Part shown: positions 1 through 57,934 of the stretch, one piece after another
How positions within the stretch are numbered: position 1 is the first letter of the stretch
Layout: each line of letters begins with the position of its first letter
Program-made: the position numbers and the translations under genes
Assembly: GCA_964592855.1 (NCBI GenBank)
Contig: CAZQKI010000004.1
Span: forward strand, 1-57,934
Source: an uncultured Lentisphaerales bacterium
GTDB taxonomy: Bacteria > Verrucomicrobiota > Kiritimatiellia > RFP12 > JAAYLN01
DNA length: 57,934 nucleotides
Direction: 5' to 3'
Notes under the pieces: model-generated
The model's database searches: none
Told to the model about the DNA's origin: nothing
Seen by the model: the letters and a program-made list of their open reading frames with translations, nothing else

Positions 1-596
1 TTGCTGGCCTTGACCATCTCCGTCTCGATGCCGGCCGGACAGATGCAATTCACGCGCACGCCCCGCTTGCCGCAGGCCACCGCCAGCGAACGCGTCAGCG
101 ACACCGTCGCCCCCTTGCTGGCGGTGTAGGCGTCGCAACCGGGGACACCGATGACCCCTGCGCTCGACCCCGTGTTGATCACCGACCCGCCTCCGCTCGC
201 TTCGATCAGCGGGATGCCGTATTTGCAGCAGAGGAAGACGCTGTTCAGATTGATGGCGAGGATGCGGTTCCAGGTTTCCTCCGCCAGTTCAGTCACGACG
301 CCGTCATCCTTGGCCAGGAAGACCGAGGCGTTGTTGTAGAGGATGTGCAGGGCGCCGAAGCGCGCGTGCGTGGCGGCCATCAACTGCTGGACCGAGCGGC
401 TGTCGGATACGTCGGTACGGATGAAGGCGGCCTCCCCGCCGGCCTTGCGGACCGCCGCTTCCGCGGCTTGTCCAAGTGCTTCGGAGATCTCGGCGATCAC
501 GACGCGGGCGCCTTCGCGCGCAAAAGCCGTCGCACCGGCCAGGCCGATGCCGCGACCCGCGCCGGTGATGATGGCGACCTTTCCCTTCAGCCTCAT
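1..596 (-). CDS. SDR-family short-chain dehydrogenase/reductase (partial; 3' end runs off the window)
   Basis: Reverse-strand translation from the ATG at 596-594 reads MRLKGKVAIITGAGRGIGLAGATAFAREGARVVIAEIS..., which carries the TGxxxGxG Rossmann motif. The frame stays open to position 1. The ATG overlaps the stop of the upstream gene (ATGA). Confidence 0.8.
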   Translation of the reverse strand, partial: MRLKGKVAIITGAGRGIGLAGATAFAREGARVVIAEISEALGQAAEAAVRKAGGEAAFIRTDVSDSRSVQQLMAATHARFGALHILYNNASVFLAKDDGVVTELAEETWNRILAINLNSVFLCCKYGIPLIEASGGGSVINTGSSAGVIGVPGCDAYTASKGATVSLTRSLAVACGKRGVRVNCICPAGIETEMVKAS

Positions 597-1513
597 GACA
601 GGAGCTTTCCGATGCGCTGGACGAGCTTGGGCGTGGAGAGGCCGTAGCGGTCGAGCAGCCATTCATGGGTGCCCACCTTGCTGACGTAGGTGTCCGGCAG
701 CGCGATGCGCAGGAACTTTCGGGGGGCCGCCCCGGCGTCGCAAAGCACCTCGGCCACCGCGCTGCCCATTCCACCCTGCAACTGATGCTCTTCGACCGTG
801 ATGATCGCGCCCGTCTCGGCGGCGGCGCGGACGATAGCCTTGCGGTCGATGGGCTTGATGGTATGCAGACTCACCACCCGGCAGCTGATCCCCCGCTGCT
901 GCAGCGCCTCGACCGCCGGCATCACCTGGTTGCCAATGGTGCCGGTGAAGAAAATCGTGGCATCCCGGCCCTCGCGGACTTGAATGGCCCGGCCCAGCTT
1001 GAAGGCGATTTTGTCGGCGTGGATTGGCGGCTCCTGCTTGTAACCGCAGCGATAGAAGAAGGGGCCGTCGTGGGCGAGCATCGCATGCACGCCGGCCTCG
1101 GCCTCGGCAAAATCGCAGGGACAGAAAACGACCATGTTGGGCAGCGCCCGCATGATGGCGATGTCCTCGGTCGCCTGATGGCTCACCCCGAGCGGACCGT
1201 AGGCCAGGCCGGCCCCGATGATGACAATCTTGACATTCGCATTGTGGTAGCAGACATCATTGCGGATCTGCTCGAGGCAGCGCAGCGTGGGGAAATTGGC
1301 AATGCTGTAGGTGATGGCGATGTTGCCCTCCAGGGCCACGCCGCAGGCGACGCCCGTCATGTTCTGCTCCGCGACGCCGCAGTTGTACCAGCGGTCGGGA
1401 AAGGCGTCACGGAATGGCTCGATCTCGCCATAGCCAATATCGGCGAGGATCATCCAGATGCGGGGATCGCGCCGGGCGCATTCCACAAGGATCTTGTTGA
1501 AAAGTGTTCGCAT
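593..1513 (-). CDS. Transketolase, C-terminal (pyrimidine-binding) subunit of a split transketolase
   Basis: 306-aa ORF starting MRTLFNKILVECARRDPRIWMILADIGYG, with GVAEQNMTGVA and a later HTIKPID motif. These are typical of the C-terminal half of split transketolases. It sits directly after the N-terminal subunit, with a 1-nt gap. Confidence 0.88.
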   Translation of the reverse strand: MRTLFNKILVECARRDPRIWMILADIGYGEIEPFRDAFPDRWYNCGVAEQNMTGVACGVALEGNIAITYSIANFPTLRCLEQIRNDVCYHNANVKIVIIGAGLAYGPLGVSHQATEDIAIMRALPNMVVFCPCDFAEAEAGVHAMLAHDGPFFYRCGYKQEPPIHADKIAFKLGRAIQVREGRDATIFFTGTIGNQVMPAVEALQQRGISCRVVSLHTIKPIDRKAIVRAAAETGAIITVEEHQLQGGMGSAVAEVLCDAGAAPRKFLRIALPDTYVSKVGTHEWLLDRYGLSTPKLVQRIGKLLS

Positions 1514-1514
1514 C

Positions 1515-2357
1515 TCACGATTTCCCGACTTCGGCCAGCGCCTGGGCCAACTGCGCGTCGTTCACCGATCCGTAATGGCAGGCCACCGTGTTCTCCATGA
1601 AGCTGACGCCTTTGCCCTTGACGGTCTTGCAGATCACCCACGAGGGTTTGCCCTTCCGGATCGGAATCTCGGCGAATGCCTCAGACAGGCTGCTGAAGTC
1701 GTGTCCGTCGCAGACTTTGCATCCCCAGCCGAACTGCGCCATCTTCTTGTCGAACGGCTCCAGGTTGAGCACATCGATCGATTTCCCGAGCGCCTGAATG
1801 CGATTGTAGTCGACGATGCCGATGAGGTTGTCGAGCCGGTGCTGGGCCGCGAAAAGAATCGCCTCCCAGGTGCTGCCCTCATTGCAGTCTCCGTCGCTCA
1901 TCAGGCAGAACACGCGGTGCTTCCTGCCGGCGTGGCGGGCGGCCAGGGCCATGCCGACCGCCACGGGGAGTCCGTGTCCGAGTGAACCGGTGCTGAACTC
2001 GACGCCCGGCACATGATGGGAGATGTGTCCCATCAGCCGGCCGGCGTCGCGGTAGTAGCCTTGCATCCACTCCTTCGGGAAGAAACCGAGTTCCGCGAGG
2101 CAGGCGTAGACGGCGCCGCCGCCATGACCCTTGCTGAGGATGAAACGGTCGCGGTCCGGCCAGTCGGGTCGCCCGGCATCCACACGCAGCACATGCTTGT
2201 AGAGGTAGGCGACGATATCCGCCATGGAAAGCATGCTCCCCGCATGCCCGCTCCTCCCGCGATGCGTCATTTCGAGGCAATGCTTGCGTATGGCCCTGGC
2301 GAGCACCCCTGTGCTTTCCGGAACCGGACGAGGCTTGCGCTTGCGCGTCCTCAGCAC
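1515..2357 (-). CDS. Transketolase, N-terminal (thiamine-diphosphate-binding) subunit
   Basis: The ORF contains SGHAGSMLSMADIVAYLY, ILSKGHGG, GSLGHGLPVAVGMA and SDGDCNEGSTWEA. The 385-aa track ORF is over-extended. A GTG at 2357-2355 is in frame and overlaps the upstream stop (ATGTGCTGA). The exact start remains uncertain. Confidence 0.82.
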   Translation of the reverse strand: MLRTRKRKPRPVPESTGVLARAIRKHCLEMTHRGRSGHAGSMLSMADIVAYLYKHVLRVDAGRPDWPDRDRFILSKGHGGGAVYACLAELGFFPKEWMQGYYRDAGRLMGHISHHVPGVEFSTGSLGHGLPVAVGMALAARHAGRKHRVFCLMSDGDCNEGSTWEAILFAAQHRLDNLIGIVDYNRIQALGKSIDVLNLEPFDKKMAQFGWGCKVCDGHDFSSLSEAFAEIPIRKGKPSWVICKTVKGKGVSFMENTVACHYGSVNDAQLAQALAEVGKS

Positions 2358-3493
2358 ATTTCCAGCTTCGTCCACTTCTGGTCGCTCTTGTGGCTGCTGA
2401 AGACCGTTTCGATAAAGGCCATGCCGCGCACGCCGTCGTCCACGGTCGGATAGGCTGGCTGGTAGTCCAGGCCGTTGAGCCGCGCGTCGATGGACTTGGC
2501 AAAATCGGCGTAGATGTTGGCAAAGCACTCGATGAAGCCTTCGGGATGGCCGGCGGGCAGACGGCAAAGGGCGCCGATCGAGGGATCGACCTCCGCCCAG
2601 GAGCGGCGGTAGACCCGCATGGCCTGGTCGTTGGCGCGCCAGATCAGGCTTTCCGGCGTCTGCTGGCTCCACTCCAGCGAACCCGTGGAGCCATACACCC
2701 GGATCTTGAACTGATTTTCCTCGCCGCTGGCAACCTCGCAGGACTCGATCACGCCGTGGGCGCCGTTGTCGAAGCGCAGCAGCACCGTGCCGTCGTCATC
2801 CAGCTGGCGACCCTCGACAAAGGTCGCCAGATCGGCGCAGAGCTCGGTGATCTTCAGCCCCGTGATGTACTCGGCCAGATGCTCAGCATGCGATCCGATG
2901 TCGCCGATGCAGGCGCAGATGCCGGAAAAGCGCGGGTCGCAACGCCACAAGGCCTGCTTGCCGGCGTTGGGTGCCGCCAGCCATCCCAGATCATATTCCA
3001 CGACGACTTTGCGGATAGTTCCGAGCTTGCCTTCGGCGACCATGATCTTGGCCTGCCGGACCATCGGGTAGCCCGAATAATTGTGCATCAGGCAGAAGAG
3101 CAACTTCGTCTTACGAACTTTTCCGCGCAATTTCTTCGCTTCGGCCAGCGAGAGCGTCATCGGCTTGTCGCAAAGGACGTGAAAGCCGCAGTCGAGCGCC
3201 TTCATGGCAATTTTGAAATGCGAGACATTGGGCGTGGCGATGGAGACGAAGTCCATGCGCTCGCCGACGGGAAGCGCCAGCTCCTTTTCGAACATCTCGT
3301 TGTAGTTGGCGTAGCAGCGCGACTCCGGCAGGAACAGTTCGCCGGCCATCGACTTGCTTTTGGCCGGATCCTGGCTGAAAGCACCGCAAACGACGTCAAT
3401 GAAACCATCCAGGCGGGCAGCCGCGCGATGGACTCCGCCAATGAAGGCCCCGGGACCGCCACCAACCATTCCCATTCTGATTTTTCGCTTCAT
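2351..3493 (-). CDS. Gfo/Idh/MocA-family NAD(P)-dependent oxidoreductase
   Basis: MKRKIRMGMVGGGPGAFIGGVHR is an N-terminal Rossmann motif, followed by a typical Gfo/Idh/MocA body (DFVSIATPNVSH, CDKP). The start was moved to Met44 of the track ORF (ATG at 3493-3491). Confidence 0.82.
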   Translation of the reverse strand: MKRKIRMGMVGGGPGAFIGGVHRAAARLDGFIDVVCGAFSQDPAKSKSMAGELFLPESRCYANYNEMFEKELALPVGERMDFVSIATPNVSHFKIAMKALDCGFHVLCDKPMTLSLAEAKKLRGKVRKTKLLFCLMHNYSGYPMVRQAKIMVAEGKLGTIRKVVVEYDLGWLAAPNAGKQALWRCDPRFSGICACIGDIGSHAEHLAEYITGLKITELCADLATFVEGRQLDDDGTVLLRFDNGAHGVIESCEVASGEENQFKIRVYGSTGSLEWSQQTPESLIWRANDQAMRVYRRSWAEVDPSIGALCRLPAGHPEGFIECFANIYADFAKSIDARLNGLDYQPAYPTVDDGVRGMAFIETVFSSHKSDQKWTKLEMC

Positions 3494-3590
3494 CGCTGTC
3501 ACTCCATTTGCATTAATAAATACAACGTCAATGTTTGTAGCGTGCCAGAACAGGCGACAGACATCAAGCCCGAAACTTTCATTGCCAATC

Positions 3591-3619
3591 TTGACCCTCC
3601 CGTCTATTTCCGGCATACT
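3591..3619 (+). promoter_or_regulatory. Candidate sigma70-type promoter for the MFS transporter gene
   Basis: TTGACC (3591-3596), a 17-nt spacer, then CATACT (3614-3619). It lies in the AT-richer divergent region between 3493 and 3713. An AGGAGA Shine-Dalgarno sits 7 nt before the ATG at 3713. Confidence 0.25.
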
Positions 3620-3712
3620 CAAACCCGTTAATTCGCTGCTTCAGGCCGAACCCGACGGGCGTGTGTCCGTGGCGCACGAAAAGCGAATTCCGGTCCGTCA
3701 GGAGACCTGCGA

Positions 3713-5101
3713 ATGTCGACAACCGAAGCTCCCGCTCAAAAACCGCAACCGGTACGCTATCACGCCGGCACGCTCAGCTACACCAGGAACGGCGTGCTCA
3801 TGCTCTTCTTCTGGCTGTTGTGGGGCTACTTTGTCTATGGCTTGATGGAGATCATCCTGCCCAGCCTGCTCCCGCTGATCCTCCGGGGCCATAACGCCAC
3901 CAGCGTGCAGATCTCCTTCATCACGAGCAGCTTGAACGTCATCGGGAACATGGTCTTCAACCCGATCGTCAGCTTCGCCTCGGACCGCAGCCGCAGCCGG
4001 TTCGGGCGGCGTCGCCCGTTCATCATCTGGTCGACGCCCATGGTCGTGCTGTGCCTGGCGCTGGTTCCGTTCGGGCCTGACATCGCCCAATACCTGCAGG
4101 GGTTCGCGGCCGTGAAGAAGGTCCTCGACCTGAGCCCGATCGTGTCGCCCATTCTGTTCATCGCGGTTTTTGTGATGGGGTTCCAGGTCTTCGACACGTT
4201 CGTGGGCGCGGTCTACTACTACCTCGTGCGCGACACGGTGCCGGAGGAGTTCATCGGCCGTTTCTATGGCGTATTCCGCCTGGTCGGAGCGATCGCGCCC
4301 CTCCTCTTCAACCTCTTCATCTTCGGCCATGCGGAATCGCACATGAAGGCGATCTTCGTCGGCATCGCCGCCTTTTACGGACTGGGCATCTACCTGATGT
4401 GCTGGCGCGTGAAGGAGGGCGTGTATCCACCCCCGGAGCCATTGCCCGGGAATGCCAGCGGTCCCTGGACACGCCTGGTCGGGTCGGTCCGGCTCTACTT
4501 CGGCGATTGCTTCAGTCACCGGGTTTACTGGGCCTGTTTCCTGGCCAATGCCATGGCCTCCTGGGCCGGAGCCGCCGGCGTCTTTGCCGTCCTCTTCAAC
4601 CGCCACGAACTGGGCATTCCCCTCGCAACGCTGGGCCGGATCGGCGCCGTGAGCAGCGTCCTGACCTTGGTGATCGCCCTGCCCTGCGGCTGGCTCGCGG
4701 ACAAGCGCAGCGTGTTCAAGATCGTTCAAGTCGGCGTGCTCGTCCGGGCGGTCCTGGTGTTCACGGCCTGGATGGTTGTCCGCGATGCCAAGACACTGCT
4801 CATCATGAGCGTGTGCCTCACACTTCCCGGCATTGCGACGGGCGTGGCCCTGAGCAAGATGCAGATGGTCGTCTGGCCCCGCGAGAAATACGGTCAGTTC
4901 GGATCGGCCAACAGTGCGTTTGCCTCGCTGGGGATGATCGGCATCGCCGTTGTGGCGGCCAAGTTCGTCGACTGGATGGGCAACTACCGCGCCTACTACC
5001 TCTGGAATGCGGTCTTCAGCTTCGCCGCGGTGCCACTCTACATGTGGATGGAGATGGAGTGGAAGAAGCTGGGCGGCAAGGACCATTACACGGCGCCCTG
5101 A
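3713..5101 (+). CDS. MFS-type transporter (probable sugar/glycoside permease)
   Basis: 462-aa ORF with about 12 hydrophobic segments, a short polar N-terminus and charged inter-helix loops (SDRSRSRFGRRRP). The neighbouring genes are sugar-metabolism genes. Confidence 0.75.
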   Translation: MSTTEAPAQKPQPVRYHAGTLSYTRNGVLMLFFWLLWGYFVYGLMEIILPSLLPLILRGHNATSVQISFITSSLNVIGNMVFNPIVSFASDRSRSRFGRRRPFIIWSTPMVVLCLALVPFGPDIAQYLQGFAAVKKVLDLSPIVSPILFIAVFVMGFQVFDTFVGAVYYYLVRDTVPEEFIGRFYGVFRLVGAIAPLLFNLFIFGHAESHMKAIFVGIAAFYGLGIYLMCWRVKEGVYPPPEPLPGNASGPWTRLVGSVRLYFGDCFSHRVYWACFLANAMASWAGAAGVFAVLFNRHELGIPLATLGRIGAVSSVLTLVIALPCGWLADKRSVFKIVQVGVLVRAVLVFTAWMVVRDAKTLLIMSVCLTLPGIATGVALSKMQMVVWPREKYGQFGSANSAFASLGMIGIAVVAAKFVDWMGNYRAYYLWNAVFSFAAVPLYMWMEMEWKKLGGKDHYTAP

Positions 5102-5919
5102 GCGCCTGGCGTAGATCCGGAAGGCCGCAAATGCTGGTCGAACCAGGCGACGGCAACCGGCCAAACCTGCCGGGTCGAGGCATTTTTCGGATTGTAGACG
5201 AACCCATGGCCCGAGCCAGGGCTGGGGAGGAACTGCATGGGACGTCCGGCTCTGGCCAATGCGGCGGCAAGAAGCAACGACTGGTCATAGGGTACAGTCG
5301 CATCCTGGGGATCATGCACCAGAAGCATGGGCGCCGATGTGCCGTCCACATGCAACGCCGGCGAAGCCGCAATCCAGCTCTCCCGCTTTTCGGAAATCGG
5401 CCCGCCCATGAACGCTTCCCAATGACCCAACACCTGGCCGTAGTCCAGGGATGAAACGAGGTCATGGACGCCATGAACATCAACAACGCAGTCGACCTTG
5501 GCCGAGACGGTGTCTTCTGTGTTGTCAAGGACGCCCAGGCACGCAACCAAGTGCCCGCCCGCCGAGCTGCCCAGGGCGCCGATCCGGTTGGCGCTGATAC
5601 CGAAACGGCCCGCGTTGCGGCGGAGCCAGCGAACCGCCGATTGACAATCCACAAGCGCAGCGGGAAAGGATGCTGTCGCCGCCAACCGGTAATCGATCGT
5701 ACACGCCACGTAGCCATGCATCGAAAGACAATGGGCGTGCCACAGGAAGCTTTGCCGTTTTCCGGCATTCCATCCGCCACCATGGACCAGCAGGACCGCC
5801 GCGCCATTGCTCCGGCTCGTGTCGGGAACGTAGATGTCCGTCATCAGGTCCTGGCCTCCCGGGCTGGCGAAACACTCCGTGAAGGTTGGATCGGGCGCCG
5901 GTTTATCGAAGTCATGCAT
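5086..5919 (-). CDS. Alpha/beta-hydrolase (esterase/lipase-like)
   Basis: LLVHGGGWNAG is an HGGG oxyanion-hole motif. GSSAGGHL is a GxSxG nucleophile elbow. A C-terminal GSGHGF supplies the candidate His. Its 3' end overlaps the convergent MFS gene by 16 nt. Confidence 0.78.
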   Translation of the reverse strand: MHDFDKPAPDPTFTECFASPGGQDLMTDIYVPDTSRSNGAAVLLVHGGGWNAGKRQSFLWHAHCLSMHGYVACTIDYRLAATASFPAALVDCQSAVRWLRRNAGRFGISANRIGALGSSAGGHLVACLGVLDNTEDTVSAKVDCVVDVHGVHDLVSSLDYGQVLGHWEAFMGGPISEKRESWIAASPALHVDGTSAPMLLVHDPQDATVPYDQSLLLAAALARAGRPMQFLPSPGSGHGFVYNPKNASTRQVWPVAVAWFDQHLRPSGSTPGAQGAV

Positions 5920-6150
5920 AGTGTCACATCGTCTGTTTCTGGAATTTGAAACTCGTTGTCATTGCCAACAGTGTAATATCGCATGCGCTTCCAGATCAAG
6001 ATTGCGATTATGGCGCTTTGGCATCATCGGAACTGCCAGTCGCCCCCTGATGCGCGGAAAGGTAATGGCGCAGTTACCGGGATGTGCGATTTCATCGCAT
6101 GGACGAGGCATTTGATTTCTTGCGTGTTGCAACAAATCAATCTGCGGGGT

Positions 6151-6448
6151 TCACCACGGAGACGCGGAGTCACGGAGTCCGGGAGGGAAGGTTCACGCAA
6201 CTTCAGGCTTGGCTGACCGGCTGTTGCCGTTGAAGCAAACGGAGATGCTGCCAAGCCTGAAATTGCGTGAACACCTGGCAGGGAGCACGATCCATCGCTC
6301 ATACGCGCAGACCATTCCCGCCGACTCAATAGGGTGTTGCGTGAAGGCGCAGCCGCTGCATGCCATGCGCCGGGTCAGGCCTGGATACGCTGAAAGCGGA
6401 TGCGCCTTCACGCAACCTCTCCTCCATGTCTCCGTGCCTCCGTGGTGA
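6151..6448. repeat. Nested inverted-repeat (palindromic) element in a 680-bp non-coding gap
   Basis: The outer arms are 6151-6177 (TCACCACGGAGACGCGGAGTCACGGAG) and 6422-6448 (its imperfect reverse complement). Inner hairpin 1 pairs 6191-6213 with 6250-6272 (23 nt, 1 mismatch). Inner hairpin 2 pairs 6337-6351 with 6401-6415 (15 nt perfect, extendable to about 21). Both inner stems are based on TTGCGTGAA. Confidence 0.85.
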
Positions 6449-6600
6449 CGTTGTCGCAATGACCGAGGTTGATGGCGTGCCTTCACGGTTCGCGACCTGC
6501 TTTTCATGCTCGCATTACGCACACCCCGGTCACTGACCGCTGACGCGCAGAAAGAATGTCGGAGATTGACATGACCCTCGCGTTTTGACATTTTTCACCT

Positions 6601-9057
6601 ATGAACAATTTCAAGTCCCGCGTGACAGCCGGCAGCCTGTTCCTGGCCACCGCCATTCTCCCCGCCTCCGCCATCACGCTGGTCAAGGACGGCCAACCCG
6701 CCGCGACGATCGTAGTCTCGAAGGCCGCCTTGAACGCGACGGCCCCCAAGCCGCGCCGCGGCCTCAAGATCGAGCCGGCCCAGAAAGCCCGCCTCGCCGC
6801 GGAGGAGCTGCAGCGGGTCATCGAAAAAATGAGCGGTGCCCGGCTCCCCATCGTCGGCGAGGACGACGCCGTCCAGGGTCCCGTCGTGCTGGTGGGCTCC
6901 AGCCGGAAGACCGATCCCCTCAAGCTCGACATCCCCGCAGGCCTCACGACCGAGCGCAAGGAGGAAGGCTACCTCATTTCCGCCAAAGGCAACACCCTCG
7001 TCCTTGCCGGCAACGACGCGGGGCCCTACCAGGGAACGTTCTTCGCCGTCAGCGAATTCCTGAACCGTCAGGGCGTCCGCTGGTTCATGCCCGGCGCATT
7101 CGGCGAGTGCGTGCCGAAACGGGCGTCAATCGATCAGCCGGATCTCCTGTACCGCGACAAACCCGATTTCCCAGTCCGGAGCTGGAACGGGAACCTCGCC
7201 CCCGAACTTCGGGAAGACGACACCCTCTGGCGGCTCCACAACAAGCTCGTGATCAACGAATCGGACATCATCGCCATCCCCGGGGACGGCTATCTCCGGA
7301 AGTACATGCCCGACAAGGAGCTGATCGAGACGCACCCCGAGTATTTCGCCAAGCGGCTCGACGGAACGCCCGACCCGCACATGGTCAGCCTGAGCAACCC
7401 CGAGACGCCCCGACTCGTGGCCGAGAAGGTCAAGGCCAAGATCGCCGAGGAGCGGCTCAAGGATCCGACCTTCAACTCGCTGGGATTCGCCCCCGATGAC
7501 GGCATGCCCATCGACCTCTCCAAGGAGACGATGGCCCTGAACCAGGGATTCGCCGACCTGTGCGGCCGCGAAGGCGTGATCACCGAACGCTCGATCAGCG
7601 AAGAGTGGTTCGGCTTCATCAACAAAGTCGCGGAGGAAGTCGTGAAGGACTACCCCGATTTCATCCTCACCAGCAACGGCTACGCCAACCGGACCTTCCC
7701 CCCCGAGGGCGTCGCGCTCCACCCCAACCTGGGCATCATGTTCGCCGCCATCTGGGCCGACCTGCTCCATGCCTATGACGACCCCCGGAGCTGGCAGCAG
7801 GTGATGCAGGGCCAGATGCTCCAGCGCTGGGCCCAGCTCTGCCCGCGGGTCTTCGTCTACAACTACAATTTTCCGATGCTTGTAAACTGCCTCACCCCCT
7901 TGCCGTTGACCCGCAAGATCGCCCGCAACACGCCTTTGATGAAGAAGTGGGGCGTCTTCGGTTTCGAGGACGAGCAGACCTTCTCCTGGATGGCCCACGG
8001 CATCACGGCGTTCTACCTCCGCGCCAAGCTCTACTGGCATGCCGACGACGATGCACGGGCCATTCTCGACGACTATTTCACCGTCTGGTACGGACCGGCC
8101 GCCAAGCCCTCGCAGGCCTACTGGGAGGCCATCGAGGAGGCGCTCGAAAGCACACCCCTGCTGGGCCACGAGGATCGCATCCTCCCGTATGTCTACTCGG
8201 ACGCCCTCCTGGCGTCGATGGAAAAGAGCCAGGTCGAAGCGGAGGCACTTGCGACCGATGAGCCGTTCAAGACGCGCGTCCGCGTGGACCGCCTGATCCT
8301 CGATCATCTGAGAGGATACCTGGCGATGAACCGCGCCGAATTCACGGGCGAGTACGCCGCGGCGATCAAGCAGGCCGACCTCATGTTCCAGCAGCGCGAA
8401 CAGATCAGCGCGATCAGCGGCTTCTTCCACGTCCCCGAGAGCAAGGACCCGAGGCGGCGCTATTTCGCCGGGTCGCACTACTGGAACCTGACCCAGCGCA
8501 GGGAGTTCTATCAGAAGATGCTCGACAGGACAACCGGCACAGCGGGCGACCTGGTCGCCCGTTCAGAACGCAATGTGCCTTTCCGGCTGGACGACGCCGA
8601 CCTGGGCCGCATCGGCCGCTGGTACGACACGGACTTCGACCGTTCCGCTTGGCGGAAGATCGACACCGCCACGCCTTTTTCCCATCAGGGCGACGGCATG
8701 CGCGACGCACGCGGCGTCCCCTACGTCGGCTACATGTGGTACATCTTCGAGCTGGACGTGCCGCGGAAGGCCATCGGCAAACCGGTGCAGGCGTATGCCC
8801 CGGTCGTCACGACTGAAGCGTGGGTCTGGTGCAACGGCGAGTACGTCGGGCACCGCCCGTATTTCGAGGCCTATACCCGTCCCCAGCCGATCGATTTCGA
8901 TGTCACCCGGCAGGTGAAGGCCGGCAAGAACATCATCGCCGTGCGCGTCAACACAAGCGCCAGCCGCATCCAGGAGGCCGAAGGATTTCAAGGGCCCTTG
9001 TTCCTCTACTCGCCCAAGCCTCCGCCACCGCCGGCGGTGGCGACGCCCACACCGTAA
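6601..9057 (+). CDS. Secreted DUF4838-like glycan-active protein with a C-terminal GH2-type sugar-binding (jelly-roll) domain
   Basis: It has a signal peptide (MNNFKSRVTAGSLFLATAILPASA). ITLVKDGQPAATIVV...AAEELQRVIEKMSGARLPIV and GTFFAVSEFLNRQGVRWFMPG resemble the DUF4838 N-terminal region. The C-terminus (WYIFELDVP...VWCNGEYVGHR...FDVTRQVKAGKNIIAVRV) resembles the GH2 N-terminal sugar-binding domain. Confidence 0.65.
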   Translation: MNNFKSRVTAGSLFLATAILPASAITLVKDGQPAATIVVSKAALNATAPKPRRGLKIEPAQKARLAAEELQRVIEKMSGARLPIVGEDDAVQGPVVLVGSSRKTDPLKLDIPAGLTTERKEEGYLISAKGNTLVLAGNDAGPYQGTFFAVSEFLNRQGVRWFMPGAFGECVPKRASIDQPDLLYRDKPDFPVRSWNGNLAPELREDDTLWRLHNKLVINESDIIAIPGDGYLRKYMPDKELIETHPEYFAKRLDGTPDPHMVSLSNPETPRLVAEKVKAKIAEERLKDPTFNSLGFAPDDGMPIDLSKETMALNQGFADLCGREGVITERSISEEWFGFINKVAEEVVKDYPDFILTSNGYANRTFPPEGVALHPNLGIMFAAIWADLLHAYDDPRSWQQVMQGQMLQRWAQLCPRVFVYNYNFPMLVNCLTPLPLTRKIARNTPLMKKWGVFGFEDEQTFSWMAHGITAFYLRAKLYWHADDDARAILDDYFTVWYGPAAKPSQAYWEAIEEALESTPLLGHEDRILPYVYSDALLASMEKSQVEAEALATDEPFKTRVRVDRLILDHLRGYLAMNRAEFTGEYAAAIKQADLMFQQREQISAISGFFHVPESKDPRRRYFAGSHYWNLTQRREFYQKMLDRTTGTAGDLVARSERNVPFRLDDADLGRIGRWYDTDFDRSAWRKIDTATPFSHQGDGMRDARGVPYVGYMWYIFELDVPRKAIGKPVQAYAPVVTTEAWVWCNGEYVGHRPYFEAYTRPQPIDFDVTRQVKAGKNIIAVRVNTSASRIQEAEGFQGPLFLYSPKPPPPPAVATPTP

Positions 9058-9129
9058 AGCCTGCTTGTCGACTGTTGTTGACTTCCAGTCCATGAATTCC
9101 CGGACCGTTTCGCAGATCACTGCCCCTGA

Positions 9130-11769
9130 ATGGCGATAGGTTTCCGATTCCATATGCGCAACTTTCGCAGAGCGAGCGGCGGGCGGGCCGACAGAAACAA
9201 CGGCAAGCCGGCAACGGCACGGACGAAGCCGCCGCAGGCGTTGCCCGGAATCACGCCGCGTTCGTTGATGGCCAGCCTGTTCTGCATGCTGCTGGCGGGC
9301 ATCTTCACCCAGTACTCGATGGTTTACATCTGCGAGAACAACCAGAGCCCGGAGCAGGTTCTGCCGGTGCCGGCCATGGCGGTGCTGGTGCTGCTGGTCA
9401 TCCTCGGCGGCGGTCTGTTCACGCTCTTCAAGACGCGCCTGCTGACACGTGCGGAGATGCTGTGCGTGGTCTTCGCCATGTTCATCGCGGTCCCCTTGAT
9501 GACGCAGGGCTTCTGGCACCGCTTCCTGGGGCTGATCTCGGTGCCGATGCGCACGGCGAGCTTCGACTATCTGGACGCCTTCAACGACAATCTCTGGCCG
9601 CACGGGCCCAACCTGCTGGCGGGGCGGCTGACGCCCGGGGCGCTGGATTCGGAAGGCCAGGCGCCGGTCTGGCGCGAGGTGGAATACGAGGAGGGTCAAA
9701 GTGCCTTCCTGCCGCGGCTGTCGAACAGCACCCCGGAGTCGGTCAGTTCGCTCTCCGTGACGTTGCCGATGCGTGGGGGCGGACCGGCTGATCCCGGCAA
9801 TCCGCATCTCCTCAGCATTCTGGCGCGCACATCGGGAATGGAGACGGAAAGCGCGATCTTCTGCCGCGTCTATGTGGACGACTCCCCGACCTTCAACGAG
9901 GTTTTCACGGCGCGGCGTGCGGACCGGCGCAGCTACCTTCACAAGCTGGGGTTCGAACGTTTGGGGATCTACGGCATCCCGCTGGCGGAGCGCTGCCGGG
10001 AGCGGGTGCGCATCGAGTTTGGACTGCGCGGGCGCGGCGAGGCGGTCTTCGCCGACCCGAAGCTGATGAGCGTCCTGGCGCTCGAGGGCGCCTTCCGCGG
10101 GCGGAAGCTGATGCTGCAGTCGGAGTACGAGGCGCTGCCGGAGGCCCAGCGTCCGGCGGGCGTGGTGATCGAGCCCGACAACCTCTGGAGCCTCGCCGGG
10201 CTTCTCTTTCTGCTGAGGGGGCACATCCCGCTGCGGGAGTGGCTCCGCCCGGCCGCCGTGTGGTCGGCCTACGTGCTGCTGCTGTGCGGCGCCTTCCTCG
10301 CCGTCAACGTCATCATGCGCAAGCGGTGGGCCGAGAGCGAACGCTATCCGCTGCCGAACACGCGCATTCCGCTGCTGCTCTTCGGCGCGGAGGAAGCGGA
10401 CGACAGCCGTGCCCTCCCCTCGATCTGGCGCAACCCCTACCTGTGGGCGGGATTCGCCGTCTCGCTGAGCTGGGGCCTGCTGAAAGGATGGCATGCCTTC
10501 AACGCGCGGGTGCCCGACCTCTCCATCAACGTTGCGCTGGGTCCCTACTTCCAGAATCCCGTCTGGGGCGGGATGTTCAACGTCAATTTCATCGTCAGCG
10601 CCTTCATCGTCAGCATCGCTGTCTTCTTCGAACTGAATGTGCTGATCAGCTTCGTGATCGGCTACTGGATTGCCCGTTCGGTCTATCTGATCGGCTATTT
10701 GACCGATCTCAAGGTCAACACCGGCTATCCCTGGCAAGACCAGCAGACCATCGGCGCCTACCTGGGCTACTTTCTGATTGTGATGATCCTCTCGCGCAAG
10801 TACCTGTGGGGCGTGCTGAAGTCCGCGTTCCGGGGTGATGCGCGAGAACCCGGCGACGTCCTCTCGAACCGTGCGGCGGTGCTGCTGCTGGCGGGGTGCC
10901 ACATCGGCGTGCTGGCCTGGGCCCGTTTGGTGGATGCATCCGGCTTGAGCATGATTGTCTATTTCTGCTTCCTTGTGCTGCTGGGCTTCGTGACCGCCAA
11001 GCTCCGCGCCGAGTGCGGCATGCCCTTCGGTTACTTCACCCCTTACAACGCCATGCTGCTGGTCTCGGCGTGCGGCGGCATGGTTGTTTTTGGCGCCGAG
11101 GGGATGATGGTAGCCCTGATTCTCTCGGGGTTCCTGACCGTGACCGTCTTCTTCCTGATTCCGGGAACTCAGTTCGAGATGATCCAGGTCGGCAAGCGGA
11201 TGGGCGTCCAGCCGCGCCACCTGCTCTACACGTGTCTGCTCGGCGCGCTTGGCGGGCTTTTCATCGGCGGCTGGGTCTTTCTTTCCAACGCCTACGCCTA
11301 CGGGGGCGACAACATCCGCTTCCAGTGGGCCTTCAACGGACTGGACTGGTTCATGGCCCAATACCGGGTTTCGCTGGGGACGGCAACCTCCACCTGGCTC
11401 CGCGACACGGGGGGCATTGAGCTCGGCACGGCGGACTGGGGTCGGCGGACGACTCTGCTCTGGGGATTGATCACCATGGTCCTGACTCTGCTGCGGCAGT
11501 TCTTCTCCGGTTTCTGGTTCCATCCGATCGGCTTCATCCTGGGCAGTTCGGCCATGGACTCCGGGGCCAACTGGGGGAGTCTGCTGACGGCCTGGGCAAT
11601 TCGCGGGCTGGTGCTCAAGATCGGCGGAGCAACGGCGGTGAGGAACAAACTCCAGCCCTGCTTCGTCGGCGTCTTCCTCGGCGCCCTGACCGTGCTGCTC
11701 GTCTTCTCGGTCGTCAACAGCATCGGCGTGTCGCGCGGCGCGTCCAATCTCTATCAGGCGATTCCATGA
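9130..11769 (+). CDS. Large polytopic inner-membrane protein of unknown function (resembles DUF6785/DUF6784-type proteins, from memory)
   Basis: 879-aa ORF with more than 15 hydrophobic helices and a soluble insert of about 230 aa after the second or third helix. The start may be the ATG at 9130 or the ATG at 9154. The stop overlaps the next start (ATGA at 11766-11769). Confidence 0.7.
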   Translation: MAIGFRFHMRNFRRASGGRADRNNGKPATARTKPPQALPGITPRSLMASLFCMLLAGIFTQYSMVYICENNQSPEQVLPVPAMAVLVLLVILGGGLFTLFKTRLLTRAEMLCVVFAMFIAVPLMTQGFWHRFLGLISVPMRTASFDYLDAFNDNLWPHGPNLLAGRLTPGALDSEGQAPVWREVEYEEGQSAFLPRLSNSTPESVSSLSVTLPMRGGGPADPGNPHLLSILARTSGMETESAIFCRVYVDDSPTFNEVFTARRADRRSYLHKLGFERLGIYGIPLAERCRERVRIEFGLRGRGEAVFADPKLMSVLALEGAFRGRKLMLQSEYEALPEAQRPAGVVIEPDNLWSLAGLLFLLRGHIPLREWLRPAAVWSAYVLLLCGAFLAVNVIMRKRWAESERYPLPNTRIPLLLFGAEEADDSRALPSIWRNPYLWAGFAVSLSWGLLKGWHAFNARVPDLSINVALGPYFQNPVWGGMFNVNFIVSAFIVSIAVFFELNVLISFVIGYWIARSVYLIGYLTDLKVNTGYPWQDQQTIGAYLGYFLIVMILSRKYLWGVLKSAFRGDAREPGDVLSNRAAVLLLAGCHIGVLAWARLVDASGLSMIVYFCFLVLLGFVTAKLRAECGMPFGYFTPYNAMLLVSACGGMVVFGAEGMMVALILSGFLTVTVFFLIPGTQFEMIQVGKRMGVQPRHLLYTCLLGALGGLFIGGWVFLSNAYAYGGDNIRFQWAFNGLDWFMAQYRVSLGTATSTWLRDTGGIELGTADWGRRTTLLWGLITMVLTLLRQFFSGFWFHPIGFILGSSAMDSGANWGSLLTAWAIRGLVLKIGGATAVRNKLQPCFVGVFLGALTVLLVFSVVNSIGVSRGASNLYQAIP

Positions 11770-14700
11770 ACCTGAAGCCACCAGTCAGACGGTCATGGGT
11801 CGGGCAGGCGCCTGGAGCGGTGGCCTTCGGCCTGGCGACGCTGGCCGCGGTTGCCGCGTTCGCACTCATCTTCCGGCCGGCGCGGCAAGTCCTGACGCCG
11901 GACTTCGACCGCGCCTACGACCGCTCGGCCATGCAGCAGGCCATGATGCCGGACGCCGTGCGCGGCATGCTGGCCGGGATCGAGAAGCTCGGATCGCGAG
12001 CGCCTGGCCAGCCGGGGCATGTGGCGTTGAGCGAGCTGATTGCCGACCGCTACCGGCAGGCGGGGCTGGAGGTGCTGGAGCAGGAACTGGACACCGTGCA
12101 TCCGTTCACATCACGCGCGAGCCTGACCGTCGACGGCGTGCAGCGGGACATCCCCCTGTGGTCCGCTCCGCCCAACCACGCCCAGCCGCACGTGACGTCG
12201 CCGGAGGGGATCGAGGGCGAGTTGATGCTGGTGACGGATGAAAACATCCGCAACGGAACCGGCTTCGACGAAAAGATCGCACTCATCGATCTCGCCCATC
12301 CGGTGTTCAAGGAGCTGGGGCTTAATCCCGGGCGGTACTGCGAACTGGGCTTTCAAGCGCTGATCGTGTCGCATTCCGGAGGGTTCGACCAGATGCCCTG
12401 GAAGCGGCTGGCTGAACTGCGGCTGAACCTTCCGCTCAACTTCGTCCGGCTGGCAGCAGACCCCGCCATCCTGGACTATGCCGGAAGGCGAGTGCGCCTG
12501 GACGTGCAGGCCGCCTACGAGCAGATTCCCACCCGCAACCTGATCGGCGTGATGCGCGCATCGGGCGGACCTACGAGACGGGCCATGGTCGTGGGTGTCG
12601 CCTACGACGGCTACACGGTACTGCCCGACTTGAACCACGGGTCGCTGCAGGCGCTTCAGGTGGCGCTGCAGCTGCAACTGCTCGACGGCCTTGCACCGCA
12701 CCGCGGCCGCCTTCAGCGCGACGTGATTTTCCTGGCCACCTGCGGCGACTACATGTCCCAGAACAGCCTCGACGCGCTGCTTGCTACGCTGGGGATCGCC
12801 GGCGAGTCGGCGGTCCAGCGGGCCAGGCTGGAGGCGTGCGTGCGCGAGAACGATGCCAGCCTCGCCGCCGTGAAGGCTCTGGGGCCGTGGCTCACGGACG
12901 AAGGTTTCGTCCGCGAAGCCGAATCCAGCGATGCGCGTCTGAGGAGCCTGCCGGCGGCGGCGCGCGACTGCTTCAACGACCAGTACCGGCTGGTGCTGCG
13001 CCGGCGGGTCTTCGACGCCGCCGAAGCGCTGTTGCAGGCGCAGATCCTTTTTGAACGCAACCCCGCCGATCTGGCGGGCGAGCCCTACCACCGCTTCCTT
13101 GCCGCCAAGCAGCGCTACGACAGCCTCAACTCACTAGCGGCCCTGCCCCTGTCGCGCTATCTCAAGCGCAGGGACGCCGGATCGTTCGACCTCCCCGCCG
13201 CCTTGCGCGCCCGTTTCGGACAACTGCTCACGTTTCACGAGATGCGCGCCCGCCGACTGCGGCAGGAGCTGGCCCTGAATACTTTGCTCGGCGGCTATGA
13301 CGAACTGATGCTGCTGGCGCCCGGCCTCTGCCCCACCCTCGAACCACAGGAGCGCGAGACCATCAGCTTCTCCGGGGGCGCCGCAAATATCCCTTATGCG
13401 GAGGCCGCCAATTCATTCCGGAGCCTGCTGCAGGACGCGGTCTTTGCGCTGGGGCTCCAGAAGCAGGTGGCGATCGACTTCCGCGGCGCCCGTCACGGCA
13501 ACCAGATGGCCTCCTATCTCGCGGGCATGCCGCTCTTCGCATTCCCCTGGTCCATCCTCTCGCATCCGGGCTTTTCGGTTATTTCGCCCCGCAACGACTA
13601 CAGCAACTTCCTTTCGCCACTGCCGCTCCCCGCCGTTACCAACCTCGCCAGCATCGCCGCCTCCATGCAGGTGCTTGGCGAAGCTGCGCTGGCGGCGGCC
13701 CATGGACAGGGTCTCTTCCGGCCGCTCCAGCGCAACTACTACAACACCTACGCGCTGCGCGGCTCGATCTACGCCGCCGGGATCGGCAACGCCGTGGTTC
13801 CCAATTATCCCGTCGCGGGCGCACTGGTCTGCCGCCGGGAGGAAAGCGGATCCGAGCCGCCCCCGGGCGGCTATCAGAGCAAGAACTACTTCTTCTCCGA
13901 TCCCTATGGACGGTATGAGAAGGCGATGCTGACGTTGCCGTTCCCGAACTGGAACAACACCGCCCCGGTCGAGGCCGCCCTGTTCGCGGCCGATGGGAAG
14001 ATCACCCACTTCAAGGACAGCGGCCTGTCCGCACAGAATATCTACAGCTCACGCCAGATCACCTACGACGGCCTGCCCGCCAACCTGATCCTCTACCGCG
14101 GCAGCCCGGTGGCGATTCTGAACCGGATCAACCCGCAGTCGATGCGCAGCTTCACGGGCGTTGAATTACTGGCGGTGCGAGGTTTGGCCCCCTTCGCCAG
14201 CAAGGCCTCGTTCATCGCCGGCGCCGGGTTCCTGGAATTTGTGGATCCCAAGGCACGCTTCTTTGTCGCCCTCAAGGCCGGCGCCCCCGACAACGAGCAG
14301 GTGGCCACCACGCGTGCCTTCTGCCTGGGGACGCGCGATCCCGCCTTTGTGCCCCGTCCGGATCAGGAGATCGACGGCCCCGGCTACCTGGCGCAGGACA
14401 CCCCCCTGCTTCGCAACGTCGACGCCGAGGCCGCCGCTTCGATGGCCTTCCTGGCCGACAAGCGGCTGAACCTGCAGGCGCGCTACGGCATGGCCGACGA
14501 GATGACCGCCCGCTTTCACGCACGCAGCCGGGAGGCCATGGACACGGCCGGCCGGCCCGGCCGGAAACTGCTGGCGCGCCTCGCCGACTACCGTCAGGCC
14601 ATGTCCTACCAGATTCTCAACCATCCGGTCATACGCGGCACCATTTCCGAGGCCGTCTGGGGCATCCTCTGGTACATGGGACTGCTGGTTCCCTTCGTCT

Positions 14701-16775
14701 TCTTCTTCGAAAAGCTGGTCTTCTGCTACACCGACATCCGCAAGCAGATCACGGCGCAGGGCATCATCTTCCTGATCGTCTTCCTGCTGCTGCGCCTCCT
14801 GCATCCGGCCTTCCAGATGATCCGATCCTCGGTGATGATCCTGCTGGGATTCGTGATCATCCTGATCTCCGGCGGCATCACGATGGTGCTCTCCTCGAAA
14901 TTCCACGAGAACCTCGATGCGCTCCGGCGGATGCAGGGCGCCGTCAAGGGGGCCGAGGTGAACACGATGGGCGTCATGCTGACGGCCTTCATGCTCGGAC
15001 TCAACAACATGCACAAGCGCAAGGTCCGCACCGGCCTGACCTGCGCCACGCTGGTGCTGATGACCTTCGTGATGATCTGCTTCACCTCGGTGCAGAGCAG
15101 CATCGTGGACAAGGAGCGCGCCCTCGGCAAGGCCGCCTACCAGGGGCTGCTGCTGCGGGAGCCGCGCTTCACGCCGATCAGCGCCGGGGAGATATCGGCC
15201 CTCGACGGGCGCTATGGCGGGACGTTCACCGTCAACGAACGAATCGCACTGATGGGCCGATACGCCAACGGGCAGATGCTGGGGCAGGAACTCGAGATCG
15301 TCCAGGGCGAGGGACCGACGGCCAGTCGCCAGATCGCCAAGTCGGCACTGCTTTTCCGCACCACCGAACCGCTGCGGAACGAGATCCGGCTGCTGACCAC
15401 CAACGGCTGGTTCACCGCCGCGCAGGCCGTACGGGCGGCCGGGCCCTTTCCAATCATGCTCTCCGACAGCATGGCCGACACGCTGGGTCTCTCGCCCGCC
15501 GATGTTGACGCCGGCAGCCGGCGGGTGAAGGTCAACGGGGTGAGCTTCGATGTCCACGGCATCTTCGAAGCGGCTTCGCTGGAACAGGCGTGCGATTTCG
15601 ACGGCGACACGCTGCTGCCGTTCAACGCGGAGGCCGTGGTCAACCCGCAGGTCAGCGGCGGCAGCCTGCTGGCCGAGCGCGACAATCCGCGCATCCCCGC
15701 CGACCGGGTGATTCTGGGGATGGTGGGCGGTTTTCCCGTGCAGGTTGCCGGCGAGCTGCGGACCGTTTCCGTGGCCGTCGACATGGGCGATGCCGGATTC
15801 GCCGCCGCCAAGCGCGAGATCACAGGCTATCTCGAGCAGACGGGGCGGCAGACCTGCTACGGGCTCGATGGCACGGCCTATCTCGGTCAGCGTGCGCGCC
15901 GGAAGTCGCTGGCGGGCATGGCCGACCTGCTGATCCCGCTGGTGATCGCCGCCTTGACGGTGCTCAACACGATGAAGGGTTCGGTCTACGAACGGCGCGA
16001 CGAGATCTTCGTCTACAACGCCGTGGGGATCGCGCCGCGCTATGTCTTCTTCATGTTCGTGGCGGAGGCGCTGGTCTACGCCGTCGTTGGGGCGGTGCTC
16101 GGCTACATTCTGAGCCAGGGAACGGGGCGCGTGCTGACGGCACTCAACTGGACCGGCGGCCTCAACATGAACTTCACCTCGATCTCGACGATCTACGCCT
16201 CGCTGGCGATTGCGGCGGCCACGCTCTTTTCCACTTTCTTCCCGGCCCGGTCGGCCATGGAGATCGCCAAACCCGCTGACAATTCGGGCTGGACGCTGCC
16301 CGAGACGGAGACTGATGAACTGGCGTTCGACCTGCCCTTCACCTTCACCCACCACGACCGGATCGCCGTACTGGGATTTTTCCACAACTATTTCGTCAAT
16401 CACGGCGAAGGGAGCGCGGGGCCCTTCTTCGCGGCAGAACCGAAGCTGACGCTGAGCGAGCGCCGGGATGAACTGGCCGATGGCGCCTGCATTCCGATCC
16501 TTGAGGTGCTGGCGTGGCTCAAGCCCTTCGACCTCGGGGTGTCGCAGTTCATCGTGATCGAACTGGCCACGGATGCCGCGACGGGCGAATACATCTCCCA
16601 CATGCGGCTCCAGCGCCGGACGGGCGCGCGGGAGTCCTGGATGCGGCTGAACGCACCGCTGGTCGGGCGCATCCGCCGTCACTTCCTCCATTGGCGCGCC
16701 GTCTCGGACGAGATGAAGCAGGAGTATTACGAGCGGGCGCGGAGCCTGCTGGAAAAGCAGCACCCTTTACGCTAA
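11766..16775 (+). CDS. 1669-aa fusion protein: N-terminal TM anchor, degenerate M28-peptidase/PA-like ectodomain, unknown roughly 600-aa region, TM cluster, MacB/FtsX-type permease module, C-terminal cytoplasmic domain
   Basis: M28-like signatures: GSRAPGQPGHVALSELIADRYRQAGLEV and NLIGVMRASG...VVGVAYDGYTVLPDLNHGSLQAL. FtsX/MacB signatures: LNNMHKRKVRTGLTCATLVLMTFVMICF (TM1), an extracytoplasmic domain of about 290 aa, then YERRDEIFVYNAVGIAPRYVFFMFVAEALVYAVVGAVLGYIL plus two more TMs. Confidence 0.85.
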   Translation: MNLKPPVRRSWVGQAPGAVAFGLATLAAVAAFALIFRPARQVLTPDFDRAYDRSAMQQAMMPDAVRGMLAGIEKLGSRAPGQPGHVALSELIADRYRQAGLEVLEQELDTVHPFTSRASLTVDGVQRDIPLWSAPPNHAQPHVTSPEGIEGELMLVTDENIRNGTGFDEKIALIDLAHPVFKELGLNPGRYCELGFQALIVSHSGGFDQMPWKRLAELRLNLPLNFVRLAADPAILDYAGRRVRLDVQAAYEQIPTRNLIGVMRASGGPTRRAMVVGVAYDGYTVLPDLNHGSLQALQVALQLQLLDGLAPHRGRLQRDVIFLATCGDYMSQNSLDALLATLGIAGESAVQRARLEACVRENDASLAAVKALGPWLTDEGFVREAESSDARLRSLPAAARDCFNDQYRLVLRRRVFDAAEALLQAQILFERNPADLAGEPYHRFLAAKQRYDSLNSLAALPLSRYLKRRDAGSFDLPAALRARFGQLLTFHEMRARRLRQELALNTLLGGYDELMLLAPGLCPTLEPQERETISFSGGAANIPYAEAANSFRSLLQDAVFALGLQKQVAIDFRGARHGNQMASYLAGMPLFAFPWSILSHPGFSVISPRNDYSNFLSPLPLPAVTNLASIAASMQVLGEAALAAAHGQGLFRPLQRNYYNTYALRGSIYAAGIGNAVVPNYPVAGALVCRREESGSEPPPGGYQSKNYFFSDPYGRYEKAMLTLPFPNWNNTAPVEAALFAADGKITHFKDSGLSAQNIYSSRQITYDGLPANLILYRGSPVAILNRINPQSMRSFTGVELLAVRGLAPFASKASFIAGAGFLEFVDPKARFFVALKAGAPDNEQVATTRAFCLGTRDPAFVPRPDQEIDGPGYLAQDTPLLRNVDAEAAASMAFLADKRLNLQARYGMADEMTARFHARSREAMDTAGRPGRKLLARLADYRQAMSYQILNHPVIRGTISEAVWGILWYMGLLVPFVFFFEKLVFCYTDIRKQITAQGIIFLIVFLLLRLLHPAFQMIRSSVMILLGFVIILISGGITMVLSSKFHENLDALRRMQGAVKGAEVNTMGVMLTAFMLGLNNMHKRKVRTGLTCATLVLMTFVMICFTSVQSSIVDKERALGKAAYQGLLLREPRFTPISAGEISALDGRYGGTFTVNERIALMGRYANGQMLGQELEIVQGEGPTASRQIAKSALLFRTTEPLRNEIRLLTTNGWFTAAQAVRAAGPFPIMLSDSMADTLGLSPADVDAGSRRVKVNGVSFDVHGIFEAASLEQACDFDGDTLLPFNAEAVVNPQVSGGSLLAERDNPRIPADRVILGMVGGFPVQVAGELRTVSVAVDMGDAGFAAAKREITGYLEQTGRQTCYGLDGTAYLGQRARRKSLAGMADLLIPLVIAALTVLNTMKGSVYERRDEIFVYNAVGIAPRYVFFMFVAEALVYAVVGAVLGYILSQGTGRVLTALNWTGGLNMNFTSISTIYASLAIAAATLFSTFFPARSAMEIAKPADNSGWTLPETETDELAFDLPFTFTHHDRIAVLGFFHNYFVNHGEGSAGPFFAAEPKLTLSERRDELADGACIPILEVLAWLKPFDLGVSQFIVIELATDAATGEYISHMRLQRRTGARESWMRLNAPLVGRIRRHFLHWRAVSDEMKQEYYERARSLLEKQHPLR

Positions 16776-16818
16776 CCTACCCTTGCCTAGTCACGATTAA
16801 CGTTGCCACCCTACAACC

Positions 16819-19608
16819 ATGTCGTCCGCATCTTCACACTCGTCAACCGAGCCTGCCTTGCCGCCCTGGCAGGCGCAGACGGTCTGGGTTTCGTCGGACG
16901 CCTCCGGCGCGCTGCACATGGCGGCCTATCCCAAACTCCGCCCGGCGCAGGCCCGCTTTCTGCTGACCAACGACGCCCTTCAGCTCGCGGATCTGCTCGA
17001 GGCAAGCGCGGAGGCGGCCACGTGGTCGGTCATCGACCTGGCGGAGCTGCATCGTCTGCTGCACCCCGAGTCGGCCTCCGAAAACCTGGCCGACCTGCTT
17101 CCCGACGCCGCAGCCGACGCGCCGCCGGAAACCCGGCTTTGGCAGCTCTGGCTGCAATGCGAGGCCGATCTCGGTGCCCTGCCCCTCTGGACGCTGGAGA
17201 TGGTGGCCGCCGCCTGCCAGGAATTTGACGATCCCGCAACCGGCAAGCTGTTCCGTCTGTTTGCGGATCAGGCCGAGCGTCAGAAGAATGCCGCCCGCAA
17301 CTGGACCGCGACCTTCCTCCCCACCGTCAAACGTGTCGAACGGCCGGAACTTCCCGACCTGACCGACTGCACCGCCGTCGACGCCGGCGCGGCCGTCGCG
17401 CTCCTGGACGAAGGCGGAGCCCTCGCGCGCTGCGTTTCCGGCTATGAACCGCGTCCCGGACAGTTGATGATGGTACGCGCCGTGGTCGAGGCCATCAATG
17501 CCGGCAAGCATCTCGTGGTCGAGGCAGGAACCGGCGTCGGCAAGAGCCTGGGCTACCTCCTCCCCGCCGCGCTCTGGGCGCGCTTGAACGATGTCCCGGT
17601 GGTCATCAGCACCAACACCCGGAACTTGCAGACGCAACTCATCGAGAAGGATCTCCCCGCCGTGCAGCGGATGCTGGCGGACAGCACACCCGCGGCGGCC
17701 GATGGCCAGCCGCCCCGGCCATTGCGCACCGCCCTCATCAAGGGCCGCAGCAACTACCTGTGTCTGCGCCGGCTCGCCAACCAGATGGAGCAGGCCCAGT
17801 TTGACCTGCAACGGCGGGAGCTCCGCCAATTCGCCAGCGTCCTCTGCTGGGCGGCGCGCACCCCCGACGGCGACCTCGACACGCTGGCCAGCGGCGCCGG
17901 AGTCGACCAGGGGATTGCGGCGCAGCTCAATTCGCATGCCGACGACTGTTCCGGTCACGCCTGCAGGCTCTATCGGCGATGCTTCATCCAGAAGGCGCGC
18001 GAGAAGGCCCTGCGCGCCGATCTCATCATCGCGAACCACTCGCTGGTTTTCACCGAGCTCTCCGCAACATCGCCCATCGCCCTGCCGAAGCATGCGCAGA
18101 TCATCTTCGACGAGGCCCACAACCTCGAAGAGGCCGCCACGCGCCACTTCTCGATCGAGTGGTCGCCTTCACGCCTCAACACCTTCACGCGACGGCTGGT
18201 CACGGGACGAGGCAAGCGCCGGCGGGGCATGCTGGAAAATCTCCGCCGCCGCGTCAACAGCGGCGCGCTGCAACAGAACGAGGCGGTCTTCAACCCCCTC
18301 ATGCTGTTGATCGACGAGTCGATGGAAGGCGTCGATGCCCTCCGCAAGACCGGCACCGCGCTCTGCCGCAAGCTCCACGGCCTGCTCGCGACCGACGAGG
18401 AACCCTTGCGCTACCGGTTCGCTGCAGACCCCGCGAATCTCAAGGCGCCGCCCCCCGCGCCCACGGCAGTCTGGCAGGCCATCCGGGCGGCGCAAGCCGA
18501 ATTTCAAACGGTCGTTGAAGCTCAGATTGCGCGCCTCCAGACGATGTCCGACCTGGTTCGGCAGGGAAGCGAAGACGAACTCAACCTCCTGGCCGAGGAG
18601 ACCTCCGACATCGCCGGCGCCATGCAATCGCTGGGCGAACTCCTGCAGGATGTCACCATCGTCCTTTCCGGCCAGGACGAGGAGTCCGTCTTCTGGGTGC
18701 AGCGCGCACGCGGCCCCGAGCCGCTCGCCGAAGCGTGGGCGGCGCCGCTCAAGGTCGGACCCCGTCTGGCGAAGCACTTGTACGAAGCCAGGCGGAGCGT
18801 GATCTTCTGCTCCGCGACGTTGAGTGTCGGTGGACGCTTCACCTACATCGGCGAACGGCTGGGGCTGGACCTGATCGCCGCCGACCGCTTCCTCACCTGC
18901 ATCGCCCCGAGTCCCTTCGACTACGTGCGCCAATGCACCCTGCTGGTGCCCGCCTATCTGCCCGAACCGAATGCCATGGACCGCTCCTACGTTGCGGAAC
19001 TGGCCAATCTCATCCGCCAGGTAGCAACCCGTATGGAGGGGCGCACCCTCTGTCTGTTCACCAGCTACGACATGCTCCGCCAGTGCGCGCATCTGATTGA
19101 ACCTGAACTGCAAGAACACGGCATCCGCCTGCTGGTGCACGGCGAAAGCGGCTCACGCGACCTCATCCTGCGCACGTTCCGCAAGGGCGAGCGCTGCGTG
19201 CTGCTCGGCACACACTCCTTCTGGGAGGGGGTGGACGTCGTGGGCGACGCCCTTTCCTGCGTGATTCTCGCACGCCTCCCCTTCGCTTCGCCCAACGACC
19301 CCGTGGTCAGCGCCCGCTGCGAACAGATCGACAACGAAGGGCAAAGCGCCTTTCGTTCGCTCTCCCTCCCCGCGGCCGTACTGCGCCTGCGCCAGGGCTT
19401 CGGACGCCTGATCCGCCACCGCAGCGATCACGGGTTGGTGATCGTCGCGGACACGCGCATCCTGACGAAGAACTACGGCGGCACCTTCCGCAGGAGCCTC
19501 CCCTGTCCCACGCTCGCCTGCGACGACAGCGACGGCTTCATGGCGCGTGTGGCATCCTGCACCGAAGCCATCAACGCCCTTTCATCGTCAAAGCGCGGCG
19601 ACGTTTAG
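16819..19608 (+). CDS. dinG: DinG/XPD-family Fe-S ATP-dependent DNA helicase with an N-terminal extension of about 200 aa
   Basis: GYEPRPGQLMMVRAV...VVEAGTGVGKSLGYLLPA is the Walker A region. DEAHNLEEA is the DEAH box. Cys pattern LCLRRL...DDCSGHACRLYRRC (C-X4-C-X5-C) matches the DinG Fe-S cluster spacing. C-terminal helicase motifs are LGTHSFWEGVD and RLRQGFGRLIRHRSDHG. Confidence 0.9.
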   Translation: MSSASSHSSTEPALPPWQAQTVWVSSDASGALHMAAYPKLRPAQARFLLTNDALQLADLLEASAEAATWSVIDLAELHRLLHPESASENLADLLPDAAADAPPETRLWQLWLQCEADLGALPLWTLEMVAAACQEFDDPATGKLFRLFADQAERQKNAARNWTATFLPTVKRVERPELPDLTDCTAVDAGAAVALLDEGGALARCVSGYEPRPGQLMMVRAVVEAINAGKHLVVEAGTGVGKSLGYLLPAALWARLNDVPVVISTNTRNLQTQLIEKDLPAVQRMLADSTPAAADGQPPRPLRTALIKGRSNYLCLRRLANQMEQAQFDLQRRELRQFASVLCWAARTPDGDLDTLASGAGVDQGIAAQLNSHADDCSGHACRLYRRCFIQKAREKALRADLIIANHSLVFTELSATSPIALPKHAQIIFDEAHNLEEAATRHFSIEWSPSRLNTFTRRLVTGRGKRRRGMLENLRRRVNSGALQQNEAVFNPLMLLIDESMEGVDALRKTGTALCRKLHGLLATDEEPLRYRFAADPANLKAPPPAPTAVWQAIRAAQAEFQTVVEAQIARLQTMSDLVRQGSEDELNLLAEETSDIAGAMQSLGELLQDVTIVLSGQDEESVFWVQRARGPEPLAEAWAAPLKVGPRLAKHLYEARRSVIFCSATLSVGGRFTYIGERLGLDLIAADRFLTCIAPSPFDYVRQCTLLVPAYLPEPNAMDRSYVAELANLIRQVATRMEGRTLCLFTSYDMLRQCAHLIEPELQEHGIRLLVHGESGSRDLILRTFRKGERCVLLGTHSFWEGVDVVGDALSCVILARLPFASPNDPVVSARCEQIDNEGQSAFRSLSLPAAVLRLRQGFGRLIRHRSDHGLVIVADTRILTKNYGGTFRRSLPCPTLACDDSDGFMARVASCTEAINALSSSKRGDV

Positions 19609-20426
19609 CGGGCCTGGCGCAGGGCATCCAGGTCTGCGGGCATCAGCAGATGGACGCCGGTCCGTACCGCGAGCTCGCGAGCCTGCTCGATTGCACCGAC
19701 GATTTCGCGGGGATGATGGGCGTCGGAATTGATGATGGCGCTGGCCCCGACATCGGCGACGATTTCCCAGAAGGGCTCCCACGGATACATCGGGCGCTCG
19801 CCCTGAGGCGTTTGCATCGGCGGCTTGCGAAAGCCGTAGGCGTTGATTTCCAGCGGCACGTTGGCGGCCCGCGCGGCCTGGGCGATGTCGCGCGCGATTG
19901 CCGCCGTCTCGGCATCCCAAACATCGTAGAAGAAACCGAACACATCGGGATGGGCGACAAAGGCAAACAGCCCCGTGCCGATGCTGGCGACGACATAGTC
20001 CGCATAGGCCCGGAGCAGTTTGGGATCATTCGCCCGCTGGCGTGAGAAGGTGGAACACCACACCCCATCGAGGAGAAACGAGTGGGCGCCGAGCATGAGA
20101 TAGTCCATCTGCTGGCGCCCCAGCAGTTCGTCCGCGAAGTAGTCCTTGAACTCCGGCAGGTACTCGCATTCCAGACCGCAGTAGATCTTCATGGCCGGGT
20201 AGGCCCGGCGGGCCTTCTCGACCGCCTCGCGGTAGGCGGGGAGTTCGTCGGACGCCATGCGGACCGCGATCCAGCGTCCGTCGGGGGTCGGCATGTGGTC
20301 GCTGAAGCCCAGGGTGGTCAGCCCGGCGTCGTCGGCATTGTGCGCATAGTCGAGCGCGTCGCCGGCGGCATGCTTGCAACGGAAGGTGTGAGTGTGCCAG
20401 TTGGCGGTAAATGCGGGTTCGGTCAT
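19605..20426 (-). CDS. PHP-family phosphoesterase (HisJ-type histidinol-phosphatase-like)
   Basis: MTEPAFTANWHTHTFRCKHAAGDALDYAHNADDAGLTTLGFSDHMP, with later AHPD and NSDAHHP metal-ligand motifs. The start was moved to Met22 of the track ORF (ATG at 20426-20424) because the extension reads through the TCGA array. Confidence 0.82.
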   Translation of the reverse strand: MTEPAFTANWHTHTFRCKHAAGDALDYAHNADDAGLTTLGFSDHMPTPDGRWIAVRMASDELPAYREAVEKARRAYPAMKIYCGLECEYLPEFKDYFADELLGRQQMDYLMLGAHSFLLDGVWCSTFSRQRANDPKLLRAYADYVVASIGTGLFAFVAHPDVFGFFYDVWDAETAAIARDIAQAARAANVPLEINAYGFRKPPMQTPQGERPMYPWEPFWEIVADVGASAIINSDAHHPREIVGAIEQARELAVRTGVHLLMPADLDALRQAR

Positions 20427-20446
20427 AGGATGTGTGGTTCCAGATG

Positions 20447-20513
20447 GATTCGACTCGAATCGACGGCAATCGATAGCAGTCGAATGCAATCGAAGGCAAT
20501 CGATCTAGTCGTG
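20447..20513. repeat. Phased TCGA array A (10-bp period)
   Basis: TCGA cores begin at 20450, 20455, 20460, 20470, 20480, 20490 and 20500, with a degenerate TCGT at 20510. The units read TCGACGGCAA / TCGATAGCAG / TCGAATGCAA / TCGAAGGCAA. A 15-bp palindrome, GATTCGACTCGAATC, lies at 20447-20461. The array fills the gap between the SNF2 stop (20505) and the PHP start (20426). Confidence 0.95.
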
Positions 20514-23408
20514 TCTGATCGCCTCCCGCAGGCCGGCCAGCAGCCGCTCGACCGCTGCATCGCACGCCGCGATGGCGTCGTCGGCGCTCGATGGCGCGTC
20601 GGCCCGCAGGCCGAGCAGCACGGGGAGCGCCTCGGCCGGCACGAGGCCGCGCGGCACGAGCGCGGTCTCGACCACGGCGTCGGAGACGGGCTTGTCGGAC
20701 GCGGCTTCGCCCAGCGCCAGGATCGCACCGCCCTTCAGCAGCGCCTCGCAGGCAGCCTTCAGCGGCGCGAGCGATTCGGCTGCAAAACCGTTGGCGCGCA
20801 GCAGGCGCGCCATGCGCAGGCGGCGGTCGGCCTCGTCGACCAGAGGCGCGGCGGCGGCGCGACGCTTCGCCTGCTCGGCGGCCGCGTCGTCGGCCATGCC
20901 GGCCTCGCGGTGCAAGACCTCCGGCGCCGGGCCGGTGAAGCGCAGCACGCCGGCCGCAACCAGCCGCCGGATGGCGGCGTAGGTGGCTTCGTCCAGCACC
21001 TCGACCGCACCCGCGGCATCCGGCGCCACCTGGGCCACAATCCCGGCGCGCGCACCCTCGTCCAGTCCGCGGACGACGGCGACCAGCACGGACGGGTGTC
21101 CGTCCCCGGCACTCGCGTGACGCGCCACCATCCTGACTTGCCCGGCGTGGCGCGCCATCAGATCCTCGCAGAAGGCGCGGGCCGGGTCGGCGGGCCGCCT
21201 GGGCTTCTCGGGCGGCATGGCCATGCCTTTCGGACTCGGCTCGTTGCCGCCCACCATCGACGCAATGCGTTCGAGCATGGCGCGCCGTTCGCCAGCCGTG
21301 TGAATGGCGTCCACACCCGCCGCGCCATCCAGGACGCCGTCCGCCAGCCGCCGCTTGAGCGCCAGCTTGTCGAGCATGGCGTGCTCGATGCAGTTTTCGC
21401 TCACCAGGTTGACCACGCGGACGGCGCGCGTCTGGTGCTTGCGCCAGGCGCGCGCGATGCGCTGTTCGAGGCGTGCCGGGTTCCAAGGCAGGTCGAGGTT
21501 GATGACGACATTGGCGCATTGCAGGTTGAGTCCCGTGGCGCCGGCGTCCGTGGAGATGAAGAGGCGGCAGTCGGGATCGTTCTTGAAGCGGTTGATCTCA
21601 TCGCGCCGCTGCTTCTGCGGCACCGAACCGGTGTGCCAGGCGAAGCCGACGCCCAGAGTCTCCGCTTCGTCGCGCACCAACTGCTGCATCCGCTCCCACT
21701 CGGAGAAGAGGATGATCTTGCTGTCGCCCTCCGCCAGGATCGGCTCGAGCAGGGCGCGCAGTTCCGTCAGCTTGGGACAGATGCGGCAGTCGGGATCGAG
21801 GATGAAGGGGGTGTCGCAGAGCATGCGCATGCAGGCCAGCCACTTCTGCAGCTTGTCCCACTCGTCGCGCGTCAGGGGGCGGCGCTTGGCCATGGCGACC
21901 AGCTTGGCAACGCGCGTCTCGTACTCCTCGTAGCGCAGGCGCTGCTCGGGATCGAGCGGTACGAAGTGGTTGCGCACGGTGCGCTCGGGCAGTTGGTCCT
22001 CAACCTCGGACTTGCGGCGGCGCAGCATCACGGGACGCAGGCGGCGGTGCAGTTCAGCGAGGTTGCACACGCCCACCGGGCGGCCCCTCTCGTCGAGGTC
22101 GTAGAACTCGCGGTTGAAGCGGAAAAGGGGGCCGAACAGGTCGCGATTCAGGAACTCGACGATGGAGTAGACTTCGTCGATGCGGTTCTCCAGCGGCGTG
22201 CCCGTGAGCACGAAGGCGTAGGGCGCAGCAAGGCGTTTGATCTGCCGCGCGGTGCGGGTGGTCCAGTTCTTGATACGCTGGGCCTCGTCCAGGATGACCA
22301 CCTCCGGGGCGAGCAGCGCGTTGATCTCCTCGACATCGTCGCGCACCTGCTCGTAGTTGCAGATATGGAAGAAGGTCTCCGTGCGGTATTGCCGCAGCCG
22401 CGCGGCGCGGGGGCCCCAGACCAGTTCGAGGCCCAGGTCGCAGAAGCGCCGGATCTGCTCCTCCCATTCGCTCTTCAGCGAGGCCGGGGTGACGACCAGC
22501 ACGCGCCGAACGCCGCGCACCTGGCGCAGCAGTTCGCAGGCGGCGATGGCCTGGATGGTCTTGCCGAGTCCCATCTCGTCGGCCAGCAGCACCCGTTCGC
22601 CAAAAGCCAGGTGGAGCATGCCGTCGTGCTGGTAGGGATAGAGCTTCGTCGACAGCACATCGAGCGTGCGCTTGCCGGCCTGCACGTCCTGCAGGAAGTC
22701 GGCCCGCGCCTGCTCGCGGTCGCGCTCGCGGCGGCGGCTGGCGGTCCAGTCCAGCACGTCGCGGGAGATGCGGATCTGGCGGGCGACGGCACCGGCCGCC
22801 GCCGCAGCGCGCTGCAGTGCCGGAATTGCGTCGACCGGGTCGGCCAGCAGCAGGCCGTTGGCGTCGAAGAAGGGCGCCAGCGCCTGACGCACGCGCGTGC
22901 CCGGCCGAGGGCAGGCGGGAATGCCTGCCCCACCTTGCGGCGCCGACGCCTTGCGCGCGTGCGCGCTCGGGCCGTGCGGCCAGGAGACGCGGACGCGCGG
23001 CGCCCCTTGCAGGCGGGAGAGGAAGACCTCGGCGAAGGGCGAGCCCGCCTCCCCGGCGCGCAGGAAAGCGAGTTTCTTCCCGCGGCGCAGGCGCTCCAGC
23101 GTGGCTTCGATGTGCTTGCAGGTGCCGAGGCCGCTGTGACGGAAATCGGTGCAGGTGCAGGAGTTTTCCGGCGCCAGGAGGGCGCGGATCTCGACCTGAT
23201 AGCGTCGGCCGCTGCCGCCGGAGGTCACGTCGAAATCGCCGTGGAAACCGTCAGGGGCGGGCACCGACGGCGCGATGGTCATCTCCTCGGTCTGCGCGCG
23301 GTGGCGGCGCAGGGCGATTTCGTCGGCGTCGGTGGTGTTCCATCCTTGGAGCTTGGGGGGCTTGGGCGGGGTGGCGGATGTGGCGCGCTTATGAGAAGTA
23401 GTGGGCAT
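20505..23408 (-). CDS. SWIM zinc-finger / SNF2-family (Swi2/Snf2) ATPase with an Ala-rich C-terminal extension of about 300 aa
   Basis: SWIM motif: CTCTDFRHSGLGTCKH. SNF2 motifs: LADEMGLGKTIQAIA, VILDEAQRIKN, LTGTPLENR, STDAGATGLNLQ, NPARLEQRIARAWRKHQ. The start was moved to the ATG at 23408-23406 (MPTTSHK) because the track extension reads through array B1. Confidence 0.9.
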   Translation of the reverse strand: MPTTSHKRATSATPPKPPKLQGWNTTDADEIALRRHRAQTEEMTIAPSVPAPDGFHGDFDVTSGGSGRRYQVEIRALLAPENSCTCTDFRHSGLGTCKHIEATLERLRRGKKLAFLRAGEAGSPFAEVFLSRLQGAPRVRVSWPHGPSAHARKASAPQGGAGIPACPRPGTRVRQALAPFFDANGLLLADPVDAIPALQRAAAAAGAVARQIRISRDVLDWTASRRRERDREQARADFLQDVQAGKRTLDVLSTKLYPYQHDGMLHLAFGERVLLADEMGLGKTIQAIAACELLRQVRGVRRVLVVTPASLKSEWEEQIRRFCDLGLELVWGPRAARLRQYRTETFFHICNYEQVRDDVEEINALLAPEVVILDEAQRIKNWTTRTARQIKRLAAPYAFVLTGTPLENRIDEVYSIVEFLNRDLFGPLFRFNREFYDLDERGRPVGVCNLAELHRRLRPVMLRRRKSEVEDQLPERTVRNHFVPLDPEQRLRYEEYETRVAKLVAMAKRRPLTRDEWDKLQKWLACMRMLCDTPFILDPDCRICPKLTELRALLEPILAEGDSKIILFSEWERMQQLVRDEAETLGVGFAWHTGSVPQKQRRDEINRFKNDPDCRLFISTDAGATGLNLQCANVVINLDLPWNPARLEQRIARAWRKHQTRAVRVVNLVSENCIEHAMLDKLALKRRLADGVLDGAAGVDAIHTAGERRAMLERIASMVGGNEPSPKGMAMPPEKPRRPADPARAFCEDLMARHAGQVRMVARHASAGDGHPSVLVAVVRGLDEGARAGIVAQVAPDAAGAVEVLDEATYAAIRRLVAAGVLRFTGPAPEVLHREAGMADDAAAEQAKRRAAAAPLVDEADRRLRMARLLRANGFAAESLAPLKAACEALLKGGAILALGEAASDKPVSDAVVETALVPRGLVPAEALPVLLGLRADAPSSADDAIAACDAAVERLLAGLREAIRHD

Positions 23409-23420
23409 GGGTTCTACCTT

Positions 23421-23484
23421 TCGATGGGATTGGCGGAGATCGACCCCAGTCGACCCCTGTCGACACCAGTCGACTACAGTCAAT
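23421..23484. repeat. Phased TCGA array B1 (10-bp period)
   Basis: TCGA cores begin at 23421, 23440, 23450, 23460 and 23470, with a degenerate TCAA at 23480. The units read TCGACCCCAG / TCGACCCCTG / TCGACACCAG / TCGACTACAG. The array starts 13 nt upstream of the SNF2 ATG. Confidence 0.93.
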
Positions 23485-23547
23485 GGGTGGATCGGCTACC
23501 AGGAGGAGCGGCAGGAGGAGGTGGCGGAGGGTGGGCACGGGTGGATT

Positions 23548-23601
23548 TCGACTAGACTCGACTTGAATCGACTGGAGTCGACTCGAGTCGATTGGTGTCG
23601 A
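23548..23601. repeat. Phased TCGA array B2 (10-bp period)
   Basis: TCGA cores begin at 23548, 23558, 23568, 23578, 23583, 23588 and 23598. The units read TCGACTAGAC / TCGACTTGAA / TCGACTGGAG / TCGACTCGAG / TCGATTGGTG / TCGACATCGC. The array overlaps the last ~17 codons and the stop of the 23552-24328 gene. Confidence 0.93.
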
Positions 23602-24328
23602 CATCGCGCAGGCCGTCGCATTCGGGGTAGTTGGTGCAGCCCCAGAACTGGCTCCCGGCGCGGGGGCCTTTGCGGGCGTGGCGCAGGCGCATGGGGGCGT
23701 GGCACTTGGGGCAGGCGGGGACGTCTTTGGCGGCAGGTTCGGCACGGGCTTCGGCACGCTGGCGGGTCATCCGCTCCTTGAAGCCACCATCGGCCAGGAA
23801 GCGGTCGCCCTGGGCGTCGAGTTGCTTGCGGATCAGGAAGTCGGCGCGGTCGCAGAGGCGCACGAGTGCGTTGGCAAGGACGGTGGGGTCGTCGGACTTG
23901 AGCCACTTATCGAACAGTGCCCGGTTGGCAGCAACGGTGCGGGAGAAGTTGTGGATGATGTCCGCGCCGGGAGGCGTGCGTTCGAGGCGGATGGTCTTGA
24001 TGGCGAGGCTGTCGGGGTCTTCGTCGCGCCAGGGAAACTGGCCGGAGAGGTTGATGAAGTCCTCGTAGTCGAGCTGGAGTTCGACCAGGCTGGCATGGGC
24101 GACGTCAGTGAGCTGGATCTCGGTCTGCGTGGAGGTGGCGGCGCGCTCGGAGCCCTCGGCCAGATTCTGGCGGCCGGAGCGCGCGGCCTGCGTCATTTGT
24201 TCGGTCTGGCGGGTGCTGGCGATGTACTTCCGGCAGAACTCGACCGTGGCGTAGTAGATGATCGTGGCCAGCATGAAGGTGTCGAGCCGACGATAGCCAC
24301 CACGCTTGGCGAAGAGAGGGGACGACAT
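23552..24328 (-). CDS. Four-helix-bundle protein (TIGR02436-like, with suffix domain) fused to a topoisomerase-type C4 zinc ribbon
   Basis: The N-terminus (YRRLDTFMLATIIYYATVEFCRKY...SGRQNLAEGSER) resembles the family known as the four helix bundle / 23S rRNA intervening-sequence protein. The C-terminus (CPKCHAPMRLRHARKGPRAGSQFWGCTNYPECDG) is a zf-C4_Topoisom-type ribbon. A strong AAGGAG Shine-Dalgarno lies 9 nt before the ATG at 24328. Confidence 0.75.
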   Translation of the reverse strand: MSSPLFAKRGGYRRLDTFMLATIIYYATVEFCRKYIASTRQTEQMTQAARSGRQNLAEGSERAATSTQTEIQLTDVAHASLVELQLDYEDFINLSGQFPWRDEDPDSLAIKTIRLERTPPGADIIHNFSRTVAANRALFDKWLKSDDPTVLANALVRLCDRADFLIRKQLDAQGDRFLADGGFKERMTRQRAEARAEPAAKDVPACPKCHAPMRLRHARKGPRAGSQFWGCTNYPECDGLRDVDTNRLESTPVDSSRV

Positions 24329-24364
24329 TATAGGACTCCTTGAGTTGTCTACTTTCCCGACGAG

Positions 24365-24410
24365 ATCGATTCGAGTCGACTCGTATCGATTCGAGTCGAC
24401 TCGAGTCGAT
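24365..24410. repeat. Phased TCGA array C (5-bp period; 20-bp tandem unit; perfect palindromes)
   Basis: TCGA cores begin at 24366, 24371, 24376, 24386, 24391, 24396, 24401 and 24406, with TCGT at 24381. ATCGATTCGAGTCGACTCG(T/A) is repeated in tandem (24365-24384 and 24385-24404). TCGAGTCGACTCGA at 24391-24404 is a perfect 14-bp palindrome. The array lies between the alaS stop (24420) and the 4HB start (24328). Confidence 0.95.
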
Positions 24411-24419
24411 CAATTAAAC

Positions 24420-26207
24420 CTATTCCAGCACCGCCTTGATGCGCCGCACGCCGGCGCTGGAGCTCTCCTCCTTCTGGATCTTGAACTTGCCCAGCTCGCC
24501 GGTGGTTTTGGCGTGCGGCCCGCCGCAGACCTCCTTTGAGAAGTCGCCGGCGCTGTAGACCTTCACCTGCTCGCCATATTTGGCGGCGAACAGGGCCATG
24601 GCGCCTTTCTCGCGAGCCTCTTCGATGGTCATGGTCTCCAGGGTCACCGGCAGGTTGCGGCCGATCTGATCATTGACGATGCGTTCGACCTCGGCCAGTT
24701 GTTCGGGCGTCATCTTCTCAGGATGCGTGAAATCGAACCGCAGCCGCTCGGGGGTGATGTTCGACCCCTTCTGCTGGACGTGCTCGCCGAGCACGAGCTG
24801 CAGGGCCTTCTGCAGCAGGTGGGTGGCGGTGTGGAGGCGCGTGGTCGTTTCGCCGGCATCGGCCAAGCCGCCCTTGAACGTCGCGTCGCCCTGCTTGGAG
24901 AGCTCCTGGTGCTTCTTGAACGCCTCTTCGTAGCCGGCGCGGTCGACCGCCAGCCCCTGCTCGGCAGCCAGTTCTTCGGTCATCTCCAGCGGGAAACCGT
25001 AGGTGTCGTAGAGCTTGAAGGCGGTGCGTCCGGAGAGCTGCGTCTGCCCATGCTGCTTGAGGGCGGCGGAGATCTTGTCGAACTCCCTCTGGCCGGCCGT
25101 CAGCGTCTTCTCGAAACGCTCCTCCTCGGCGGCGAGTTCGGCGAAGATAAGTTCGCGCTTCTCCTTCAGCTCGGGATAGACATGGCCATAGTTGTCGACG
25201 ACCACCTCGGCCAGGGAGCGGGCGAAGCCGGCGCCGATGCCGAGGAGCTTGGCGTAGCGGACGGCGCGGCGGATCAGGCGCCGGAGCACGTAGTTGGCGC
25301 CGAGGTTGCCGGGCTTAACCCCGCCTTTGGGATCGCCGAGGATGAAGGTGGCGGTACGCAGGTGGTCGGCGATGATCCGTTCGGCGCGCTGGCGAAGCGC
25401 GGAATCTTCGGGCAGTGTCGTGGAAAGGGCCGCGATTTTCGCCATCAGCGGCGCGAAGAGTTCCGTCTCGAAGACCGACGCACGCCCCTGGAGCATGCAG
25501 ATGGTCCGCTCAACGCCCATGCCGGTATCCACGTTGGCCTGGTTCAGCGGCTCGTAGCGTCCATCGGCCGTCTTGTTGTACTGCATGAAGACGTCGTTCC
25601 AGATCTCCAGGTACTTGCCGCAGCGGCAGCCCGGCCGGCAGCCGGGGCCGCAGGCGTCCTTGAGCGTGTCGACGAACATCTCGGTGTCGGGGCCGCAGGG
25701 GCCGGTCTGGCCGGCGGGGCCCCACCAGTTGTCGTCCTTCGGCAGGGCATGGATGCGCTCGGCAGGGATGCCGAGCGAGGCCCAGATGGTGATCGACTTC
25801 TCGTCGCGGGGGATGTCGCCTTCCCCTTCGAAGACCGTCACGCTGAGGCGGGCCGGATCGAAGCCGAGGTAAGCCTTCGAGGTGAGGAACTCATAGGACC
25901 AGGCAATCGCCTCATCCTTGAAGTAGTCGCCGAGCGACCAGTTGCCCAGCATCTCGAAGAAGGTGAGGTGCGAATTGTCGCCGACGGCATCGATGTCGCC
26001 CGTCCGGACGCATTTCTGCACGTCAGTCAGGCGACGTCCCGCGGGATGGGGTTCGCCCAGCAGATAGGGGACAAGCGGATGCATGCCCGCCGTGGTGAAG
26101 AGCACGGTGGGGTCGTTCTCGGGGATCAGCGAAGCGCCCGAGATGATCTTATGTCCCTTGGATTCAAAGAAGCGGAGATACTTTTCACGGAGTTGGTCGG
26201 CAGTCAT
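24420..26207 (-). CDS. alaS: Alanine--tRNA ligase, short form (595 aa; lacks the C-Ala domain and part of the editing region)
   Basis: MTADQLREKYLRFFESKGHKIISGASLIPENDPTVLFTTAGM..., FFEMLGNWSLGDYFK, GPCGPDTE, EIWNDVFMQYN and DTGMGVERT mark the class II AlaRS core. HTATHLLQ (HxxxH) and CGGPH (CxxxH) are the editing-site motifs. The protein ends about 25 aa after CGGPH. Confidence 0.9.
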   Translation of the reverse strand: MTADQLREKYLRFFESKGHKIISGASLIPENDPTVLFTTAGMHPLVPYLLGEPHPAGRRLTDVQKCVRTGDIDAVGDNSHLTFFEMLGNWSLGDYFKDEAIAWSYEFLTSKAYLGFDPARLSVTVFEGEGDIPRDEKSITIWASLGIPAERIHALPKDDNWWGPAGQTGPCGPDTEMFVDTLKDACGPGCRPGCRCGKYLEIWNDVFMQYNKTADGRYEPLNQANVDTGMGVERTICMLQGRASVFETELFAPLMAKIAALSTTLPEDSALRQRAERIIADHLRTATFILGDPKGGVKPGNLGANYVLRRLIRRAVRYAKLLGIGAGFARSLAEVVVDNYGHVYPELKEKRELIFAELAAEEERFEKTLTAGQREFDKISAALKQHGQTQLSGRTAFKLYDTYGFPLEMTEELAAEQGLAVDRAGYEEAFKKHQELSKQGDATFKGGLADAGETTTRLHTATHLLQKALQLVLGEHVQQKGSNITPERLRFDFTHPEKMTPEQLAEVERIVNDQIGRNLPVTLETMTIEEAREKGAMALFAAKYGEQVKVYSAGDFSKEVCGGPHAKTTGELGKFKIQKEESSSAGVRRIKAVLE

Positions 26208-26412
26208 ATGCAGTCTTTGTCCTTTGATTGAGCCAGCAGTTTAGCGACTTGGACGGATCGATGCAACGAGAAGCGGCGGGCGAGAAGCGGCGGGCGGGGG
26301 TAATGGGTCAGTGAGATGGGTGCGCGATAGAAGTGCATTTGGCATGAGCAATGACCTGCCAGGGTGAAGCACAAAAAGGGATGCATCCGGTTTGCTCGTG
26401 TGATAGTTTCAT

Positions 26413-26492
26413 CAGGAACTCAGGAAATCAGGAAGGTTGGTCGTGCGCGCCGACCATGCGCTTGATCGTGGCACATGTTCCTGCTTTCCTCG
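26413..26492. repeat. Short-period hairpin repeat (8-mer CAGGAAnT units)
   Basis: CAGGAACTCAGGAAATCAGGAAGG (26413-26436) faces the imperfect inverted partner GTTCCTGCTTTCCTCG (26477-26492). An inner stem pairs TGGTCG (26438-26443) with CGACCA (26451-26456). Confidence 0.7.
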
Positions 26493-26545
26493 TCAATAAT
26501 CTGGACATTTTGTCGCACCGTACCCGCACAGGTGCTTTCGATTCG

Positions 26546-26626
26546 GTTGACGCTTACGGCGACGCTTACGGTCGACGGCAAGACGATTATTCCTCGTAAT
26601 CCGTAAGCGTCGCCGTAAGCGTCAAC
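26546..26626. repeat. Perfect 26-bp inverted repeat built from 12-mer units (REP-like family member R1)
   Basis: GTTGACGCTTACGGCGACGCTTACGG (26546-26571) is the exact reverse complement of CCGTAAGCGTCGCCGTAAGCGTCAAC (26601-26626), with a 29-nt loop. Related copies lie at 42757-42826 and 55683-55740. Confidence 0.92.
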
Positions 26627-26757
26627 CGGTTCCCACGGCAGTTACCCGAGTGTTTATCGGAGCGAAGCCGCGCGGCAGGCTGATATCTTGCGGGCGGCGG
26701 AGGGGACGCGGAGGGTGGGCTGGCATATTAACTGCTTCAAGGATGCACACCTGTTCC

Positions 26758-28749
26758 ATGCGTGTAATATCTTCATCCCATCGGCTCCTGCAGGCCCCGG
26801 CCTTGAACTGGCTGGCGGCGATCATACTGCTTGTGCACGGTTCTTTGCTGGCGGGCGAGCCGTGGCCGGACTCGCCGCGCATCGGCAAACTGCCGCTGGC
26901 GGCGCGCTGGGTCGGGGTGGATCTACGGGTCGGGGTGGTCGCGTCGAACTGGAGTGCCGTCGCTTATCTGGACGAGGCGCCGGGGCTCAAAGCGGCCACT
27001 CAGGGGGGATCGATCACCTGGCGCGCCGAACTGGCCCCCGTTCCCTCCGGCGGCTCCTGTAACATTACGCAGTCGACCCGCCGTCTGGGGGATGATCTTG
27101 TCATCGACCTCACGATCGGCAATCTCGGTACCCAGAAGCTGGCCGGGGTCTACCTGATGGTCAATGTCGATGCCGCCGAGTATGCGGGGGGGAGCTTCCG
27201 CCTGGACGAAACGAGCGGCGACCTGCCTTTGGTTCCGGCCGTCGAGCCCCATCTCCGCATCCGCGAAGCCACCCAGTGCACCTTTTGGAACCCCAGCCAG
27301 ACGCAGGGCATTTCCCTGGGATCGGCCTCCGTCATCCGGATGCTGGTTCAGGACGGCCGGCGCTGGGGCCCCCAGTTTTCGATCCTTGCCTCCCTGCATG
27401 AAGGGGTTCTGGCAGGCGCTCAAACGATCCAACACCGTCTGGTGCTCTCGGCGATCGGCAACCTGCGCAAAGAGAAACCGGGGGCGCTCATCATCGACCC
27501 CGGGAAACGGCTGGGGCGCTTCGAGGGCTTCGGCGGAAATTTCTGCTTTGGACTGGACAACGGCGTGGCGGAGGCCGTCCGCGCCCGCCTCCGTCCGCCC
27601 GTCGCACGGATCCGCATGCATTTGGACGATCTCCAACCCCCGCCGCCCGGCAGCAGCGACCCCCATGCCGACTGGATGCGGATGCTGCTCGCCGCCGACC
27701 GTCCCTGGACCGAGCTCTGGCAATGCCTCATGACGGCCGACGCCCTGCACCATGGGCAGTCCCGCATCCACATCAGCACCTGGCGTGTGCCGGCGTGGCT
27801 GCTGGACAAGCCCATCCAGCACGACCAGAACCAGATTCCGCCCCGCCGTCATGCCGCTTTCGCCGGGATGGTCGCCGCCTACCTGGACTACCTTCGCACC
27901 TCGCGCGGAATCGAGCCCGAGACCTTCTCCTTCAACGAGCCGGACTGGGGTGCCAACGTCATCTTCTCGTCCGAGGAGTACCGCGACGCCCTGCTGGCCG
28001 TCGTTGCCGCCCTGCGCCGTCATGGACTCCGCACCAAGCTGTTAATCGGCGATCTCTCCACGGCGCGCGACGCTACCGATTATCTCGCTCCCGCACTGGC
28101 CGACATCACGCTGATGCAGGAGGCGGCGGCGATCTCCTTCCATGCCTGGGGAGGGGCGAGCGTGTCGGAATACGCGGTCTGGCGGAGCCTGGCCGACACC
28201 CTTAACCTGCCGCTCGTGGTCGGGGAGATCGGCGCCGATCCCAACTGGCGCGAGGTGCAACTGCACGGCTACGACTATGCGCTGCGCGAGCTGGCCCTCT
28301 ATCTGGAAGTCCTGAAGCTGGCGCGGCCGCAGCAGGTTCTCTACTGGGAGTACGGTTCTAGTTATGCTCTCCTTCGGGCGCAGGACGACGACAAGCGGCT
28401 GATGGCAACCGAACGATTTGCGATGCAAAGGCACTGGGTGCAGTTGACGCCACCCGGCGCGGAGGCCATCGGGTGCAACAGCCCATCCCCGACGATCCTG
28501 GCCGTCGCCTATGCGCTGCCGCCGGACAGCGGGGGCGGCGTCACCCTCCACATCGGCAACTTCGGGCCCGCGACAACGCTGGAGATCGCAGGATTGCCGG
28601 GCACGCTAACGAAGCTAAGGGCGATCACCACCCGGCAGGGCGCATGCTATGTCCGAGGGGTGCCCGTACAGATCACCTCGGGAACGGGAGCCGTCGTACT
28701 CCCGGCCGAGTCGCTAACCACGCTCACCACGTTAAGCCTGACGCCGTGA
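26758..28749 (+). CDS. Secreted clan GH-A-like (TIM-barrel, GH30/GH5-like) glycoside hydrolase candidate
   Basis: It has a signal-peptide-like N-terminus (MRVISSSHRLLQAPALNWLAAIILLVHGSLLAG). Supporting motifs are RFEGFGGNFCFG, FSFNEPDWG (NEP acid/base-type motif) and PLVVGEIG (candidate nucleophile Glu). The start was moved to Met37 of the track ORF. The family assignment is tentative. Confidence 0.5.
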   Translation: MRVISSSHRLLQAPALNWLAAIILLVHGSLLAGEPWPDSPRIGKLPLAARWVGVDLRVGVVASNWSAVAYLDEAPGLKAATQGGSITWRAELAPVPSGGSCNITQSTRRLGDDLVIDLTIGNLGTQKLAGVYLMVNVDAAEYAGGSFRLDETSGDLPLVPAVEPHLRIREATQCTFWNPSQTQGISLGSASVIRMLVQDGRRWGPQFSILASLHEGVLAGAQTIQHRLVLSAIGNLRKEKPGALIIDPGKRLGRFEGFGGNFCFGLDNGVAEAVRARLRPPVARIRMHLDDLQPPPPGSSDPHADWMRMLLAADRPWTELWQCLMTADALHHGQSRIHISTWRVPAWLLDKPIQHDQNQIPPRRHAAFAGMVAAYLDYLRTSRGIEPETFSFNEPDWGANVIFSSEEYRDALLAVVAALRRHGLRTKLLIGDLSTARDATDYLAPALADITLMQEAAAISFHAWGGASVSEYAVWRSLADTLNLPLVVGEIGADPNWREVQLHGYDYALRELALYLEVLKLARPQQVLYWEYGSSYALLRAQDDDKRLMATERFAMQRHWVQLTPPGAEAIGCNSPSPTILAVAYALPPDSGGGVTLHIGNFGPATTLEIAGLPGTLTKLRAITTRQGACYVRGVPVQITSGTGAVVLPAESLTTLTTLSLTP

Positions 28750-28771
28750 TTGCATGCCGGACCGCAGCGGC

Positions 28772-29878
28772 CTACGTTCCCAGTATCCGCGCGGCGGCCT
28801 CCAGCCATTCCAGATAGTTGCGCCGGAAGACATCAGTGCACGGCCGCTCAAACGGCGTGCATGTCGGGCTCATGATATAGCCTGTCCGTCCGTCGACCAC
28901 ACGCGCGATGTCCTCCACCCGCCGGGTCATTTCGCCCGGTTTTGCCGTGTGGAATTCCTGATCCTGGATGTACCCCATCAGGCTCATCCGGCCCTGCGTC
29001 TGCGCCAGCAGTTCCTTCAAGGTAATGTCGCCTTGAGGCGGCGGCTCGATCGGCTCGATCAGGTCGCAACCGGTCTTCAACATTTCCGGTAGAACCTCGC
29101 GGACCCGGCCGTGACAGTGAATGGCCGCGCGCAGCCCGGCGGAGTGGATCACCGCGATAATCTTCGTCAGATAGGGAGTCACCAACTCGGCGAACATCGC
29201 AGGGGGCAGCATGGGCGGCGTGCAGACCTCCGGTCCGGAGGTGTGCAGTATTACGTTCATCCCCCGGCAGGCCGCCGTCAGGTCCCGCATGTAGTCCAAA
29301 CAGGGCTCGAACGCCCGATCCATCATCCGCTTGATGCTGGGCAGGTCGGTCAGGCAGCGGATCGTGAAATCCTCGAAGTGGAAGAGCGAGGCCGTGGCAT
29401 ACATCGGTTCAGAATAGGTAACCATGAGCAAGGCGCGTCCCTCCACAACCTTGTACAAAGCGCGCACGGACGATAGATCCACGGGAATGCGTTCACACGG
29501 GAGCGACAGGTACTTGTCGATATCCGCGTCAGAGGCGAGATAGTGGCGGGTGACCATCCCCGGCTTGTTTTCCGGCATGCTGGCGACCCTGATCAGGTCC
29601 CCCTTGGGGGTATGCAGCGTCGTGTATTGAATGCGCGCATCGCCCCGGCCCTCAAAGCGGGACTCGACATGGGCGGCGCCGGGCACCCACCCCCCGCCGC
29701 CCGAGACCTTGATCATCGCACCCGCCGAGGCGCCGATCCTGTCGAGGATCGGACGATACGACGGATCGTCGCGGTGCCCGCTTTCGGCGTAGGGGTGAAT
29801 GTTGTAGGTTGCGTGAGGCACGCAATCAACCGCTCGGCGGTCAATTGCGGCTAGCATCCGCTCGCTTCTTGTCATCAT
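28772..29878 (-). CDS. Uroporphyrinogen-decarboxylase (URO-D)-family protein
   Basis: MMTRSERMLAAIDRRAVDCVP..., HTSGPEVCTPPMLPPAMFAELVTPYLTKII, AIHCHGRVREVLPEMLKTGCDLIEPIEPPPQGD and GYIMSPTC resemble URO-D/MtaA-like TIM-barrel proteins. The start was moved to Met85 of the track ORF (29878). Confidence 0.65.
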   Translation of the reverse strand: MMTRSERMLAAIDRRAVDCVPHATYNIHPYAESGHRDDPSYRPILDRIGASAGAMIKVSGGGGWVPGAAHVESRFEGRGDARIQYTTLHTPKGDLIRVASMPENKPGMVTRHYLASDADIDKYLSLPCERIPVDLSSVRALYKVVEGRALLMVTYSEPMYATASLFHFEDFTIRCLTDLPSIKRMMDRAFEPCLDYMRDLTAACRGMNVILHTSGPEVCTPPMLPPAMFAELVTPYLTKIIAVIHSAGLRAAIHCHGRVREVLPEMLKTGCDLIEPIEPPPQGDITLKELLAQTQGRMSLMGYIQDQEFHTAKPGEMTRRVEDIARVVDGRTGYIMSPTCTPFERPCTDVFRRNYLEWLEAAARILGT

Positions 29879-30303
29879 CGTGATCGTCTCTCCGTGTGTC
29901 CGGCGTTTAGCCGCGCCATCCGACGTGCCTTGCGCAACTTTCAAATCGCATGTTAAACGGTGCATTATGAAGATGCAAGCCAGTCCGCCGGGGGTGAAGC
30001 TCCTGACTCGCTTCCGCCTGAAGGGAGTGTTGATTAATGCGTCCCATTCGCATGAGCTGTATTCCCGAGGTAGGGCGAACCGTCCCGGTGAGCCGCAGAT
30101 GGCCGGCTGCTGCCTCGATTTACGGCCCAATCTGCGGCTTGGCGATGACGCCGCGCCCTACCCTTTGATGCATGCAGCGTCTCGTTCTCAACCACAACAT
30201 TTCTGTTACACGCAACGGCGCGTTTGCACAGTTTTGTCGGTCATTCCCGGCCATACGGGCCGAAACGGATAAAAATTAAAGCCTTTTTCGTCAGCTAGTC
30301 GGT

Positions 30304-30318
30304 TGGCATTGTTCGTGC
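30304..30318 (+). promoter_or_regulatory. Candidate sigma54 (-24/-12) promoter upstream of carB
   Basis: The sequence is TGGCATTGTTCGTGC. GG lies at 30305-30306 and GC at 30317-30318, giving the canonical GG-N10-GC spacing. There is one mismatch to the TGGCAC-N5-TTGC consensus in each element. It sits about 68 nt upstream of the carB ATG. Confidence 0.35.
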
Positions 30319-30385
30319 GTTATCACGTGCACGCAGGTACAATTGCGGCAACGAGCAGTACCTAACGAAATACGAGAAAACAGAC

Positions 30386-33300
30386 ATGCCCAAGCGAGAC
30401 GACATCCAAACAATTCTATTGATCGGATCGGGGCCGATCGTAATCGGGCAGGCGTGCGAGTTCGACTACGCCGGAGCTCAGGCGTGCAAAGCCTTGCGCG
30501 AAGAGGGGTATCGGGTGGTGCTGGTCAACAGCAATCCCGCCACGATCATGACCGACCCGGAATTCGCCGACCGCACCTACGTCGAACCGCTCACCGCCGA
30601 CGTGCTGGCGGCCATCATCCGCCGCGAACGTCCCGATGCCCTGTTGCCGACGCTCGGCGGGCAGACCGCCCTCAATCTGGCGATGGAACTGCATCACAAC
30701 GGCTTGCTGCACAAGTACGACGTCGAATTGATCGGCGCCTCGGCCACGGCCATTGAGCGTGCCGAAGACCGCCAGCTTTTCAAGAAGGTCATGACCGAAA
30801 TCGGGCTCGACATGCCGCGCGGCGCCTGCGCGCACACGCTGGAGGAGGCCCATCTCGTCCGCAAGCAGTTCGGCTACCCGCTCGTCATCCGTCCGGGCTT
30901 CACGCTGGGCGGCACCGGCGGCGGCATCGCCCATGACGACGAATCCTTCGACACCATCGTCGAGCGGGGGCTTTTCTACAGTCCCACTTCCGAGGTGTTG
31001 ATCGAGGAGTCCATCGCCGGCTGGAAGGAATTCGAACTGGAGGTCATGCGCGACACCACGGGCAACTGCGTGATCGTCTGCTCGATCGAGAACCTCGACC
31101 CCATGGGAGTTCATACAGGAGACTCCATCACCGTCGCGCCGGCGCAGACGCTGACCGACCGCGAGTACCAGCGGATGCGCGACGCCGCCATCGCCGTCAT
31201 GCGCGCCGTGGGCGTCTCCACCGGCGGCTCAAACGTGCAGTTTGCGCTCGATCCGACATCGGGGCGGATCGTGGTGATCGAGATGAACCCGCGCGTCTCG
31301 CGGTCCAGCGCCCTGGCCTCCAAGGCCACCGGCTTCCCGATCGCCAAGATTGCCGCCAAACTGGCTGTCGGCTACACACTCGACGAACTGCGCAACGACA
31401 TCACCCGCGAGACGCCGGCCTGCTTCGAGCCGGCGCTCGACTACGTGGTCGTCAAGATTCCGCGGTTCACCTTCGAGAAGTTCCAGCCCGTCGACGACAC
31501 CCTTGGCACGCAGATGAAGTCGGTCGGCGAGACGATGAGCATCGGCCGCACGTTCAAGGAGAGCCTGCAGAAGGCGCTCCGCTCACTCGAAACCGGCCGG
31601 GCCGGGTTCGGCGCCGACGGCAAGGACGGCCCCTTCGAGGCGAAGGACGACGCCGCGCTGGAGGCCGGCCTGATGCGCGCCCACCCCCACCGCCTGTCCC
31701 TGGTGCGGGCCGCCTTCCGCCGTGGTTGGAGCGTGGCGCGCGTCACGGCGCTCAGCCGCATCGATCCCTGGTTCCTGAACCACCTGGAGGAGTTGACGGC
31801 CTACGAGGATGAAATCCGCTCCGCCGGCACCCTGGACGGACTGACAGCCAACCCGGCCCTGTTCCGGCAGGCCAAGAGCTTCGGCTACGGCGACCGGCAG
31901 ATCGCCTGGCTGCTGGGGACGAAGGAGGATGCCGTTCGCCGGGCACGCGAAGCCATCGGCTTGCTGCCGACCTACTGCCTCGTCGACACCTGCGCCGCCG
32001 AATTCAAGGCCGTGACGCCCTATTTCTACTCGACCTATGCCGAAGATGTCCCGGCCCTCCGCCAGTCTGCGGCACCCGCCGCCGGGCACAACCCGCGCCG
32101 CAAGGTGATGATCCTCGGCGGCGGCCCCAACCGCATCGGGCAGGGTATCGAGTTCGACTACTGCTGCGTGCATGCCAGCTTCGCCCTGCGCGACGCCGGC
32201 GGTTTTGAAAGCGTGATGGTCAACAGCAACCCGGAAACCGTCAGCACGGACTACGACACCAGCGACCGGCTTTACTTCGAGCCGCTGACGCTGGAGGACG
32301 TCCTCGCCGTCTATCGCGCCGAGGGTTGCTGGGGGGCTATTGTCCAGTTTGGCGGACAAACCCCGCTCAACCTGGCCCGTGGGCTCGCGGACAACGGCGT
32401 CAACATCATCGGCACCAGCCCCGAAAGCATCGAAGTCGCCGAGGATCGCAAGGGGTTCCAGGAACTGGCCAGCCGCCTGGGTCTGCTGCAGCCGCCCAAC
32501 GGACTCGCCACAACCATCGACCAGGCCGAGGCCATCGCCAAGCGGATCGGCTATCCCGTCCTGATGCGTCCCAGCTTCGTGCTTGGCGGACGCGCCATGG
32601 TCATCGTCCACGATGTCGAGAACCTCCGCAAGTACATGACGGAGGCGGTTGAAGTTTCCGAAAACCGGCCCGTTCTGATCGACCATTTCCTGATCAACGC
32701 GCAGGAGGTGGACGTAGACTGCATCTCCGACGGCGAGACCAGTGTCATCGGCGCCGTCATGGAGCACGTCGAAATGGCGGGCATCCACTCCGGCGACAGC
32801 GCCTGCATCATTCCGGCGCCTACGCTGACCAAGGCGGTCAAGGCGACCATCCGCAAGCAGACGCATGCCTTGGCGAAGGCGCTGAAAGTCAAGGGGCTGA
32901 TGAACGTGCAGTTCGCCGTGCAGGGGACCGATGTCTTCGTGCTCGAAGTCAACCCGCGCGCCTCGCGCACCGTCCCCTTCGTCTGCAAGGTGACCGGCAT
33001 TCCCCTGGCCAAGCTGGCGGCGCGGGTGATGGCGGGCGAGACCTTGCAGGAACTGGGGTTCACCGAGGAATTCATCCCGGCGCATTACGCCGTGAAAGAG
33101 GCGGTGTTCCCCTTCTCGCGCTTCCCCGGAATTGACGTGGTACTGACGCCGGAGATGAAATCGACAGGCGAGGCGATGGGCATCGACGCCAGCTGTGGAA
33201 TGGCCTATCTGAAGAGCCAGATGGGCGCCGGCAACCGGTTGCCGCGCGGCGGAAACGTTTTCGTGAGCGTGCGCGACGCCGACAAAGAGGAGCTGATTCC

Positions 33301-33721
33301 GCTGGCGCGCCAGCTGCGGCACCTGGGCTACGATCTGTTCGCTACACTCGGCACCAGCACAGCGCTGTGGGAGGCCGGGCTCCGCTCCAACGCCGTTTTC
33401 CGCATCTCCAAGGGACGTCCGAACGCCGTCGACCTGATGGAGACGAAGGCTCTGGGATGGATCGTCAGCACGCCCACCTCCGGCACCGAGCCCATGTGGG
33501 ACGAGGTGCGCATGCGCGCCCACGCCACGATCCGCAGTGTACCTCTGACCACGACCCTGAACGGCCTGCGCTGGTCGATCAGTGGTCTAAAGGCGCTGCG
33601 CGCCGCCCGCAGCCACGTCAAGGTGCGGACGTTGCAGGAGTATCACACCCAGACGCCGAAGCTGTCGGATCGCTTCACGCAGCCTGCCGCCGGCCGGCAG
33701 GAACCGGCATCGCGCCCCTAG
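30386..33721 (+). CDS. carB: Carbamoyl-phosphate synthase large subunit
   Basis: [58 protein letters not shown] duplicated ATP-grasp half begins at [26 protein letters not shown]. The length is 1111 aa. Confidence 0.97.
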
Positions 33722-33732
33722 GAAACGACCTC

Positions 33733-34935
33733 ATGAACGCCATCTCCTCTCCCTCAGACCGCTGGCAATGGAAAGCCCGCCGCGAACGGCGCGCCTATCT
33801 CGCCCTGCAGGACGGCACCGTCTTCCCGGGCTATTCCGTGGGCGCGGCCCGCGAAAGCGTCGGCGAAGCGGTTTTCAACACAGGCATGACCGGCTACCAG
33901 GAAATACTCTCGGACCCATCCTATGCGGGACAGTTCGTCGTGTTGACCTGCCCCGAGATCGGCAATGTCGGGCTGAATGCGGACGACATGGAGTCGCGGC
34001 GGCTCTTCGCCGCCGGGCTGCTGATCCATGCCTACAACGAACCGAGCAACTGGCGCAGCGAGCAAACCCTGAACGCCGCACTGGTCGCGAACGACATCCC
34101 GGCCATAGCCGGTGTGGACACGCGGAAGCTGACCCTGCTGCTGCGCGACAAGGGAACGCAGCGCGCGTTTCTTTCAACTTCCGGCGAAACGCCCGTGGCA
34201 GAAGGGATCCGGCGCGCAAGGGAGTGGGAAGGTTTGGACGGACAGGACTACGCCTCGCGCGTCAGCTGCGCCGCTCCCTACCCATGGGATCCCGACAGCC
34301 GTCTGACCTGCTCGTGGGGATCGGCCACGTCGTTGCCGGCTGCCGACCTGAAGGTCGTGGCCTATGATTTCGGCATCAAGTGGAACATCCTGCGCCATCT
34401 GCGGCGGACGGGCATGCAGGTCACGGTGGTGCCGGCGCACACGTCGGCGCAGGAGGTGCTGGCGCTGCGGCCGGATGGCGTGCTCCTTTCCAACGGCCCG
34501 GCCGACCCGGCCGCGCTCGACTACGCCGTCGCCAACATCCGCGCGCTGCTGGGCCAGGTGCCGATCATGGGCATCTGCCTGGGGCATCAACTGCTGGGGT
34601 TGGCGCTGGGCGCACGCACCTACCGTCTGAAGTTCGGTCATCATGGCTGCAACCATCCGGTCAAGGATCTCGAAACGGGGCAAGTGGAAATCACCTCGCA
34701 GAACCACAACTTCGCCGTGGCGGCCGATTCGCTCGATCCGCAACGGACCGCGATCACCCATCTCAACTTGAACGACCAGACCATTGAAGGGCTGCGAGCA
34801 CTGACGGTTCCCGCCTTCTCGGTTCAATATCACCCCGAAGGCGCGCCCGGGCCCCACGACCCCTCGCCCCTCTTCCAGCGTTTCCGTAACTTGATCGTCC
34901 GTGCGCCACATCGCCACGGCACCACCGAGGCATAA
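33733..34935 (+). CDS. carA: Carbamoyl-phosphate synthase small (glutamine amidotransferase) subunit
   Basis: [18 protein letters not shown]...[23 protein letters not shown] is the CPSase small-chain N-domain. GICLGHQLL...HGCNHPV...FSVQYHPE is the class I GATase triad. The start is taken at the ATG at 33733, 11 nt after the carB stop. The track ORF is over-extended. Confidence 0.93.
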
Positions 34936-34946
34936 ACAGGACAACC

Positions 34947-37022
34947 ATGAACGCAACAGAAAGCAACCAGGACATCGTCCACAAGCTGAGCAGCTACGGC
35001 GACAATGTGTTCAGCATCAACGTGATGCGCAACTATCTTTCGGAGCAGGCCTACCGGTCGCTGGCCGCTACCTTCGTGCGCGGCGATGCCATCGATCACG
35101 CCATCGCCGACGAAGTCGCCGACGCCATGAAGACCTGGGCGATGGAAAAAGGCGCCACCCACTTCACCCACTGGTTCCAGCCGCTGACCGGCGCCACCGC
35201 CGAAAAGCACGACGCCTTCTTCATGCCGAACGGCGAAGGAGGCGTGCTGGCGCGCTTCTCCGGTCGCGAACTGACGCAGGGCGAACCGGATGCATCGAGC
35301 TTTCCCTCGGGTGGACTGCGCGCCACCTTCGAAGCCCGCGGCTACACCGCCTGGGACCCGACCAGCCCGGCCTTCATCAAGGAGACCAACGGCGTGGCCG
35401 TGCTCTGCATCCCGACCATCTTCTGCGGCTACCACGGCGAGGCGCTGGACAAGAAGACGCCGCTCATGCGCTCGGGACATGCGCTGGCGCTGCAGCTCAA
35501 GCGCATGGCCAAGCTCTTCGGCGTGGATGCCAGCGGCCGAGCCTTCGCCACACTCGGCCCGGAGCAGGAGTACTTCCTGATCGACCGCCAGCACTATGCA
35601 CAGCGCACCGACCTCCGCCAGACCGGCCGCACCCTCTTCGGCAGCCGTTCCGCACGCCACCAGCAGATGGAGGACCATTACTTCGGCCACATCAACCCGC
35701 GCGTGCTGGCCTTCATGGCGGAGGTTGACGCCGAACTCTGGAGGCTCGGCGTCCCATCCAAGACCCGCCACAACGAAGTGGCGCCGGGCCAGTTCGAGCT
35801 TGCCCCCGTATTCGAGCATCAGAACCTGGCCACCGATCACAACATGCTCACCATGCAGGTGTTGCAGGAGGTGGCCGCCAAGCATGGCTTCGTCTGCCTG
35901 CTGCATGAGAAGCCCTACGCCGGCATCAACGGCTCCGGCAAGCACAACAACTGGTCGGCGACGGGTCCCGATGGCAAGAACTGGCTGTCGCCCGGCGACA
36001 CACCGCACGACAATGCCAAGTTCCTGGCGACCATCGCCGCCATCGTCGCCGGCGTAGACACTTACGCGGAACTGCTGCGCGCCACCGTGGCCACGGCCGG
36101 CAACGACCACCGCCTGGGTGCCAACGAGGCTCCCCCCGCCATCATGTCGATCTTTCTGGGCGAGCAGCTCACCGACATCATCGCACAGATCCAGAATGGC
36201 GGCGCGAAAACCAGCAAGAAGGGCGGCACGATCCAGGTGGGCGTCTCCACCATTCCGACGCTTCGGGGCGACGTGACCGACCGCAACCGGACCTCCCCGA
36301 TGGCCTTCACGGGCAACAAGTTTGAGTTCCGCGCCGTCGGCTCCAACCAGAGCTGCGCGGGACCCAATGTCGCGTTGAACACCATCTTCGCCTGGGGCAT
36401 CGACCAGATCTGCACCGAACTCGAGAAGAGCCTGGCCAAGGGCGAGGAGTTCAATGCGGCCCTCGGCTGCGTGATCCAGCAGCTCTTCAAGAAGCACCAG
36501 CGCGTCCTTTTCGACGGCGACAACTACAGCGCCGAGTGGCGCGCCGAGGCCGCCCGCCGGGGGTTGCCCTGCGCCATGACCACGCCCGAATCGCTGCCAG
36601 TGCTGAAGGCCCCCGAGACCCTCGCGCTCTTCAAGAAGTACGGCGTGTTCACGGAACGCGAACTCCTGTCACGCTACGACATCTACTGCGAGACCTACGA
36701 CAAAACAATCCTGATCGAGGCCAACTGCGCCCTGCGCATGATTCGGACGCAGATCATTCCCGCCGGACTGGCCTATGCGACCACGCTGCGAGCGGCCGGC
36801 AAGGAGGCGCCGCTGGTCAAGCTGGCCAAGCGCGTCGCGGCCTTGAACATCAAGCTGCTGTCGACGGCCGACAAGCTCGAAACCGCCATCGGCAAACACG
36901 ATGTGGCAACCGCGAATGTCATCATGAAGACGGCCCGTGTCGCCGCCGACGAACTGGAGACGCTCGTGCCCGCCGATCAGTGGCCGCTGCCGACGTACGC
37001 CGAGATGCTCTTCCTGGCGTGA
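34947..37022 (+). CDS. glnN: Glutamine synthetase, type III
   Basis: 691-aa ORF with an N-terminus (FSINVMRNYLSEQAYRSL...THFTHWFQPLTG) and a core (GPEQEYFLID, NEVAPGQFELAPVFE, HEKPYAGINGSGKHNNWS) characteristic of the roughly 700-aa GSIII class. Confidence 0.9.
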   Translation: MNATESNQDIVHKLSSYGDNVFSINVMRNYLSEQAYRSLAATFVRGDAIDHAIADEVADAMKTWAMEKGATHFTHWFQPLTGATAEKHDAFFMPNGEGGVLARFSGRELTQGEPDASSFPSGGLRATFEARGYTAWDPTSPAFIKETNGVAVLCIPTIFCGYHGEALDKKTPLMRSGHALALQLKRMAKLFGVDASGRAFATLGPEQEYFLIDRQHYAQRTDLRQTGRTLFGSRSARHQQMEDHYFGHINPRVLAFMAEVDAELWRLGVPSKTRHNEVAPGQFELAPVFEHQNLATDHNMLTMQVLQEVAAKHGFVCLLHEKPYAGINGSGKHNNWSATGPDGKNWLSPGDTPHDNAKFLATIAAIVAGVDTYAELLRATVATAGNDHRLGANEAPPAIMSIFLGEQLTDIIAQIQNGGAKTSKKGGTIQVGVSTIPTLRGDVTDRNRTSPMAFTGNKFEFRAVGSNQSCAGPNVALNTIFAWGIDQICTELEKSLAKGEEFNAALGCVIQQLFKKHQRVLFDGDNYSAEWRAEAARRGLPCAMTTPESLPVLKAPETLALFKKYGVFTERELLSRYDIYCETYDKTILIEANCALRMIRTQIIPAGLAYATTLRAAGKEAPLVKLAKRVAALNIKLLSTADKLETAIGKHDVATANVIMKTARVAADELETLVPADQWPLPTYAEMLFLA

Positions 37023-37043
37023 AGCGGGGCACTCCTGCCGCGA

Positions 37044-37227
37044 CCGTTGCGGCTGCATCGGTCGTGCACCTGCCGGAGGAACGGGACGTATCGGACCGTT
37101 CAGCGTGGGGTGCGCGGTCCCGTAGGTCCCTCGCTACTGTTGCGGCTGCATCGGTCGGGCGCCTGCCGGTAGAACGGGACGTATCGGACCGTTCCCCCGC
37201 AGGGTGCGCGGTCCCATAGGTCCCGCG

Positions 37228-37250
<23 letters not shown>
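37044..37250. repeat. Tandem direct repeat with a period of about 94 bp (2.2 copies) whose unit begins with a copy of the pyrG 3' terminus
   Basis: Units start at 37044, 37137 and 37231 (the last partial, inside pyrG). Each begins C(C/T)GTTGCGGC(T/A)GCATC(G/C)GTC and contains GGGACGTATCGGACCGTT followed by GCGCGGTCCC(G/A)TAGGTCCC, which form hairpins. The repeat lies between the convergent glnN and pyrG genes. Confidence 0.9.
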
Positions 37251-38844
<1,594 letters not shown>

Positions 38845-38865
38845 GTGTTTCTTCCGTTCTGGTGA

Positions 38866-40314
38866 TCAAATGCGTGCCGTTGAATTGGACGCCACACCGG
38901 GTTCCAGCGCCAGCTTGCCCTGCCGATCAGTCACCTCCACCGGATAGCGGCCGGTAAAGCAGGCACGACAGAAGCGCATGGCACCCTCCGGGAAGGGCGC
39001 CAGCAGCCCCTCCTCGCTGAGATAGCCGAGGGAATCGGCGCCGACCCAGACGCGGACCTCCTCGACGGTGCGGTTGGCGGCGATCAGCTCTGCTTCGGTG
39101 GCGAAGTCGATGCCGTAGAAGCAGGGGTGGCGCGTCGGCGGGCATGAGATGCGCACATGCACTTCGGTGGCGCCGCAGGTCCGCAGGAGCGCCACCCGCT
39201 GACGGACCGTGTTGCCGCGGACGATGGAGTCGTCCACTACGATCACGCGCCGGCCTGCGACCGTCTCGGGCAGCACGGCCAGCTTGAGATCGGCGCCGGC
39301 GGCGCGCTGCCCCGCCTCGGGCATGATAAAGGTGCGGCCGACGTAGTGATTGCGGATGAAGCCCATGTCGAGCGGGATGCCGCTGGCACGGGAGTAGCCG
39401 ATGGCTGCCGCCATGCCGCTGTCGGGAATGGGGATCACGACATCCGCCGCGACGGGGTGCTCCTGGGCCAGCCGCATACCGTATTGCACGCGCACCTGAT
39501 GCACGTTGCAGCCGAAGACCAGGCTGTCGGGGCGGGCAAAATAGACCATTTCAAAGACGCACCGCGAGCCGCAGGCCGCCGGCTCCGCAAAGCGGTAGCT
39601 CGCAAGTCCGTTTTCGTTGACCGTCAACAGTTCGCCCGGCTCCACCTCTCGCACATATTCGGCGCCGATCTGACGGAGCGCGCACGACTCGCTCGCGAAG
39701 ACATAGGCCTCCCCGATACGCCCCATGACCAGCGGCTTGAAACCGTGGGGGTCGCGCGCCGCCATGATGCTGTCGCGCGTCATCAGCACAAACGAATAGG
39801 CACCCTGCAACTCGGCGAGCGCACGCCCGACGCGGCGGATGCGGTTACGGTAATAGGGATCCGCCAGGAGGTGGACCAGAACCTCGCTGTCGGTGGTCGT
39901 CTGGAAAATCGAGCCGGACTGCTGATAGGCGCGCCGCAACTGGGCGGCGTTGGTCAGGTTGCCGTTGTGGGCGATGGCCCAGGTGCCGTCGGCGCACTCG
40001 GCAACCAGCGGCTGAACGTTTTCCGTGCGCGAGGCGCCGCAGGTCGAGTAGCGGACATGTCCGATACCAAGCCGTCCAGGCAGTCGGGAAAGGCCGCCGT
40101 CGTTGAAGACCTCCTGCACCAGTCCCGGCCCCTTGTGGACGTGCAGCCTGATCCCGTCGCTGACCGTGATACCGGCCCCCTCCTGGCCGCGGTGCTGCTG
40201 GGCGAAGAGACCGGCGTAAATGGCATCGGCTGCCGGGTCAATACCATAAACAGCCATCACACCGCAGGATTCCTTGGGCGCATCCGACGGTTCGGGAGAA
40301 GAGGCAGGTTGCAT
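38866..40314 (-). CDS. purF: Amidophosphoribosyltransferase (glutamine PRPP amidotransferase)
   Basis: CGVMAVYG is the Ntn catalytic Cys following a short propeptide. Other motifs are HVRYSTCG, AIAHNGNLTNA and the PRTase motif VIVVDDSIVRGNT. The start may be the ATG at 40314 (MQPASS) or at 40347. Confidence 0.93.
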   Translation of the reverse strand: MQPASSPEPSDAPKESCGVMAVYGIDPAADAIYAGLFAQQHRGQEGAGITVSDGIRLHVHKGPGLVQEVFNDGGLSRLPGRLGIGHVRYSTCGASRTENVQPLVAECADGTWAIAHNGNLTNAAQLRRAYQQSGSIFQTTTDSEVLVHLLADPYYRNRIRRVGRALAELQGAYSFVLMTRDSIMAARDPHGFKPLVMGRIGEAYVFASESCALRQIGAEYVREVEPGELLTVNENGLASYRFAEPAACGSRCVFEMVYFARPDSLVFGCNVHQVRVQYGMRLAQEHPVAADVVIPIPDSGMAAAIGYSRASGIPLDMGFIRNHYVGRTFIMPEAGQRAAGADLKLAVLPETVAGRRVIVVDDSIVRGNTVRQRVALLRTCGATEVHVRISCPPTRHPCFYGIDFATEAELIAANRTVEEVRVWVGADSLGYLSEEGLLAPFPEGAMRFCRACFTGRYPVEVTDRQGKLALEPGVASNSTARI

Positions 40315-40678
40315 ATAGTAAACATCTGCCAGCAGGTCACATGCCAAAATCGAGCGACAGGCACGGCAATAATCGCCCGATGGTGTTCAGTGATCGGTAA
40401 GCGGCGATCGGTGAGGAATTATCATACTCCAGACGCATGATCCATAAGGTGGGGCGAGGCGTCCCGCCGAGCCGCAGTGAGGGTTAATCCTGGTTTCTTG
40501 AGTTTCTGATTGATTTTGGCCAGTTCCAATAGAGTTGAATCTGTGGATGTGGCATGCCTGATAAACGCGGCAACGGCGGCGGCGACGGCGCATTTATTTT
40601 GGCCTGCGATATACAAAAACCACCACCGACACTTTTGTCGTGCCGTTCAATTTATCTACCACAATTATGTGCGCTGGA

Positions 40679-41020
40679 CTAGCCAATGGCCGCCCCACCC
40701 TTCTCGCCGGTCCGGATGCGGATGCATTCCGGCAAGTCGAGGATGAAGATCTTGCCGTCGCCGATCTTGCCGGTTCGCGCCCCTTTGATGATGGCCGCCA
40801 CGGTCGGCTCGACAAACTCGTCGTTGACCGCGATCTCGAGGCGCACCTTCTTCAGCAGGTTGATTTCCTCGACCGCGCCACGGTACGCCTCGTGATACCC
40901 TTTCTGCTGTCCGCAGCCCAGGGCGTTGGAGGCCGACATCTTGAAAACTTCGGCGGCAAAGAGCGCCTGTTTCACATCGGTGAGCTTTTCAGGCTGAATG
41001 TAGGCGATGATCAGTTTCAT
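40679..41020 (-). CDS. glnK: P-II nitrogen regulatory protein
   Basis: The 113-aa sequence [25 protein letters not shown]...[16 protein letters not shown]...[26 protein letters not shown] has the P-II fold signature. It lies immediately downstream of amt. Confidence 0.9.
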
Positions 41021-41038
41021 GTTACTCGCTCCCTTCGT

Positions 41039-42451
41039 TCACTTGGTCAGAAATCCCTGGAAGTCCGGATAGGCCTCCATGCCGTGCTCGCCCATGTCGA
41101 GCCCGCCCAGTTCCTCTTCGCGGCTGACCCGCAGTCCGATGACCGCCCGGATGACCAGCCACGCAGCCAGCGCAACGGCAAAGGTAAAGAGGCCCACAGC
41201 GGCGACCCCGAGCGCCTGCCGTCCGAGCAGTGCGGTCCCGCCGCCGTAGAACAGGCCGTTGCCCGTGGTGCCCGGCATGATCGAATCCTGCGCAAACAGT
41301 CCGACAGCCAAGGTTCCAAAGACGCCATTGACCAAGTGCACCGACAACGCGCCGACGGGATCGTCCAGCCTGACCTTGTCGAAGAACAGGACGGCCGGCA
41401 CGACCAGCAGGCCGGCGATGAGACCGATCACCGCCGCGGCGCCGACGCTCACATAGGCGCACGACGCCGTCACCGCGACCAGACCGGCAAGGCATCCGTT
41501 CAGAATCATGGAGAGATCGGGCTTGCCCAGCAGCAGCCACGCCATTGCCGTCGCGCTCAGCGTGGCCGCCGCCGCCGCCATGTTCGTTGTCACCGCGATG
41601 CGCCCGATGTCATTGGCGCTGGCGGCCATGGTGGATCCCGGGTTGAAGCCGAACCACCCGAACCAGAGCACCAGCACGCCCAGCGCCGTGGTGGACATGT
41701 TGTGCCCGAAAATCGGCCGAACGCTCCCGTCAGGACGGTATTTGCCCAGCCGCGGCCCCAGCAGCAATACCCCGGCCAGCGCGGCCCAGCCACCGACCGA
41801 ATGAACGACCGTCGAGCCCGCAAAGTCCCACATCCCGAGCTTCTGTAACCACCCCCCACCCCAGATCCAGTGGCCGGTCAACGGATACATCACCCCCACG
41901 ATGACGAACGAAAAGACGATGAAGGCGACAAACTTGATCCGCTCCGCCACCGCGCCCGAGACGATCGTCGCCGCCGTGCCGGCAAACACCAACTGGAACA
42001 GGAACTTGGCCCAGAAAGGGACGCCGGCCCAGTTGATCGAACGGTAGACCCCCCGATAGGCTTCCCCCGTCGCGGGACTGTTGTCGGCGCCGGCGGCGAA
42101 GAGAATGCCCTTCAGCCCGGCAAAACCGCTTCCGTCGCCGTACATCAGCCCCCATCCCAGAACCCAGAAGGCGATGGATGAAATGGCGAAGACAATAAAG
42201 TTCTTCGCCAAGATGTTCACCGTGTTCTTCGCCCGGCACAACCCCGACTCGACCATGGCGAAACCCAGATTCATGAAGAACACCAGAAACGCCGCGAGCA
42301 GCACCCAGACCGTGTCGAGGTTCACTTTGGCGTTTCTTAGCGAATCGGCCATCTCCTGCGTGAAGACCGGAGCCGCTACCGCCGCTTCCTGGGAAAACCC
42401 GTGAAGCGCAGCCAACGACACCAAAAAAATGATCAATAAGCGTTTGTACAT
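41039..42451 (-). CDS. amtB: Ammonium transporter (Amt family)
   Basis: It has a signal peptide (MYKRLLIIFLVSLAALHGFS) and 11 TM segments. Amt signatures are FFMNLGFAMVESGLCRAKN, DFAGSTVVHSVGGW and GALSVHLVNGVFGTL. The start is taken at the ATG at 42451, with a GAAAGGA Shine-Dalgarno upstream. Confidence 0.92.
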   Translation of the reverse strand: MYKRLLIIFLVSLAALHGFSQEAAVAAPVFTQEMADSLRNAKVNLDTVWVLLAAFLVFFMNLGFAMVESGLCRAKNTVNILAKNFIVFAISSIAFWVLGWGLMYGDGSGFAGLKGILFAAGADNSPATGEAYRGVYRSINWAGVPFWAKFLFQLVFAGTAATIVSGAVAERIKFVAFIVFSFVIVGVMYPLTGHWIWGGGWLQKLGMWDFAGSTVVHSVGGWAALAGVLLLGPRLGKYRPDGSVRPIFGHNMSTTALGVLVLWFGWFGFNPGSTMAASANDIGRIAVTTNMAAAAATLSATAMAWLLLGKPDLSMILNGCLAGLVAVTASCAYVSVGAAAVIGLIAGLLVVPAVLFFDKVRLDDPVGALSVHLVNGVFGTLAVGLFAQDSIMPGTTGNGLFYGGGTALLGRQALGVAAVGLFTFAVALAAWLVIRAVIGLRVSREEELGGLDMGEHGMEAYPDFQGFLTK

Positions 42452-42507
42452 AGGTCTTGTCCTTTCAGGTTTCATCCATACGTTAAAATATTGCACGATT
42501 GTGTATT

Positions 42508-42524
42508 CGCCTAAAGCATGCCAA
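42508..42524 (-). promoter_or_regulatory. Candidate sigma54-like (-24/-12) element upstream of amtB
   Basis: The minus strand reads TTGGCATGCTTTAGGCG, with GG-N10-GC spacing. The -12 element is weak (AGGC against TTGC). It sits about 60-70 nt upstream of the amtB ATG, inside an AT-rich island. Confidence 0.25.
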
Positions 42525-42756
42525 CGCGGTCAACATTTTCTTAGAATACTAGACTACAACATATTATATGAATTAACGGAATATGCAACGGCATTATCAC
42601 GCACTTCATAAATGTTATTAATTAATATTTCAAGACATTAATGTCTTCGCAGCGCCGATCTCAAAAGCGGTGCAAATGACTAGCTATGCCCCTGAAGTTC
42701 TGAACACCTTGTTGGGCGGGAAGAAAGAGAAAGGAACGACCGGAGGAAATCGTGAT

Positions 42757-42826
42757 CCGTAGTCGTCGCCGTAGTCGTCAACCGACCCTCCCCCCATCCA
42801 GTGGACGACAACGGCGACGACAACGG
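42757..42826. repeat. REP-like 12-mer hairpin family member R2
   Basis: CCGTAGTCGTCGCCGTAGTCGTCAAC (42757-42782) faces GTGGACGACAACGGCGACGACAACGG (42801-42826). The arms are complementary apart from 3 mismatches, and the loop is 18 nt. Confidence 0.85.
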
Positions 42827-42896
42827 TGGACGGCGCAAAGGGCACGTAGCAGGCTCGGGCCCTCAAGAGCGAACAATTCATCCCCCATGCGACAAA

Positions 42897-42957
42897 AACC
42901 GCTTGTCACCAATCCGCAGCCGCTCTACACTTGCTGCACGAGGGATAAAACGCTATT
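42897..42957 (+). promoter_or_regulatory. 61-nt duplicated promoter/leader element, copy 1
   Basis: The sequence is AACCGCTTGTCACCAATCCGCAGCCGCTCTACACTTGCTGCACGAGGGATAAAACGCTATT. It contains TTGTCA (42903-42908), a 17-nt spacer and TACACT (42926-42931). It is identical to 45122-45182 apart from 1 nt. Confidence 0.55.
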
Positions 42958-43098
42958 GGCGGGAGCGAAACACAAAAACTCATCCTTGAGCGATGCAGTC
43001 CGATGGGATAAAGGGTACATGGTATGCCGCGAGGCGCGGCAACCATGACACACGCCCGTTCGCGTGAGGCAGAACTACAGAGCAGGAAAGAATCAGAT

Positions 43099-43908
43099 AT
43101 GAGTCTCAAGACAACGGGAATGATCATGCAAGGACAGCGAATTTTCTACACGGGCCACAGTTTTCATGTCTTCATCGCGCCCATTCTGCAAGACATTGCC
43201 GCAGCCGCCGGCATCTCAGGTCAGGAGTACCTCGGCTTGTCGGCGATCGGCGGTTCGCGGGTCATTCAACACTGGGACGTGCCGGATGCGACCAACAAGG
43301 CCAAGCAGGCGTTGGAAACGGGCCAGGTTGACGTGTTGACCCTGGCGCCGATCTTCATGCCGGACGATGGCATCGACAAGTTCGCCGCGCTGGCACTGGC
43401 GAAGAACCCGAAGATCCGGATAACCGTCCAGGAAGACTGGTTGTGGCGCGACACGGTCGAACCGATCAGCGAAATCCGGAGCGCCAGAACCTGGGATTAC
43501 GACGGCATCACCGGCGCAGAGCTTCGGACGATTCACGACCCGGTGTTCAAAAGCATCGATGAATATTGCGCGGCCGTGAACCAGAAGCTCGGCAAAACGG
43601 TGCTGTACATTGTGCCGGCCGGTCAGGCGGTCATTGCGTTGCGCGAGCGGATCATCGCCGGGAATGCCGGCGGACTGAAAACGCAGACTGAATTGTTCCG
43701 CGACCGGGTCGGCCATCCTGCGCTTCCCCTGCAAGTGCTCGTGGCGTATTGCCATTACGCGGTCTTCTATCGTCGCAGTCCGGCGGGCCTGCCGACGCCG
43801 GAGATACTGGCCAGGGAACAGAACCCCGAGTGGAGCGGCGAGACGGTTCGCGTGCTGCAGGAAGTGGCCTGGGAGGCTGTGACGCAGCATCCCCAGAGCG
43901 GCGTGTGA
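43099..43908 (+). CDS. Hypothetical protein, possibly SGNH/DUF4886-like hydrolase
   Basis: The ORF has ordinary protein composition. RIFYTGHSFH near the N-terminus and FRDRVGHPALPLQVLVAYCHYAVFY near the C-terminus loosely resemble SGNH-type block I and block V. The start is uncertain (43024, 43045 or 43099); AGGAAAG lies 8 nt before 43099. Confidence 0.4.
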   Translation: MSLKTTGMIMQGQRIFYTGHSFHVFIAPILQDIAAAAGISGQEYLGLSAIGGSRVIQHWDVPDATNKAKQALETGQVDVLTLAPIFMPDDGIDKFAALALAKNPKIRITVQEDWLWRDTVEPISEIRSARTWDYDGITGAELRTIHDPVFKSIDEYCAAVNQKLGKTVLYIVPAGQAVIALRERIIAGNAGGLKTQTELFRDRVGHPALPLQVLVAYCHYAVFYRRSPAGLPTPEILAREQNPEWSGETVRVLQEVAWEAVTQHPQSGV

Positions 43909-43918
43909 GGAGCTTATT

Positions 43919-45025
43919 GTGACTGTTAAGAAAAACGCGATCGATTCCCGCAATCTCATGCCGCTGCTCACGTTTAACGATGGCGGAAAAGTCATCGCGG
44001 AGAACTGGCCCAGGCGCCGCGCTGAACTGCTGGCCTTGCTGAGCGACAACCTCTATGGCTGGACGCCGGCACCGCCGCCGTCGGTGCGTGGCGAGGTGAC
44101 AACCGAACAGACCGACGCATACGCCGGCAAGGTGACCGAGCGCCACGTCGTCATCTCCTTTACCACGCCGTCAGGCGAATGCTCGTTTCCAATACACCTG
44201 TTCATTCCGAACGCCGGACGCCCTCTCCCCGTATTCCTGCACTTGGCGTTTCGCGATACCCTCCCCGACAAATACGTGCCGGTCGAGGAGATCACCGACA
44301 ACGGATTCGCCCTGGCGGTGCTCTGCTACCAGGATGCGGTCAACGACAATCACTTCGGCGACTACTCGGACGGGCTGGCCAAGCACTTCATCCACGGCGA
44401 ACGCAAACCGGACGAGTGGGGCAAGATCGGCATGTGGGCCTACTGCGCAAGCCGCGTCTACGACTACCTTTGCACGCAACCGGAACTCGACTCCGGACGC
44501 GTGGCCGTCATCGGGCACTCCCGCCTCGGCAAGACCGCGCTCTGGACCGGCGCGCAGGACGAGCGCTTCTGGGCGGCGATCTCGAACAACTCCGGATTCG
44601 GCGGCGCGGCCATCGCCAAGCATGGCCAGGGCGAGCGTGTGGACGATTTCAGGCGCTGCGGCTCCTGGGACTGGTTCTGCCCGAAATTCCTGTCGTTCAT
44701 CGGGAGCGAGGACAGCCTGCCCTACGACCAGCACATGCTTCTCGCCCTCATCGCACCCCGCCTGCTCGCCATCGGGAGCGCGGAGTTGGATCGCGGCGCC
44801 GACCCCGTCAGCGAGTTCCTCTCGGCCTATGCCGCATCGCCGGTGTGGGATTTGCTGGACCGCAAGGGACTGGTCTCCCCCGCTGAACTTCCCAAGGTGG
44901 GCACTTCGCTGACGGAAGGTTGCATCGGCTACCACCTCCGTGCCGGAAGACATTTCCTGTCCCGCGCCGACTGGGGCCACTACATGGCCTTCCTCAAGCG
45001 AAAAATGCACACCGATCAGCTGTGA
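43919..45025 (+). CDS. Glucuronoyl-esterase-like alpha/beta hydrolase (CE15-like)
   Basis: GTG start. VIGHSRLGKTALWTG matches the bacterial CE15 G-x-S-R-x-G-K nucleophile motif. The N-terminus (FNDGGKVIAENWPRRRAELLALLSDNLYG) and the C-terminus (YHLRAGRHFLSRADWGHYMAFL) are typical of the family. Confidence 0.65.
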   Translation: MTVKKNAIDSRNLMPLLTFNDGGKVIAENWPRRRAELLALLSDNLYGWTPAPPPSVRGEVTTEQTDAYAGKVTERHVVISFTTPSGECSFPIHLFIPNAGRPLPVFLHLAFRDTLPDKYVPVEEITDNGFALAVLCYQDAVNDNHFGDYSDGLAKHFIHGERKPDEWGKIGMWAYCASRVYDYLCTQPELDSGRVAVIGHSRLGKTALWTGAQDERFWAAISNNSGFGGAAIAKHGQGERVDDFRRCGSWDWFCPKFLSFIGSEDSLPYDQHMLLALIAPRLLAIGSAELDRGADPVSEFLSAYAASPVWDLLDRKGLVSPAELPKVGTSLTEGCIGYHLRAGRHFLSRADWGHYMAFLKRKMHTDQL

Positions 45026-45121
45026 CGGCCGACGGCCTGCCGTCCGCCGCCAGCCATTGTTCGGACAAGAACAGCAAATCGGGATTTGTTGACATGGTGA
45101 GCTTTATCGGGTGCGGCAAAT

Positions 45122-45182
45122 AACCGCTTGTCACCAATCCGCAGCCGCTCTACACTTGCCGCACGAGGGATAAAACGCTATT
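45122..45182 (+). promoter_or_regulatory. 61-nt duplicated promoter/leader element, copy 2
   Basis: This is the same 61-mer as 42897-42957, with one T-to-C difference. It contains TTGTCA (45128-45133), a 17-nt spacer and TACACT (45151-45156). It is followed by an AAGGAG Shine-Dalgarno and the ATG at 45216. Confidence 0.55.
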
Positions 45183-45215
45183 CGTTCGCCGGATAACGAA
45201 ACGAAGGAGACGCAC

Positions 45216-46511
45216 ATGGACACATACAGCAGTTTGCTTGAACAGGTTCAATCGCTAAAAATAATCGATACCCACGAGCATCTGCCGTTCGAGTCAGAGC
45301 GTCCGAAAGAGACTGATGTTCTTGAGGAATGGTTGATTCACTATTTTTCGTGCGATCTGGTTTCCGCCGGCCTGAGTGACAAGGATCTCGCAACCGTTCG
45401 GGATAACCGCCAAGACATCAAGTTCCGATGGAAGCTCGTCGAGCCCTATTGGCATGCGGCGGAGTCTACAGGCTACGGACGGTCTCTGTCCCTTGCCGCC
45501 AGAGATCTTTACGGCATCGACACGATCAATGGTCAAACGATAGAACAACTGGACCATCGGTTCAAGGAAGCCCGCACCCGTGGTGGGCATTACCGGTTTG
45601 TGTTGCGAGAAAGATCGGGTATCTCCCTGTCGATCCGGGATTCAATGCCCATGCCGTATCAAGAGACCGAGGATCCGTTTGTGTTCACCATGAGGACAGA
45701 CGGGTTCATCTGCCCGACTCACTACAGCCACATACGCTCCACCGGGTCGGAGGTGGGACTTGAGGTACATACCCTTGCCGACTGGATGGAAGTTACGCGC
45801 CGACACATTGTGAGGCGCTTGAATGGGAAAACAAGGGTCGTTTGCCTGAAATGCGGTCTGGCGTATGAACGAAGTCTTCGTTTCGATAAAGTCACCCATG
45901 CAGATGCTGATCGCGCCTTCAATGAACTGTTCACCGACTCCAATCTCCCGGACTGGCGGCGGCCCATTAAAGTGGCGAAGGCGCTCTCAGACTGGATGAT
46001 GCATTTTGTGTGTCGCGTGGCTGATGACAACAAACTCGTTTATCAGATACATACGGGTCTCCACGAAGGCAATGGCAACGTGATCTATGACTCCAATCCG
46101 ACACTCTTGACGAACCTTTTCCTGGAATACCGCAATGCTCGGTTTGACATTTTCCACATGGGCTATCCTTATGTAATGGAACTTGGCAACCTGGCCAAGA
46201 ATTTCCGGAATGTCTTCATCGATATGTGTTGGGGGCACATTATCAGTCCGGAAGCGGCTCGGCGCGCACTTGTAGAGTGGCTGGATGCGGTGCCCGCCAA
46301 CAAGATCAGCGCATTCGGAGGGGATTACTGCTTTGTTGATGGTGTCTATGGTCATCAGTTCCTTGCCCGCCAAAATGTCGCGGCGGCACTCACGCAGAAG
46401 GTGACAGACGGTTCGCTCAGTCTGGCGCGTGCAAAGGAAGTGGCGACATGGCTGTTTGTTGACAATCCGAAACGATTATTCGGGCTTGATCGCTTTCTGG
46501 ATAAGGAATAG
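45216..46511 (+). CDS. Amidohydrolase-superfamily metal-dependent hydrolase
   Basis: The N-terminal KIIDTHEHLP is an HxH metal-binding motif. The 431-aa body is of TIM-barrel size and carries a late FGGDY motif. It lies in a carbohydrate-esterase neighbourhood. Confidence 0.65.
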   Translation: MDTYSSLLEQVQSLKIIDTHEHLPFESERPKETDVLEEWLIHYFSCDLVSAGLSDKDLATVRDNRQDIKFRWKLVEPYWHAAESTGYGRSLSLAARDLYGIDTINGQTIEQLDHRFKEARTRGGHYRFVLRERSGISLSIRDSMPMPYQETEDPFVFTMRTDGFICPTHYSHIRSTGSEVGLEVHTLADWMEVTRRHIVRRLNGKTRVVCLKCGLAYERSLRFDKVTHADADRAFNELFTDSNLPDWRRPIKVAKALSDWMMHFVCRVADDNKLVYQIHTGLHEGNGNVIYDSNPTLLTNLFLEYRNARFDIFHMGYPYVMELGNLAKNFRNVFIDMCWGHIISPEAARRALVEWLDAVPANKISAFGGDYCFVDGVYGHQFLARQNVAAALTQKVTDGSLSLARAKEVATWLFVDNPKRLFGLDRFLDKE

Positions 46512-46635
46512 GGCCGGCGATCAACGCATTCAGGATACGTCAGCCCCATCCCGGGGCAAGGCCTGGTGATCGGTCCCCCGCAGCTCAGACCTGGACTCAG
46601 GCCGGGACAGCCCGGGCCTACTCAGGGGTGGGACG

Positions 46636-49419
46636 ATGCGGGAACGTGCCGCGGCAGCGCGGGAGGAGACACTGGTGAAGACGAACTGGAAGCTGAGATT
46701 CGTGTGGCTGACAGCGCTGGTCGTGCTCGGTGGCCGGGTAGTGGCCCAAGCGCCCGCCGCCACGCCCCCGCCGGTCTATCTCTGGTTCGAGCCCGAGTGG
46801 TTCGCGGGGGTCGCGGGGCGGTTCGGGTACTGGTCGGGCCCGGCGGCGTACAAGGCAACGGGACACTGGGGGTTGGCGGGTCCCGGGATCAGCGCTGAGT
46901 GGACGCAGGGCGGCGAGAGCGAGTGGAACTCAGTCGGGGCGGCGCCCCAGGAGACCAAGGCGGAGTGTCGCCGCGACTTCACCGTTCCGCGGGCGGGTCG
47001 GCACAAGGTCTGGGTCCGGTACTATGACCATCGCAATCAGACCGAGCCGTTCCGGGTCGTGGTCCAGCAGGGCGGCCGCGACAAGATCAACGGCGAGCTG
47101 GGCATCCGCGCCGCGGTCTCGCCGAACGACGAGTACCAGTTGTACTGGGGGTTCAGCTTCGCCTGGGCCGGCGTCGAGGGCACGTTGGAGGCCGGCCCGG
47201 GGCAGTTGCGGCTGGTGATCGACAAGGCCGGGGAGAATTTCCGGCAGGTCGACGCGGTGCTGGTGACTGATGACCTGGAGTACGTGCCGGTCGGGCGCGA
47301 GAAACCGCCGTTCCTGTACCTGCAGGCGATTGACGAAGCGCCGGCGGGCGCCGCGGCCTGGCGCGGGTCGGCCAAAGGACTGAAGATAGGCGGCTCGTGG
47401 AACCGGCCGAAGATGGCGGGCCGCGATTTTGTGATGTGGGTGAACCTGGGCAGTGACAAGAGCTGGTGGGCGTCCCAGAACGTGGACGCCGTGAAACTGA
47501 ACGACGTGCTGTTCCAGTTCGGGCCGCCGCGCGACATCCGCGAGACATTCCACAAAGACTTTGCCGGGGCGAAGGCCTTGCCCGTGCTCCACTGGCCGGG
47601 GTACGTGCCCGGGTTCTATCTCGGCGAGATGCCGGACCTGTCGGCGGACACGCCGTTGTACCAGTGGCTGGCGAAATCGAAGTCGCCGTTCTTTCTGTTG
47701 ACGAATTATGCCAACCCGCCCTACAACGCGACCAACGGGCCGGCGACGTACGCGGCACTGAGCGGCCCGCTGGCGGGGCAGTTCCTGGGCTGGATCCACG
47801 GCGAAGCGATCGGCACGATGCAGGTGAGCATGCCGACCCAGGCGCTGGGCAAGACCCGGCGCGAACACGTCGACGCCTGGGGCCGTGAGCTGCTGAAGGC
47901 ACAGGCGGCGGACTGGACCCGGATGTTCAAGACGACCGTGCCGGAGTCGTTCCGGGCGACGAGCATCGCCTGTCTGAGCTGTGACAGCATTGCGCTGGCG
48001 CACCAGTTCTCTGAGATGGGGGCGCGGACGGTGGCCTACGAGCTGGACGCGACCAACCTCCACGCGCCCATGCGGATCGCGTTCATGCGGGGCGCCGCCC
48101 GCCAGTACGGGTGCGCGTGGCTGAACTACGCCAGCGGCAATTTCGGCGACGCCTGCAACTATTTCTACCAGAATCCGGTTGTGCCCCGCGGCGCGCCGAG
48201 CTGGTGGCACAGCAAGTACGCCGTGACCGACGGGGTGGGCGCCACCTGGTACCGCAAGCTCTACTACCTGAACTATCTCGGGGGCGCGTCGGCGATCTAC
48301 TGGGAACAGGGGCTCGGCAACCAGTGGATCAAGCCGGGGCCCGGCACGCATCCGATCCAGCTCTCGCCGTTCGGCCGGGGCACAGAGGAGTTCCAGGCAT
48401 TTGTGGACCGGCTGCCCGACCGCGGCGAGCCGTACACGCCGGTGGCGGTGCTGCTGAGCTACGGGCACGGCTACGATCGGGTGAACTACCACGGCAAGAT
48501 GCTGGAGCATTTCGCCGAGGACGTGAACGACCTCGAACTGCGCGAGCTGTTCAACCTGCTCTGGTATCCAGTCGGCGTCACCGAGGGGCTGCCGCACACC
48601 CCGGATGTGAGCATGCCCAGCGGCCGGTACGGCAACATCTTCGACTTGCTCGTCGACCGCCCCGCCCGCGCCAGGGCGATCCTCGATTATCCCGTCGTCT
48701 GGGCCGCGGGCGACGTCGATCTCGGCCCGATCAAAGACACGGTGCGCGACTATGTCCGCAAAGGCGGCACGCTGGTCGTCAATATCGCCGCAGCACCGGG
48801 CCTGCCCGCCGAGCTGCTCGGGCTGGAACGCATCGGCCCGGCCGCCGGCGCCGACCACCGCGCCGAGCAATGGACGCCGGCGGGCGGCGAACCCCGGCCG
48901 TGCACGCCGTACGAAGCGGCGGCCGTCAAGCTGGCCGGCGCCGAGGTACTGGCCTGGGCGGGAACGGACGTGCCGCTGATCACGCGGCACAAGGTGGGCG
49001 AAGGCGCCGTCATCGTGACATTGATGCCGCACTTAATGGGCCAGGACGAACGGGCCCACCCGAGCCTGGCGTGGCTGCTCGACGGCCTGACGTCCGATCT
49101 GTTGCCCGTCGACGTGCGGCTGGCTGATGGCTCGCGGCCCGCGGGCGAGATCATGTACCAGGTGAACAAGACCAAGGACGGCTGGCTGGTAGCGCTGGTC
49201 AACAATCGCGGAGTCGACAAGACCCAGCACGGCGTCGCCCGCGTGGACCGTCGCCAGGCGGCCGACGTGGTCGTCCGCACCAAACTGGCGGTGCGCACTG
49301 CCAGGGAGTTCACCCAGCCGCGCGAACTCACGGTGAGGAAGGACCAGGACGGCTGGCAGACCGTGCCCGTTCGGATCGAGGCGGGAGACGTGCAGGTGAT
49401 CGGGGTGGGGGTGAGATGA
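46636..49419 (+). CDS. 927-aa secreted protein of unknown function; putative glycan-active enzyme with a GH42-trimerisation/GATase-like C-terminal-region domain
   Basis: It has a signal peptide (WKLRFVWLTALVVLGGRVVAQAPA). ILDYPVVWAAGDVDLGPIKDTVRDYVRKGGTLVVNI resembles the class-I-GATase-like domain of GH42-type enzymes. The composition is coding-like throughout. The function is tentative. Confidence 0.4.
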   Translation: MRERAAAAREETLVKTNWKLRFVWLTALVVLGGRVVAQAPAATPPPVYLWFEPEWFAGVAGRFGYWSGPAAYKATGHWGLAGPGISAEWTQGGESEWNSVGAAPQETKAECRRDFTVPRAGRHKVWVRYYDHRNQTEPFRVVVQQGGRDKINGELGIRAAVSPNDEYQLYWGFSFAWAGVEGTLEAGPGQLRLVIDKAGENFRQVDAVLVTDDLEYVPVGREKPPFLYLQAIDEAPAGAAAWRGSAKGLKIGGSWNRPKMAGRDFVMWVNLGSDKSWWASQNVDAVKLNDVLFQFGPPRDIRETFHKDFAGAKALPVLHWPGYVPGFYLGEMPDLSADTPLYQWLAKSKSPFFLLTNYANPPYNATNGPATYAALSGPLAGQFLGWIHGEAIGTMQVSMPTQALGKTRREHVDAWGRELLKAQAADWTRMFKTTVPESFRATSIACLSCDSIALAHQFSEMGARTVAYELDATNLHAPMRIAFMRGAARQYGCAWLNYASGNFGDACNYFYQNPVVPRGAPSWWHSKYAVTDGVGATWYRKLYYLNYLGGASAIYWEQGLGNQWIKPGPGTHPIQLSPFGRGTEEFQAFVDRLPDRGEPYTPVAVLLSYGHGYDRVNYHGKMLEHFAEDVNDLELRELFNLLWYPVGVTEGLPHTPDVSMPSGRYGNIFDLLVDRPARARAILDYPVVWAAGDVDLGPIKDTVRDYVRKGGTLVVNIAAAPGLPAELLGLERIGPAAGADHRAEQWTPAGGEPRPCTPYEAAAVKLAGAEVLAWAGTDVPLITRHKVGEGAVIVTLMPHLMGQDERAHPSLAWLLDGLTSDLLPVDVRLADGSRPAGEIMYQVNKTKDGWLVALVNNRGVDKTQHGVARVDRRQAADVVVRTKLAVRTAREFTQPRELTVRKDQDGWQTVPVRIEAGDVQVIGVGVR

Positions 49420-49591
49420 GGTTGCAGGTGCCGGGTTCCGGGCAACTGGACCTGTGGTTCAGACAGTGGGGAGGACCGCGCTAGAATCGCGTAGGACGGT
49501 CGATTGCTGACCGTCCGCTATCCTGCAACCAGGTATTTGCCTCCGCCCTCTCTTTTGGGTTTGCATTCTGTATCGAGTCAGGATTACTCCG

Positions 49592-52375
49592 ATGAACTTA
49601 TTCAAATGGTTGCCGCTCGTGGTCCTGGGTCTGCTGCCCACGGCCTGCTCGGCGCAGGTGCCCGTGCCCCAGCCGACACCGGTTGATATTTCGCAGAACC
49701 CGCAAATCCAGGCGTGGCTGCGGCGCAATAATCCGGCTGAGTTTACCGGCAAGACGTGGGCACGCTTCCGCATCACCGAGCCGGCCAACTTGGCCTATAG
49801 CGTCATCATTGATAACGAGACAAATCCCTATAAGCCGCTGCGTCGTCCCACGGGCACCGTGTGGGCCGGCGGCCTGCAGCCGGTGACCTGGCCTGAAGGC
49901 GAGGCGTGGGGCAAGCCGTTGCCGTGGGTGGCGCCGGCGACCAATGCCGACTGGCTGCGCGCCGGGCAGTGGTCGGTGTGGGTCGAGCTGCCCGTTTCCA
50001 AATCGGCACAGTGGCACACGGCGTTTGTGGTGCGCCCGCAAGTCGTTCCCCTGCCCGCCAATCTGTATTTGAATCTCGAACTCGCCACGCAGCCGGCGGC
50101 CTCGGGTGTCTTCTACACCGTCCGCGAACCCATAGACTCCCGGGGCACGGTGGCGGTGCGCATGCCGATACAGGGCGGGCTGGCCGGCTTGAAGATGGTG
50201 GAAAGCTTCACCGACTGGGCGCGCCGTCGTCGCCAACTCGCCGTCTCGCTGAACCTTCCGCCCGCCCCGCGCGCTACGCACTTGCGCTTCGGAACCTGGG
50301 CCAGCCACTCCACCTATCGCGCACCGACCACGGGCGGCTCGTCCTCGCGTGAGCAGGCCGAACCCGACTTCCAGACATTCGCGGACCTGGGTCTCAACAG
50401 CGTAACGCCAATTGGGCTGGACCAGCAGCTCTTTAGCGAACTGGCGCGTAAGTATGGCATGGTTGATACCAGTCTGGTTGGCTGGACCTCAATGTGGCGC
50501 TATACGAGCGAAGGCTATGACAAGCAGTACGAGTATCGGCTGGACGAAACGCCGCCGCAGCGCTGGGAGCGGGTCTTTGAAGATTATTATCAGAAGATGG
50601 CGGCGCGCCTGAAAGTGCAGCAACCCTATTCGCTGCAGATAGCCGATCACTTCAACCTGGGCGACGAAATCATGCCGGTCACGCAGGAAAAAGCGATCCG
50701 CGAAACGCCGCAACTGCTGGCCTATTTCCGCTCATGGCTGCAAAGCCGGAAGCCGGGCGACCCGACCTGGACGCCACAGTTTTTCGGGGCCACTCGCTGG
50801 GACCAGATCGAGCCGTTGCAGGATCGCTCCGTTGTAGACGCTCCGGGCGTCGCCGTCACCACGCTGCGCCGTTACTACTGGACGTGGCGCTTCAGCAACG
50901 ACTACGACATTATGCACTACAAAACCGCGACCAGCAAAGTGGAGAAGTATTTTCCCAACGTCAAGATGATTGCCGTCAACTATCAGGCCGGGCCGATTCA
51001 GAACGGCTTCATGGGCAACAACAACCGCATGACGACCGGCAATATAGATATTCTTGAAATGGGGCGCCAGGCCGCGATGACAGGCGTGATGCTGGAAGAC
51101 TGGGTCGCCAGCACCGATCTGGGCGCCGGCTTCACCGCGTTTGGCACCGACGTAATGCGGGCCGCGGCACGCAAATACAACCTGCCGCTGTCGGCCTATG
51201 TCGTGGGCAGCGTGCCGCGCCCGCGCTTCTATTCGTGGATGATGCAGGGCGTCAAGGAATTCGGCTTCTACCTGTATGGCCCGATCAGCAACATCGGCGA
51301 GGCCTGGGCCGAGCACGCTCCAACACTTCGCCAGATTACGCAGCTCACAACCGAAGCGCAGAAGTTCGAGGAAGAAATATTGCAGGCGCGCCTGCGCCCG
51401 ACGCGCGTCGCGATGCTGATCGCCAACACCTCCGATATCATGCAGCGCCACGGCATGTATTTCAGCTCCGAGCGCCAGCAGCTCTACCTGGCATTGCGTC
51501 ACAGCGGCGTGCCGGTTGACCTCGTCAGCGAACAGGACATTCTCCACGACGGCATTCTCAAGAACTACGGGCTGCTTTATGTCAGCGACCCGCAGGTGCG
51601 CAGCGATGTACAGCGCGCCATCGTTTCCTGGGTGCAAGGCGGCGGGCGCCTGTGGGCTCAAGTTGGGGCGATGTCACTCGATGAATACTCGCAGCCAAGC
51701 TCGATCATGAACCCCGTCTTCGGCGTCAGCCAGAACAATACGGTGCTTCAGCCCGGAGGCTTCCGCTGGGCGTCCACTTTCTTCAACGCGCGCATCGGCA
51801 AGTTCAATTTCACGCGCCAGGGCACCATCCGCGTTTCGCCCACCAGCATCACGACTCAAAGCGAGATTCCGGTGTGGGGCATGCGCATGGACGTGACGCC
51901 AACCAGCGGGCGTGTCATCGGCCGTTACGACGACGGCAAACCGGCGATCATTGTCAACAGCTTTGTCCACGGCACTGCGGTGCTCGTCGGCGCCCTGACT
52001 GGCGAAGCCTATGTGCGCGAACGGTATACGCTGGATTATCCGGTCAAAGATCAGGGCGTGACGAACGGCACCCCGGCCTGCACCCTGGCGACGGCGCTGC
52101 TGACCCACGCCGGCATAACACGGCCAGTGGAACTCTCAGTGCCGGGCATCCTGACCTCGGTTATGGACGCGCCCGGCGCTTCACTGGTGTTCCTCAACAA
52201 AGCTCACGAAGCGCCGGTCGGCACCATCACCGTGCGTTTGCAACAGACTGGCCGTGTCAGCCAGGTAAAATCCGCGAAACTTGGCCGCCTGCCGCATCAA
52301 CTCAATGCCGGCGTACTCACGGTACAGGTGCCGCTGGAAGATTCGGATATTCTGCGCGTCACTCATGGGCCATGA
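49592..52375 (+). CDS. 927-aa secreted protein of unknown function; putative glycan-active enzyme with a GH42-trimerisation/GATase-like domain
   Basis: It has a signal peptide (MNLFKWLPLVVLGLLPTACSAQ). NYGLLYVSDPQVRSDVQRAIVSWVQGGGRLWAQVGA resembles the GH42 middle domain. The central region is TIM-barrel-like (VNYQAGP...MLEDW). The function is tentative. Confidence 0.4.
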   Translation: MNLFKWLPLVVLGLLPTACSAQVPVPQPTPVDISQNPQIQAWLRRNNPAEFTGKTWARFRITEPANLAYSVIIDNETNPYKPLRRPTGTVWAGGLQPVTWPEGEAWGKPLPWVAPATNADWLRAGQWSVWVELPVSKSAQWHTAFVVRPQVVPLPANLYLNLELATQPAASGVFYTVREPIDSRGTVAVRMPIQGGLAGLKMVESFTDWARRRRQLAVSLNLPPAPRATHLRFGTWASHSTYRAPTTGGSSSREQAEPDFQTFADLGLNSVTPIGLDQQLFSELARKYGMVDTSLVGWTSMWRYTSEGYDKQYEYRLDETPPQRWERVFEDYYQKMAARLKVQQPYSLQIADHFNLGDEIMPVTQEKAIRETPQLLAYFRSWLQSRKPGDPTWTPQFFGATRWDQIEPLQDRSVVDAPGVAVTTLRRYYWTWRFSNDYDIMHYKTATSKVEKYFPNVKMIAVNYQAGPIQNGFMGNNNRMTTGNIDILEMGRQAAMTGVMLEDWVASTDLGAGFTAFGTDVMRAAARKYNLPLSAYVVGSVPRPRFYSWMMQGVKEFGFYLYGPISNIGEAWAEHAPTLRQITQLTTEAQKFEEEILQARLRPTRVAMLIANTSDIMQRHGMYFSSERQQLYLALRHSGVPVDLVSEQDILHDGILKNYGLLYVSDPQVRSDVQRAIVSWVQGGGRLWAQVGAMSLDEYSQPSSIMNPVFGVSQNNTVLQPGGFRWASTFFNARIGKFNFTRQGTIRVSPTSITTQSEIPVWGMRMDVTPTSGRVIGRYDDGKPAIIVNSFVHGTAVLVGALTGEAYVRERYTLDYPVKDQGVTNGTPACTLATALLTHAGITRPVELSVPGILTSVMDAPGASLVFLNKAHEAPVGTITVRLQQTGRVSQVKSAKLGRLPHQLNAGVLTVQVPLEDSDILRVTHGP

Positions 52376-52538
52376 CGGTCATCGGACACAGATCGCGTGG
52401 ACGGTGGAGCGTGGACGGCGTTCGCTGACATCAAACCCTATTTTTAAATAATCGGCTTCATTCGCGAATCGCCCGCCAACGCTCCCGCCTCTTCAGCCTC
52501 TCCCTGATCAACAAGATTGAATCACACCCTCGTCATCA

Positions 52539-52570
52539 TGCATTTGCATCTTCATCTGCATTTGCATCTT
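52539..52570 (+). promoter_or_regulatory. Direct repeat TGCATTTGCATCTT x2 (18-bp offset) upstream of the beta-helix protein gene
   Basis: The same 14-mer occurs at 52539-52552 and 52557-52570. It lies inside an AT-richer non-coding stretch about 155 nt upstream of the ATG at 52726. It is a possible operator, and that reading is speculative. Confidence 0.3.
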
Positions 52571-52725
52571 GCACATCATCTTGGGTCATTGCTATCATTG
52601 AACTTTAGTGCATCTTCATACAGCTTTGAGGCTGTCAAACCCGTCACGATGCGGAGCAGCAAATGGATCATTGTGCACCGGGAGCGCTTGAATGCTGAAG
52701 TCATGAACAAGAGTGGGGTGGTGCG

Positions 52726-55635
52726 ATGCGACCGATTAACCGTAGCATGTTGGAAGTATTTGTGATTCTTGCGCTGGGGATCGCAGCCAGCGCAGTTCAG
52801 GCAAAAACCACGGTCTGGACGGGGACGGGCGACTGGTTCGCCAGCACCGGCAACTGGAGCGAGGGGGTGCCGCAGTCGAATGACGTGGCAGTAATCACGT
52901 CGGGTGCGGTGCGGTTGACCAACGCAACGCCGCAATTGGCCTCGCTGACGATGAACGGCGGTTCGCTGACCTTCACGAACTGGGCCACCGCCTTGATTGC
53001 AAACGAGGTGACGATCAACAATGGCGCATCCATGACGCATCTCGTCAACTCGGCGACAGGAACCGTCGCAGGCGTCTGGAAACCCGACGCCCGCGTATCG
53101 ATCACCTGCTCCAATCTGACCATCGAGACCGGCGGCACCATTAATGCAGACAATGTGGGCTACTTGAAGGGGAAAGGCCCCGGAATCGCCACCATCGGTG
53201 CGGCAGGCTCCGGACACAGCGGACCTGGGCGCCGCAATGGCACGTTGGGCGGGCTTGCCTACAACGATCCTGATGCACCCGTGCAACCGGGAAGCGGCGG
53301 ATATTCGACCTCGGGCGGCAACGGCGGCGGCGCCGTCCGTGTCGTTGCCACCGGAAAGATCACGGTACGGGGAACGATCACGGCCAATGGGCAGACCGCC
53401 AGCGCGAACCACTACGGCGGCGGAACAGGGGGTTCAATCTGGATCGACTGCCGCACCTTTGCCGGAAGCGCCACCGGCCTGATCCGCGCCAACGGTGGCG
53501 GCGGGGTCTTCAATGGCGTCGAGGGAACCGGCGGACGGATTGCCATTCACTACAACACGTCGGCTCAGGCAGCCCTTGCCGAACCTAGCCCGCCGGTCCG
53601 CTTCGAGGGGAAGCCTGGCGGACATTCGAACTTACGGTCGAATCTGGAGAGTCTGCTGCCGGACATGGCGACGCTCTACCTCCCCGACACGCGGTTGCTG
53701 ACGGGTGCCGCCCTGTCGGCCAAACGGCTCAACCAGATCCGGTTGGTGATTCCGGGTTTCACGGAATGGGCGCCCCATGCGCTGACCATCGACGATTGCG
53801 TTTTCGGTCTGCCCGAAGGCCTCCACGTGAACGTCACCAATGATATGATTCTCACGAACGGCGCGGCCTTGCACCTCTATGCCGCCCCCACAGCCGATCC
53901 GTTGACCTTGGCAGGCGCACGCCTCGACGTGGGCGGAGATTTGCGCATCCAGGCGAATTCATGGCTTGTTCCCTACGCCCATCCGACCAATGGCGCACCG
54001 ATCATGGTTTCGGTGAGCAGCGACCTGCTGGTCGCAGCCGGCGGCGGGATCGACGCCGACTACCGCGGCTTTGCCGAAACGATCGGTCCGGGCTTGAACA
54101 CGGCCCGGGACAGCGCGCCGGGATATGGCGGACGGGGCGGGCAGACCTTATACAGTGGGAATGGCCCCGGCACGGTCTACGGCAGCGTGCTGGGTCCCGT
54201 GCAAGTCGGCACGGGCGGCGCCGTACTGGCCAAAGGAGGCAAAGGTGGTGGCGTCATCCGCCTGACCGTTGCCGGCGACGCGGTGATCGACGGACTGCTG
54301 ACGGCACGGGGGGATTATGGACTTTCTAACCATGGCCCAGGCGGCTCGGGGGGCGGCATTGAACTGGACTGCCACACCCTTCGCGGTGCGAATACCGGAC
54401 TCCTGCGCGCCGACGGCGGACAAGGCAACTACTCCCATGCATCGGCAGGCGGCGGACGCATTGTCATCCGCTACGCTGCCGCGGCTCAGGCCGCCGTGTC
54501 GCCGATTCCGGGTGTGCGGTTCTCAACTTTTGCCTACACGAACACGACCACTTCGGCATCCTGGGAGTTCTGGGGCGAAATGGGAACGCTGTGGCTGCCC
54601 GACACGTCCCTCCTTTCATCGACGCCAACAGGCGCCGCCGTGCTGAGCAACCACCGGTTCTGGCATACGACCCTTTACATCGGCACGGCACCTGAACGGT
54701 GGACGCCGGGATCGCTGACAGTGAGCAACTGCGTCGTCCGATTCCCAGTCGGCTACTCCCTCGACGTGCCGGGCGATGTCACCATCGCCGGCGGCGGGAC
54801 ACTGCCGGCGGACCTCAGGGGAACCGTGGAAGGGCGTCTGGCGCTCACGAGCCGCTTCACCAACACCCTCCACGGCGCACGACTCGACGTGGGAAACGAT
54901 TTGATGATCGGCGCCCGCGGCTGGCTCTGGCCGTTCACCTGCGGCACCAACGGCCCAGCGGGAACGACCAACGCCATCGTCGGCGTTCGGGTCGAGGGCG
55001 ATGCAACTGTCGCGGCAGGTGGCGGAATCTGGTCGGTCGGCGCCGGCTACATTCCACGCTCCGCGAACGCAAACGGACCTGGCGCCGGCAAAAGCAGCAC
55101 CAGCGGCGGCGGATACGGAGGCAAAGGAGGGGGGGCCTTGGGCGGAGTGACCTACGGCAGCGCATCGCACCCCTTCGAACCCGGCAGTCCGGGCGGCACC
55201 TTCACCCTCTACAACAGCGGCAAGGGAGGCGGATCGGTCCACCTGGTCGCCCGAGGCGTTGTGACCGTCGACGGTCTGGTGTCGGCTGACGGCCATTACG
55301 GCGCCTATTACGGCGGCAACGGCGGCAGCGGTGGTTCGGTGTTCTTGTGCGGGCGGAAAATCGCCGGTGCAGGCGTGATCCGCGCGAACGGCGGCGCCAG
55401 AAGCGCCCAGGTCGGATCTGCTGGCGGCGGCGGCGGACGGATCGCCATCTGGCGCAGCAGCAATCCCGAACAGGCGGATGAGTGGATCGAGATGCGCAGA
55501 ACCGACCTGCTGATCAACAGCCCGAGCTATCCCGGCTTCACGGGCAGCTTGCTGGCGGACAAGGGCCTGGCCGCGACCGCGGACGGAACCAAGGGGTTCT
55601 ATTTATTCCAGGGCACGCTGATTCTGATCCGCTGA
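52726..55635 (+). CDS. Secreted glycine-rich beta-helix protein with three tandem modules of about 305-325 aa and an autotransporter-associated beta-strand-repeat-like N-terminus
   Basis: It has a signal peptide (MLEVFVILALGIAASAVQA). TTVWTGTGDWFASTGNWSEGVPQSNDVAVI is PATR-like. Three modules each carry GGxGGGxV(R/H)Lxxxx, then GGxGGS(I/V)x(I/L)xC, then GGGRI(A/V)I. Confidence 0.8.
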   Translation: MRPINRSMLEVFVILALGIAASAVQAKTTVWTGTGDWFASTGNWSEGVPQSNDVAVITSGAVRLTNATPQLASLTMNGGSLTFTNWATALIANEVTINNGASMTHLVNSATGTVAGVWKPDARVSITCSNLTIETGGTINADNVGYLKGKGPGIATIGAAGSGHSGPGRRNGTLGGLAYNDPDAPVQPGSGGYSTSGGNGGGAVRVVATGKITVRGTITANGQTASANHYGGGTGGSIWIDCRTFAGSATGLIRANGGGGVFNGVEGTGGRIAIHYNTSAQAALAEPSPPVRFEGKPGGHSNLRSNLESLLPDMATLYLPDTRLLTGAALSAKRLNQIRLVIPGFTEWAPHALTIDDCVFGLPEGLHVNVTNDMILTNGAALHLYAAPTADPLTLAGARLDVGGDLRIQANSWLVPYAHPTNGAPIMVSVSSDLLVAAGGGIDADYRGFAETIGPGLNTARDSAPGYGGRGGQTLYSGNGPGTVYGSVLGPVQVGTGGAVLAKGGKGGGVIRLTVAGDAVIDGLLTARGDYGLSNHGPGGSGGGIELDCHTLRGANTGLLRADGGQGNYSHASAGGGRIVIRYAAAAQAAVSPIPGVRFSTFAYTNTTTSASWEFWGEMGTLWLPDTSLLSSTPTGAAVLSNHRFWHTTLYIGTAPERWTPGSLTVSNCVVRFPVGYSLDVPGDVTIAGGGTLPADLRGTVEGRLALTSRFTNTLHGARLDVGNDLMIGARGWLWPFTCGTNGPAGTTNAIVGVRVEGDATVAAGGGIWSVGAGYIPRSANANGPGAGKSSTSGGGYGGKGGGALGGVTYGSASHPFEPGSPGGTFTLYNSGKGGGSVHLVARGVVTVDGLVSADGHYGAYYGGNGGSGGSVFLCGRKIAGAGVIRANGGARSAQVGSAGGGGGRIAIWRSSNPEQADEWIEMRRTDLLINSPSYPGFTGSLLADKGLAATADGTKGFYLFQGTLILIR

Positions 55636-55682
55636 GGCATGTGCAATACCTTGCAAGCGACAGGATTCAGGGTTCAGTGAGG

Positions 55683-55740
55683 CCGTGGTCGTCAACCGAT
55701 CCTTCAACCTTCCGGTGGACGACACCGGCGACGACTACGG
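55683..55740. repeat. REP-like 12-mer hairpin family member R3 (left arm truncated)
   Basis: CCGTGGTCGTCAAC (55683-55696) faces GTGGACGACACCGGCGACGACTACGG (55715-55740). It belongs to the same family as 26546-26626 and 42757-42826. It lies between the convergent 52726-55635 gene and gltD. Confidence 0.75.
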
Positions 55741-55755
55741 ATAACGATTCGATTC

Positions 55756-57246
55756 CTAGCCAAGCCATTGATGCACGTCTTCGGCTGCGGCACGGCCGTC
55801 GGCGATGGCATGAACGACCAGCGAGGCTCCTCGCGTCAGATCGCCACTGGCGAAAACGCCCGACACCGAGGTCAGGTGATGCGCATCCCTCTGCACATTG
55901 CCGCGCGCATCATACGTCACGCCGAGATCCTGCAGGAGCTTGCCGCGGACTGCGCCGGTGAAGCCCATCGCGATCAGCACGAGATCGGCCTGAACATCGA
56001 ACTCGCTGCCCGGCCTGGCGCGTGGCACGGGGTGTCCGCCCGCATCGTTGCCCCACTCGACCTGCGCGCAACGCAATCCGGCGAGATGCCCGTCGGCATC
56101 GCCGAGAAAAGCGACGGTCGTGACGGACCAGCGCCGTTCCCCGCCCTCGTGGTGGCTGCTGGAGTCGCGGCGCATCCGTGGCCAGGCCGGCCAGGGGGTG
56201 CCCGGATCCCGTGACGGCGGCGGCTCGGGGAGGATCTCGAACTGGCGGACGCTGCGCGCACCCTGCCGCAACGAGGTGCCCAGGCAGTCCGATCCTGTGT
56301 CGCCGCCGCCGATCACCACGACGTTCCGTCCTGCGGCAAGGATGTCCTCGCCCGGCGTCAGCGCGTCGCCGTCCAGACGGAGGTTCTGCGCGCGGAGGAA
56401 GTCGAGCGCGAAGTGGATCCCCTTAAGCTCGCGGCCCGGCACCTTCAGATCGCGCGGCTCCCGCGCACCACCCGCCAGGCAGATGGCGTCGAAATGCGTC
56501 TGCAGGTAGCGGCTGGAAATGTCTTCGCCGACGCGGACGCCCATTTCAAAGATCACGCCCTCGGCGCGCATCAGATCCACGCGCCGGTCAACGATGCGCT
56601 TCTCGAGCTTGAACTCGGGTATCCCGTAGCGCAGGATCCCGCCGGGCCGCGGATCGTCGTCGTAGAGCGTCACGGGATGCCCCATGCGGTTGAGCGAGTC
56701 GGCGGCGGCGAGGCCCGCCGGGCCGGAACCGATCACGGCCACGCGTCCCGGCAGGCGGCAGGCGGGTGGACGCGGCTGCACCCAGCCGTTCAAAAAGGCC
56801 AGTTCGATGATGGCCCGCTCGTTGTTGCGGATCGTGACCGGTTCGCGGTTCAAGCCCAGGACGCAGGAGGTCTCGCAGGGTGCCGGACAGACCCGTCCCG
56901 TGAACTCGGGGAAGTTGTTCGTTTCGAGCAGCAGGTCGAGCGCCTCGCGCCAGCGCCCCTCGCGGATGCAGCGGTTCGTGTCGGGGATCAGGTTGCCCAG
57001 CGGACAGCCGTGAGCGTGGCAGAAAGGGAGTCCGCATTCCATGCAGCGGGTGGCCTGCCTCCGGGAGTCGGATTCAGAAACCAAACATTCGACTTCCCGC
57101 CAGTCCGCCAGCCGCTCCTGCACCTCACGGTACGGCGCAGCCCGTCGCGGGATGGACAGAAACGGATTGGATGAATCACGATCCATGGCGCAAGTCCCTG
57201 CATTCAGCGTTTGGCCTTCAGCCTTCGGAAATCCCCCGTCAACCAT
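55756..57246 (-). CDS. gltD: Glutamate synthase (NADPH) small subunit
   Basis: The Fe-S Cys clusters are [11 protein letters not shown] and CPAPCETSC. The dinucleotide folds are [14 protein letters not shown] and [13 protein letters not shown]. The length is 496 aa. The start overlaps the gltB stop by 8 nt. Confidence 0.93.
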
Positions 57247-57934
57247 GGGTCACCTCTTCCCGCTGGGTGGCGGCATCGTCGGGCTGCATCAGGCCAAGCG
57301 CCTGGCGGTATTCGATCGGCAAGACCTTGAGGAAGCGGGGTTGCTGCCGCGTCCAGTCCGACAGCAGGCTCGTCGCACGCCGACTGCCGGTGAGACGTGC
57401 ATGGCGTTCGATGAGTCCGCGCAGCTCCTGTGCATCGGCCTCCTGCGTGACGGGCTCGAGGTCGACCATCTCCAGGTTGCAGCGGGTGTCGAAGAGCCCG
57501 TCCTCGTCATACACGTAGGCGATGCCACCGCTCATGCCGGCGGCGAAGTTGACGCCGGTGCGGCCCAGCACCACGACGCGGCCGCCGGTCATGTATTCGC
57601 AGGCGTGGTCGCCGGTCCCTTCGACGACCGCCCGCGCCCCGCTGTTGCGGATGGCGAAGCGCTCGCCCACCGTTCCCGCCAGAAAGGCCTCGCCCCCCGT
57701 GGCGCCATAGAGCAGCACGTTGCCGGCAATGGCCTGTTCGGAACCGACTTCGGGAGCGGCCGGACGGATGATGATCCGGCCGCCGGAGAGTCCCTTGCCA
57801 ACGGTGTCGTTGGCTGCGCCGGTCAGCTCGAGCGTCAACCCGGCCGTGGCCCAGGCGCCGAAGCTTTGGCCGGCCGTGCCGGTCAGGCGCAGCGTGATGG
57901 TGTCCTCCGGCAGTCCGGCGTGGCCATGCCGCCG
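57239..57934 (-). CDS. gltB: Glutamate synthase large subunit, C-terminal GXGXG domain (partial; 5' part lies beyond the window)
   Basis: The frame is open to the window edge. The translation ([25 protein letters not shown]...[51 protein letters not shown]) is the beta-helical GltB C-terminal domain. Confidence 0.92.

Follow-up and report, generated by a model that had tools for sequence, protein, structure and literature searches.

The window analyzed here is a 57.9-kb contig stretch in which three flagged genes, A, B and C, all lie on the plus strand. The three reading frames were confirmed as described in the first-pass annotation, and their GC3 values of 0.86-0.87 are of the coding type (Table 1). 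A and B are separated by 72 nt, and direct reading of the sequence recovers the reported ATGA tetranucleotide in which the stop codon of B overlaps the start codon of C. That start codon, the ATG at 11766, is backed by N-terminal conservation, M1 being an invariant column in 12/12 aligned homologs, and by the same conservation in the relative L117. Elsewhere the window holds genes that are housekeeping or unknown; an unrelated DinG-type helicase gene starts 43 nt after C. No sites turned up when the surroundings of A/B and C/DinG were scanned for promoters and terminators; such scans are uninformative for the host phylum. All domain calls of the first-pass annotation (DUF4838, DUF6785/DUF6784 and FtsX) were reproduced by Pfam.

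Table 1. Features of the A, B and C region, in window positions, with the evidence for each.
Feature	Positions	Strand	Basis
Strain-specific insertion relative to L117, carrying gene A and its upstream region	6002..9127	.	blastn vs L117
Gene A (818 aa), secreted GH20-like glycoside hydrolase candidate	6601..9057	+	Pfam DUF4838 and Glyco_hydro_2_N
Gene B, 879-aa polytopic membrane protein (DUF6785 + DUF6784), OPT/YSL-type fold (modeled)	9130..11769	+	Pfam, AF2, Foldseek
CBM/jelly-roll-like extracytoplasmic beta-sandwich insert in B, residues ~170-315	9637..10074	+	AF2, Foldseek
ATGA overlap, B stop codon with C start codon	11766..11769	+	Direct sequence reading
Gene C, 1669-aa giant FtsX/MacB-type (type VII ABC) permease fusion	11766..16775	+	Pfam FtsX, PDB profile matches
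PA-domain/M28-aminopeptidase-like ectodomain of C, residues ~37-350	11874..12815	+	PDB profile match, Foldseek
Rest of C ectodomain, residues ~351-960	12816..14645	+	Helical segment ~351-530, then beta-rich region
Three extra TM helices of C linking ectodomain to FtsX module, residues ~961-1045	14646..14900	+	Hydropathy peaks
FtsX/MacB-type module of C: TM1 (1091-1109), ~270-aa periplasmic domain (1110-1380), TM2-TM4 (1382-1492)	15036..16265	+	Pfam, hydropathy, MacB alignment
TM2-TM3 cytoplasmic loop of C, NTMKGSVYERRDEIFVYNAVGIAP (residues 1401-1424)	15966..16037	+	'Major coupling helix' position of MacB-type transporters
Conserved C-terminal cytoplasmic domain of C, ~170 aa	16266..16772	+	Conserved columns, no detectable homolog

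The product of gene A scores 122.9 bits against DUF4838 (PF16126, cutoff 26.6, E 2e-35) and also matches Glyco_hydro_2_N (E 1.3e-8). It starts with a signal-peptide-like N-terminus and continues with a GH163/GH185-type catalytic domain (DUF4838), a GH2_N-like domain for sugar binding toward the C-terminus and a tail rich in proline. Enzymes of families GH163 and GH185 have DUF4838 as their catalytic domain (PMC10570127), and gene A carries it with a Pfam score above the cutoff. Genomic neighborhood analysis dissolves the three-gene module proposed at first: gene A lies beside B-C in 0/80 reference-genome loci and in none of the further loci looked up individually. It is also missing from L117, whose DNA is ~92-95% identical to the window and in which the same upstream genes run directly into B. 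By blastn, positions 4545-5418 of L117 correspond to window positions 5128-6001 and positions 5638-9622 to window positions 9128-13133, homology picking up again 2 nt ahead of the ATG of B. Since the upstream genes of L117 lead straight to B, the intervening part of the window is an insertion. Gene A thus adjoins B-C without being part of the module; it is a recent, unrelated insertion, best explained as an ordinary CAZyme inserted beside the pair in the window's strain. The 'glycan-active partner' initially envisaged has no conserved link to B-C.

Gene B scores 210.2 bits against DUF6785 (cutoff 25) and 52.9 bits against DUF6784 (cutoff 26.4). Its AF2 model (pLDDT 88.8, pTM 0.89) returned barley Yellow Stripe 1 (HvYS1, 7wst/7wsr) as the top Foldseek matches (E 5.5e-7), with a target-normalised TM-score of 0.70 across an alignment of 866 columns. 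By this model, B has the OPT/YSL membrane fold and is fold-related to HvYS1. At the sequence level, B gave no match to Pfam OPT (PF03169), and its profile matched no PDB sequence. The model also contains a strand-rich block at residues 173-314, for which Foldseek listed TmCBM61 (2xom), CBM16, MAM and ephrin ligand-binding domains (E 2.6e-4 and weaker).

Gene C reaches 51.4 bits against FtsX (PF02687, cutoff 25.5) over residues 1391-1498, and its profile matches MacB, YtrF and LolC/F in the PDB (MacB 5nik, E 1.7e-9, query positions 1252-1494; YtrF ranks second). The last protein of the trio therefore does contain the bona fide MacB/FtsX-type module attributed to it. Hydropathy places TM0 at 18-36, the ectodomain at ~37-960, three extra TMs at 963-1041 and TM1 of the FtsX module at 1091-1109; TM2 and TM3 are clear hydropathy peaks, and TM4 (~1470-1492) was placed by the MacB alignment. 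From query position 1252 onward, the TM1-TM2 periplasmic domain aligns, in its C-terminal part, with that of MacB. In MacB-type transporters the TM2-TM3 'major coupling helix' contacts the ATPase (PMC5985334). The corresponding segment of C, SVYERRDEIFVYNAVGIAP, aligns to MacB SVTERTREIGIRMAVGA, and the loop is nearly invariant in 72/72 aligned C proteins, with or without adjacent ATPase genes. The C-terminal cytoplasmic domain has no Pfam or PDB match; it holds many invariant columns (e.g. W1584, P1587, D1589, W1643 and R1644) and is 54-77% identical across the family and 30% identical to the outlier P0014. Assignment of C to a characterized family was rejected in each case. As FtsX proper of FtsEX, it scores 25.2 bits against 255 for TIGR00439 and 25.2 against 250 for NF038346, with no adjacent ftsE; as MacB of MacAB-TolC, it scores 32.8 bits against 966 for NF007826, with no NBD within C. 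C and the small permease E described below are not LolCDE permeases either (20 and 37 bits, against LolC/LolE cutoffs of 360-540).

The N-terminal part of the C ectodomain matches YwaD (6hc6, E 7e-5) by profile, and the confident part of its structural model retrieves PaAP (8ack, E 5e-9) together with BSAP and GCPII (to 1e-6) by Foldseek. The model thus assigns it an M28 fold with a PA-domain insert. Pfam Peptidase_M28 is not reached by the window's C; it is matched by P0014, the distant family member. The active site of M28 enzymes consists of co-catalytic zinc ligands (His, Asp, Glu, Asp, His) and a catalytic Glu. In the C alignment the M28 motifs are altered, AHYDS to A-YDG and GAEELG to CGDYMS, and residues 37-350 contain no invariant His or Glu in the family alignment. 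These changes replace the AHYDS His and the GAEELG Glu-Glu. As the canonical metal and catalytic residues are missing, the domain is probably a pseudo-peptidase that serves as a binding domain, in line with the fused pseudo-enzyme suggested earlier, its PA/M28 fold being recognized both by profile and by Foldseek. Residues ~351-960 gave no Pfam or PDB sequence match. Because the AF2 model of residues 30-1115 was built on an alignment of 9 sequences, it is unreliable beyond ~530, leaving ~430 ectodomain residues uninterpreted.

Relatives of C in reference genomes number 149 (80 loci were kept). They span the PVC phyla, Sumerlaeota and Myxococcota, the family being distributed over Lentisphaerota, Kiritimatiellia, Verrucomicrobiota and Planctomycetota in addition to the latter two. 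B lies upstream of C in 54/56 loci and the commonest B/C junction is -4 nt, the same 4-nt overlap being called in L003, L117 and L002. The tight coupling proposed for B and C is therefore a conserved property, and the neighborhood conservation expected of the trio is found for this pair and not for A. D directly follows C in 54/65 assessable loci, the complete D-E-F-G set is present in 33/42 assessable loci, and the order in most relatives is B-C-D-E-F-G; the loci looked up individually agree (L001, L004, L005-7, L009-12, L093, L094 and L101-107).

The other products of this operon are an OPT/YSL-like, divergent membrane protein (D), a small FtsX permease without the C-terminal cytoplasmic domain of C (E), and two LolD/MacB-type ATPases (F and G). 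The best matches of F and G are LolD, MacB, FtsE and YbbA, with LolD scores of 221 and 240 bits. Walker A, LSGGQ, Walker B-DE and H-loop motifs are present in each, and on these motifs both are apparently ATPase-competent. They are close paralogs, 51-58% identical. The sole PDB sequence match of D is HvYS1 (E 4e-5), and 5/32 D members match Pfam OPT; D proteins from different phyla are ~58% identical, a level that points to an important, conserved role. According to source annotations, D-type proteins also reach Armatimonadota and Hydrogenedentes. B and D are weakly related by profile (hhalign probability 12.6%), though they have an ER-x-P-x-P motif in common; as BLASTP of B against D gave no match, we claim a common fold class and not paralogy. 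No adaptor-like Pfam match was obtained for any of the six operon genes, either in precomputed annotation or in our own scans, and literature on DUF6785/6784, on OPT with FtsX and on M28 with FtsX yielded no description of a B-C-D-E-F-G system. B-C-D-E-F-G is an uncharacterised type VII ABC variant.

The window itself encodes no ABC ATPase, as first noted: a six-frame regex scan of its 57.9 kb found no reading frame with both Walker A and LSGGQ, tblastn with the D, E, F and G proteins of relatives gave no match, and Pfam scans of the other large reading frames identified no missing partner of B-C. The broader idea of an FtsX system without an ATPase does not survive the comparison, since C is followed in relatives by D, E and two LolD/MacB-type ATPases; an ATPase adjacent in relatives, like the lack of synteny for the trio, is an outcome that the first-pass annotation had named as refuting its claim. 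With D-E-F-G adjacent in most relatives, the ATPase is missing from the window locus, not from the system. We accept C as a member of the type VII ABC (MacB/FtsX) superfamily, with an ATPase presumably supplied in trans, because two LolD-type NBD genes belong to the operon in the 33/42 assessable loci mentioned above.

Loci with B and C only are a real, recurrent sub-class: they make up 11/65 assessable loci, fall into at least 5 independent clades and are nested within full-operon clades. One such copy (L034, no D) is sister to a full-operon copy (L026) in the same genome. None of the 11 loci has an ATPase within 10 kb, and no further gene is common to them beyond B, C and shadow ORFs. Several copies may coexist (three in Ca. 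Moanabacter CBDDCD, two in JAZQOA), and for most genomes with B-C-only loci no ATPase-linked copy is among the 80 loci kept. The reciprocal half also occurs alone, as stand-alone D-E-F-G loci (L095, L096, L098, L115 and L116), and stand-alone D-E loci always retain both F and G. The window's own B-C-only lineage comprises the window, L117, L013 and L014; its architecture is retained at 79% amino acid identity in L013 and L014, 79% being the best match among GTDB representatives. The lineage is under purifying selection: against L117, dN/dS is 0.11 in B and 0.23 over the initial part of C. Of the 132 columns that reach 95% conservation or more in 60 C proteins with D at the locus, the window's C retains 131, and its coupling loop is unchanged. 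Compared with D-linked copies, it is 81-94% identical in TM segments and coupling loop (81-89% to full-operon copies in the extra-TM segment) and 42-63% identical in the ectodomains. Such divergence of the ectodomains, set against the conservation of the membrane core, suggests that a common motor is served by satellite B-C pairs as alternative specificity modules. In CAYPJN, the closest reference genome, the window-type copy (L014) is accompanied by a second C paralog (L039) with 95.5% identity to P0010; L094 and L102 have C copies, sharing 92-99% identity with P0010, directly upstream of D-E. A pattern-based metagenome scan with a close D gave no contig from the sample of the window (Ga0485165).

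Taken together, these data lead us to regard B-C as probably a translationally coupled pair forming the first half of a type VII ABC system, present in the window as a satellite copy that uses ATPases in trans. The lack of an ABC ATPase in the window and within 10 kb of the 11 B-C-only loci, and the genomes holding two or three such loci, would also suit a self-contained, ATPase-independent envelope device built from B and C with A, its FtsX module acting as a passive scaffold or signal transducer. We consider such a device improbable. Had coupling been lost, relaxation would be expected, whereas the coupling loop and the 131/132 family-invariant positions are kept; moreover, B-C-only loci have arisen recently and polyphyletically, a second C is present in at least two of the genomes that have such a locus (L026 in a full operon, and L039, whose lineage occurs in full operons elsewhere), stand-alone D-E-F-G motors exist, and gene A is a strain-level insertion. 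The most fitting view of the B-C-only loci is that they are satellite copies, not ATPase-independent devices. Least credible of all is decay, in which the window's pair, cut off from D-E-F-G and followed so closely by an unrelated helicase gene, would be the functionless remnant of a broken operon: both reading frames are intact (879 and 1669 codons), the dN/dS values given above were obtained against a relative with 92% DNA identity, the same architecture persists in L013 and L014, and the invariant residues are kept.

A more serious competitor, though still an unlikely one, divides the six genes between two separate transporters: C2 might, for instance, pair with one ATPase and E2 with the other, each joined by its own OPT-like partner, so that the window's C would need a single trans ATPase. 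The pseudo-symmetric gene order (OPT-like then FtsX, twice, then two NBDs) fits this division, as does the rank of YtrF among the PDB matches of C, the Ytr operon of B. subtilis having two NBDs plus extra membrane proteins. However, the constant retention of both F and G at stand-alone D-E loci is easier to reconcile with an F-G heterodimer than with a single NBD for each permease, and the close paralogy of F and G is that of heterodimeric NBD pairs. The short A-B gap, in which no terminator-like site was found by a scan that is uninformative for this phylum, and the CBM-like external domain of B might instead point to A-B-C as a new functional unit of the window's strain, with a co-transcribed glycosidase supplying or processing a glycan substrate. 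This is hard to credit when A is missing in every other lineage, near-identical L117 included; Lentisphaerota genomes are CAZyme-rich, so gene A is likely a chance neighbor.

Under the favored reading of B-C as a satellite half-system, the pair would have become separated from D-E-F-G in the window's lineage, and C would dock onto F/G-type ATPases encoded at another locus of the genome. There, C would probably team up with E, much as LolC does with LolE; the data fit other stoichiometries equally well, for instance homodimers of C (C2) and of E (E2). By mechanotransmission, the invariant coupling loop and the stalk helices would relay ATP binding and hydrolysis to the periplasmic and M28-like domains of C, which may capture a peptide- or glycopeptide-like envelope substrate or hand it over to or from the OPT-fold partner B. 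To our knowledge, OPT/YSL-fold membrane proteins are otherwise known only as stand-alone secondary transporters. A bolder proposal, which we put forward tentatively and would not yet call probable, is that proteins of this fold are obligate partners of MacB/FtsX-type mechanotransmission permeases in a widespread, so far undescribed and modular envelope machine of two OPT-like, two FtsX and two NBD subunits, with satellite B-C pairs as exchangeable specificity cartridges for a D-E-F-G motor encoded elsewhere.

Type VII ABC systems such as MacB, LolCDE, FtsEX and YbbAP use ATP from the cytoplasm to perform mechanical work on the envelope; few functional types of them are known. The combination of MacB-type permeases, OPT-fold membrane proteins and a dead aminopeptidase ectodomain has not been reported before; if the components form one complex, it would constitute a new functional class in the superfamily and the first functional context for DUF6785/DUF6784. 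For annotation, the lesson is that a locally missing ATPase does not equal an ATPase-independent system, as both halves occur as separate loci.

Among known systems, the group II ECF transporters encode two different ATPases together with a constant membrane component, and scattered variable specificity components use this common motor. Satellite B-C pairs and stand-alone D-E-F-G loci parallel this arrangement as a functional analogy only, motor sharing being a proposal here and the ECF folds being unrelated to those of B-C-D-E-F-G. Known OPT/YSL proteins are stand-alone proton-coupled secondary transporters. The membrane domain of B superposes on HvYS1 (7wst), and D matches both HvYS1 and Pfam OPT by sequence; unlike the known members, B and D share an operon with ABC components, and B combines the lack of an OPT sequence match with a CBM-like insert.

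LolCDE resembles the operon in having two different FtsX/MacB-type 4-TM permeases with periplasmic domains, separate LolD-type ATPases and no membrane-fusion adaptor. It differs in using two copies of one ATPase, where the operon has two paralogous ones, and in lacking the OPT-fold partners, the ~925-aa M28-like ectodomain, the extra TMs and the C-terminal cytoplasmic domain. MacB is the best structural and sequence match for TM2-TM4 of C and part of its periplasmic domain, and the two have in common an ER-x-x-EI coupling-helix motif and the mechanotransmission paradigm (PMC5985334). Unlike C, however, MacB has an N-terminally fused NBD and works with the MacA adaptor and TolC, whereas the operon genes gave no adaptor-like Pfam match. 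YbbAP-TesA (PMC12646458) and FtsEX-EnvC (PMC7668044), which present substrates to, or activate, an extracytoplasmic enzyme, are similar in coupling a type VII motor to an extracytoplasmic hydrolase-fold protein, and YbbP, like C, has TMs beyond the basic four. In C, by contrast, the hydrolase-fold domain is part of the permease polypeptide itself and is apparently catalytically dead, and the partners of the operon are OPT-fold membrane proteins, whereas those of YbbAP and FtsEX are soluble enzymes.

Genomic neighborhood analysis places the giant FtsX-type permease (gene C) and the DUF6785/DUF6784 protein encoded before it (gene B) within a six-gene operon in most relatives. A scan of species-representative genomes with the C alignment gave 149 relatives from Lentisphaerota, Kiritimatiellia, Verrucomicrobiota, Planctomycetota, Sumerlaeota and Myxococcota, and 80 of them were retained. 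At 54 of 56 assessable loci B is found upstream of C, bearing out the tight coupling of the pair proposed earlier. Directly after C, 54/65 loci encode D, an OPT/YSL-like protein of ∼700 residues, and all four of D, E (an FtsX protein of ∼345 residues), F and G (two ABC ATPases) are present at 33 of the 42 loci with enough flank. The six-gene operon was seen again in independent locus look-ups. F and G give their top scores with the LolD, MacB, FtsE and YbbA models, and in both the Walker A, signature, Walker B-Glu and H-loop motifs are intact. A cognate ATPase is therefore consistently adjacent in relatives, and the first-pass reading of an ATPase-less FtsX device is not supported.

Several loci carry additional genes. 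Two DUF6785 genes (863 and 721 aa) stand in tandem upstream of C in locus L009 (1-4990), and B-like genes flank C on both sides in L048 (7538-9823 and 15772-18057). A DNA_methylase and an RE_EcoO109I gene, together a type II restriction-modification pair, are inserted between G and a small PqqD-like gene in L009-L012 (for example at L009 14732-16656). Because a PqqD-like gene also lies immediately 3' of G in L001, L015 and L019, this gene may belong to the system as a loosely associated seventh component.

Within the window, genes A, B and C are real, with exact coordinates and a shared forward orientation (see table); their GC3 of 0.86-0.87 against a GC2 of 0.43-0.46 is typical of true genes in 64% GC sequence. 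The 72-nt gap between A and B and the ATGA overlap of the B stop with the C start are as first described, and every domain first named for the three proteins is recovered by Pfam. A public gene call (P0001) places the C start 18 codons downstream. The longer start is favored because the N-terminal residues are kept in all homologs (M1 invariant) and in L117, a close relative at ∼92-95% DNA identity, and because a -4 overlap is the modal B/C junction among relatives. The reported lack of an ABC ATPase also stands: no window ORF, whatever its frame, combines Walker A with LSGGQ, and tblastn of the relatives' ATPases finds no match there. An antisense ORF over gene B (8563-11781, minus strand, 1072 aa) resembles shadow ORFs in relatives; all are high-GC artefacts, not genes.

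Features of the window and of stand-alone D-E-F-G loci
Locus	Feature	Coordinates	Strand	Details
Window	Gene A	6601-9057	+	818 aa; DUF4838 + GH2_N (Pfam)
Window	Gene B	9130-11769	+	879 aa; DUF6785 + DUF6784 (Pfam)
Window	Gene C	11766-16775	+	1669 aa; FtsX at residues 1391-1498 (Pfam)
Window	DinG/YoaA-type DNA helicase gene	16819-19608		43 nt 3' of C; NF053712 548 bits, NF005981 540 bits, both under equivalog cutoffs
Window	ORF in low-GC stretch	43024-43908
Window	ORF in low-GC stretch	43919-45025		GHSRLGKT P-loop
Window	ORF in low-GC stretch	45216-46511		GC3 only 0.60
L095	FHA + sigma-54-activator + HTH_8 enhancer-binding protein gene	3776-5161	same as D-E-F-G	immediately upstream of D-E-F-G
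L098	FHA + sigma-54-activator + HTH_8 enhancer-binding protein gene	6501-7886	same as D-E-F-G	immediately upstream of D-E-F-G
L115/L116	FHA + sigma-54-activator + HTH_8 enhancer-binding protein gene	7521-8900	same as D-E-F-G	immediately upstream of D-E-F-G
L098	Ser/Thr kinase gene, 1005 aa	3512-6529	-	divergently upstream

Gene A had been counted as the first member of a three-gene module, a grouping that the comparative data dissolve. All 80 reference-genome loci encoding C lack it, as does every locus reached via protein look-up. L117 decides the question. Its B shares 96% identity with that of the window, and a transketolase, a GFO/IDH oxidoreductase and an esterase, the same genes as upstream in the window, run directly into B-C there. 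By blastn, two insertions set the window apart from L117: 3644-5127 holds an MFS gene and 6002-9127 holds gene A, with homology restarting 2 nt upstream of the B ATG. Gene A is therefore a strain-variable neighbor and not part of the module. Since DUF4838 is the catalytic domain of glycoside hydrolase families GH163 and GH185 (PMC10570127), A is plausibly a secreted glycosidase. The MFS transporter gene of the other insertion (3713-5101) overlaps the 3' end of the opposite-strand esterase gene.

Elsewhere in the window, the helicase gene that follows C is unrelated to the B-C module; its product has ∼200 additional N-terminal residues. The 42000-46500 stretch has a GC content of 0.56-0.59 against ∼0.64 elsewhere, and its three ORFs may be foreign DNA. 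Four large ORFs with coding-type GC3 (26650-28749, 46636-49419, 49592-52375 and 52726-55635; 699, 927, 927 and 969 aa) have no Pfam match or only sub-threshold ones (GH42M, G8); the two of 927 aa are neighbors of the same length.

The C-terminal part of C aligns to MacB (E 1.7e-9), YtrF and LolC/LolF and contains a MacB/FtsX-type coupling-helix motif, so that the bona fide MacB/FtsX-type module first proposed is upheld by this alignment and by Pfam. Assignment to FtsX, MacB or LolC/E proper was rejected, as all equivalog scores fall far below cutoffs; C is thus a superfamily member belonging to none of the characterised systems. Its N-terminal ectodomain aligns to YwaD, a PA-domain M28 aminopeptidase, and the confident part of a mediocre structural model matches PaAP, BSAP and GCPII (Foldseek). 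Other residues stand in place of the zinc-ligand His and of the Glu-Glu pair in the M28-like domain, which has neither an invariant His nor an invariant Glu. The ectodomain is a predicted pseudo-peptidase, in agreement with the fused pseudo-enzyme suggested at first pass. For B, a high-confidence model (pLDDT 88.8) relates the membrane domain to the barley OPT/YSL transporter Yellow Stripe 1 (Foldseek E 5.5e-7; TM-score 0.70 normalised to target), and an inserted beta-sandwich matches carbohydrate-binding modules. D is very widespread (>1863 homologs, ∼58% identity across phyla) and is by sequence a divergent OPT/YSL member: its sole PDB match is HvYS1 (E 4e-5), and Pfam OPT matches are seen in 5 of 32 members. 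The canonical operon is thus pseudo-symmetric, with an OPT-like gene followed by an FtsX gene, twice, and then two NBDs; direct homology of B and D is not established (hhalign probability 12.6%).

The window pair is not alone in lacking D-E-F-G. B and C occur by themselves at 11 of 65 assessable reference loci in addition to the window. None of these loci has an ABC ATPase gene closer than 10 kb, and a search for a further conserved neighbor common to them found none. In the C tree they make up five or more distinct clades, nested among those with full operons; the window, L117, L013 and L014 form one such lineage. In genome JABMPG, the C of L034, which has no D, is sister to that of the full operon L026. 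CAYPJN, the closest reference genome to the window, holds a second C paralog (L039) 95.5% identical to the related protein P0010, and in L094 and L102 the gene immediately before D-E is a C copy 92-99% identical to P0010. Conversely, stand-alone D-E-F-G loci without B-C occur, with an FHA-sigma54 activator gene in front. A single near-complete Ca. Moanabacter genome (CBDDCD) carries at least three B-C-only loci.

That the pair works as an ATPase-free device fits these data poorly: of 132 positions with ≥95% conservation among C proteins from D-encoding loci, window C keeps 131, and its coupling loop is unchanged. Identity to the D-linked copies is 81-94% in the TM segments and the coupling loop and 42-63% in the ectodomains. 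A decaying remnant is also a poor description of genes whose dN/dS against L117 is 0.11 (B) and 0.23 (start of C). Taken together, the nesting, the second C paralogs, the stand-alone D-E-F-G loci, the kept residues and the low dN/dS indicate that window B-C is a functional satellite copy, probably still dependent on a putative ATPase supplied in trans. Locus fission accounts for the FtsX module that seemed to have no ATPase.

At the stand-alone D-E-F-G loci, D takes a 'long' form of 739-755 aa. The upstream FHA-sigma-54 activator genes and the Ser/Thr kinase of L098 suggest that the motor operon is under phospho-signalling and sigma-54 control.

By analogy with MacB, LolCDE and YbbAP (PMC5985334, PMC12646458), ATP-driven dimerisation of the NBDs would act on the periplasmic domains of C by way of the coupling loop and stalk helices. 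The dead M28/PA domain could serve as a binding module and B, the OPT-fold partner, as a membrane conduit or acceptor. C may form a pair with E, in the manner of LolC and LolE, or may self-dimerise. No published description of the six-gene system was found in the literature searched. With its six-gene architecture and modular satellites, the system is a variant of the type VII ABC systems.

Follow-up and report, generated by a model that had tools for sequence, protein, structure and literature searches.

Phased TCGA arrays beside alaS in a Lentisphaerales genome are associated with a four-helix-bundle/Zn-ribbon gene

What are the phased TCGA arrays that lie between the genes of an alaS string in an uncultured Lentisphaerales bacterium, and to which of these genes do they belong? 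The arrays occur in a stretch of 57,934 nucleotides, here called the window, and a preliminary description of its sequence had tied them either to a Zn-ribbon protein or to an SNF2 motor encoded next to them, with a ParR/parC-type centromere or TaqI-type methylation as possible roles. A recount agrees with that description on 27 TCGA cores in four arrays (7, 5, 7 and 8) and on their position, as they fill all three gaps of the minus-strand string alaS / 4HB-Zn ribbon / SNF2 / PHP (Table 1; the second gene is referred to below as 4HBZn).

Table 1. Positions of the arrays, genes and related repeats in the window
Feature	Position (strand)	Make-up or product	Placement and remarks
PHP gene	19605..20426 (-)	PHP-domain protein (HisJ-like histidinol phosphatase)	Downstream of A1
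Array A1	20447..20513 (-); cores 20450-20503	7 TCGA cores; spacings 5, 5, 10, 10, 10, 10	Between SNF2 stop (20505) and PHP start (20426)
SNF2 gene	20505..23408 (-)	SNF2-family helicase, 967 aa	Between A2 and A1; conserved neighbour of alaS on the chromosome
Array A2	23421..23484 (-)	5 TCGA cores: 23440/50/60/70 (10 bp) and 23421	Directly upstream of SNF2 RBS and start (23408)
Spacer	23485..23547 (-)	C-rich on coding strand	Between A3 and A2
Array A3	23548..23601 (-)	7 TCGA cores; spacings 10, 10, 10, 5, 5, 10	At 3' end of 4HBZn ORF
4HBZn gene	23552..24328 (-)	258 aa as called	Pfam, NCBIfam
Array A4	24365..24410 (-); cores 24366-24409	8 TCGA cores; spacings 5, 5, 10, 5, 5, 5, 5	Between alaS stop (24420) and 4HBZn RBS and start (24328)
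alaS	24420..26207 (-)	Short 595-aa form, full length	NCBIfam PRK01584, 957 bits, end-to-end match
Inverted repeat I8	23458-23481 with 23580-23603	88% complementarity	A2/A3
Further hairpins	26544-26628; 42757-42826	12-bp tandem unit	

The four arrays are genuine, and chance hardly accounts for them. First-order Markov simulation of the window (200 sequences) gave a mean of 0.03 runs of at least three cores at 5 or 10 bp per sequence and not a single run of four or more cores, as against the four observed. The arrays are also identical across seven independent assemblies (L001-L007) and are therefore not assembly artefacts. No other group of at least four regularly spaced TCGA within 80 bp was found in the rest of the 58-kb window, so that the earlier statement that nothing like them occurs elsewhere holds for TCGA arrays; it does not extend to hairpins, as there are two further ones made of a 12-bp tandem unit. 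The base period of the arrays is 5 bp, with a unit TCGAC-TC(G/C)AG of which every second copy has decayed. A4, at which the inverted repeats I5, I13 and I14 were detected, is a near-perfect palindrome, while A2 and A3 are oriented as inverted arms that pair in repeat I8. The solo array A1 features a directional unit, TCGAYTGCnn, with a terminal TCGAtTCGAgTCGA; the TCGAYTGC unit also flanks the 4HBZn gene of a Kiritimatiellae locus (L064) and makes intergenic arrays in PVC (Planctomycetes-Verrucomicrobia-Chlamydiae) genomes. The C-rich spacer has a homologue in the related genome L211, right after its downstream array, and a similar C-rich run likewise follows the downstream array of L064.

Which gene the arrays accompany can be read from relatives at the same locus. 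Both alaS and the PHP gene are housekeeping neighbours, with alaS outside the module, and the recA-alaS context is kept in relatives. Five related genomes with alaS genes 86-90% identical were compared (the window, L211, L214, L208 and L209), and the three with a 4HBZn gene (the window, L211 and L214) have full arrays on both its sides. In L211 and L214, the orthologous arrays occupy the same alaS/4HBZn junction as A4 and keep 5-6 TCGA cores at 5/10 bp, whereas the spacers and the remaining gap are unalignable, which bears out the proposal that core and phase are conserved and not recently amplified. These two genomes also have direct repeats of roughly 35-45 bp between the upstream and downstream flanks. 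L208, which lacks the gene, has no TCGA run, and its 56-bp gap resembles a decayed array by eye; in L209, a solo array of three cores lies at the "empty" junction between alaS and SNF2, and it closely matches the upstream array of L211. In L217, where the alaS-SNF2-PHP order is kept, a 3-core remnant lies downstream of SNF2 at the junction equivalent to A1. Overall, four relatives with alaS-SNF2 or SNF2 alone and without the 4HB gene have no full arrays and at most 3-core remnants, and none of the SNF2 orthologues at 76-88% identity (L208, L209, L210 and L217) has a full array upstream, with L217 the only one to have a downstream remnant. This comparison indicates that the arrays go with the 4HBZn gene and not with the SNF2 helicase; the suggested tie to the SNF2 motor is not supported. 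In the window's clade, the 4HBZn gene stays after alaS at 81-87% identity, as would be expected for vertical descent with two losses.

The 4HBZn protein combines an S23p/Avd-like four-helix bundle, a TIGR04258 "suffix" domain and a Top1-type C4 Zn ribbon, and it is confidently modelled as a four-helix bundle plus Zn ribbon (AlphaFold pLDDT 90). The best Foldseek matches of this model are 2gsc and 2rld, with the Zn ribbon matching the NEIL3 GRF, and a profile search of PDB sequences found Top3-alpha and 2gsc. The solved relatives 2gsc and 2rld are pentameric, and Zn ribbons of the NEIL3 GRF/Top3-alpha kind are nucleic-acid-binding modules. No HUH or other recognisable catalytic domain was found in the protein. 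In homologue alignments, its conserved part stops near residue 242, and the last 16 codons of the called ORF are overlapped by A3; the C-terminal tail, unconserved among homologues, is read-through into the array. A total of 2517 homologues were found. Those at 73-78% identity occupy unrelated gene contexts, clade-3 members are placed between hsdS and hsdR of type I restriction operons, and the 4HB-suffix family is nearly absent from viral contigs.

The association extends well beyond this lineage. Among 80 metagenomic loci that encode relatives and were selected solely by protein similarity, the periodicity score exceeded the 95th percentile of controls in 35 of 72 upstream and 37 of 75 downstream flanks, and in at least one flank of 53 loci. 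Mann-Whitney tests against the controls gave p about 1e-17 and 1e-15. Since the 1127 control windows consist largely of coding sequence, the flanks are less enriched relative to other intergenic DNA than the raw ratio implies. Exact 5-mers form fixed-period chains in 36% and 24% of flanks (3.4% of controls), core clusters are placed at the two gene ends (38 loci), and the two flanks of one locus share at least three 8-mers in 27/67 loci as compared with 1/51 for the same-locus control. Core and period track the protein clade and not host GC, which ranges from 36 to 67%: TCGA at 10 bp is used in the window's clade, and other clades have TTGAC, GGATC/CCGAC or CGTCA with a period of 9 or 8 bp. 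Arrays in the window's clade have a mean of 5.25 cores (about 4-8), while many in other clades reach 10-30 units. In clades 3 and 4, each flank consists of direct repeats followed by inverted ones, and the clade-4 locus L133 carries TCGACAGAT nonamers. Every gap is likewise filled in L150, with the core GGACYAA in a SpoU / 4HB-Zn / Lnt / SnoaL string. About a third of the 80 loci, mostly clade 1, have weak arrays or none. Members that lack the Zn ribbon (L022, L215 and Prevotella L216) also have arrays, and therefore the Zn ribbon cannot be their sole reader; the Prevotella flank sequence occurs at only two places in a 568-kb replicon. Short phased repeats thus enclose 4HB-suffix relatives across many bacterial phyla, an association of which no description was found in the literature searched. 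The proposed tie to the Zn-ribbon protein is supported, as its homologues lie between matching short-period arrays in Bacteroidales, in Kiritimatiellae and in many metagenomic lineages.

When loci were instead selected solely by five TCGA cores at 10 bp, 3 of 120 genomic loci (Bacteroidales, Kiritimatiellae and Alistipes) had a 4HB-suffix gene directly beside the array. Phased TCGA arrays also lie between unrelated housekeeping genes in PVC and Bacteroidales genomes (Kiritimatiellae, Lentisphaeria, Victivallales and Muribaculaceae), and in one Lentisphaeria genome the array sits within a dispersed repeat element of roughly 200 bp. At L128, a VapBC toxin-antitoxin pair is placed between two nearly identical arrays, TCGACTGGnnTCGACGACAGTCGAGGCTG. 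A1 itself likewise has no 4HB gene directly next to it. Binding of such arrays would require the protein to act in trans; failing that, they lead a life of their own.

Several arrays can fold. As RNA, A4 and A3 form hairpins of -33.4 kcal/mol (z = -3.7) and -29.4 kcal/mol (z = -5.0), while A2 has no hairpin of its own (z = -0.6) and pairs with A3 in a joint fold of -74.2 kcal/mol. Relative to core-keeping shuffles, the hairpins of A4, A3, L211 downstream and L064 are more stable, with z about -3; the spacers raise stability beyond the palindromic cores in these four and in the downstream arrays of L133 and L175, and contribute nothing (z about 0) in A1, A2, L131 downstream and L133 upstream. 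The hairpin stability of several arrays would equally fit a role as RNA or as a cruciform. No sense-over-antisense folding bias was found in 147 flanks, which fits a DNA-level or strand-symmetric role.

The explanation that we favour, tentatively and as something just short of probable, is that the arrays may be sites in cis to which the oligomeric 4HB protein binds cooperatively, within a compact gene module. We infer this link between protein and arrays from their association. Counting against it are the arrays with no 4HB gene beside them, the hairpins that would suit an RNA or cruciform role just as well, the arrays around members that lack a Zn ribbon, and the loci with weak arrays or none. 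Such a module resembles ParR-parC, the omega repressor heptads, TubR-tubC and the MetJ metboxes in having a short core in 4-10 copies at a fixed period, in keeping the core while the spacer drifts, in lying beside the gene of the presumed binder and in having direct as well as inverted sets. It differs from these systems in that no partition or replication partner gene is present here, the presumed binder is a 4HB/Zn-ribbon protein and not a ribbon-helix-helix or winged-helix one, and arrays flank the gene on either side, overlapping stop codons. By analogy only, the ring homo-oligomers TRAP and HutP on tandem short RNA repeats are also similar, given the pentamers of 2gsc and 2rld and the about 4-8 cores with a 5-nt base period directly upstream of RBSs; the 10-30 units of many other-clade arrays and the lack of sense-strand bias set the module apart from them.

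A live rival, doubtful on balance and yet of some weight, is that the arrays act as RNA, with transcribed hairpins that punctuate the polycistronic alaS / 4HB-Zn / SNF2 / PHP message and serve for RNase III processing, 3'-end stabilisation or termination, in which case protein recognition is unnecessary. A4 and A3 would fold singly, and A3 with A2 over the C-rich spacer, on the model of the terminal stem of a 23S rRNA intervening sequence (IVS) with an S23p ORF. This finds support in the z scores of these hairpins (from -3.7 to -5.0), in the stabilising spacers, in the direct-then-inverted flanks of clades 3 and 4, and in the position of every array inside a co-directional gene string. The Coxiella IVS with its S23p gene has a 28-bp terminal stem cut by RNase III and, directly upstream of the ORF, 2-3 tandem heptamers GACAGAT with a period of 7 bp (PMC4990558), which the L133 nonamers resemble. 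With periods of 10, 9 or 8 bp in the family as well as this 7 bp, the "one helical turn" of the preliminary description is not supported as the conserved property. We rate the module as a variant on the IVS/S23p element theme: like the 23S rRNA IVS of Coxiella, Leptospira, Brucella and Xanthomonas, it is a small element with an S23p/PF05635/TIGR02436 four-helix-bundle fold and bounding repeats able to form a stem. Unlike them, it lies outside rRNA (no rRNA or any other Rfam family was found in the window), its protein adds the suffix domain and Zn ribbon, each of its flanks, instead of one long inverted repeat, is a multi-copy array whose conserved core keeps to a fixed lattice, and further arrays occur in neighbouring gene gaps. 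A stem has no need of an invariant 4-nt core on such a lattice, and the spacers of A1, A2, L131 downstream and L133 upstream add no stability. The directional 8-mer TCGAYTGC of A1 and L064 is no palindrome, an intrinsic-terminator signature was not found, and the only wobble in the A2/A3 stem is a G-T on the non-coding strand; together with the absent sense-strand advantage, these points weigh against a role as RNA.

Recombination sites are the other live rival, although an unlikely one: 4HB-Zn genes and small VapBC-like cassettes would enter and leave intergenic gaps at the arrays, insertion giving flanks of direct-repeat arrays and excision a solo array, as with att sites or insertion sequences that target REP (repetitive extragenic palindrome) elements. 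The mutual direct repeats of the flanks, the solo array at the empty L209 junction, the bracketed VapBC pair of L128, the unrelated contexts of homologues at 73-78% identity and the clade-3 members between hsdS and hsdR all point this way. However, no recombinase, transposase or integrase is encoded in the module or elsewhere in the 58 kb, the place after alaS is stable in the window's clade, the bracketed housekeeping genes (SNF2 here, SpoU and Lnt in L150) make unlikely cassettes, and the family hardly occurs in viral contigs. It is less likely still that the arrays are generic, largely neutral repeats of the REP or miniature-transposable-element (MITE) type or products of replication slippage that came to lie near the 4HB gene by chance, as the arrays between unrelated housekeeping genes, the dispersed Lentisphaeria element and the other tandem-repeat hairpins of the window might suggest. 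As in REP/REPIN-RAYT systems, the gene is flanked by short palindromic repeat copies whose type co-varies with its lineage, and other copies stand alone in intergenic gaps, directly after stop codons; unlike RAYT transposases, the 4HB-Zn protein has no recognisable catalytic domain, and the arrays are local to the gene in the window and most loci and not dispersed. In the window, none of the four arrays is more than 4 kb away from the 4HB gene and the other 54 kb are free of them, and slippage variation is not seen among the seven assemblies. The clade-specific cores, their clustering at gene ends, the matching flanks within loci and the two sites in the Prevotella replicon also speak against generic repeats. 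The likeness of phased direct repeats to parC iterons and the identity of TCGA with the TaqI site make a centromere or a methylation array conceivable as a partition or epigenetic signal; we regard this as highly improbable. The arrays lie in an ordinary housekeeping stretch of chromosome that encodes no ParM/ParA/TubZ-type partition NTPase, ribbon-helix-helix adaptor or methyltransferase in 58 kb, they are split over three gaps with stop-codon overlap, unlike a single centromere, and the non-TCGA cores and 8-9 bp periods of sister clades leave TaqI-type methylation little room as an organising principle.

Under the favoured reading, in which the 4HB protein binds the arrays, the module would consist of a four-helix-bundle suffix gene with matching arrays on either side, each made of a short core at a fixed period. 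Other clades of the family share this architecture and differ in core and period; this lineage has TCGA on a 5/10-bp lattice. Here the module sits between alaS and the SNF2 gene, with the extra solo array A1 one gene downstream. Like the pentameric relatives whose structures are solved, the protein should form oligomers, and it could then bind phased cores cooperatively, either on duplex DNA or on single strands or hairpins of the quasi-palindromic arrays. As each array follows a stop codon and precedes an RBS, binding there might set or insulate expression of the protein's own gene and the next cistron. Since the two flanks repeat each other directly, the cassette could be lost by recombination between them, with a solo array left behind. 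Ultimately, the link of the arrays to the 4HB family offers a testable lead on the function of a widespread protein family.

Four TCGA arrays, designated A1 to A4, are distributed along a minus-strand gene string consisting of alaS, the gene for a four-helix-bundle zinc-ribbon protein (4HB-Zn), an SNF2-family helicase gene and a PHP-domain gene. A4 lies in the alaS–4HB-Zn gap, A3 at the 3' end of the 4HB-Zn ORF, A2 before the SNF2 gene and A1 between SNF2 and PHP, and the 7, 5, 7 and 8 cores listed in the preliminary description were confirmed from the sequence. Core-to-core spacing is 5 or 10 bp, with one 19-bp step in A2 as the sole exception, and these positions are also listed by Tandem Repeats Finder, with periods of 5, 10 and 20. 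The further claim that such arrays are absent elsewhere in the 58 kb holds for TCGA clusters, as a scan of the whole 57,934-bp window (64% G+C) found no comparable one. Among 200 simulations of the window with a first-order Markov model, the mean number of runs of at least three cores on the 5/10 lattice was 0.03 per simulated window, and runs of at least four never arose, against four observed. The array region is identical across seven independent assemblies, among which no array length polymorphism was found. These data show that the arrays are real and, within the window, confined to the 4HB-Zn locus.

Coordinates of the arrays, the neighboring genes and other features of the window
Feature	Position	Strand	Description
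DinG-family helicase	16819-19608		929 aa
PHP-domain HisJ-like phosphatase	19605-20426	minus	
A1	20450-20503		7 TCGA cores
SNF2-family helicase	20505-23408	minus	
A2	core at 23421 and cores at 23440-23473		5 TCGA cores
A3	23548-23601		7 TCGA cores
4HB-Zn	23552-24328	minus	258-aa protein
A4	24366-24409		8 TCGA cores
alaS	24420-26207	minus	full-length, short-form family PRK01584, 595 aa
Intergenic hairpin	26544-26628		TTGACGCTTACGG-CGACGCTTACGG, 28-nt arms, complementarity 100%
Tandem repeat	37039-37250		93-bp unit, 2.3 copies, 87% matches
Intergenic hairpin	42757-42826		CCGTAGTCGTCG twice, 26-nt arms, complementarity 88%
Three successive ORFs	46636-55635	plus	927, 927 and 969 aa, high GC3

The remainder of the window encodes ordinary chromosomal metabolism, including transketolase, carbamoyl-phosphate synthase, glutamine synthetase III, CTP synthase, purF, an ammonium transporter and glutamate synthase. 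The 58-kb window was found to encode no recombinase/integrase, methyltransferase or partition protein and to contain no Rfam family (rRNA included) or tRNA, and scans for promoter and terminator consensus sequences gave nothing beyond shuffle expectation. A truncated or split alaS was rejected, since its product matches PRK01584 end to end; this short form is without the C-terminal C-Ala domain of the canonical ~875-aa enzyme. The DinG-family helicase gene is convergent with the PHP gene, their ends overlapping by 4 bp, and its product matches the PADLOC model for type IV CRISPR-associated DinG (E = 4.5e-137); no cas genes or CRISPR array were found near it, and the PADLOC matches for both the SNF2 and the DinG-like helicase are at generic helicase-core level only. 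The 93-bp tandem repeat lies between the convergent genes for glutamine synthetase III and CTP synthase, and none of the three successive ORFs has a Pfam match at E <= 1e-5. In both intergenic hairpins, each arm consists of a related 12-bp unit present twice in tandem; as both lie outside the TCGA locus, hairpins built from tandem repeats recur in this genome.

The 258-aa product is a four helix bundle suffix domain-containing protein, in which the TIGR04258 suffix domain (residues 148-196, 56.3 bits against a cut-off of 40) follows a TIGR02436 four-helix bundle (24.9 bits against a cut-off of 24); PF05635 scores 24.2 bits, under its gathering score of 33.8. A Top1-type C4 zinc ribbon is also present by Pfam and NCBIfam. 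Homologues, which fall into 2517 sequence clusters at 90% identity, are annotated in their source databases under the name "four helix bundle suffix domain-containing protein", and those with named hosts come from Kiritimatiellota, plus one Chloroflexales metagenome-assembled genome. The AlphaFold model (mean pLDDT 90) predicts an all-helical bundle with a zinc ribbon; its best Foldseek matches are the pentameric S23p-family structures 2gsc and 2rld, its ribbon resembles the NEIL3 GRF finger, and a sequence profile finds Top3-alpha as well as 2gsc. The final ~16 residues of the called ORF (VDTNRLESTPVDSSRV) are not conserved among homologues, which stop near G-x-R-D/E-V or have different tails of low complexity (e.g., DRSDRS or PTDPTD). 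A3 therefore encodes no functional tail, and the ORF simply reads on into the array up to a stop codon. Three homologues, P0108, P0113 and P0076, have low-complexity N- or C-terminal tails (e.g., SDRSDRS, PTDPTDPTD, EPLEVEGSR) that resemble translated flanking arrays and are thus probably gene-calling artefacts. A defence system was rejected, with nothing found by PADLOC for the 4HB-Zn protein, as was a phage origin, with a single distant relative among 2.9 million viral contigs.

Close relatives whose alaS is 86-90% identical to that of the window and to one another (L208, L209, L211 and L214) indicate which of the neighboring genes the arrays belong to. Loci L211 and L214, with 4HB-Zn proteins 87% and 81% identical, have the order recA-alaS-4HB-Zn and carry 5-6 TCGA cores on each side of the 4HB-Zn gene, the two flanks in either locus being direct repeats of one another over ~35-45 bp. 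In L208 and L209 the SNF2 gene follows straight after alaS with no 4HB gene; the scan found no TCGA run in L208, and L209 keeps a 3-core array (TCGAcgggcgTCGAcaccagTCGA) near-identical to the upstream array of L211. The closest SNF2 orthologue (88%), in L217, stands in the order alaS-SNF2-PHP, with no array in the first gap and a 3-core remnant (TCGAccgccagTCGAgtctagTCGA) at the SNF2 stop, and L210 has no arrays at all. Linkage to the SNF2 motor, proposed earlier, was thus rejected, as the four closest SNF2 orthologues (L208, L209, L210 and L217) have neither upstream arrays nor a 4HB gene; full arrays accompany the 4HB gene. The expectation that arrays would be kept at orthologous loci stands for L211 and L214, with L209 and L217 retaining remnants only, L208 showing no TCGA run and L210 no array. 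The 3-core remnants may mark junctions of possible module loss, and an ancestral module after alaS followed by two losses is the simplest history, with repeated site-specific gain as the alternative. Orthologous arrays in L211 and L214 keep both the TCGA cores and the 5/10 lattice, as had been predicted, while spacers and the rest of the gap are unalignable. The consensus over 84 units, G-TCGA-C-T-C-(G/C)-A-G, is a 5-bp unit whose alternate copies have decayed. A hairpin of GTCATTG/CAATGAC heptamer runs occupies the recA-alaS gap of L214 (3030-3160), and is unlike the TCGA arrays around the 4HB-Zn gene 2 kb away.

The same association is found well beyond these relatives. An array-first scan for five TCGA cores at 10 bp, with one genome per GTDB species, returned at least 120 loci, many of the listed ones being plain tandem repeats. 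A class with conserved core and variable spacers recurs among them, with the unit TCGAYTGCnn, the same as in A1, in Planctomycetes-Verrucomicrobia-Chlamydiae (PVC) bacteria and TCGAnTTAAn in Bacteroidales. A 4HB-Zn homologue lies directly beside the array in 3 of the 120 listed loci, namely L031 (Bacteroidales), L064 (Kiritimatiellae, with an array on either side) and L022 (Alistipes). When 80 metagenomic loci were picked by protein similarity alone, short-period arrays were seen by eye to flank the gene on both sides in most. An exact 5-mer is chained at fixed period in at least three copies in 36% of the flanks upstream of the gene and 24% of those downstream, compared with 3.4% among 1127 control windows; because the controls are mostly coding, the enrichment relative to other intergenic sequence is smaller than the ratios imply. 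A lag-p/lag-2p periodicity score exceeds the controls' 95th percentile in 35 of 72 upstream and 37 of 75 downstream flanks (at least one flank in 53 of the 80 loci), with periods of 9 (49 flanks), 8 (11), 10 (10) and 7 (2). The core clusters are placed right at the gene ends and in most loci are confined there, and at least three 8-mers are common to the upstream and downstream flanks in 27 of 67 loci, compared to 1 of 51 in the same-locus control. The suggested tie to the adjacent zinc-ribbon protein therefore holds, the relatives' genes being bracketed by matching arrays; members without the zinc ribbon also bear them (L022, the viral-contig locus L215 and, weakly, Prevotella nigrescens). 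Prevotella nigrescens FDAARGOS_1486 (locus K8O81_RS09930) is an example of a carrier that can be cultured. These observations show that array, 4HB-suffix gene, array is a family-wide architecture with clade-specific cores.

Clustering the proteins into clades allowed core and period to be compared for each. In the window's clade, TCGA recurs every 10 bp. Another (clade 3) carries TTGAC/GTCAA every 9 bp, usually as direct and then inverted copies; another has TCGA every 9-10 bp and includes a sub-clade with an 8-bp period and the cores CGTCA and TCGAA; and in the one designated clade 1, GGATC/CCGAC-type cores recur every 9 bp, often as 2-4 units only. Host G+C content is broad within a clade, ranging from 36% to 64% in one, and array core and period track the protein clade and not the host. 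Periods of 7-10 bp across the family do not bear out one-helical-turn phasing as the conserved feature, which is instead a fixed lattice with a clade-specific core. In several clade-3 loci (L136, L137, L140, L147, L148 and others), TTGAC/GTCAA 9-bp arrays accompany a 4HB-Zn gene directly 3' of the type I restriction gene hsdS (C-terminus ...LLHQAFAGEL). The 4HB-Zn gene of L136 precedes hsdR, and the upstream hsdS ends in some clade-3 loci look frameshifted.

Arrays also extend past the flanks of the gene itself, as A1 does in the window. Locus L150 (38% G+C) contains the string SpoU methylase, 4HB-Zn, Lnt and SnoaL (970-6570), each gap of which is filled by inverted pairs of GGACYAA arrays, and it is an independent replicate of the pattern of filled gaps with a different core. 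A 115-bp array-containing unit stands there in six tandem copies at 970-1775. At L128, a VapB antitoxin/PIN (VapC) toxin pair lies between two near-identical 4-core TCGA arrays (TCGACTGGnnTCGACGACAGTCGAGGCTG; 2030-3021), with a 77% identical 4HB-Zn gene 1 kb further downstream, and a GGTGAAT heptamer run adjoins the second array. Several genomes of PVC bacteria and Bacteroidales have solo phased TCGA arrays in gaps between housekeeping genes. Muribaculaceae/Bacteroidales loci L034, L055, L058, L068, L074, L080, L086 and L041 have TCGA alternating with TTAA-like half-units (TCGAnTTAAn) in short gaps along co-directional runs of housekeeping genes; a 4HB gene is absent from the surrounding ~1 kb. 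An AATCGAYAGC array of 5-6 cores in Lentisphaeria bacterium STF2_230 (L015 985-1330, L025, L071 and L099) sits within a dispersed ~200-bp repeat, flanked on either side by CCTTTGCGGCAKCGGTTTCATAGGAG and present on at least four contigs, that looks like a miniature transposable element (MITE).

Several known systems invite comparison. The preliminary description had likened the arrays to a ParR/parC-type centromere, which adjoins an NTPase (ParM, ParA or TubZ) and an adaptor and forms one compact iteron cluster on a plasmid or prophage; here the neighbors are alaS, 4HB-Zn, SNF2 and PHP, four arrays are split over three chromosomal gene gaps, and the chromosomal order of the locus (recA-alaS etc.) recurs in related genomes. 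With no partition gene in the 58 kb, this comparison finds no support, nor does a TaqI-type methylation array, given the absence of a methyltransferase gene from the window and the non-TCGA cores of other clades. Integron cassette arrays have attC sites with R''/R' cores (RYYYAAC ... GTTRRRY) and cassettes that lack promoters, and an IntI integrase usually accompanies them. They were rejected, as TCGA, TTGAC and GGATC by inspection misfit GTTRRRY, the window has no integrase, and the bracketed genes include conserved housekeeping SNF2, SpoU and Lnt. Insertions of 23S rRNA intervening sequences (IVS) are located in helix 9, 25 or 45, and their terminal stem is cleaved by RNase III. The S23p-carrying IVS element is the closest known thing to the array module, sharing an ORF of the S23p/PF05635/TIGR02436 fold, small size and terminal repeats, but it differs in its rRNA location, since insertion here is between protein-coding genes, and the present module has multi-copy phased arrays, a suffix and zinc-ribbon protein, and spread to adjacent gaps. 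While its possible mode of action resembles iteron/operator arrays (ParR, omega, TubR), REP/RAYT pairs and TRAP-like ring readers, it fails to qualify as a member of any of these systems.

A less likely reading takes the arrays for neutral REP-like repeats. The gene flanked in REP/RAYT systems is an IS200/IS605-like HUH tyrosine transposase, a domain that Pfam, NCBIfam and PADLOC do not find in 4HB-Zn. REP elements would be dispersed in hundreds of copies per genome; the arrays in the 58-kb window number four, each of them no more than 4 kb from the gene. The Prevotella flank occurs at just two places in a complete 568-kb replicon. Another possibility is that the arrays are recombination sites for cassette gain and loss.

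An alternative possibility is that the arrays are transcribed and fold into hairpins acting as punctuation, for RNase III or for transcript stability, like S23p-bearing rRNA intervening sequences, and in the Coxiella IVS, too, tandem heptamers lie upstream of the S23p ORF (PMC4990558). The arrays are quasi-palindromic, and the two flanks of the 4HB-Zn gene are therefore mutually complementary. Strong local hairpins are predicted: folded as RNA, A4 reaches -33.4 kcal/mol and A3 -29.4 kcal/mol, and A3 and A2 pair across a C-rich spacer at -74.2 kcal/mol, all far beyond dinucleotide shuffles. When the TCGA cores were held and the spacers alone shuffled, A4, A3, the L211 downstream array and both L064 arrays were still extra stable (z about -3), while A1, A2, L131 downstream and L133 upstream were at z about 0, so that the spacers of A1 and A2 add no stability. 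A1 and the L064 arrays are composed of a directional 8-mer, TCGAYTGC, which is a non-palindromic unit. Across 147 flanks no bias between sense and antisense folding was found (72 versus 73), and the RNA reading gains no support from this test. Stems less typically show an invariant core repeated on a fixed lattice than do sites of protein recognition.

Protein recognition would be expected to proceed through an oligomer of 4HB-Zn carrying nucleic-acid-binding modules, which may bind the phased cores cooperatively. Because a stop codon precedes each array and the next ribosome-binding site follows it, such binding could affect expression of the 4HB-Zn gene itself and of the next cistron, and the direct-repeat flanks would let the cassette be lost. 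The literature searched in full text contains no description of repeats flanking 4HB-suffix genes, the nearest related note being the Coxiella heptamers (PMC4990558); the association is a strong one that extends across phyla and has apparently not been described before. In its broadest form, this reading would make S23p/Avd-like 4HB-suffix proteins and their clade-specific phased arrays a phylum-spanning, previously undescribed class of protein-plus-cognate-repeat modules. An oligomeric, probably ring-shaped, protein would read short cores, four to eight or more of them, spaced on a 5-10-nt lattice, and the arrays would bracket the gene, seed adjacent intergenic gaps and allow the cassette to be gained and lost. 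Taken whole, ring-reader and cassette steps included, we regard it as tentative and somewhat doubtful.

The S23p, "23S rRNA intervening-sequence protein" or Avd-like four-helix-bundle family is widespread and its structures have been solved, and it is not known to have a function outside diversity-generating retroelements. Genes paired with matching arrays of a clade-specific type turn this orphan family into a concrete protein-plus-nucleic-acid pair and provide a direct experimental handle on it, with the mechanism still inferential. For annotation, the odd low-complexity N- and C-terminal tails of family proteins are explained as read-through into arrays, and a class of phased intergenic repeats is flagged in PVC and Bacteroidales genomes. 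The arrays also offer a possible explanation for how these genes settle harmlessly in operons and rRNA. Ultimately, if the module-class reading is true, it would give the orphan "IVS protein" family its first function and explain why such genes are found inside rRNA, in type I restriction operons and between housekeeping genes.

Follow-up and report, generated by a model that had tools for sequence, protein, structure and literature searches.

Phased short-repeat arrays around a four-helix-bundle/Zn-ribbon gene and its SNF2 neighbor in an uncultured Lentisphaerales bacterium

The window analyzed here (57,934 nt from an uncultured Lentisphaerales bacterium) raises the question of whether a small four-helix-bundle (4HB) protein with a Zn ribbon (ZnR) and an SNF2 ATPase, encoded side by side among phased TCGA repeats, form one unit, and to which of the two genes the repeats belong. 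The genes concerned, alaS-4HB-SNF2-PHP, all lie on the minus strand, and arrays fill all three gaps between them. The upstream co-directional gene, alaS (24420..26207), encodes a 595-aa alanyl-tRNA synthetase (AlaRS) with Pfam matches to tRNA-synt_2c and tRNA_SAD that end at residue 590; no C-Ala domain was detected with Pfam. A gap of 91 bp separates it from the 4HB gene (23552..24328), which is followed by the SNF2 gene (20505..23408, ATG at 23408 and stop at 20505) and, after 78 bp, by the PHP-domain gene (19605..20426; Pfam PHP, 273 aa by the gene call in L001), with a DinG-like helicase on the same side. The first-pass annotation had called these neighbors housekeeping-looking, which is borne out by alaS, PHP, and the helicase alike, and its gene coordinates and models hold, independent metagenome gene calls giving the same lengths. 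The four-gene cluster contains no recombinase gene, the locus has no methyltransferase, and a search for sigma-70-like promoters at the arrays found none. A 23S rRNA intervening-sequence element was rejected as a candidate, since the gene lies between protein-coding genes and there is no Rfam rRNA match across 20300-24600.

Four arrays, R1 to R4, account for the repeats previously noted on both sides of the gene pair and between its members. R1 (24366..24409) begins 10 nt from the alaS stop codon and has eight TCGA cores in steps of 5 or 10 bp; almost a perfect palindrome, it is predicted to form an RNA hairpin (-33.4 kcal/mol, z = -4.6), and it ends ~38 nt from the 4HB start codon. R2 (23548..23601), with seven mostly 10-bp phased cores, overlaps the 3' end of the 4HB coding sequence, stop codon included, and opens with ~25 nt that repeat the beginning of R1 in direct orientation; its hairpin has z = -5.0. 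R3 (23440..23473) lies ~30 nt ahead of the start of SNF2 and is built of four copies of GTCGAC, set apart by G-rich spacers and exactly phased at 10 bp; its hairpin potential is weak (z = -1.8), and it is missing from the 87% relative L098. R4 (20450..20503), in the SNF2-PHP gap, has seven TCGA cores in ATCGATTGCC-type units at 10-bp phase, a hairpin z of -4.2, and ~20 nt from its end to the PHP start codon. The phased triplet TCGA-N6-TCGA-N6-TCGA matches 13 times in the 58-kb window, always within R1-R4, against a mean of 0.02 in dinucleotide-preserving shuffles (0 of 100 reached 13), and a motif-free period-10 detector picks out the same four places only across the window. The arrays are real cis elements that are not random and go with this locus.

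Profile searches assign the 258-aa protein a four-helix bundle (TIGR02436, 24.9 bits, cut-off 24; PF05635 reaches 24.2 bits, under its gathering score of 33.8), the suffix domain TIGR04258 at residues 148-196 (56.3 bits, cut-off 40), and a Zn_ribbon_Top1 domain (PF01396, 41.5 bits, cut-off 32) whose C4 pattern, CPKC...C...C, spans residues 206-237 with cysteines invariant in 29 homologues. The ribbon is basic and resembles the nucleic-acid-binding Top1/TopoIII/GRF fingers. The published family motif is GxxRxxxSxxxNxxE (PMC3936711), of which the S-x3-N-x2-E part is kept as S51, N55, and E58, all invariant in the alignment; where the motif has G and R the protein has glutamines (Q44 and Q47), with two invariant arginines, R50 and R53, close by. 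An AF2 model of the protein has a mean pLDDT of 88.6, falling below 50 at residues 247-258; these final ~12 residues, encoded by R2, are predicted to be disordered. In Foldseek searches with this model the bundle matches the solved 4HB homologues 2GSC (probability 1.0, target-normalized TM-score 0.68) and 2RLD, several chains (A-E) of each entry being matched, and the ribbon matches the NEIL3 GRF zinc finger. PADLOC has no match for this protein.

The 967-aa SNF2 protein has SNF2-rel_dom at residues 272-509 (147.3 bits) and Helicase_C at residues 550-657 (82.8 bits), both above cut-off. Pfam SWIM is sub-threshold (16.8 bits versus 19.6), and a CxCx10CxH motif, CTCTDFRHSGLGTCKH, at residues 84-99 recurs in the 46%-identical homologue L091. 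SWIM aside, the Pfam and NCBIfam profiles agree with the domain calls of the first-pass annotation for both proteins. The Ala-rich C-terminal extension of the SNF2 protein starts near LERIASMVGG (residue 712), measures ~263 aa, and is 24% Ala; it is a conserved domain, the alanine richness reflecting GC content. The supposition that no named defense system fits is also sustained. The ATPase core is common to DISARM DrmD, Zorya ZorD, Dpd DpdE, and BREX BrxH, but matches are confined to it and the partner genes of those systems are not nearby. PADLOC gives partial, generic SNF2 matches to the core only, and the NCBIfam DrmD, ZorD, and DpdE profiles score 111-133 bits against curated cut-offs of 500-1500, far too low to retain any of the named SNF2 systems (DISARM, Zorya, Dpd, BREX) as a candidate.

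Do the two genes nevertheless constitute a dedicated DNA-tracking or defense module that arrived as a single insertion and brought along its own cis sites, as was originally suggested? In favor of this, both genes are bracketed by arrays in this lineage, R3 and R4 occur only where SNF2 is present, AbiEii/TOTE or Abi_2 genes adjoin some SNF2 homologues, and 4HB-family genes are over-represented in type I restriction-modification (R-M) and CRISPR operons. Against it, SNF2 is missing from all ~88 other loci where a 4HB-ZnR homologue occurs (80 from genomes, together with L006-L008 and L098-L101), and the 4HB gene, alaS, and PHP are found in none of nine SNF2-related loci recovered with tblastn. 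Flanking arrays are likewise absent from the five SNF2-related loci with readable flanks (L089-L093, 45-77% identity), where the neighbors are unrelated. The nearest 4HB relatives, in turn, have array-gene-array without SNF2 (L098/L099 at 87%, L006 at 81%, L100 at 78%, and L007 at 76%), with downstream arrays equivalent to R2 in L006, L007, L098, and L100. In L006 and L098 the 4HB gene is preceded by alaS orthologues (597 aa, 86% identity); alaS-4HB is ancestral to the clade and SNF2 is not. The 4HB protein has diverged about as much as the adjacent AlaRS (81%-87% versus 86%), which fits a stable, selected gene. The inserted, self-contained two-gene module of the first-pass annotation is not supported, given this failure to co-occur: as a conserved system it is largely refuted, and we regard it as very unlikely. 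The SNF2 ATPase is a lineage-specific neighbor of the 4HB gene, not a conserved partner. Because the extra arrays R3 and R4 bracket SNF2 in this one lineage, a functional coupling restricted to the lineage may exist. Array bracketing alone is no ground for annotating this SNF2 gene as part of a new defense system.

The repeats usually travel with the 4HB-ZnR family, not with SNF2. Under a strict criterion (at least four invariant columns over four phased units), phased repeats are seen at 82 of 164 flanks of 82 family loci, compared to 12 of 198 control windows (6%); about half of the family flanks thus miss the criterion. The loci come from Verrucomicrobiota, Planctomycetota, Lentisphaerota, Kiritimatiellota, Bacteroidales, Desulfobacterota, Chloroflexota, and others, and across many phyla the genes lie within co-directional clusters. 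The arrays have a 4-7-bp core (TCGA, TTGAC/GTCAA, GATCnGnC, ATAACG, and others) every 8, 9, or 10 bp on both sides of the gene, with a start codon 10-50 nt past the array end, and their motif and period track the protein clade, not the host phylum. Two paralogues of one metagenome-assembled genome have diverged spacers with cores and phase kept. In L019 and L020 a ZnR-less second paralogue beside a TTGAC-class gene has a different short repeat flanking it (by eye, unscored). Arrays of the same motif also lie past the next gene in L007, L033, L025, and L077, where those neighbors are mutually unrelated. Type I R-M operons house 14 of 80 loci, an enrichment, and a RAMP/type III CRISPR cluster also contains a member. 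The subfamily comprises ~700 clusters (50% identity) at E up to 1e-30 and ~3,500 at E up to 1e-10, and we found no paper describing these arrays in the literature. We hold it to be highly probable that the arrays go with the 4HB gene and that this gene forms no conserved module with SNF2.

The locus would then be two independent things: a repeat-flanked 4HB-suffix-ZnR gene, and a stand-alone SWIM-like SNF2 ATPase probably acquired in this lineage only. We suggest that the 258-aa protein oligomerizes via its Avd/IVP-type helical bundle and that, through its basic Zn ribbons, it attaches cooperatively to the phased repeats, whether these are duplex DNA or folded single strands, in which case the arrays would be its cognate operators or iterons. 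Binding 10-50 nt ahead of start codons could autoregulate the 4HB gene and also gate read-through or expression of flanking cistrons; as arrays occupy all three gaps of alaS-4HB-SNF2-PHP, SNF2 and PHP may come under the same control, SNF2 without being a dedicated partner. Array binding by the protein, with control of the flanking genes, we consider plausible, at slightly below an even chance, whereas the explanation taken whole (arrays belonging to the 4HB gene, no module, binding and regulation) seems to us evenly balanced between right and wrong. The cognacy of protein and repeat is inferred from co-inheritance, and a mobile unit would be expected to show the same pattern. Several observations weigh against this reading: periods of 8 or 9 bp put sites off one face of B-DNA, the relatives of the Zn ribbon are known chiefly as single-stranded DNA binders, simple autorepression does not account for arrays 3' of the gene, no sigma-70-like promoter was found at the arrays, and about half of the flanks miss the strict criterion.

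Self-complementarity is common among the arrays, and R1, R2, and R4 have strong predicted folds, so that a role as RNA or hairpin is equally compatible with the observations. The arrays could work as folded single strands (RNA hairpins or DNA cruciforms), either as intercistronic processing or stability elements, as in the 23S rRNA intervening sequences with a related ORF, or as recombination sites resembling attC, in which case array-gene-array would be a mobile cassette. Hairpin z-scores of -4.2 to -5.0 for R1, R2, and R4 point this way, as do z-scores below -2 in 28%-30% of family flanks versus 5% of controls and the succession of direct and then inverted halves in many arrays (e.g., TTGAC x3 followed by GTCAA x3), and single-stranded binding by the ribbon's relatives would suit it; IVP-family genes have also been reported to lie between cas genes and within the intervening sequences of rRNA (PMC3936711). 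R3 and many other arrays, however, are purely direct with little pairing (e.g., L081, 9 x CCGACTGAT), the median z of the flanks reaches only about -1, and spacers are not complementary in register where readable (L023, L025). Upstream and downstream arrays being direct repeats of each other would also fit, but the cluster lacks a recombinase gene, the paralogues of one genome are only ~88% identical, which argues against recent transposition, and the position after alaS is stably inherited. On balance we find this alternative rather improbable. Still less probable, and in our view very unlikely, is a reading of the arrays as clustered short palindromes of the kind that are methylated or restricted (TCGA, GATC, ACGT, GATATC, CTAG), whose modification state the protein might read, like SeqA on GATC clusters, linking it to R-M operons. 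In its favor, the cores are mostly 4-6-bp palindromes about one helical turn apart, and 14 of 80 loci sit in type I R-M operons; the TTGAC class is non-palindromic, however, type I enzymes recognize bipartite sites and not 4-mers, and this locus is without a methyltransferase.

The 4HB/IVP superfamily is large and occurs inside rRNA, CRISPR, and R-M loci, and we know of no function for it outside diversity-generating retroelements (DGRs). Clade-specific flanking repeats would provide the first concrete, cheaply testable ligand hypothesis for the family, with predicted specificity pairs for TCGA, TTGAC, GATCnGnC, and ATAACG; if true, it would mean a new type of regulator or cassette in defense-island biology. 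More tentatively, and with the chances somewhat against us, we propose a widespread and as yet undescribed class of self-contained unit, namely the repeat-flanked 4HB-suffix-ZnR gene, whose protein would co-evolve with its own phased repeats (8-10 bp, clade-specific core). Such a unit would embed preferentially in type I R-M and CRISPR operons, either controlling them by cooperative repeat binding or propagating as a new kind of cassette without a known recombinase, its repeats having here extended around an SNF2 remodeller.

Among known systems, the N-terminal bundle is homologous to the 23S rRNA intervening-sequence proteins/S23p/DGR Avd (PF05635, TIGR02436; 2GSC, 2RLD), with which it shares S-x3-N-x2-E. 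IVP-family genes form small insertions between genes, for instance between cmr3 and cmr2 (PMC3936711), and like the 4HB gene they have self-complementary flanks. In contrast to that family, the 4HB gene lies outside rRNA with no reverse transcriptase nearby, its product adds the suffix domain and Zn ribbon, and its flanks are phased short-repeat arrays instead of one long stem. Another parallel is offered by omega of pSM19035, ParG/parH, and ParR/parC, small cooperative proteins on iteron- or centromere-like operator arrays with 4-11-bp units, direct and inverted, beside the gene of the binding protein. Here too short-unit arrays adjoin the gene of the presumed binder, but those proteins are ribbon-helix-helix and the 4HB fold differs, and the 4HB locus is chromosomal, operon-embedded, and without a partition ATPase.

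The closest likeness in cis architecture may be to RptR of E. coli (PDB 9R2Z), a type I R-M-proximal repressor that acts as dimers on a site upstream of its own gene; the site is made of three contiguous 9-bp direct repeats, and their palindromic core measures 6 bp (PMC12255303). No homology is apparent, as a PDB profile search (E up to 1) returned no 9R2Z match and 9R2Z is absent among the 50 Foldseek matches listed for the 258-aa model. Both are small helical proteins encoded within defense/R-M operons, the family being strongly associated with type I R-M, and in both cases direct repeats of ~9 bp lie contiguously just 5' of the gene's own start codon and contain a short palindromic core. 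RptR binds its multiple copies cooperatively, and on the 4HB arrays, with their like cis architecture, binding would presumably follow the same logic. The protein at this locus is nonetheless bigger (258 aa), with an IVP/Avd-type bundle and a C4 Zn ribbon, and the 4HB arrays lie on both sides of the gene, sometimes past the next one, with a motif and period that vary by clade.

The four-helix-bundle and zinc-ribbon protein of the window (4HB-ZnR, 258 aa) is encoded at 23552–24328 on the minus strand, and the 967-aa SWIM-like SNF2 ATPase at 23408–20505, also minus; both lengths recur in gene calls made independently on metagenome contigs with an identical locus. The genes belong to a co-directional cluster, alaS-4HB-SNF2-PHP, whose three intergenic gaps (91, 143, and 78 bp) are filled by four phased arrays of TCGA cores in 5/10-bp steps: R1 (24366–24409), R2 (23548–23601), R3 (23440–23473), and R4 (20450–20503). 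The pattern TCGA-N6-TCGA-N6-TCGA has 13 matches in the window, all within R1–R4, compared to 0.02 expected, and a motif-free period-10 detector found no further arrays in the 57.9 kb. ORF and profile checks together with pattern counts thus bear out the ORFs, domains, and arrays of the first-pass annotation. An Rfam search returned only spurious sub-threshold miRNA matches, on the palindromic R1. Two small repeats of 8-bp period, at 26404–26430 and 6157–6190 (3 x TCAGGAA and CACGGAGT-like units), have a motif unrelated to the TCGA arrays. A 1,157-aa frame is open antisense to the SNF2 gene (20082–23555, plus strand); we take it to be a high-GC artefact and not a gene.

The 258-aa protein exceeds the profile cut-offs for the TIGR04258 suffix domain (56.3 bits, cut-off 40), Zn_ribbon_Top1 (41.5 bits, cut-off 32), and TIGR02436 (24.9 bits, cut-off 24), and scores sub-threshold for PF05635. 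PADLOC, run on it as had been proposed, matched nothing. Its AlphaFold2 model (mean pLDDT 88.6) consists of a long helical bundle (residues 16–196), a basic linker, a three-stranded zinc ribbon, and a disordered, array-encoded tail (residues 247–258). In Foldseek the bundle resembles 2GSC and 2RLD, members of the 23S rRNA intervening-sequence protein family (S23/IVP), and the ribbon resembles the GRF zinc finger of NEIL3; a profile search of PDB sequences likewise returned 2GSC, along with the zinc fingers of TopoIII-alpha and Topo I. Among aligned homologs the C4 is invariant, as are many polar residues on helices 2–3, and the ribbon is probably of nucleic-acid-binding character.

The closest of 2,517 word-index homologs of 4HB-ZnR were inspected where they lie on long contigs. 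At 87% identity (P0002, loci L098/L099) the order is recA-alaS-array-4HB-array and then a small ORF, without SNF2 or R3; at 81% (P0003, L006) the same five elements are followed by a convergent flavodoxin gene. More distant relatives have ABC ATPase-array-4HB-array-422-aa ORF (P0005, L100, 78%) and MR_MLE-array-4HB-array-473-aa ORF-array (P0018, L007, 76%). Because the AlaRS copies of L006 and L098 are 86% identical to that of the window, the 4HB gene has been inherited behind alaS at roughly the rate of a host gene, and SNF2 is a later, lineage-specific arrival at the locus. A metagenome scan with SNF2 gave nine related loci, of which six have near-full-length homologs (45%–77% identity). No 4HB gene, alaS, or PHP was found at the nine, nor were arrays at the five with readable flanks, and the neighbors vary (serS; AbiEii with a TOTE primase-helicase; Abi_2; UDG with Usp; an AAA ATPase). 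The SWIM-SNF2 family itself may be a stand-alone accessory or defense-island gene. Searched by tblastn against all fetched loci, SNF2 matched only in the window's own lineage. Among the loci examined, the two genes therefore do not co-occur outside it, which, on the first-pass annotation's own terms, leaves the two-gene defense module that it proposed unsupported as a conserved system. A conserved third partner downstream of 4HB genes was also sought and none was found, the neighbors being mutually unrelated.

Profile search of the 967-aa protein finds SNF2-rel_dom and Helicase_C; the SWIM match is sub-threshold, with a clear CxCx10CxH motif in the sequence. Its C-terminal extension (263 aa, 24% Ala) has no Pfam model, and the Ala-rich C-terminus alone as query returned only two fragments, low-complexity words dominating the search. 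Along 910 residues the protein is colinear, at 46% identity, with a homolog of 925 aa from a 39%-GC organism; the aligned part takes in the SWIM motif and the greater part of the extension, up to residue 929 of 967. Since this colinearity extends to a low-GC homolog in which the equivalent region is only 8% Ala, the extension is a conserved domain of the family, and its alanine richness is an effect of GC content. Low-GC SWIM-SNF2 homologs at L090 (2892–7223) and L091 (7047–7562) adjoin an AbiEii toxin, a TOTE-type AEP primase-helicase, and an Abi_2 gene.

A short AlaRS (595–597 aa) is common to three lineages (window 24420–26207, minus strand; L006 6155–7948; L098 6150–7943), with an array and the 4HB gene directly after each. 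The chain in the window stops 5 residues past the match to the tRNA_SAD editing domain, and the C-terminal C-Ala/DHHA1 domain is undetected; the ancestral 4HB insertion may have truncated alaS. That the SNF2 C-terminus might be this missing C-Ala domain was considered and rejected, since SNF2 homologs can be aligned with the extension from end to end and AlaRS is equally short in SNF2-less relatives.

The arrays are a trait of the 4HB family. The period-10-only detector missed most of them, since the arrays of other clades have a period of 8 or 9, and it was replaced by a scan of periods 6–13 with a motif-free invariant-column score. Genome scanning with an alignment of 29 homologs yielded more than 592 relatives; 80 loci (38%–48% identity) were kept, from PVC phyla, Bacteroidales, Desulfobacterota, Chloroflexota, Armatimonadota, KSB1, and others. 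When the flanks are read, most 4HB genes have short phased repeats on at least one side, with differing cores and periods: TCGA (period 9 or 10), TTGAC three to four times and then GTCAA three times (period 9), GATCnGnC (9), ATAACG or ACGT (8), AACGTTnCT (9), and CGATATC (8). An exact 4-mer recurs at three phased positions, at periods 8–10, in at least one flank of 62 of 82 loci, and at least four invariant columns over four consecutive units are seen in 82 of 164 flanks compared to 12 of 198 windows drawn at random from these loci. Motif class sorts with the clade of the protein rather than with the phylum of the host. In L019 and L020, a ZnR-less second paralog beside the TTGAC-class gene has, by eye, a different short repeat in its own flanks; two paralogs within one metagenome-assembled genome share 88% of their CDS, and of their arrays only cores and phase. 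Perfect or near-perfect tandem arrays occur in L081 (7883–7959, nine 9-bp CCGACTGAT units), L009 (8738–8812, eight 10-bp TCGAGAGCCC units), and L055 (1347–1439, twelve 8-bp units). Such arrays would imply recent slippage expansion, possibly with copy-number variation, and those of L081 and L009 point to turnover by slippage. Further same-motif arrays lie past the next gene, as R4 does, in L007, L033, L025, and L077, and the neighbors so bracketed are mutually unrelated. L007 also carries a second IVP-family gene (5982–6779, 265 aa, two tandem four-helix bundles without a zinc ribbon) two genes upstream of 4HB-ZnR, preceded by three copies of a ~65-bp repeat with CTCGA motifs (5680–5870), an architecture unlike the phased arrays.

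At 50% identity the 4HB-ZnR family comprises 709 clusters when E is capped at 1e-30 and 3,539 when it is capped at 1e-10. It is essentially absent from the phage records searched, where nothing matched; a single weak match came from viral contigs and one partial member from plasmids. The family is enriched in type I restriction-modification (R-M) operons, which hold 14 of the 80 loci, with the recurring orders hsdS-4HB-hsdR (L010, L014, L019, L028) and hsdR-4HB-hsdM (L046, L054, L062, L064, L073, L079, L080). This slot is fixed across hosts of different phyla, and the N-termini of HsdR and HsdM are recognizably conserved, which suggests that operon and 4HB gene travel together. One locus, L077, lies among RAMP genes, in agreement with an earlier observation of IVP genes between cas genes (PMC3936711). 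Of its GATCCGAC-type arrays, those at 856–878 and 4333–4355 separate three ORFs of the RAMP superfamily (type III CRISPR-like), and the one at 2818–2840 falls, by our own ORF calls, inside the middle ORF; all are upstream of the 4HB-ZnR gene. A family member in Prevotella nigrescens FDAARGOS_1486 (L103; NZ_CP082843.1, 260483–261172; WP_004367454.1, 229 aa) has the suffix domain, a coiled-coil tail in place of the zinc ribbon, and CTAG-containing repeats after its stop codon; this cultured and completely sequenced strain is a possible experimental handle.

The coupling of gene and repeat is tight and clade-specific, and the repeats abut start and stop codons. We infer that the 4HB-ZnR protein binds its own flanking repeats cooperatively, which would autoregulate its gene and control adjacent cistrons. 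The chief alternative casts the arrays as folded single strands that would serve either RNA processing or stability, or cassette recombination. R1, R2, and R4 do fold strongly, and z is below -2 in 28%–30% of family flanks compared to 5% of controls; however, R3 and several direct-only or tandem arrays fold weakly, and the spacers in L023 and L025 lack in-register complementarity, as judged by reading. A further but unlikely possibility, that the protein reads the methylation state of the repeat cores, is suggested only by the R-M association and by the 4-mers being palindromic.

For cooperative repeat binding, the closest functional precedent is RptR, the type I R-M-proximal repressor of E. 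coli. It is a small helical dimer from type I R-M islands, and its target, 31–58 bp ahead of the start codon of its own gene, is a run of three contiguous 9-bp repeats that have a palindromic core of 6 bp; binding has a Hill coefficient of 3.4 (PMC12255303). RptR (PDB 9R2Z) is missing from the hits of the PDB profile search, at E up to 1, and from the 50 Foldseek matches listed, which indicates that it and the 258-aa protein are not homologous; repeat binding by the latter is a candidate activity read from sequence. A full-text literature search found no description of repeats flanking 4HB-ZnR genes. We rate the repeat-flanked 4HB-ZnR gene as a form of repeat-operator regulator or of the IVS-like small embedded genes, although the chance that it stands further apart from both of these known kinds is sizeable.
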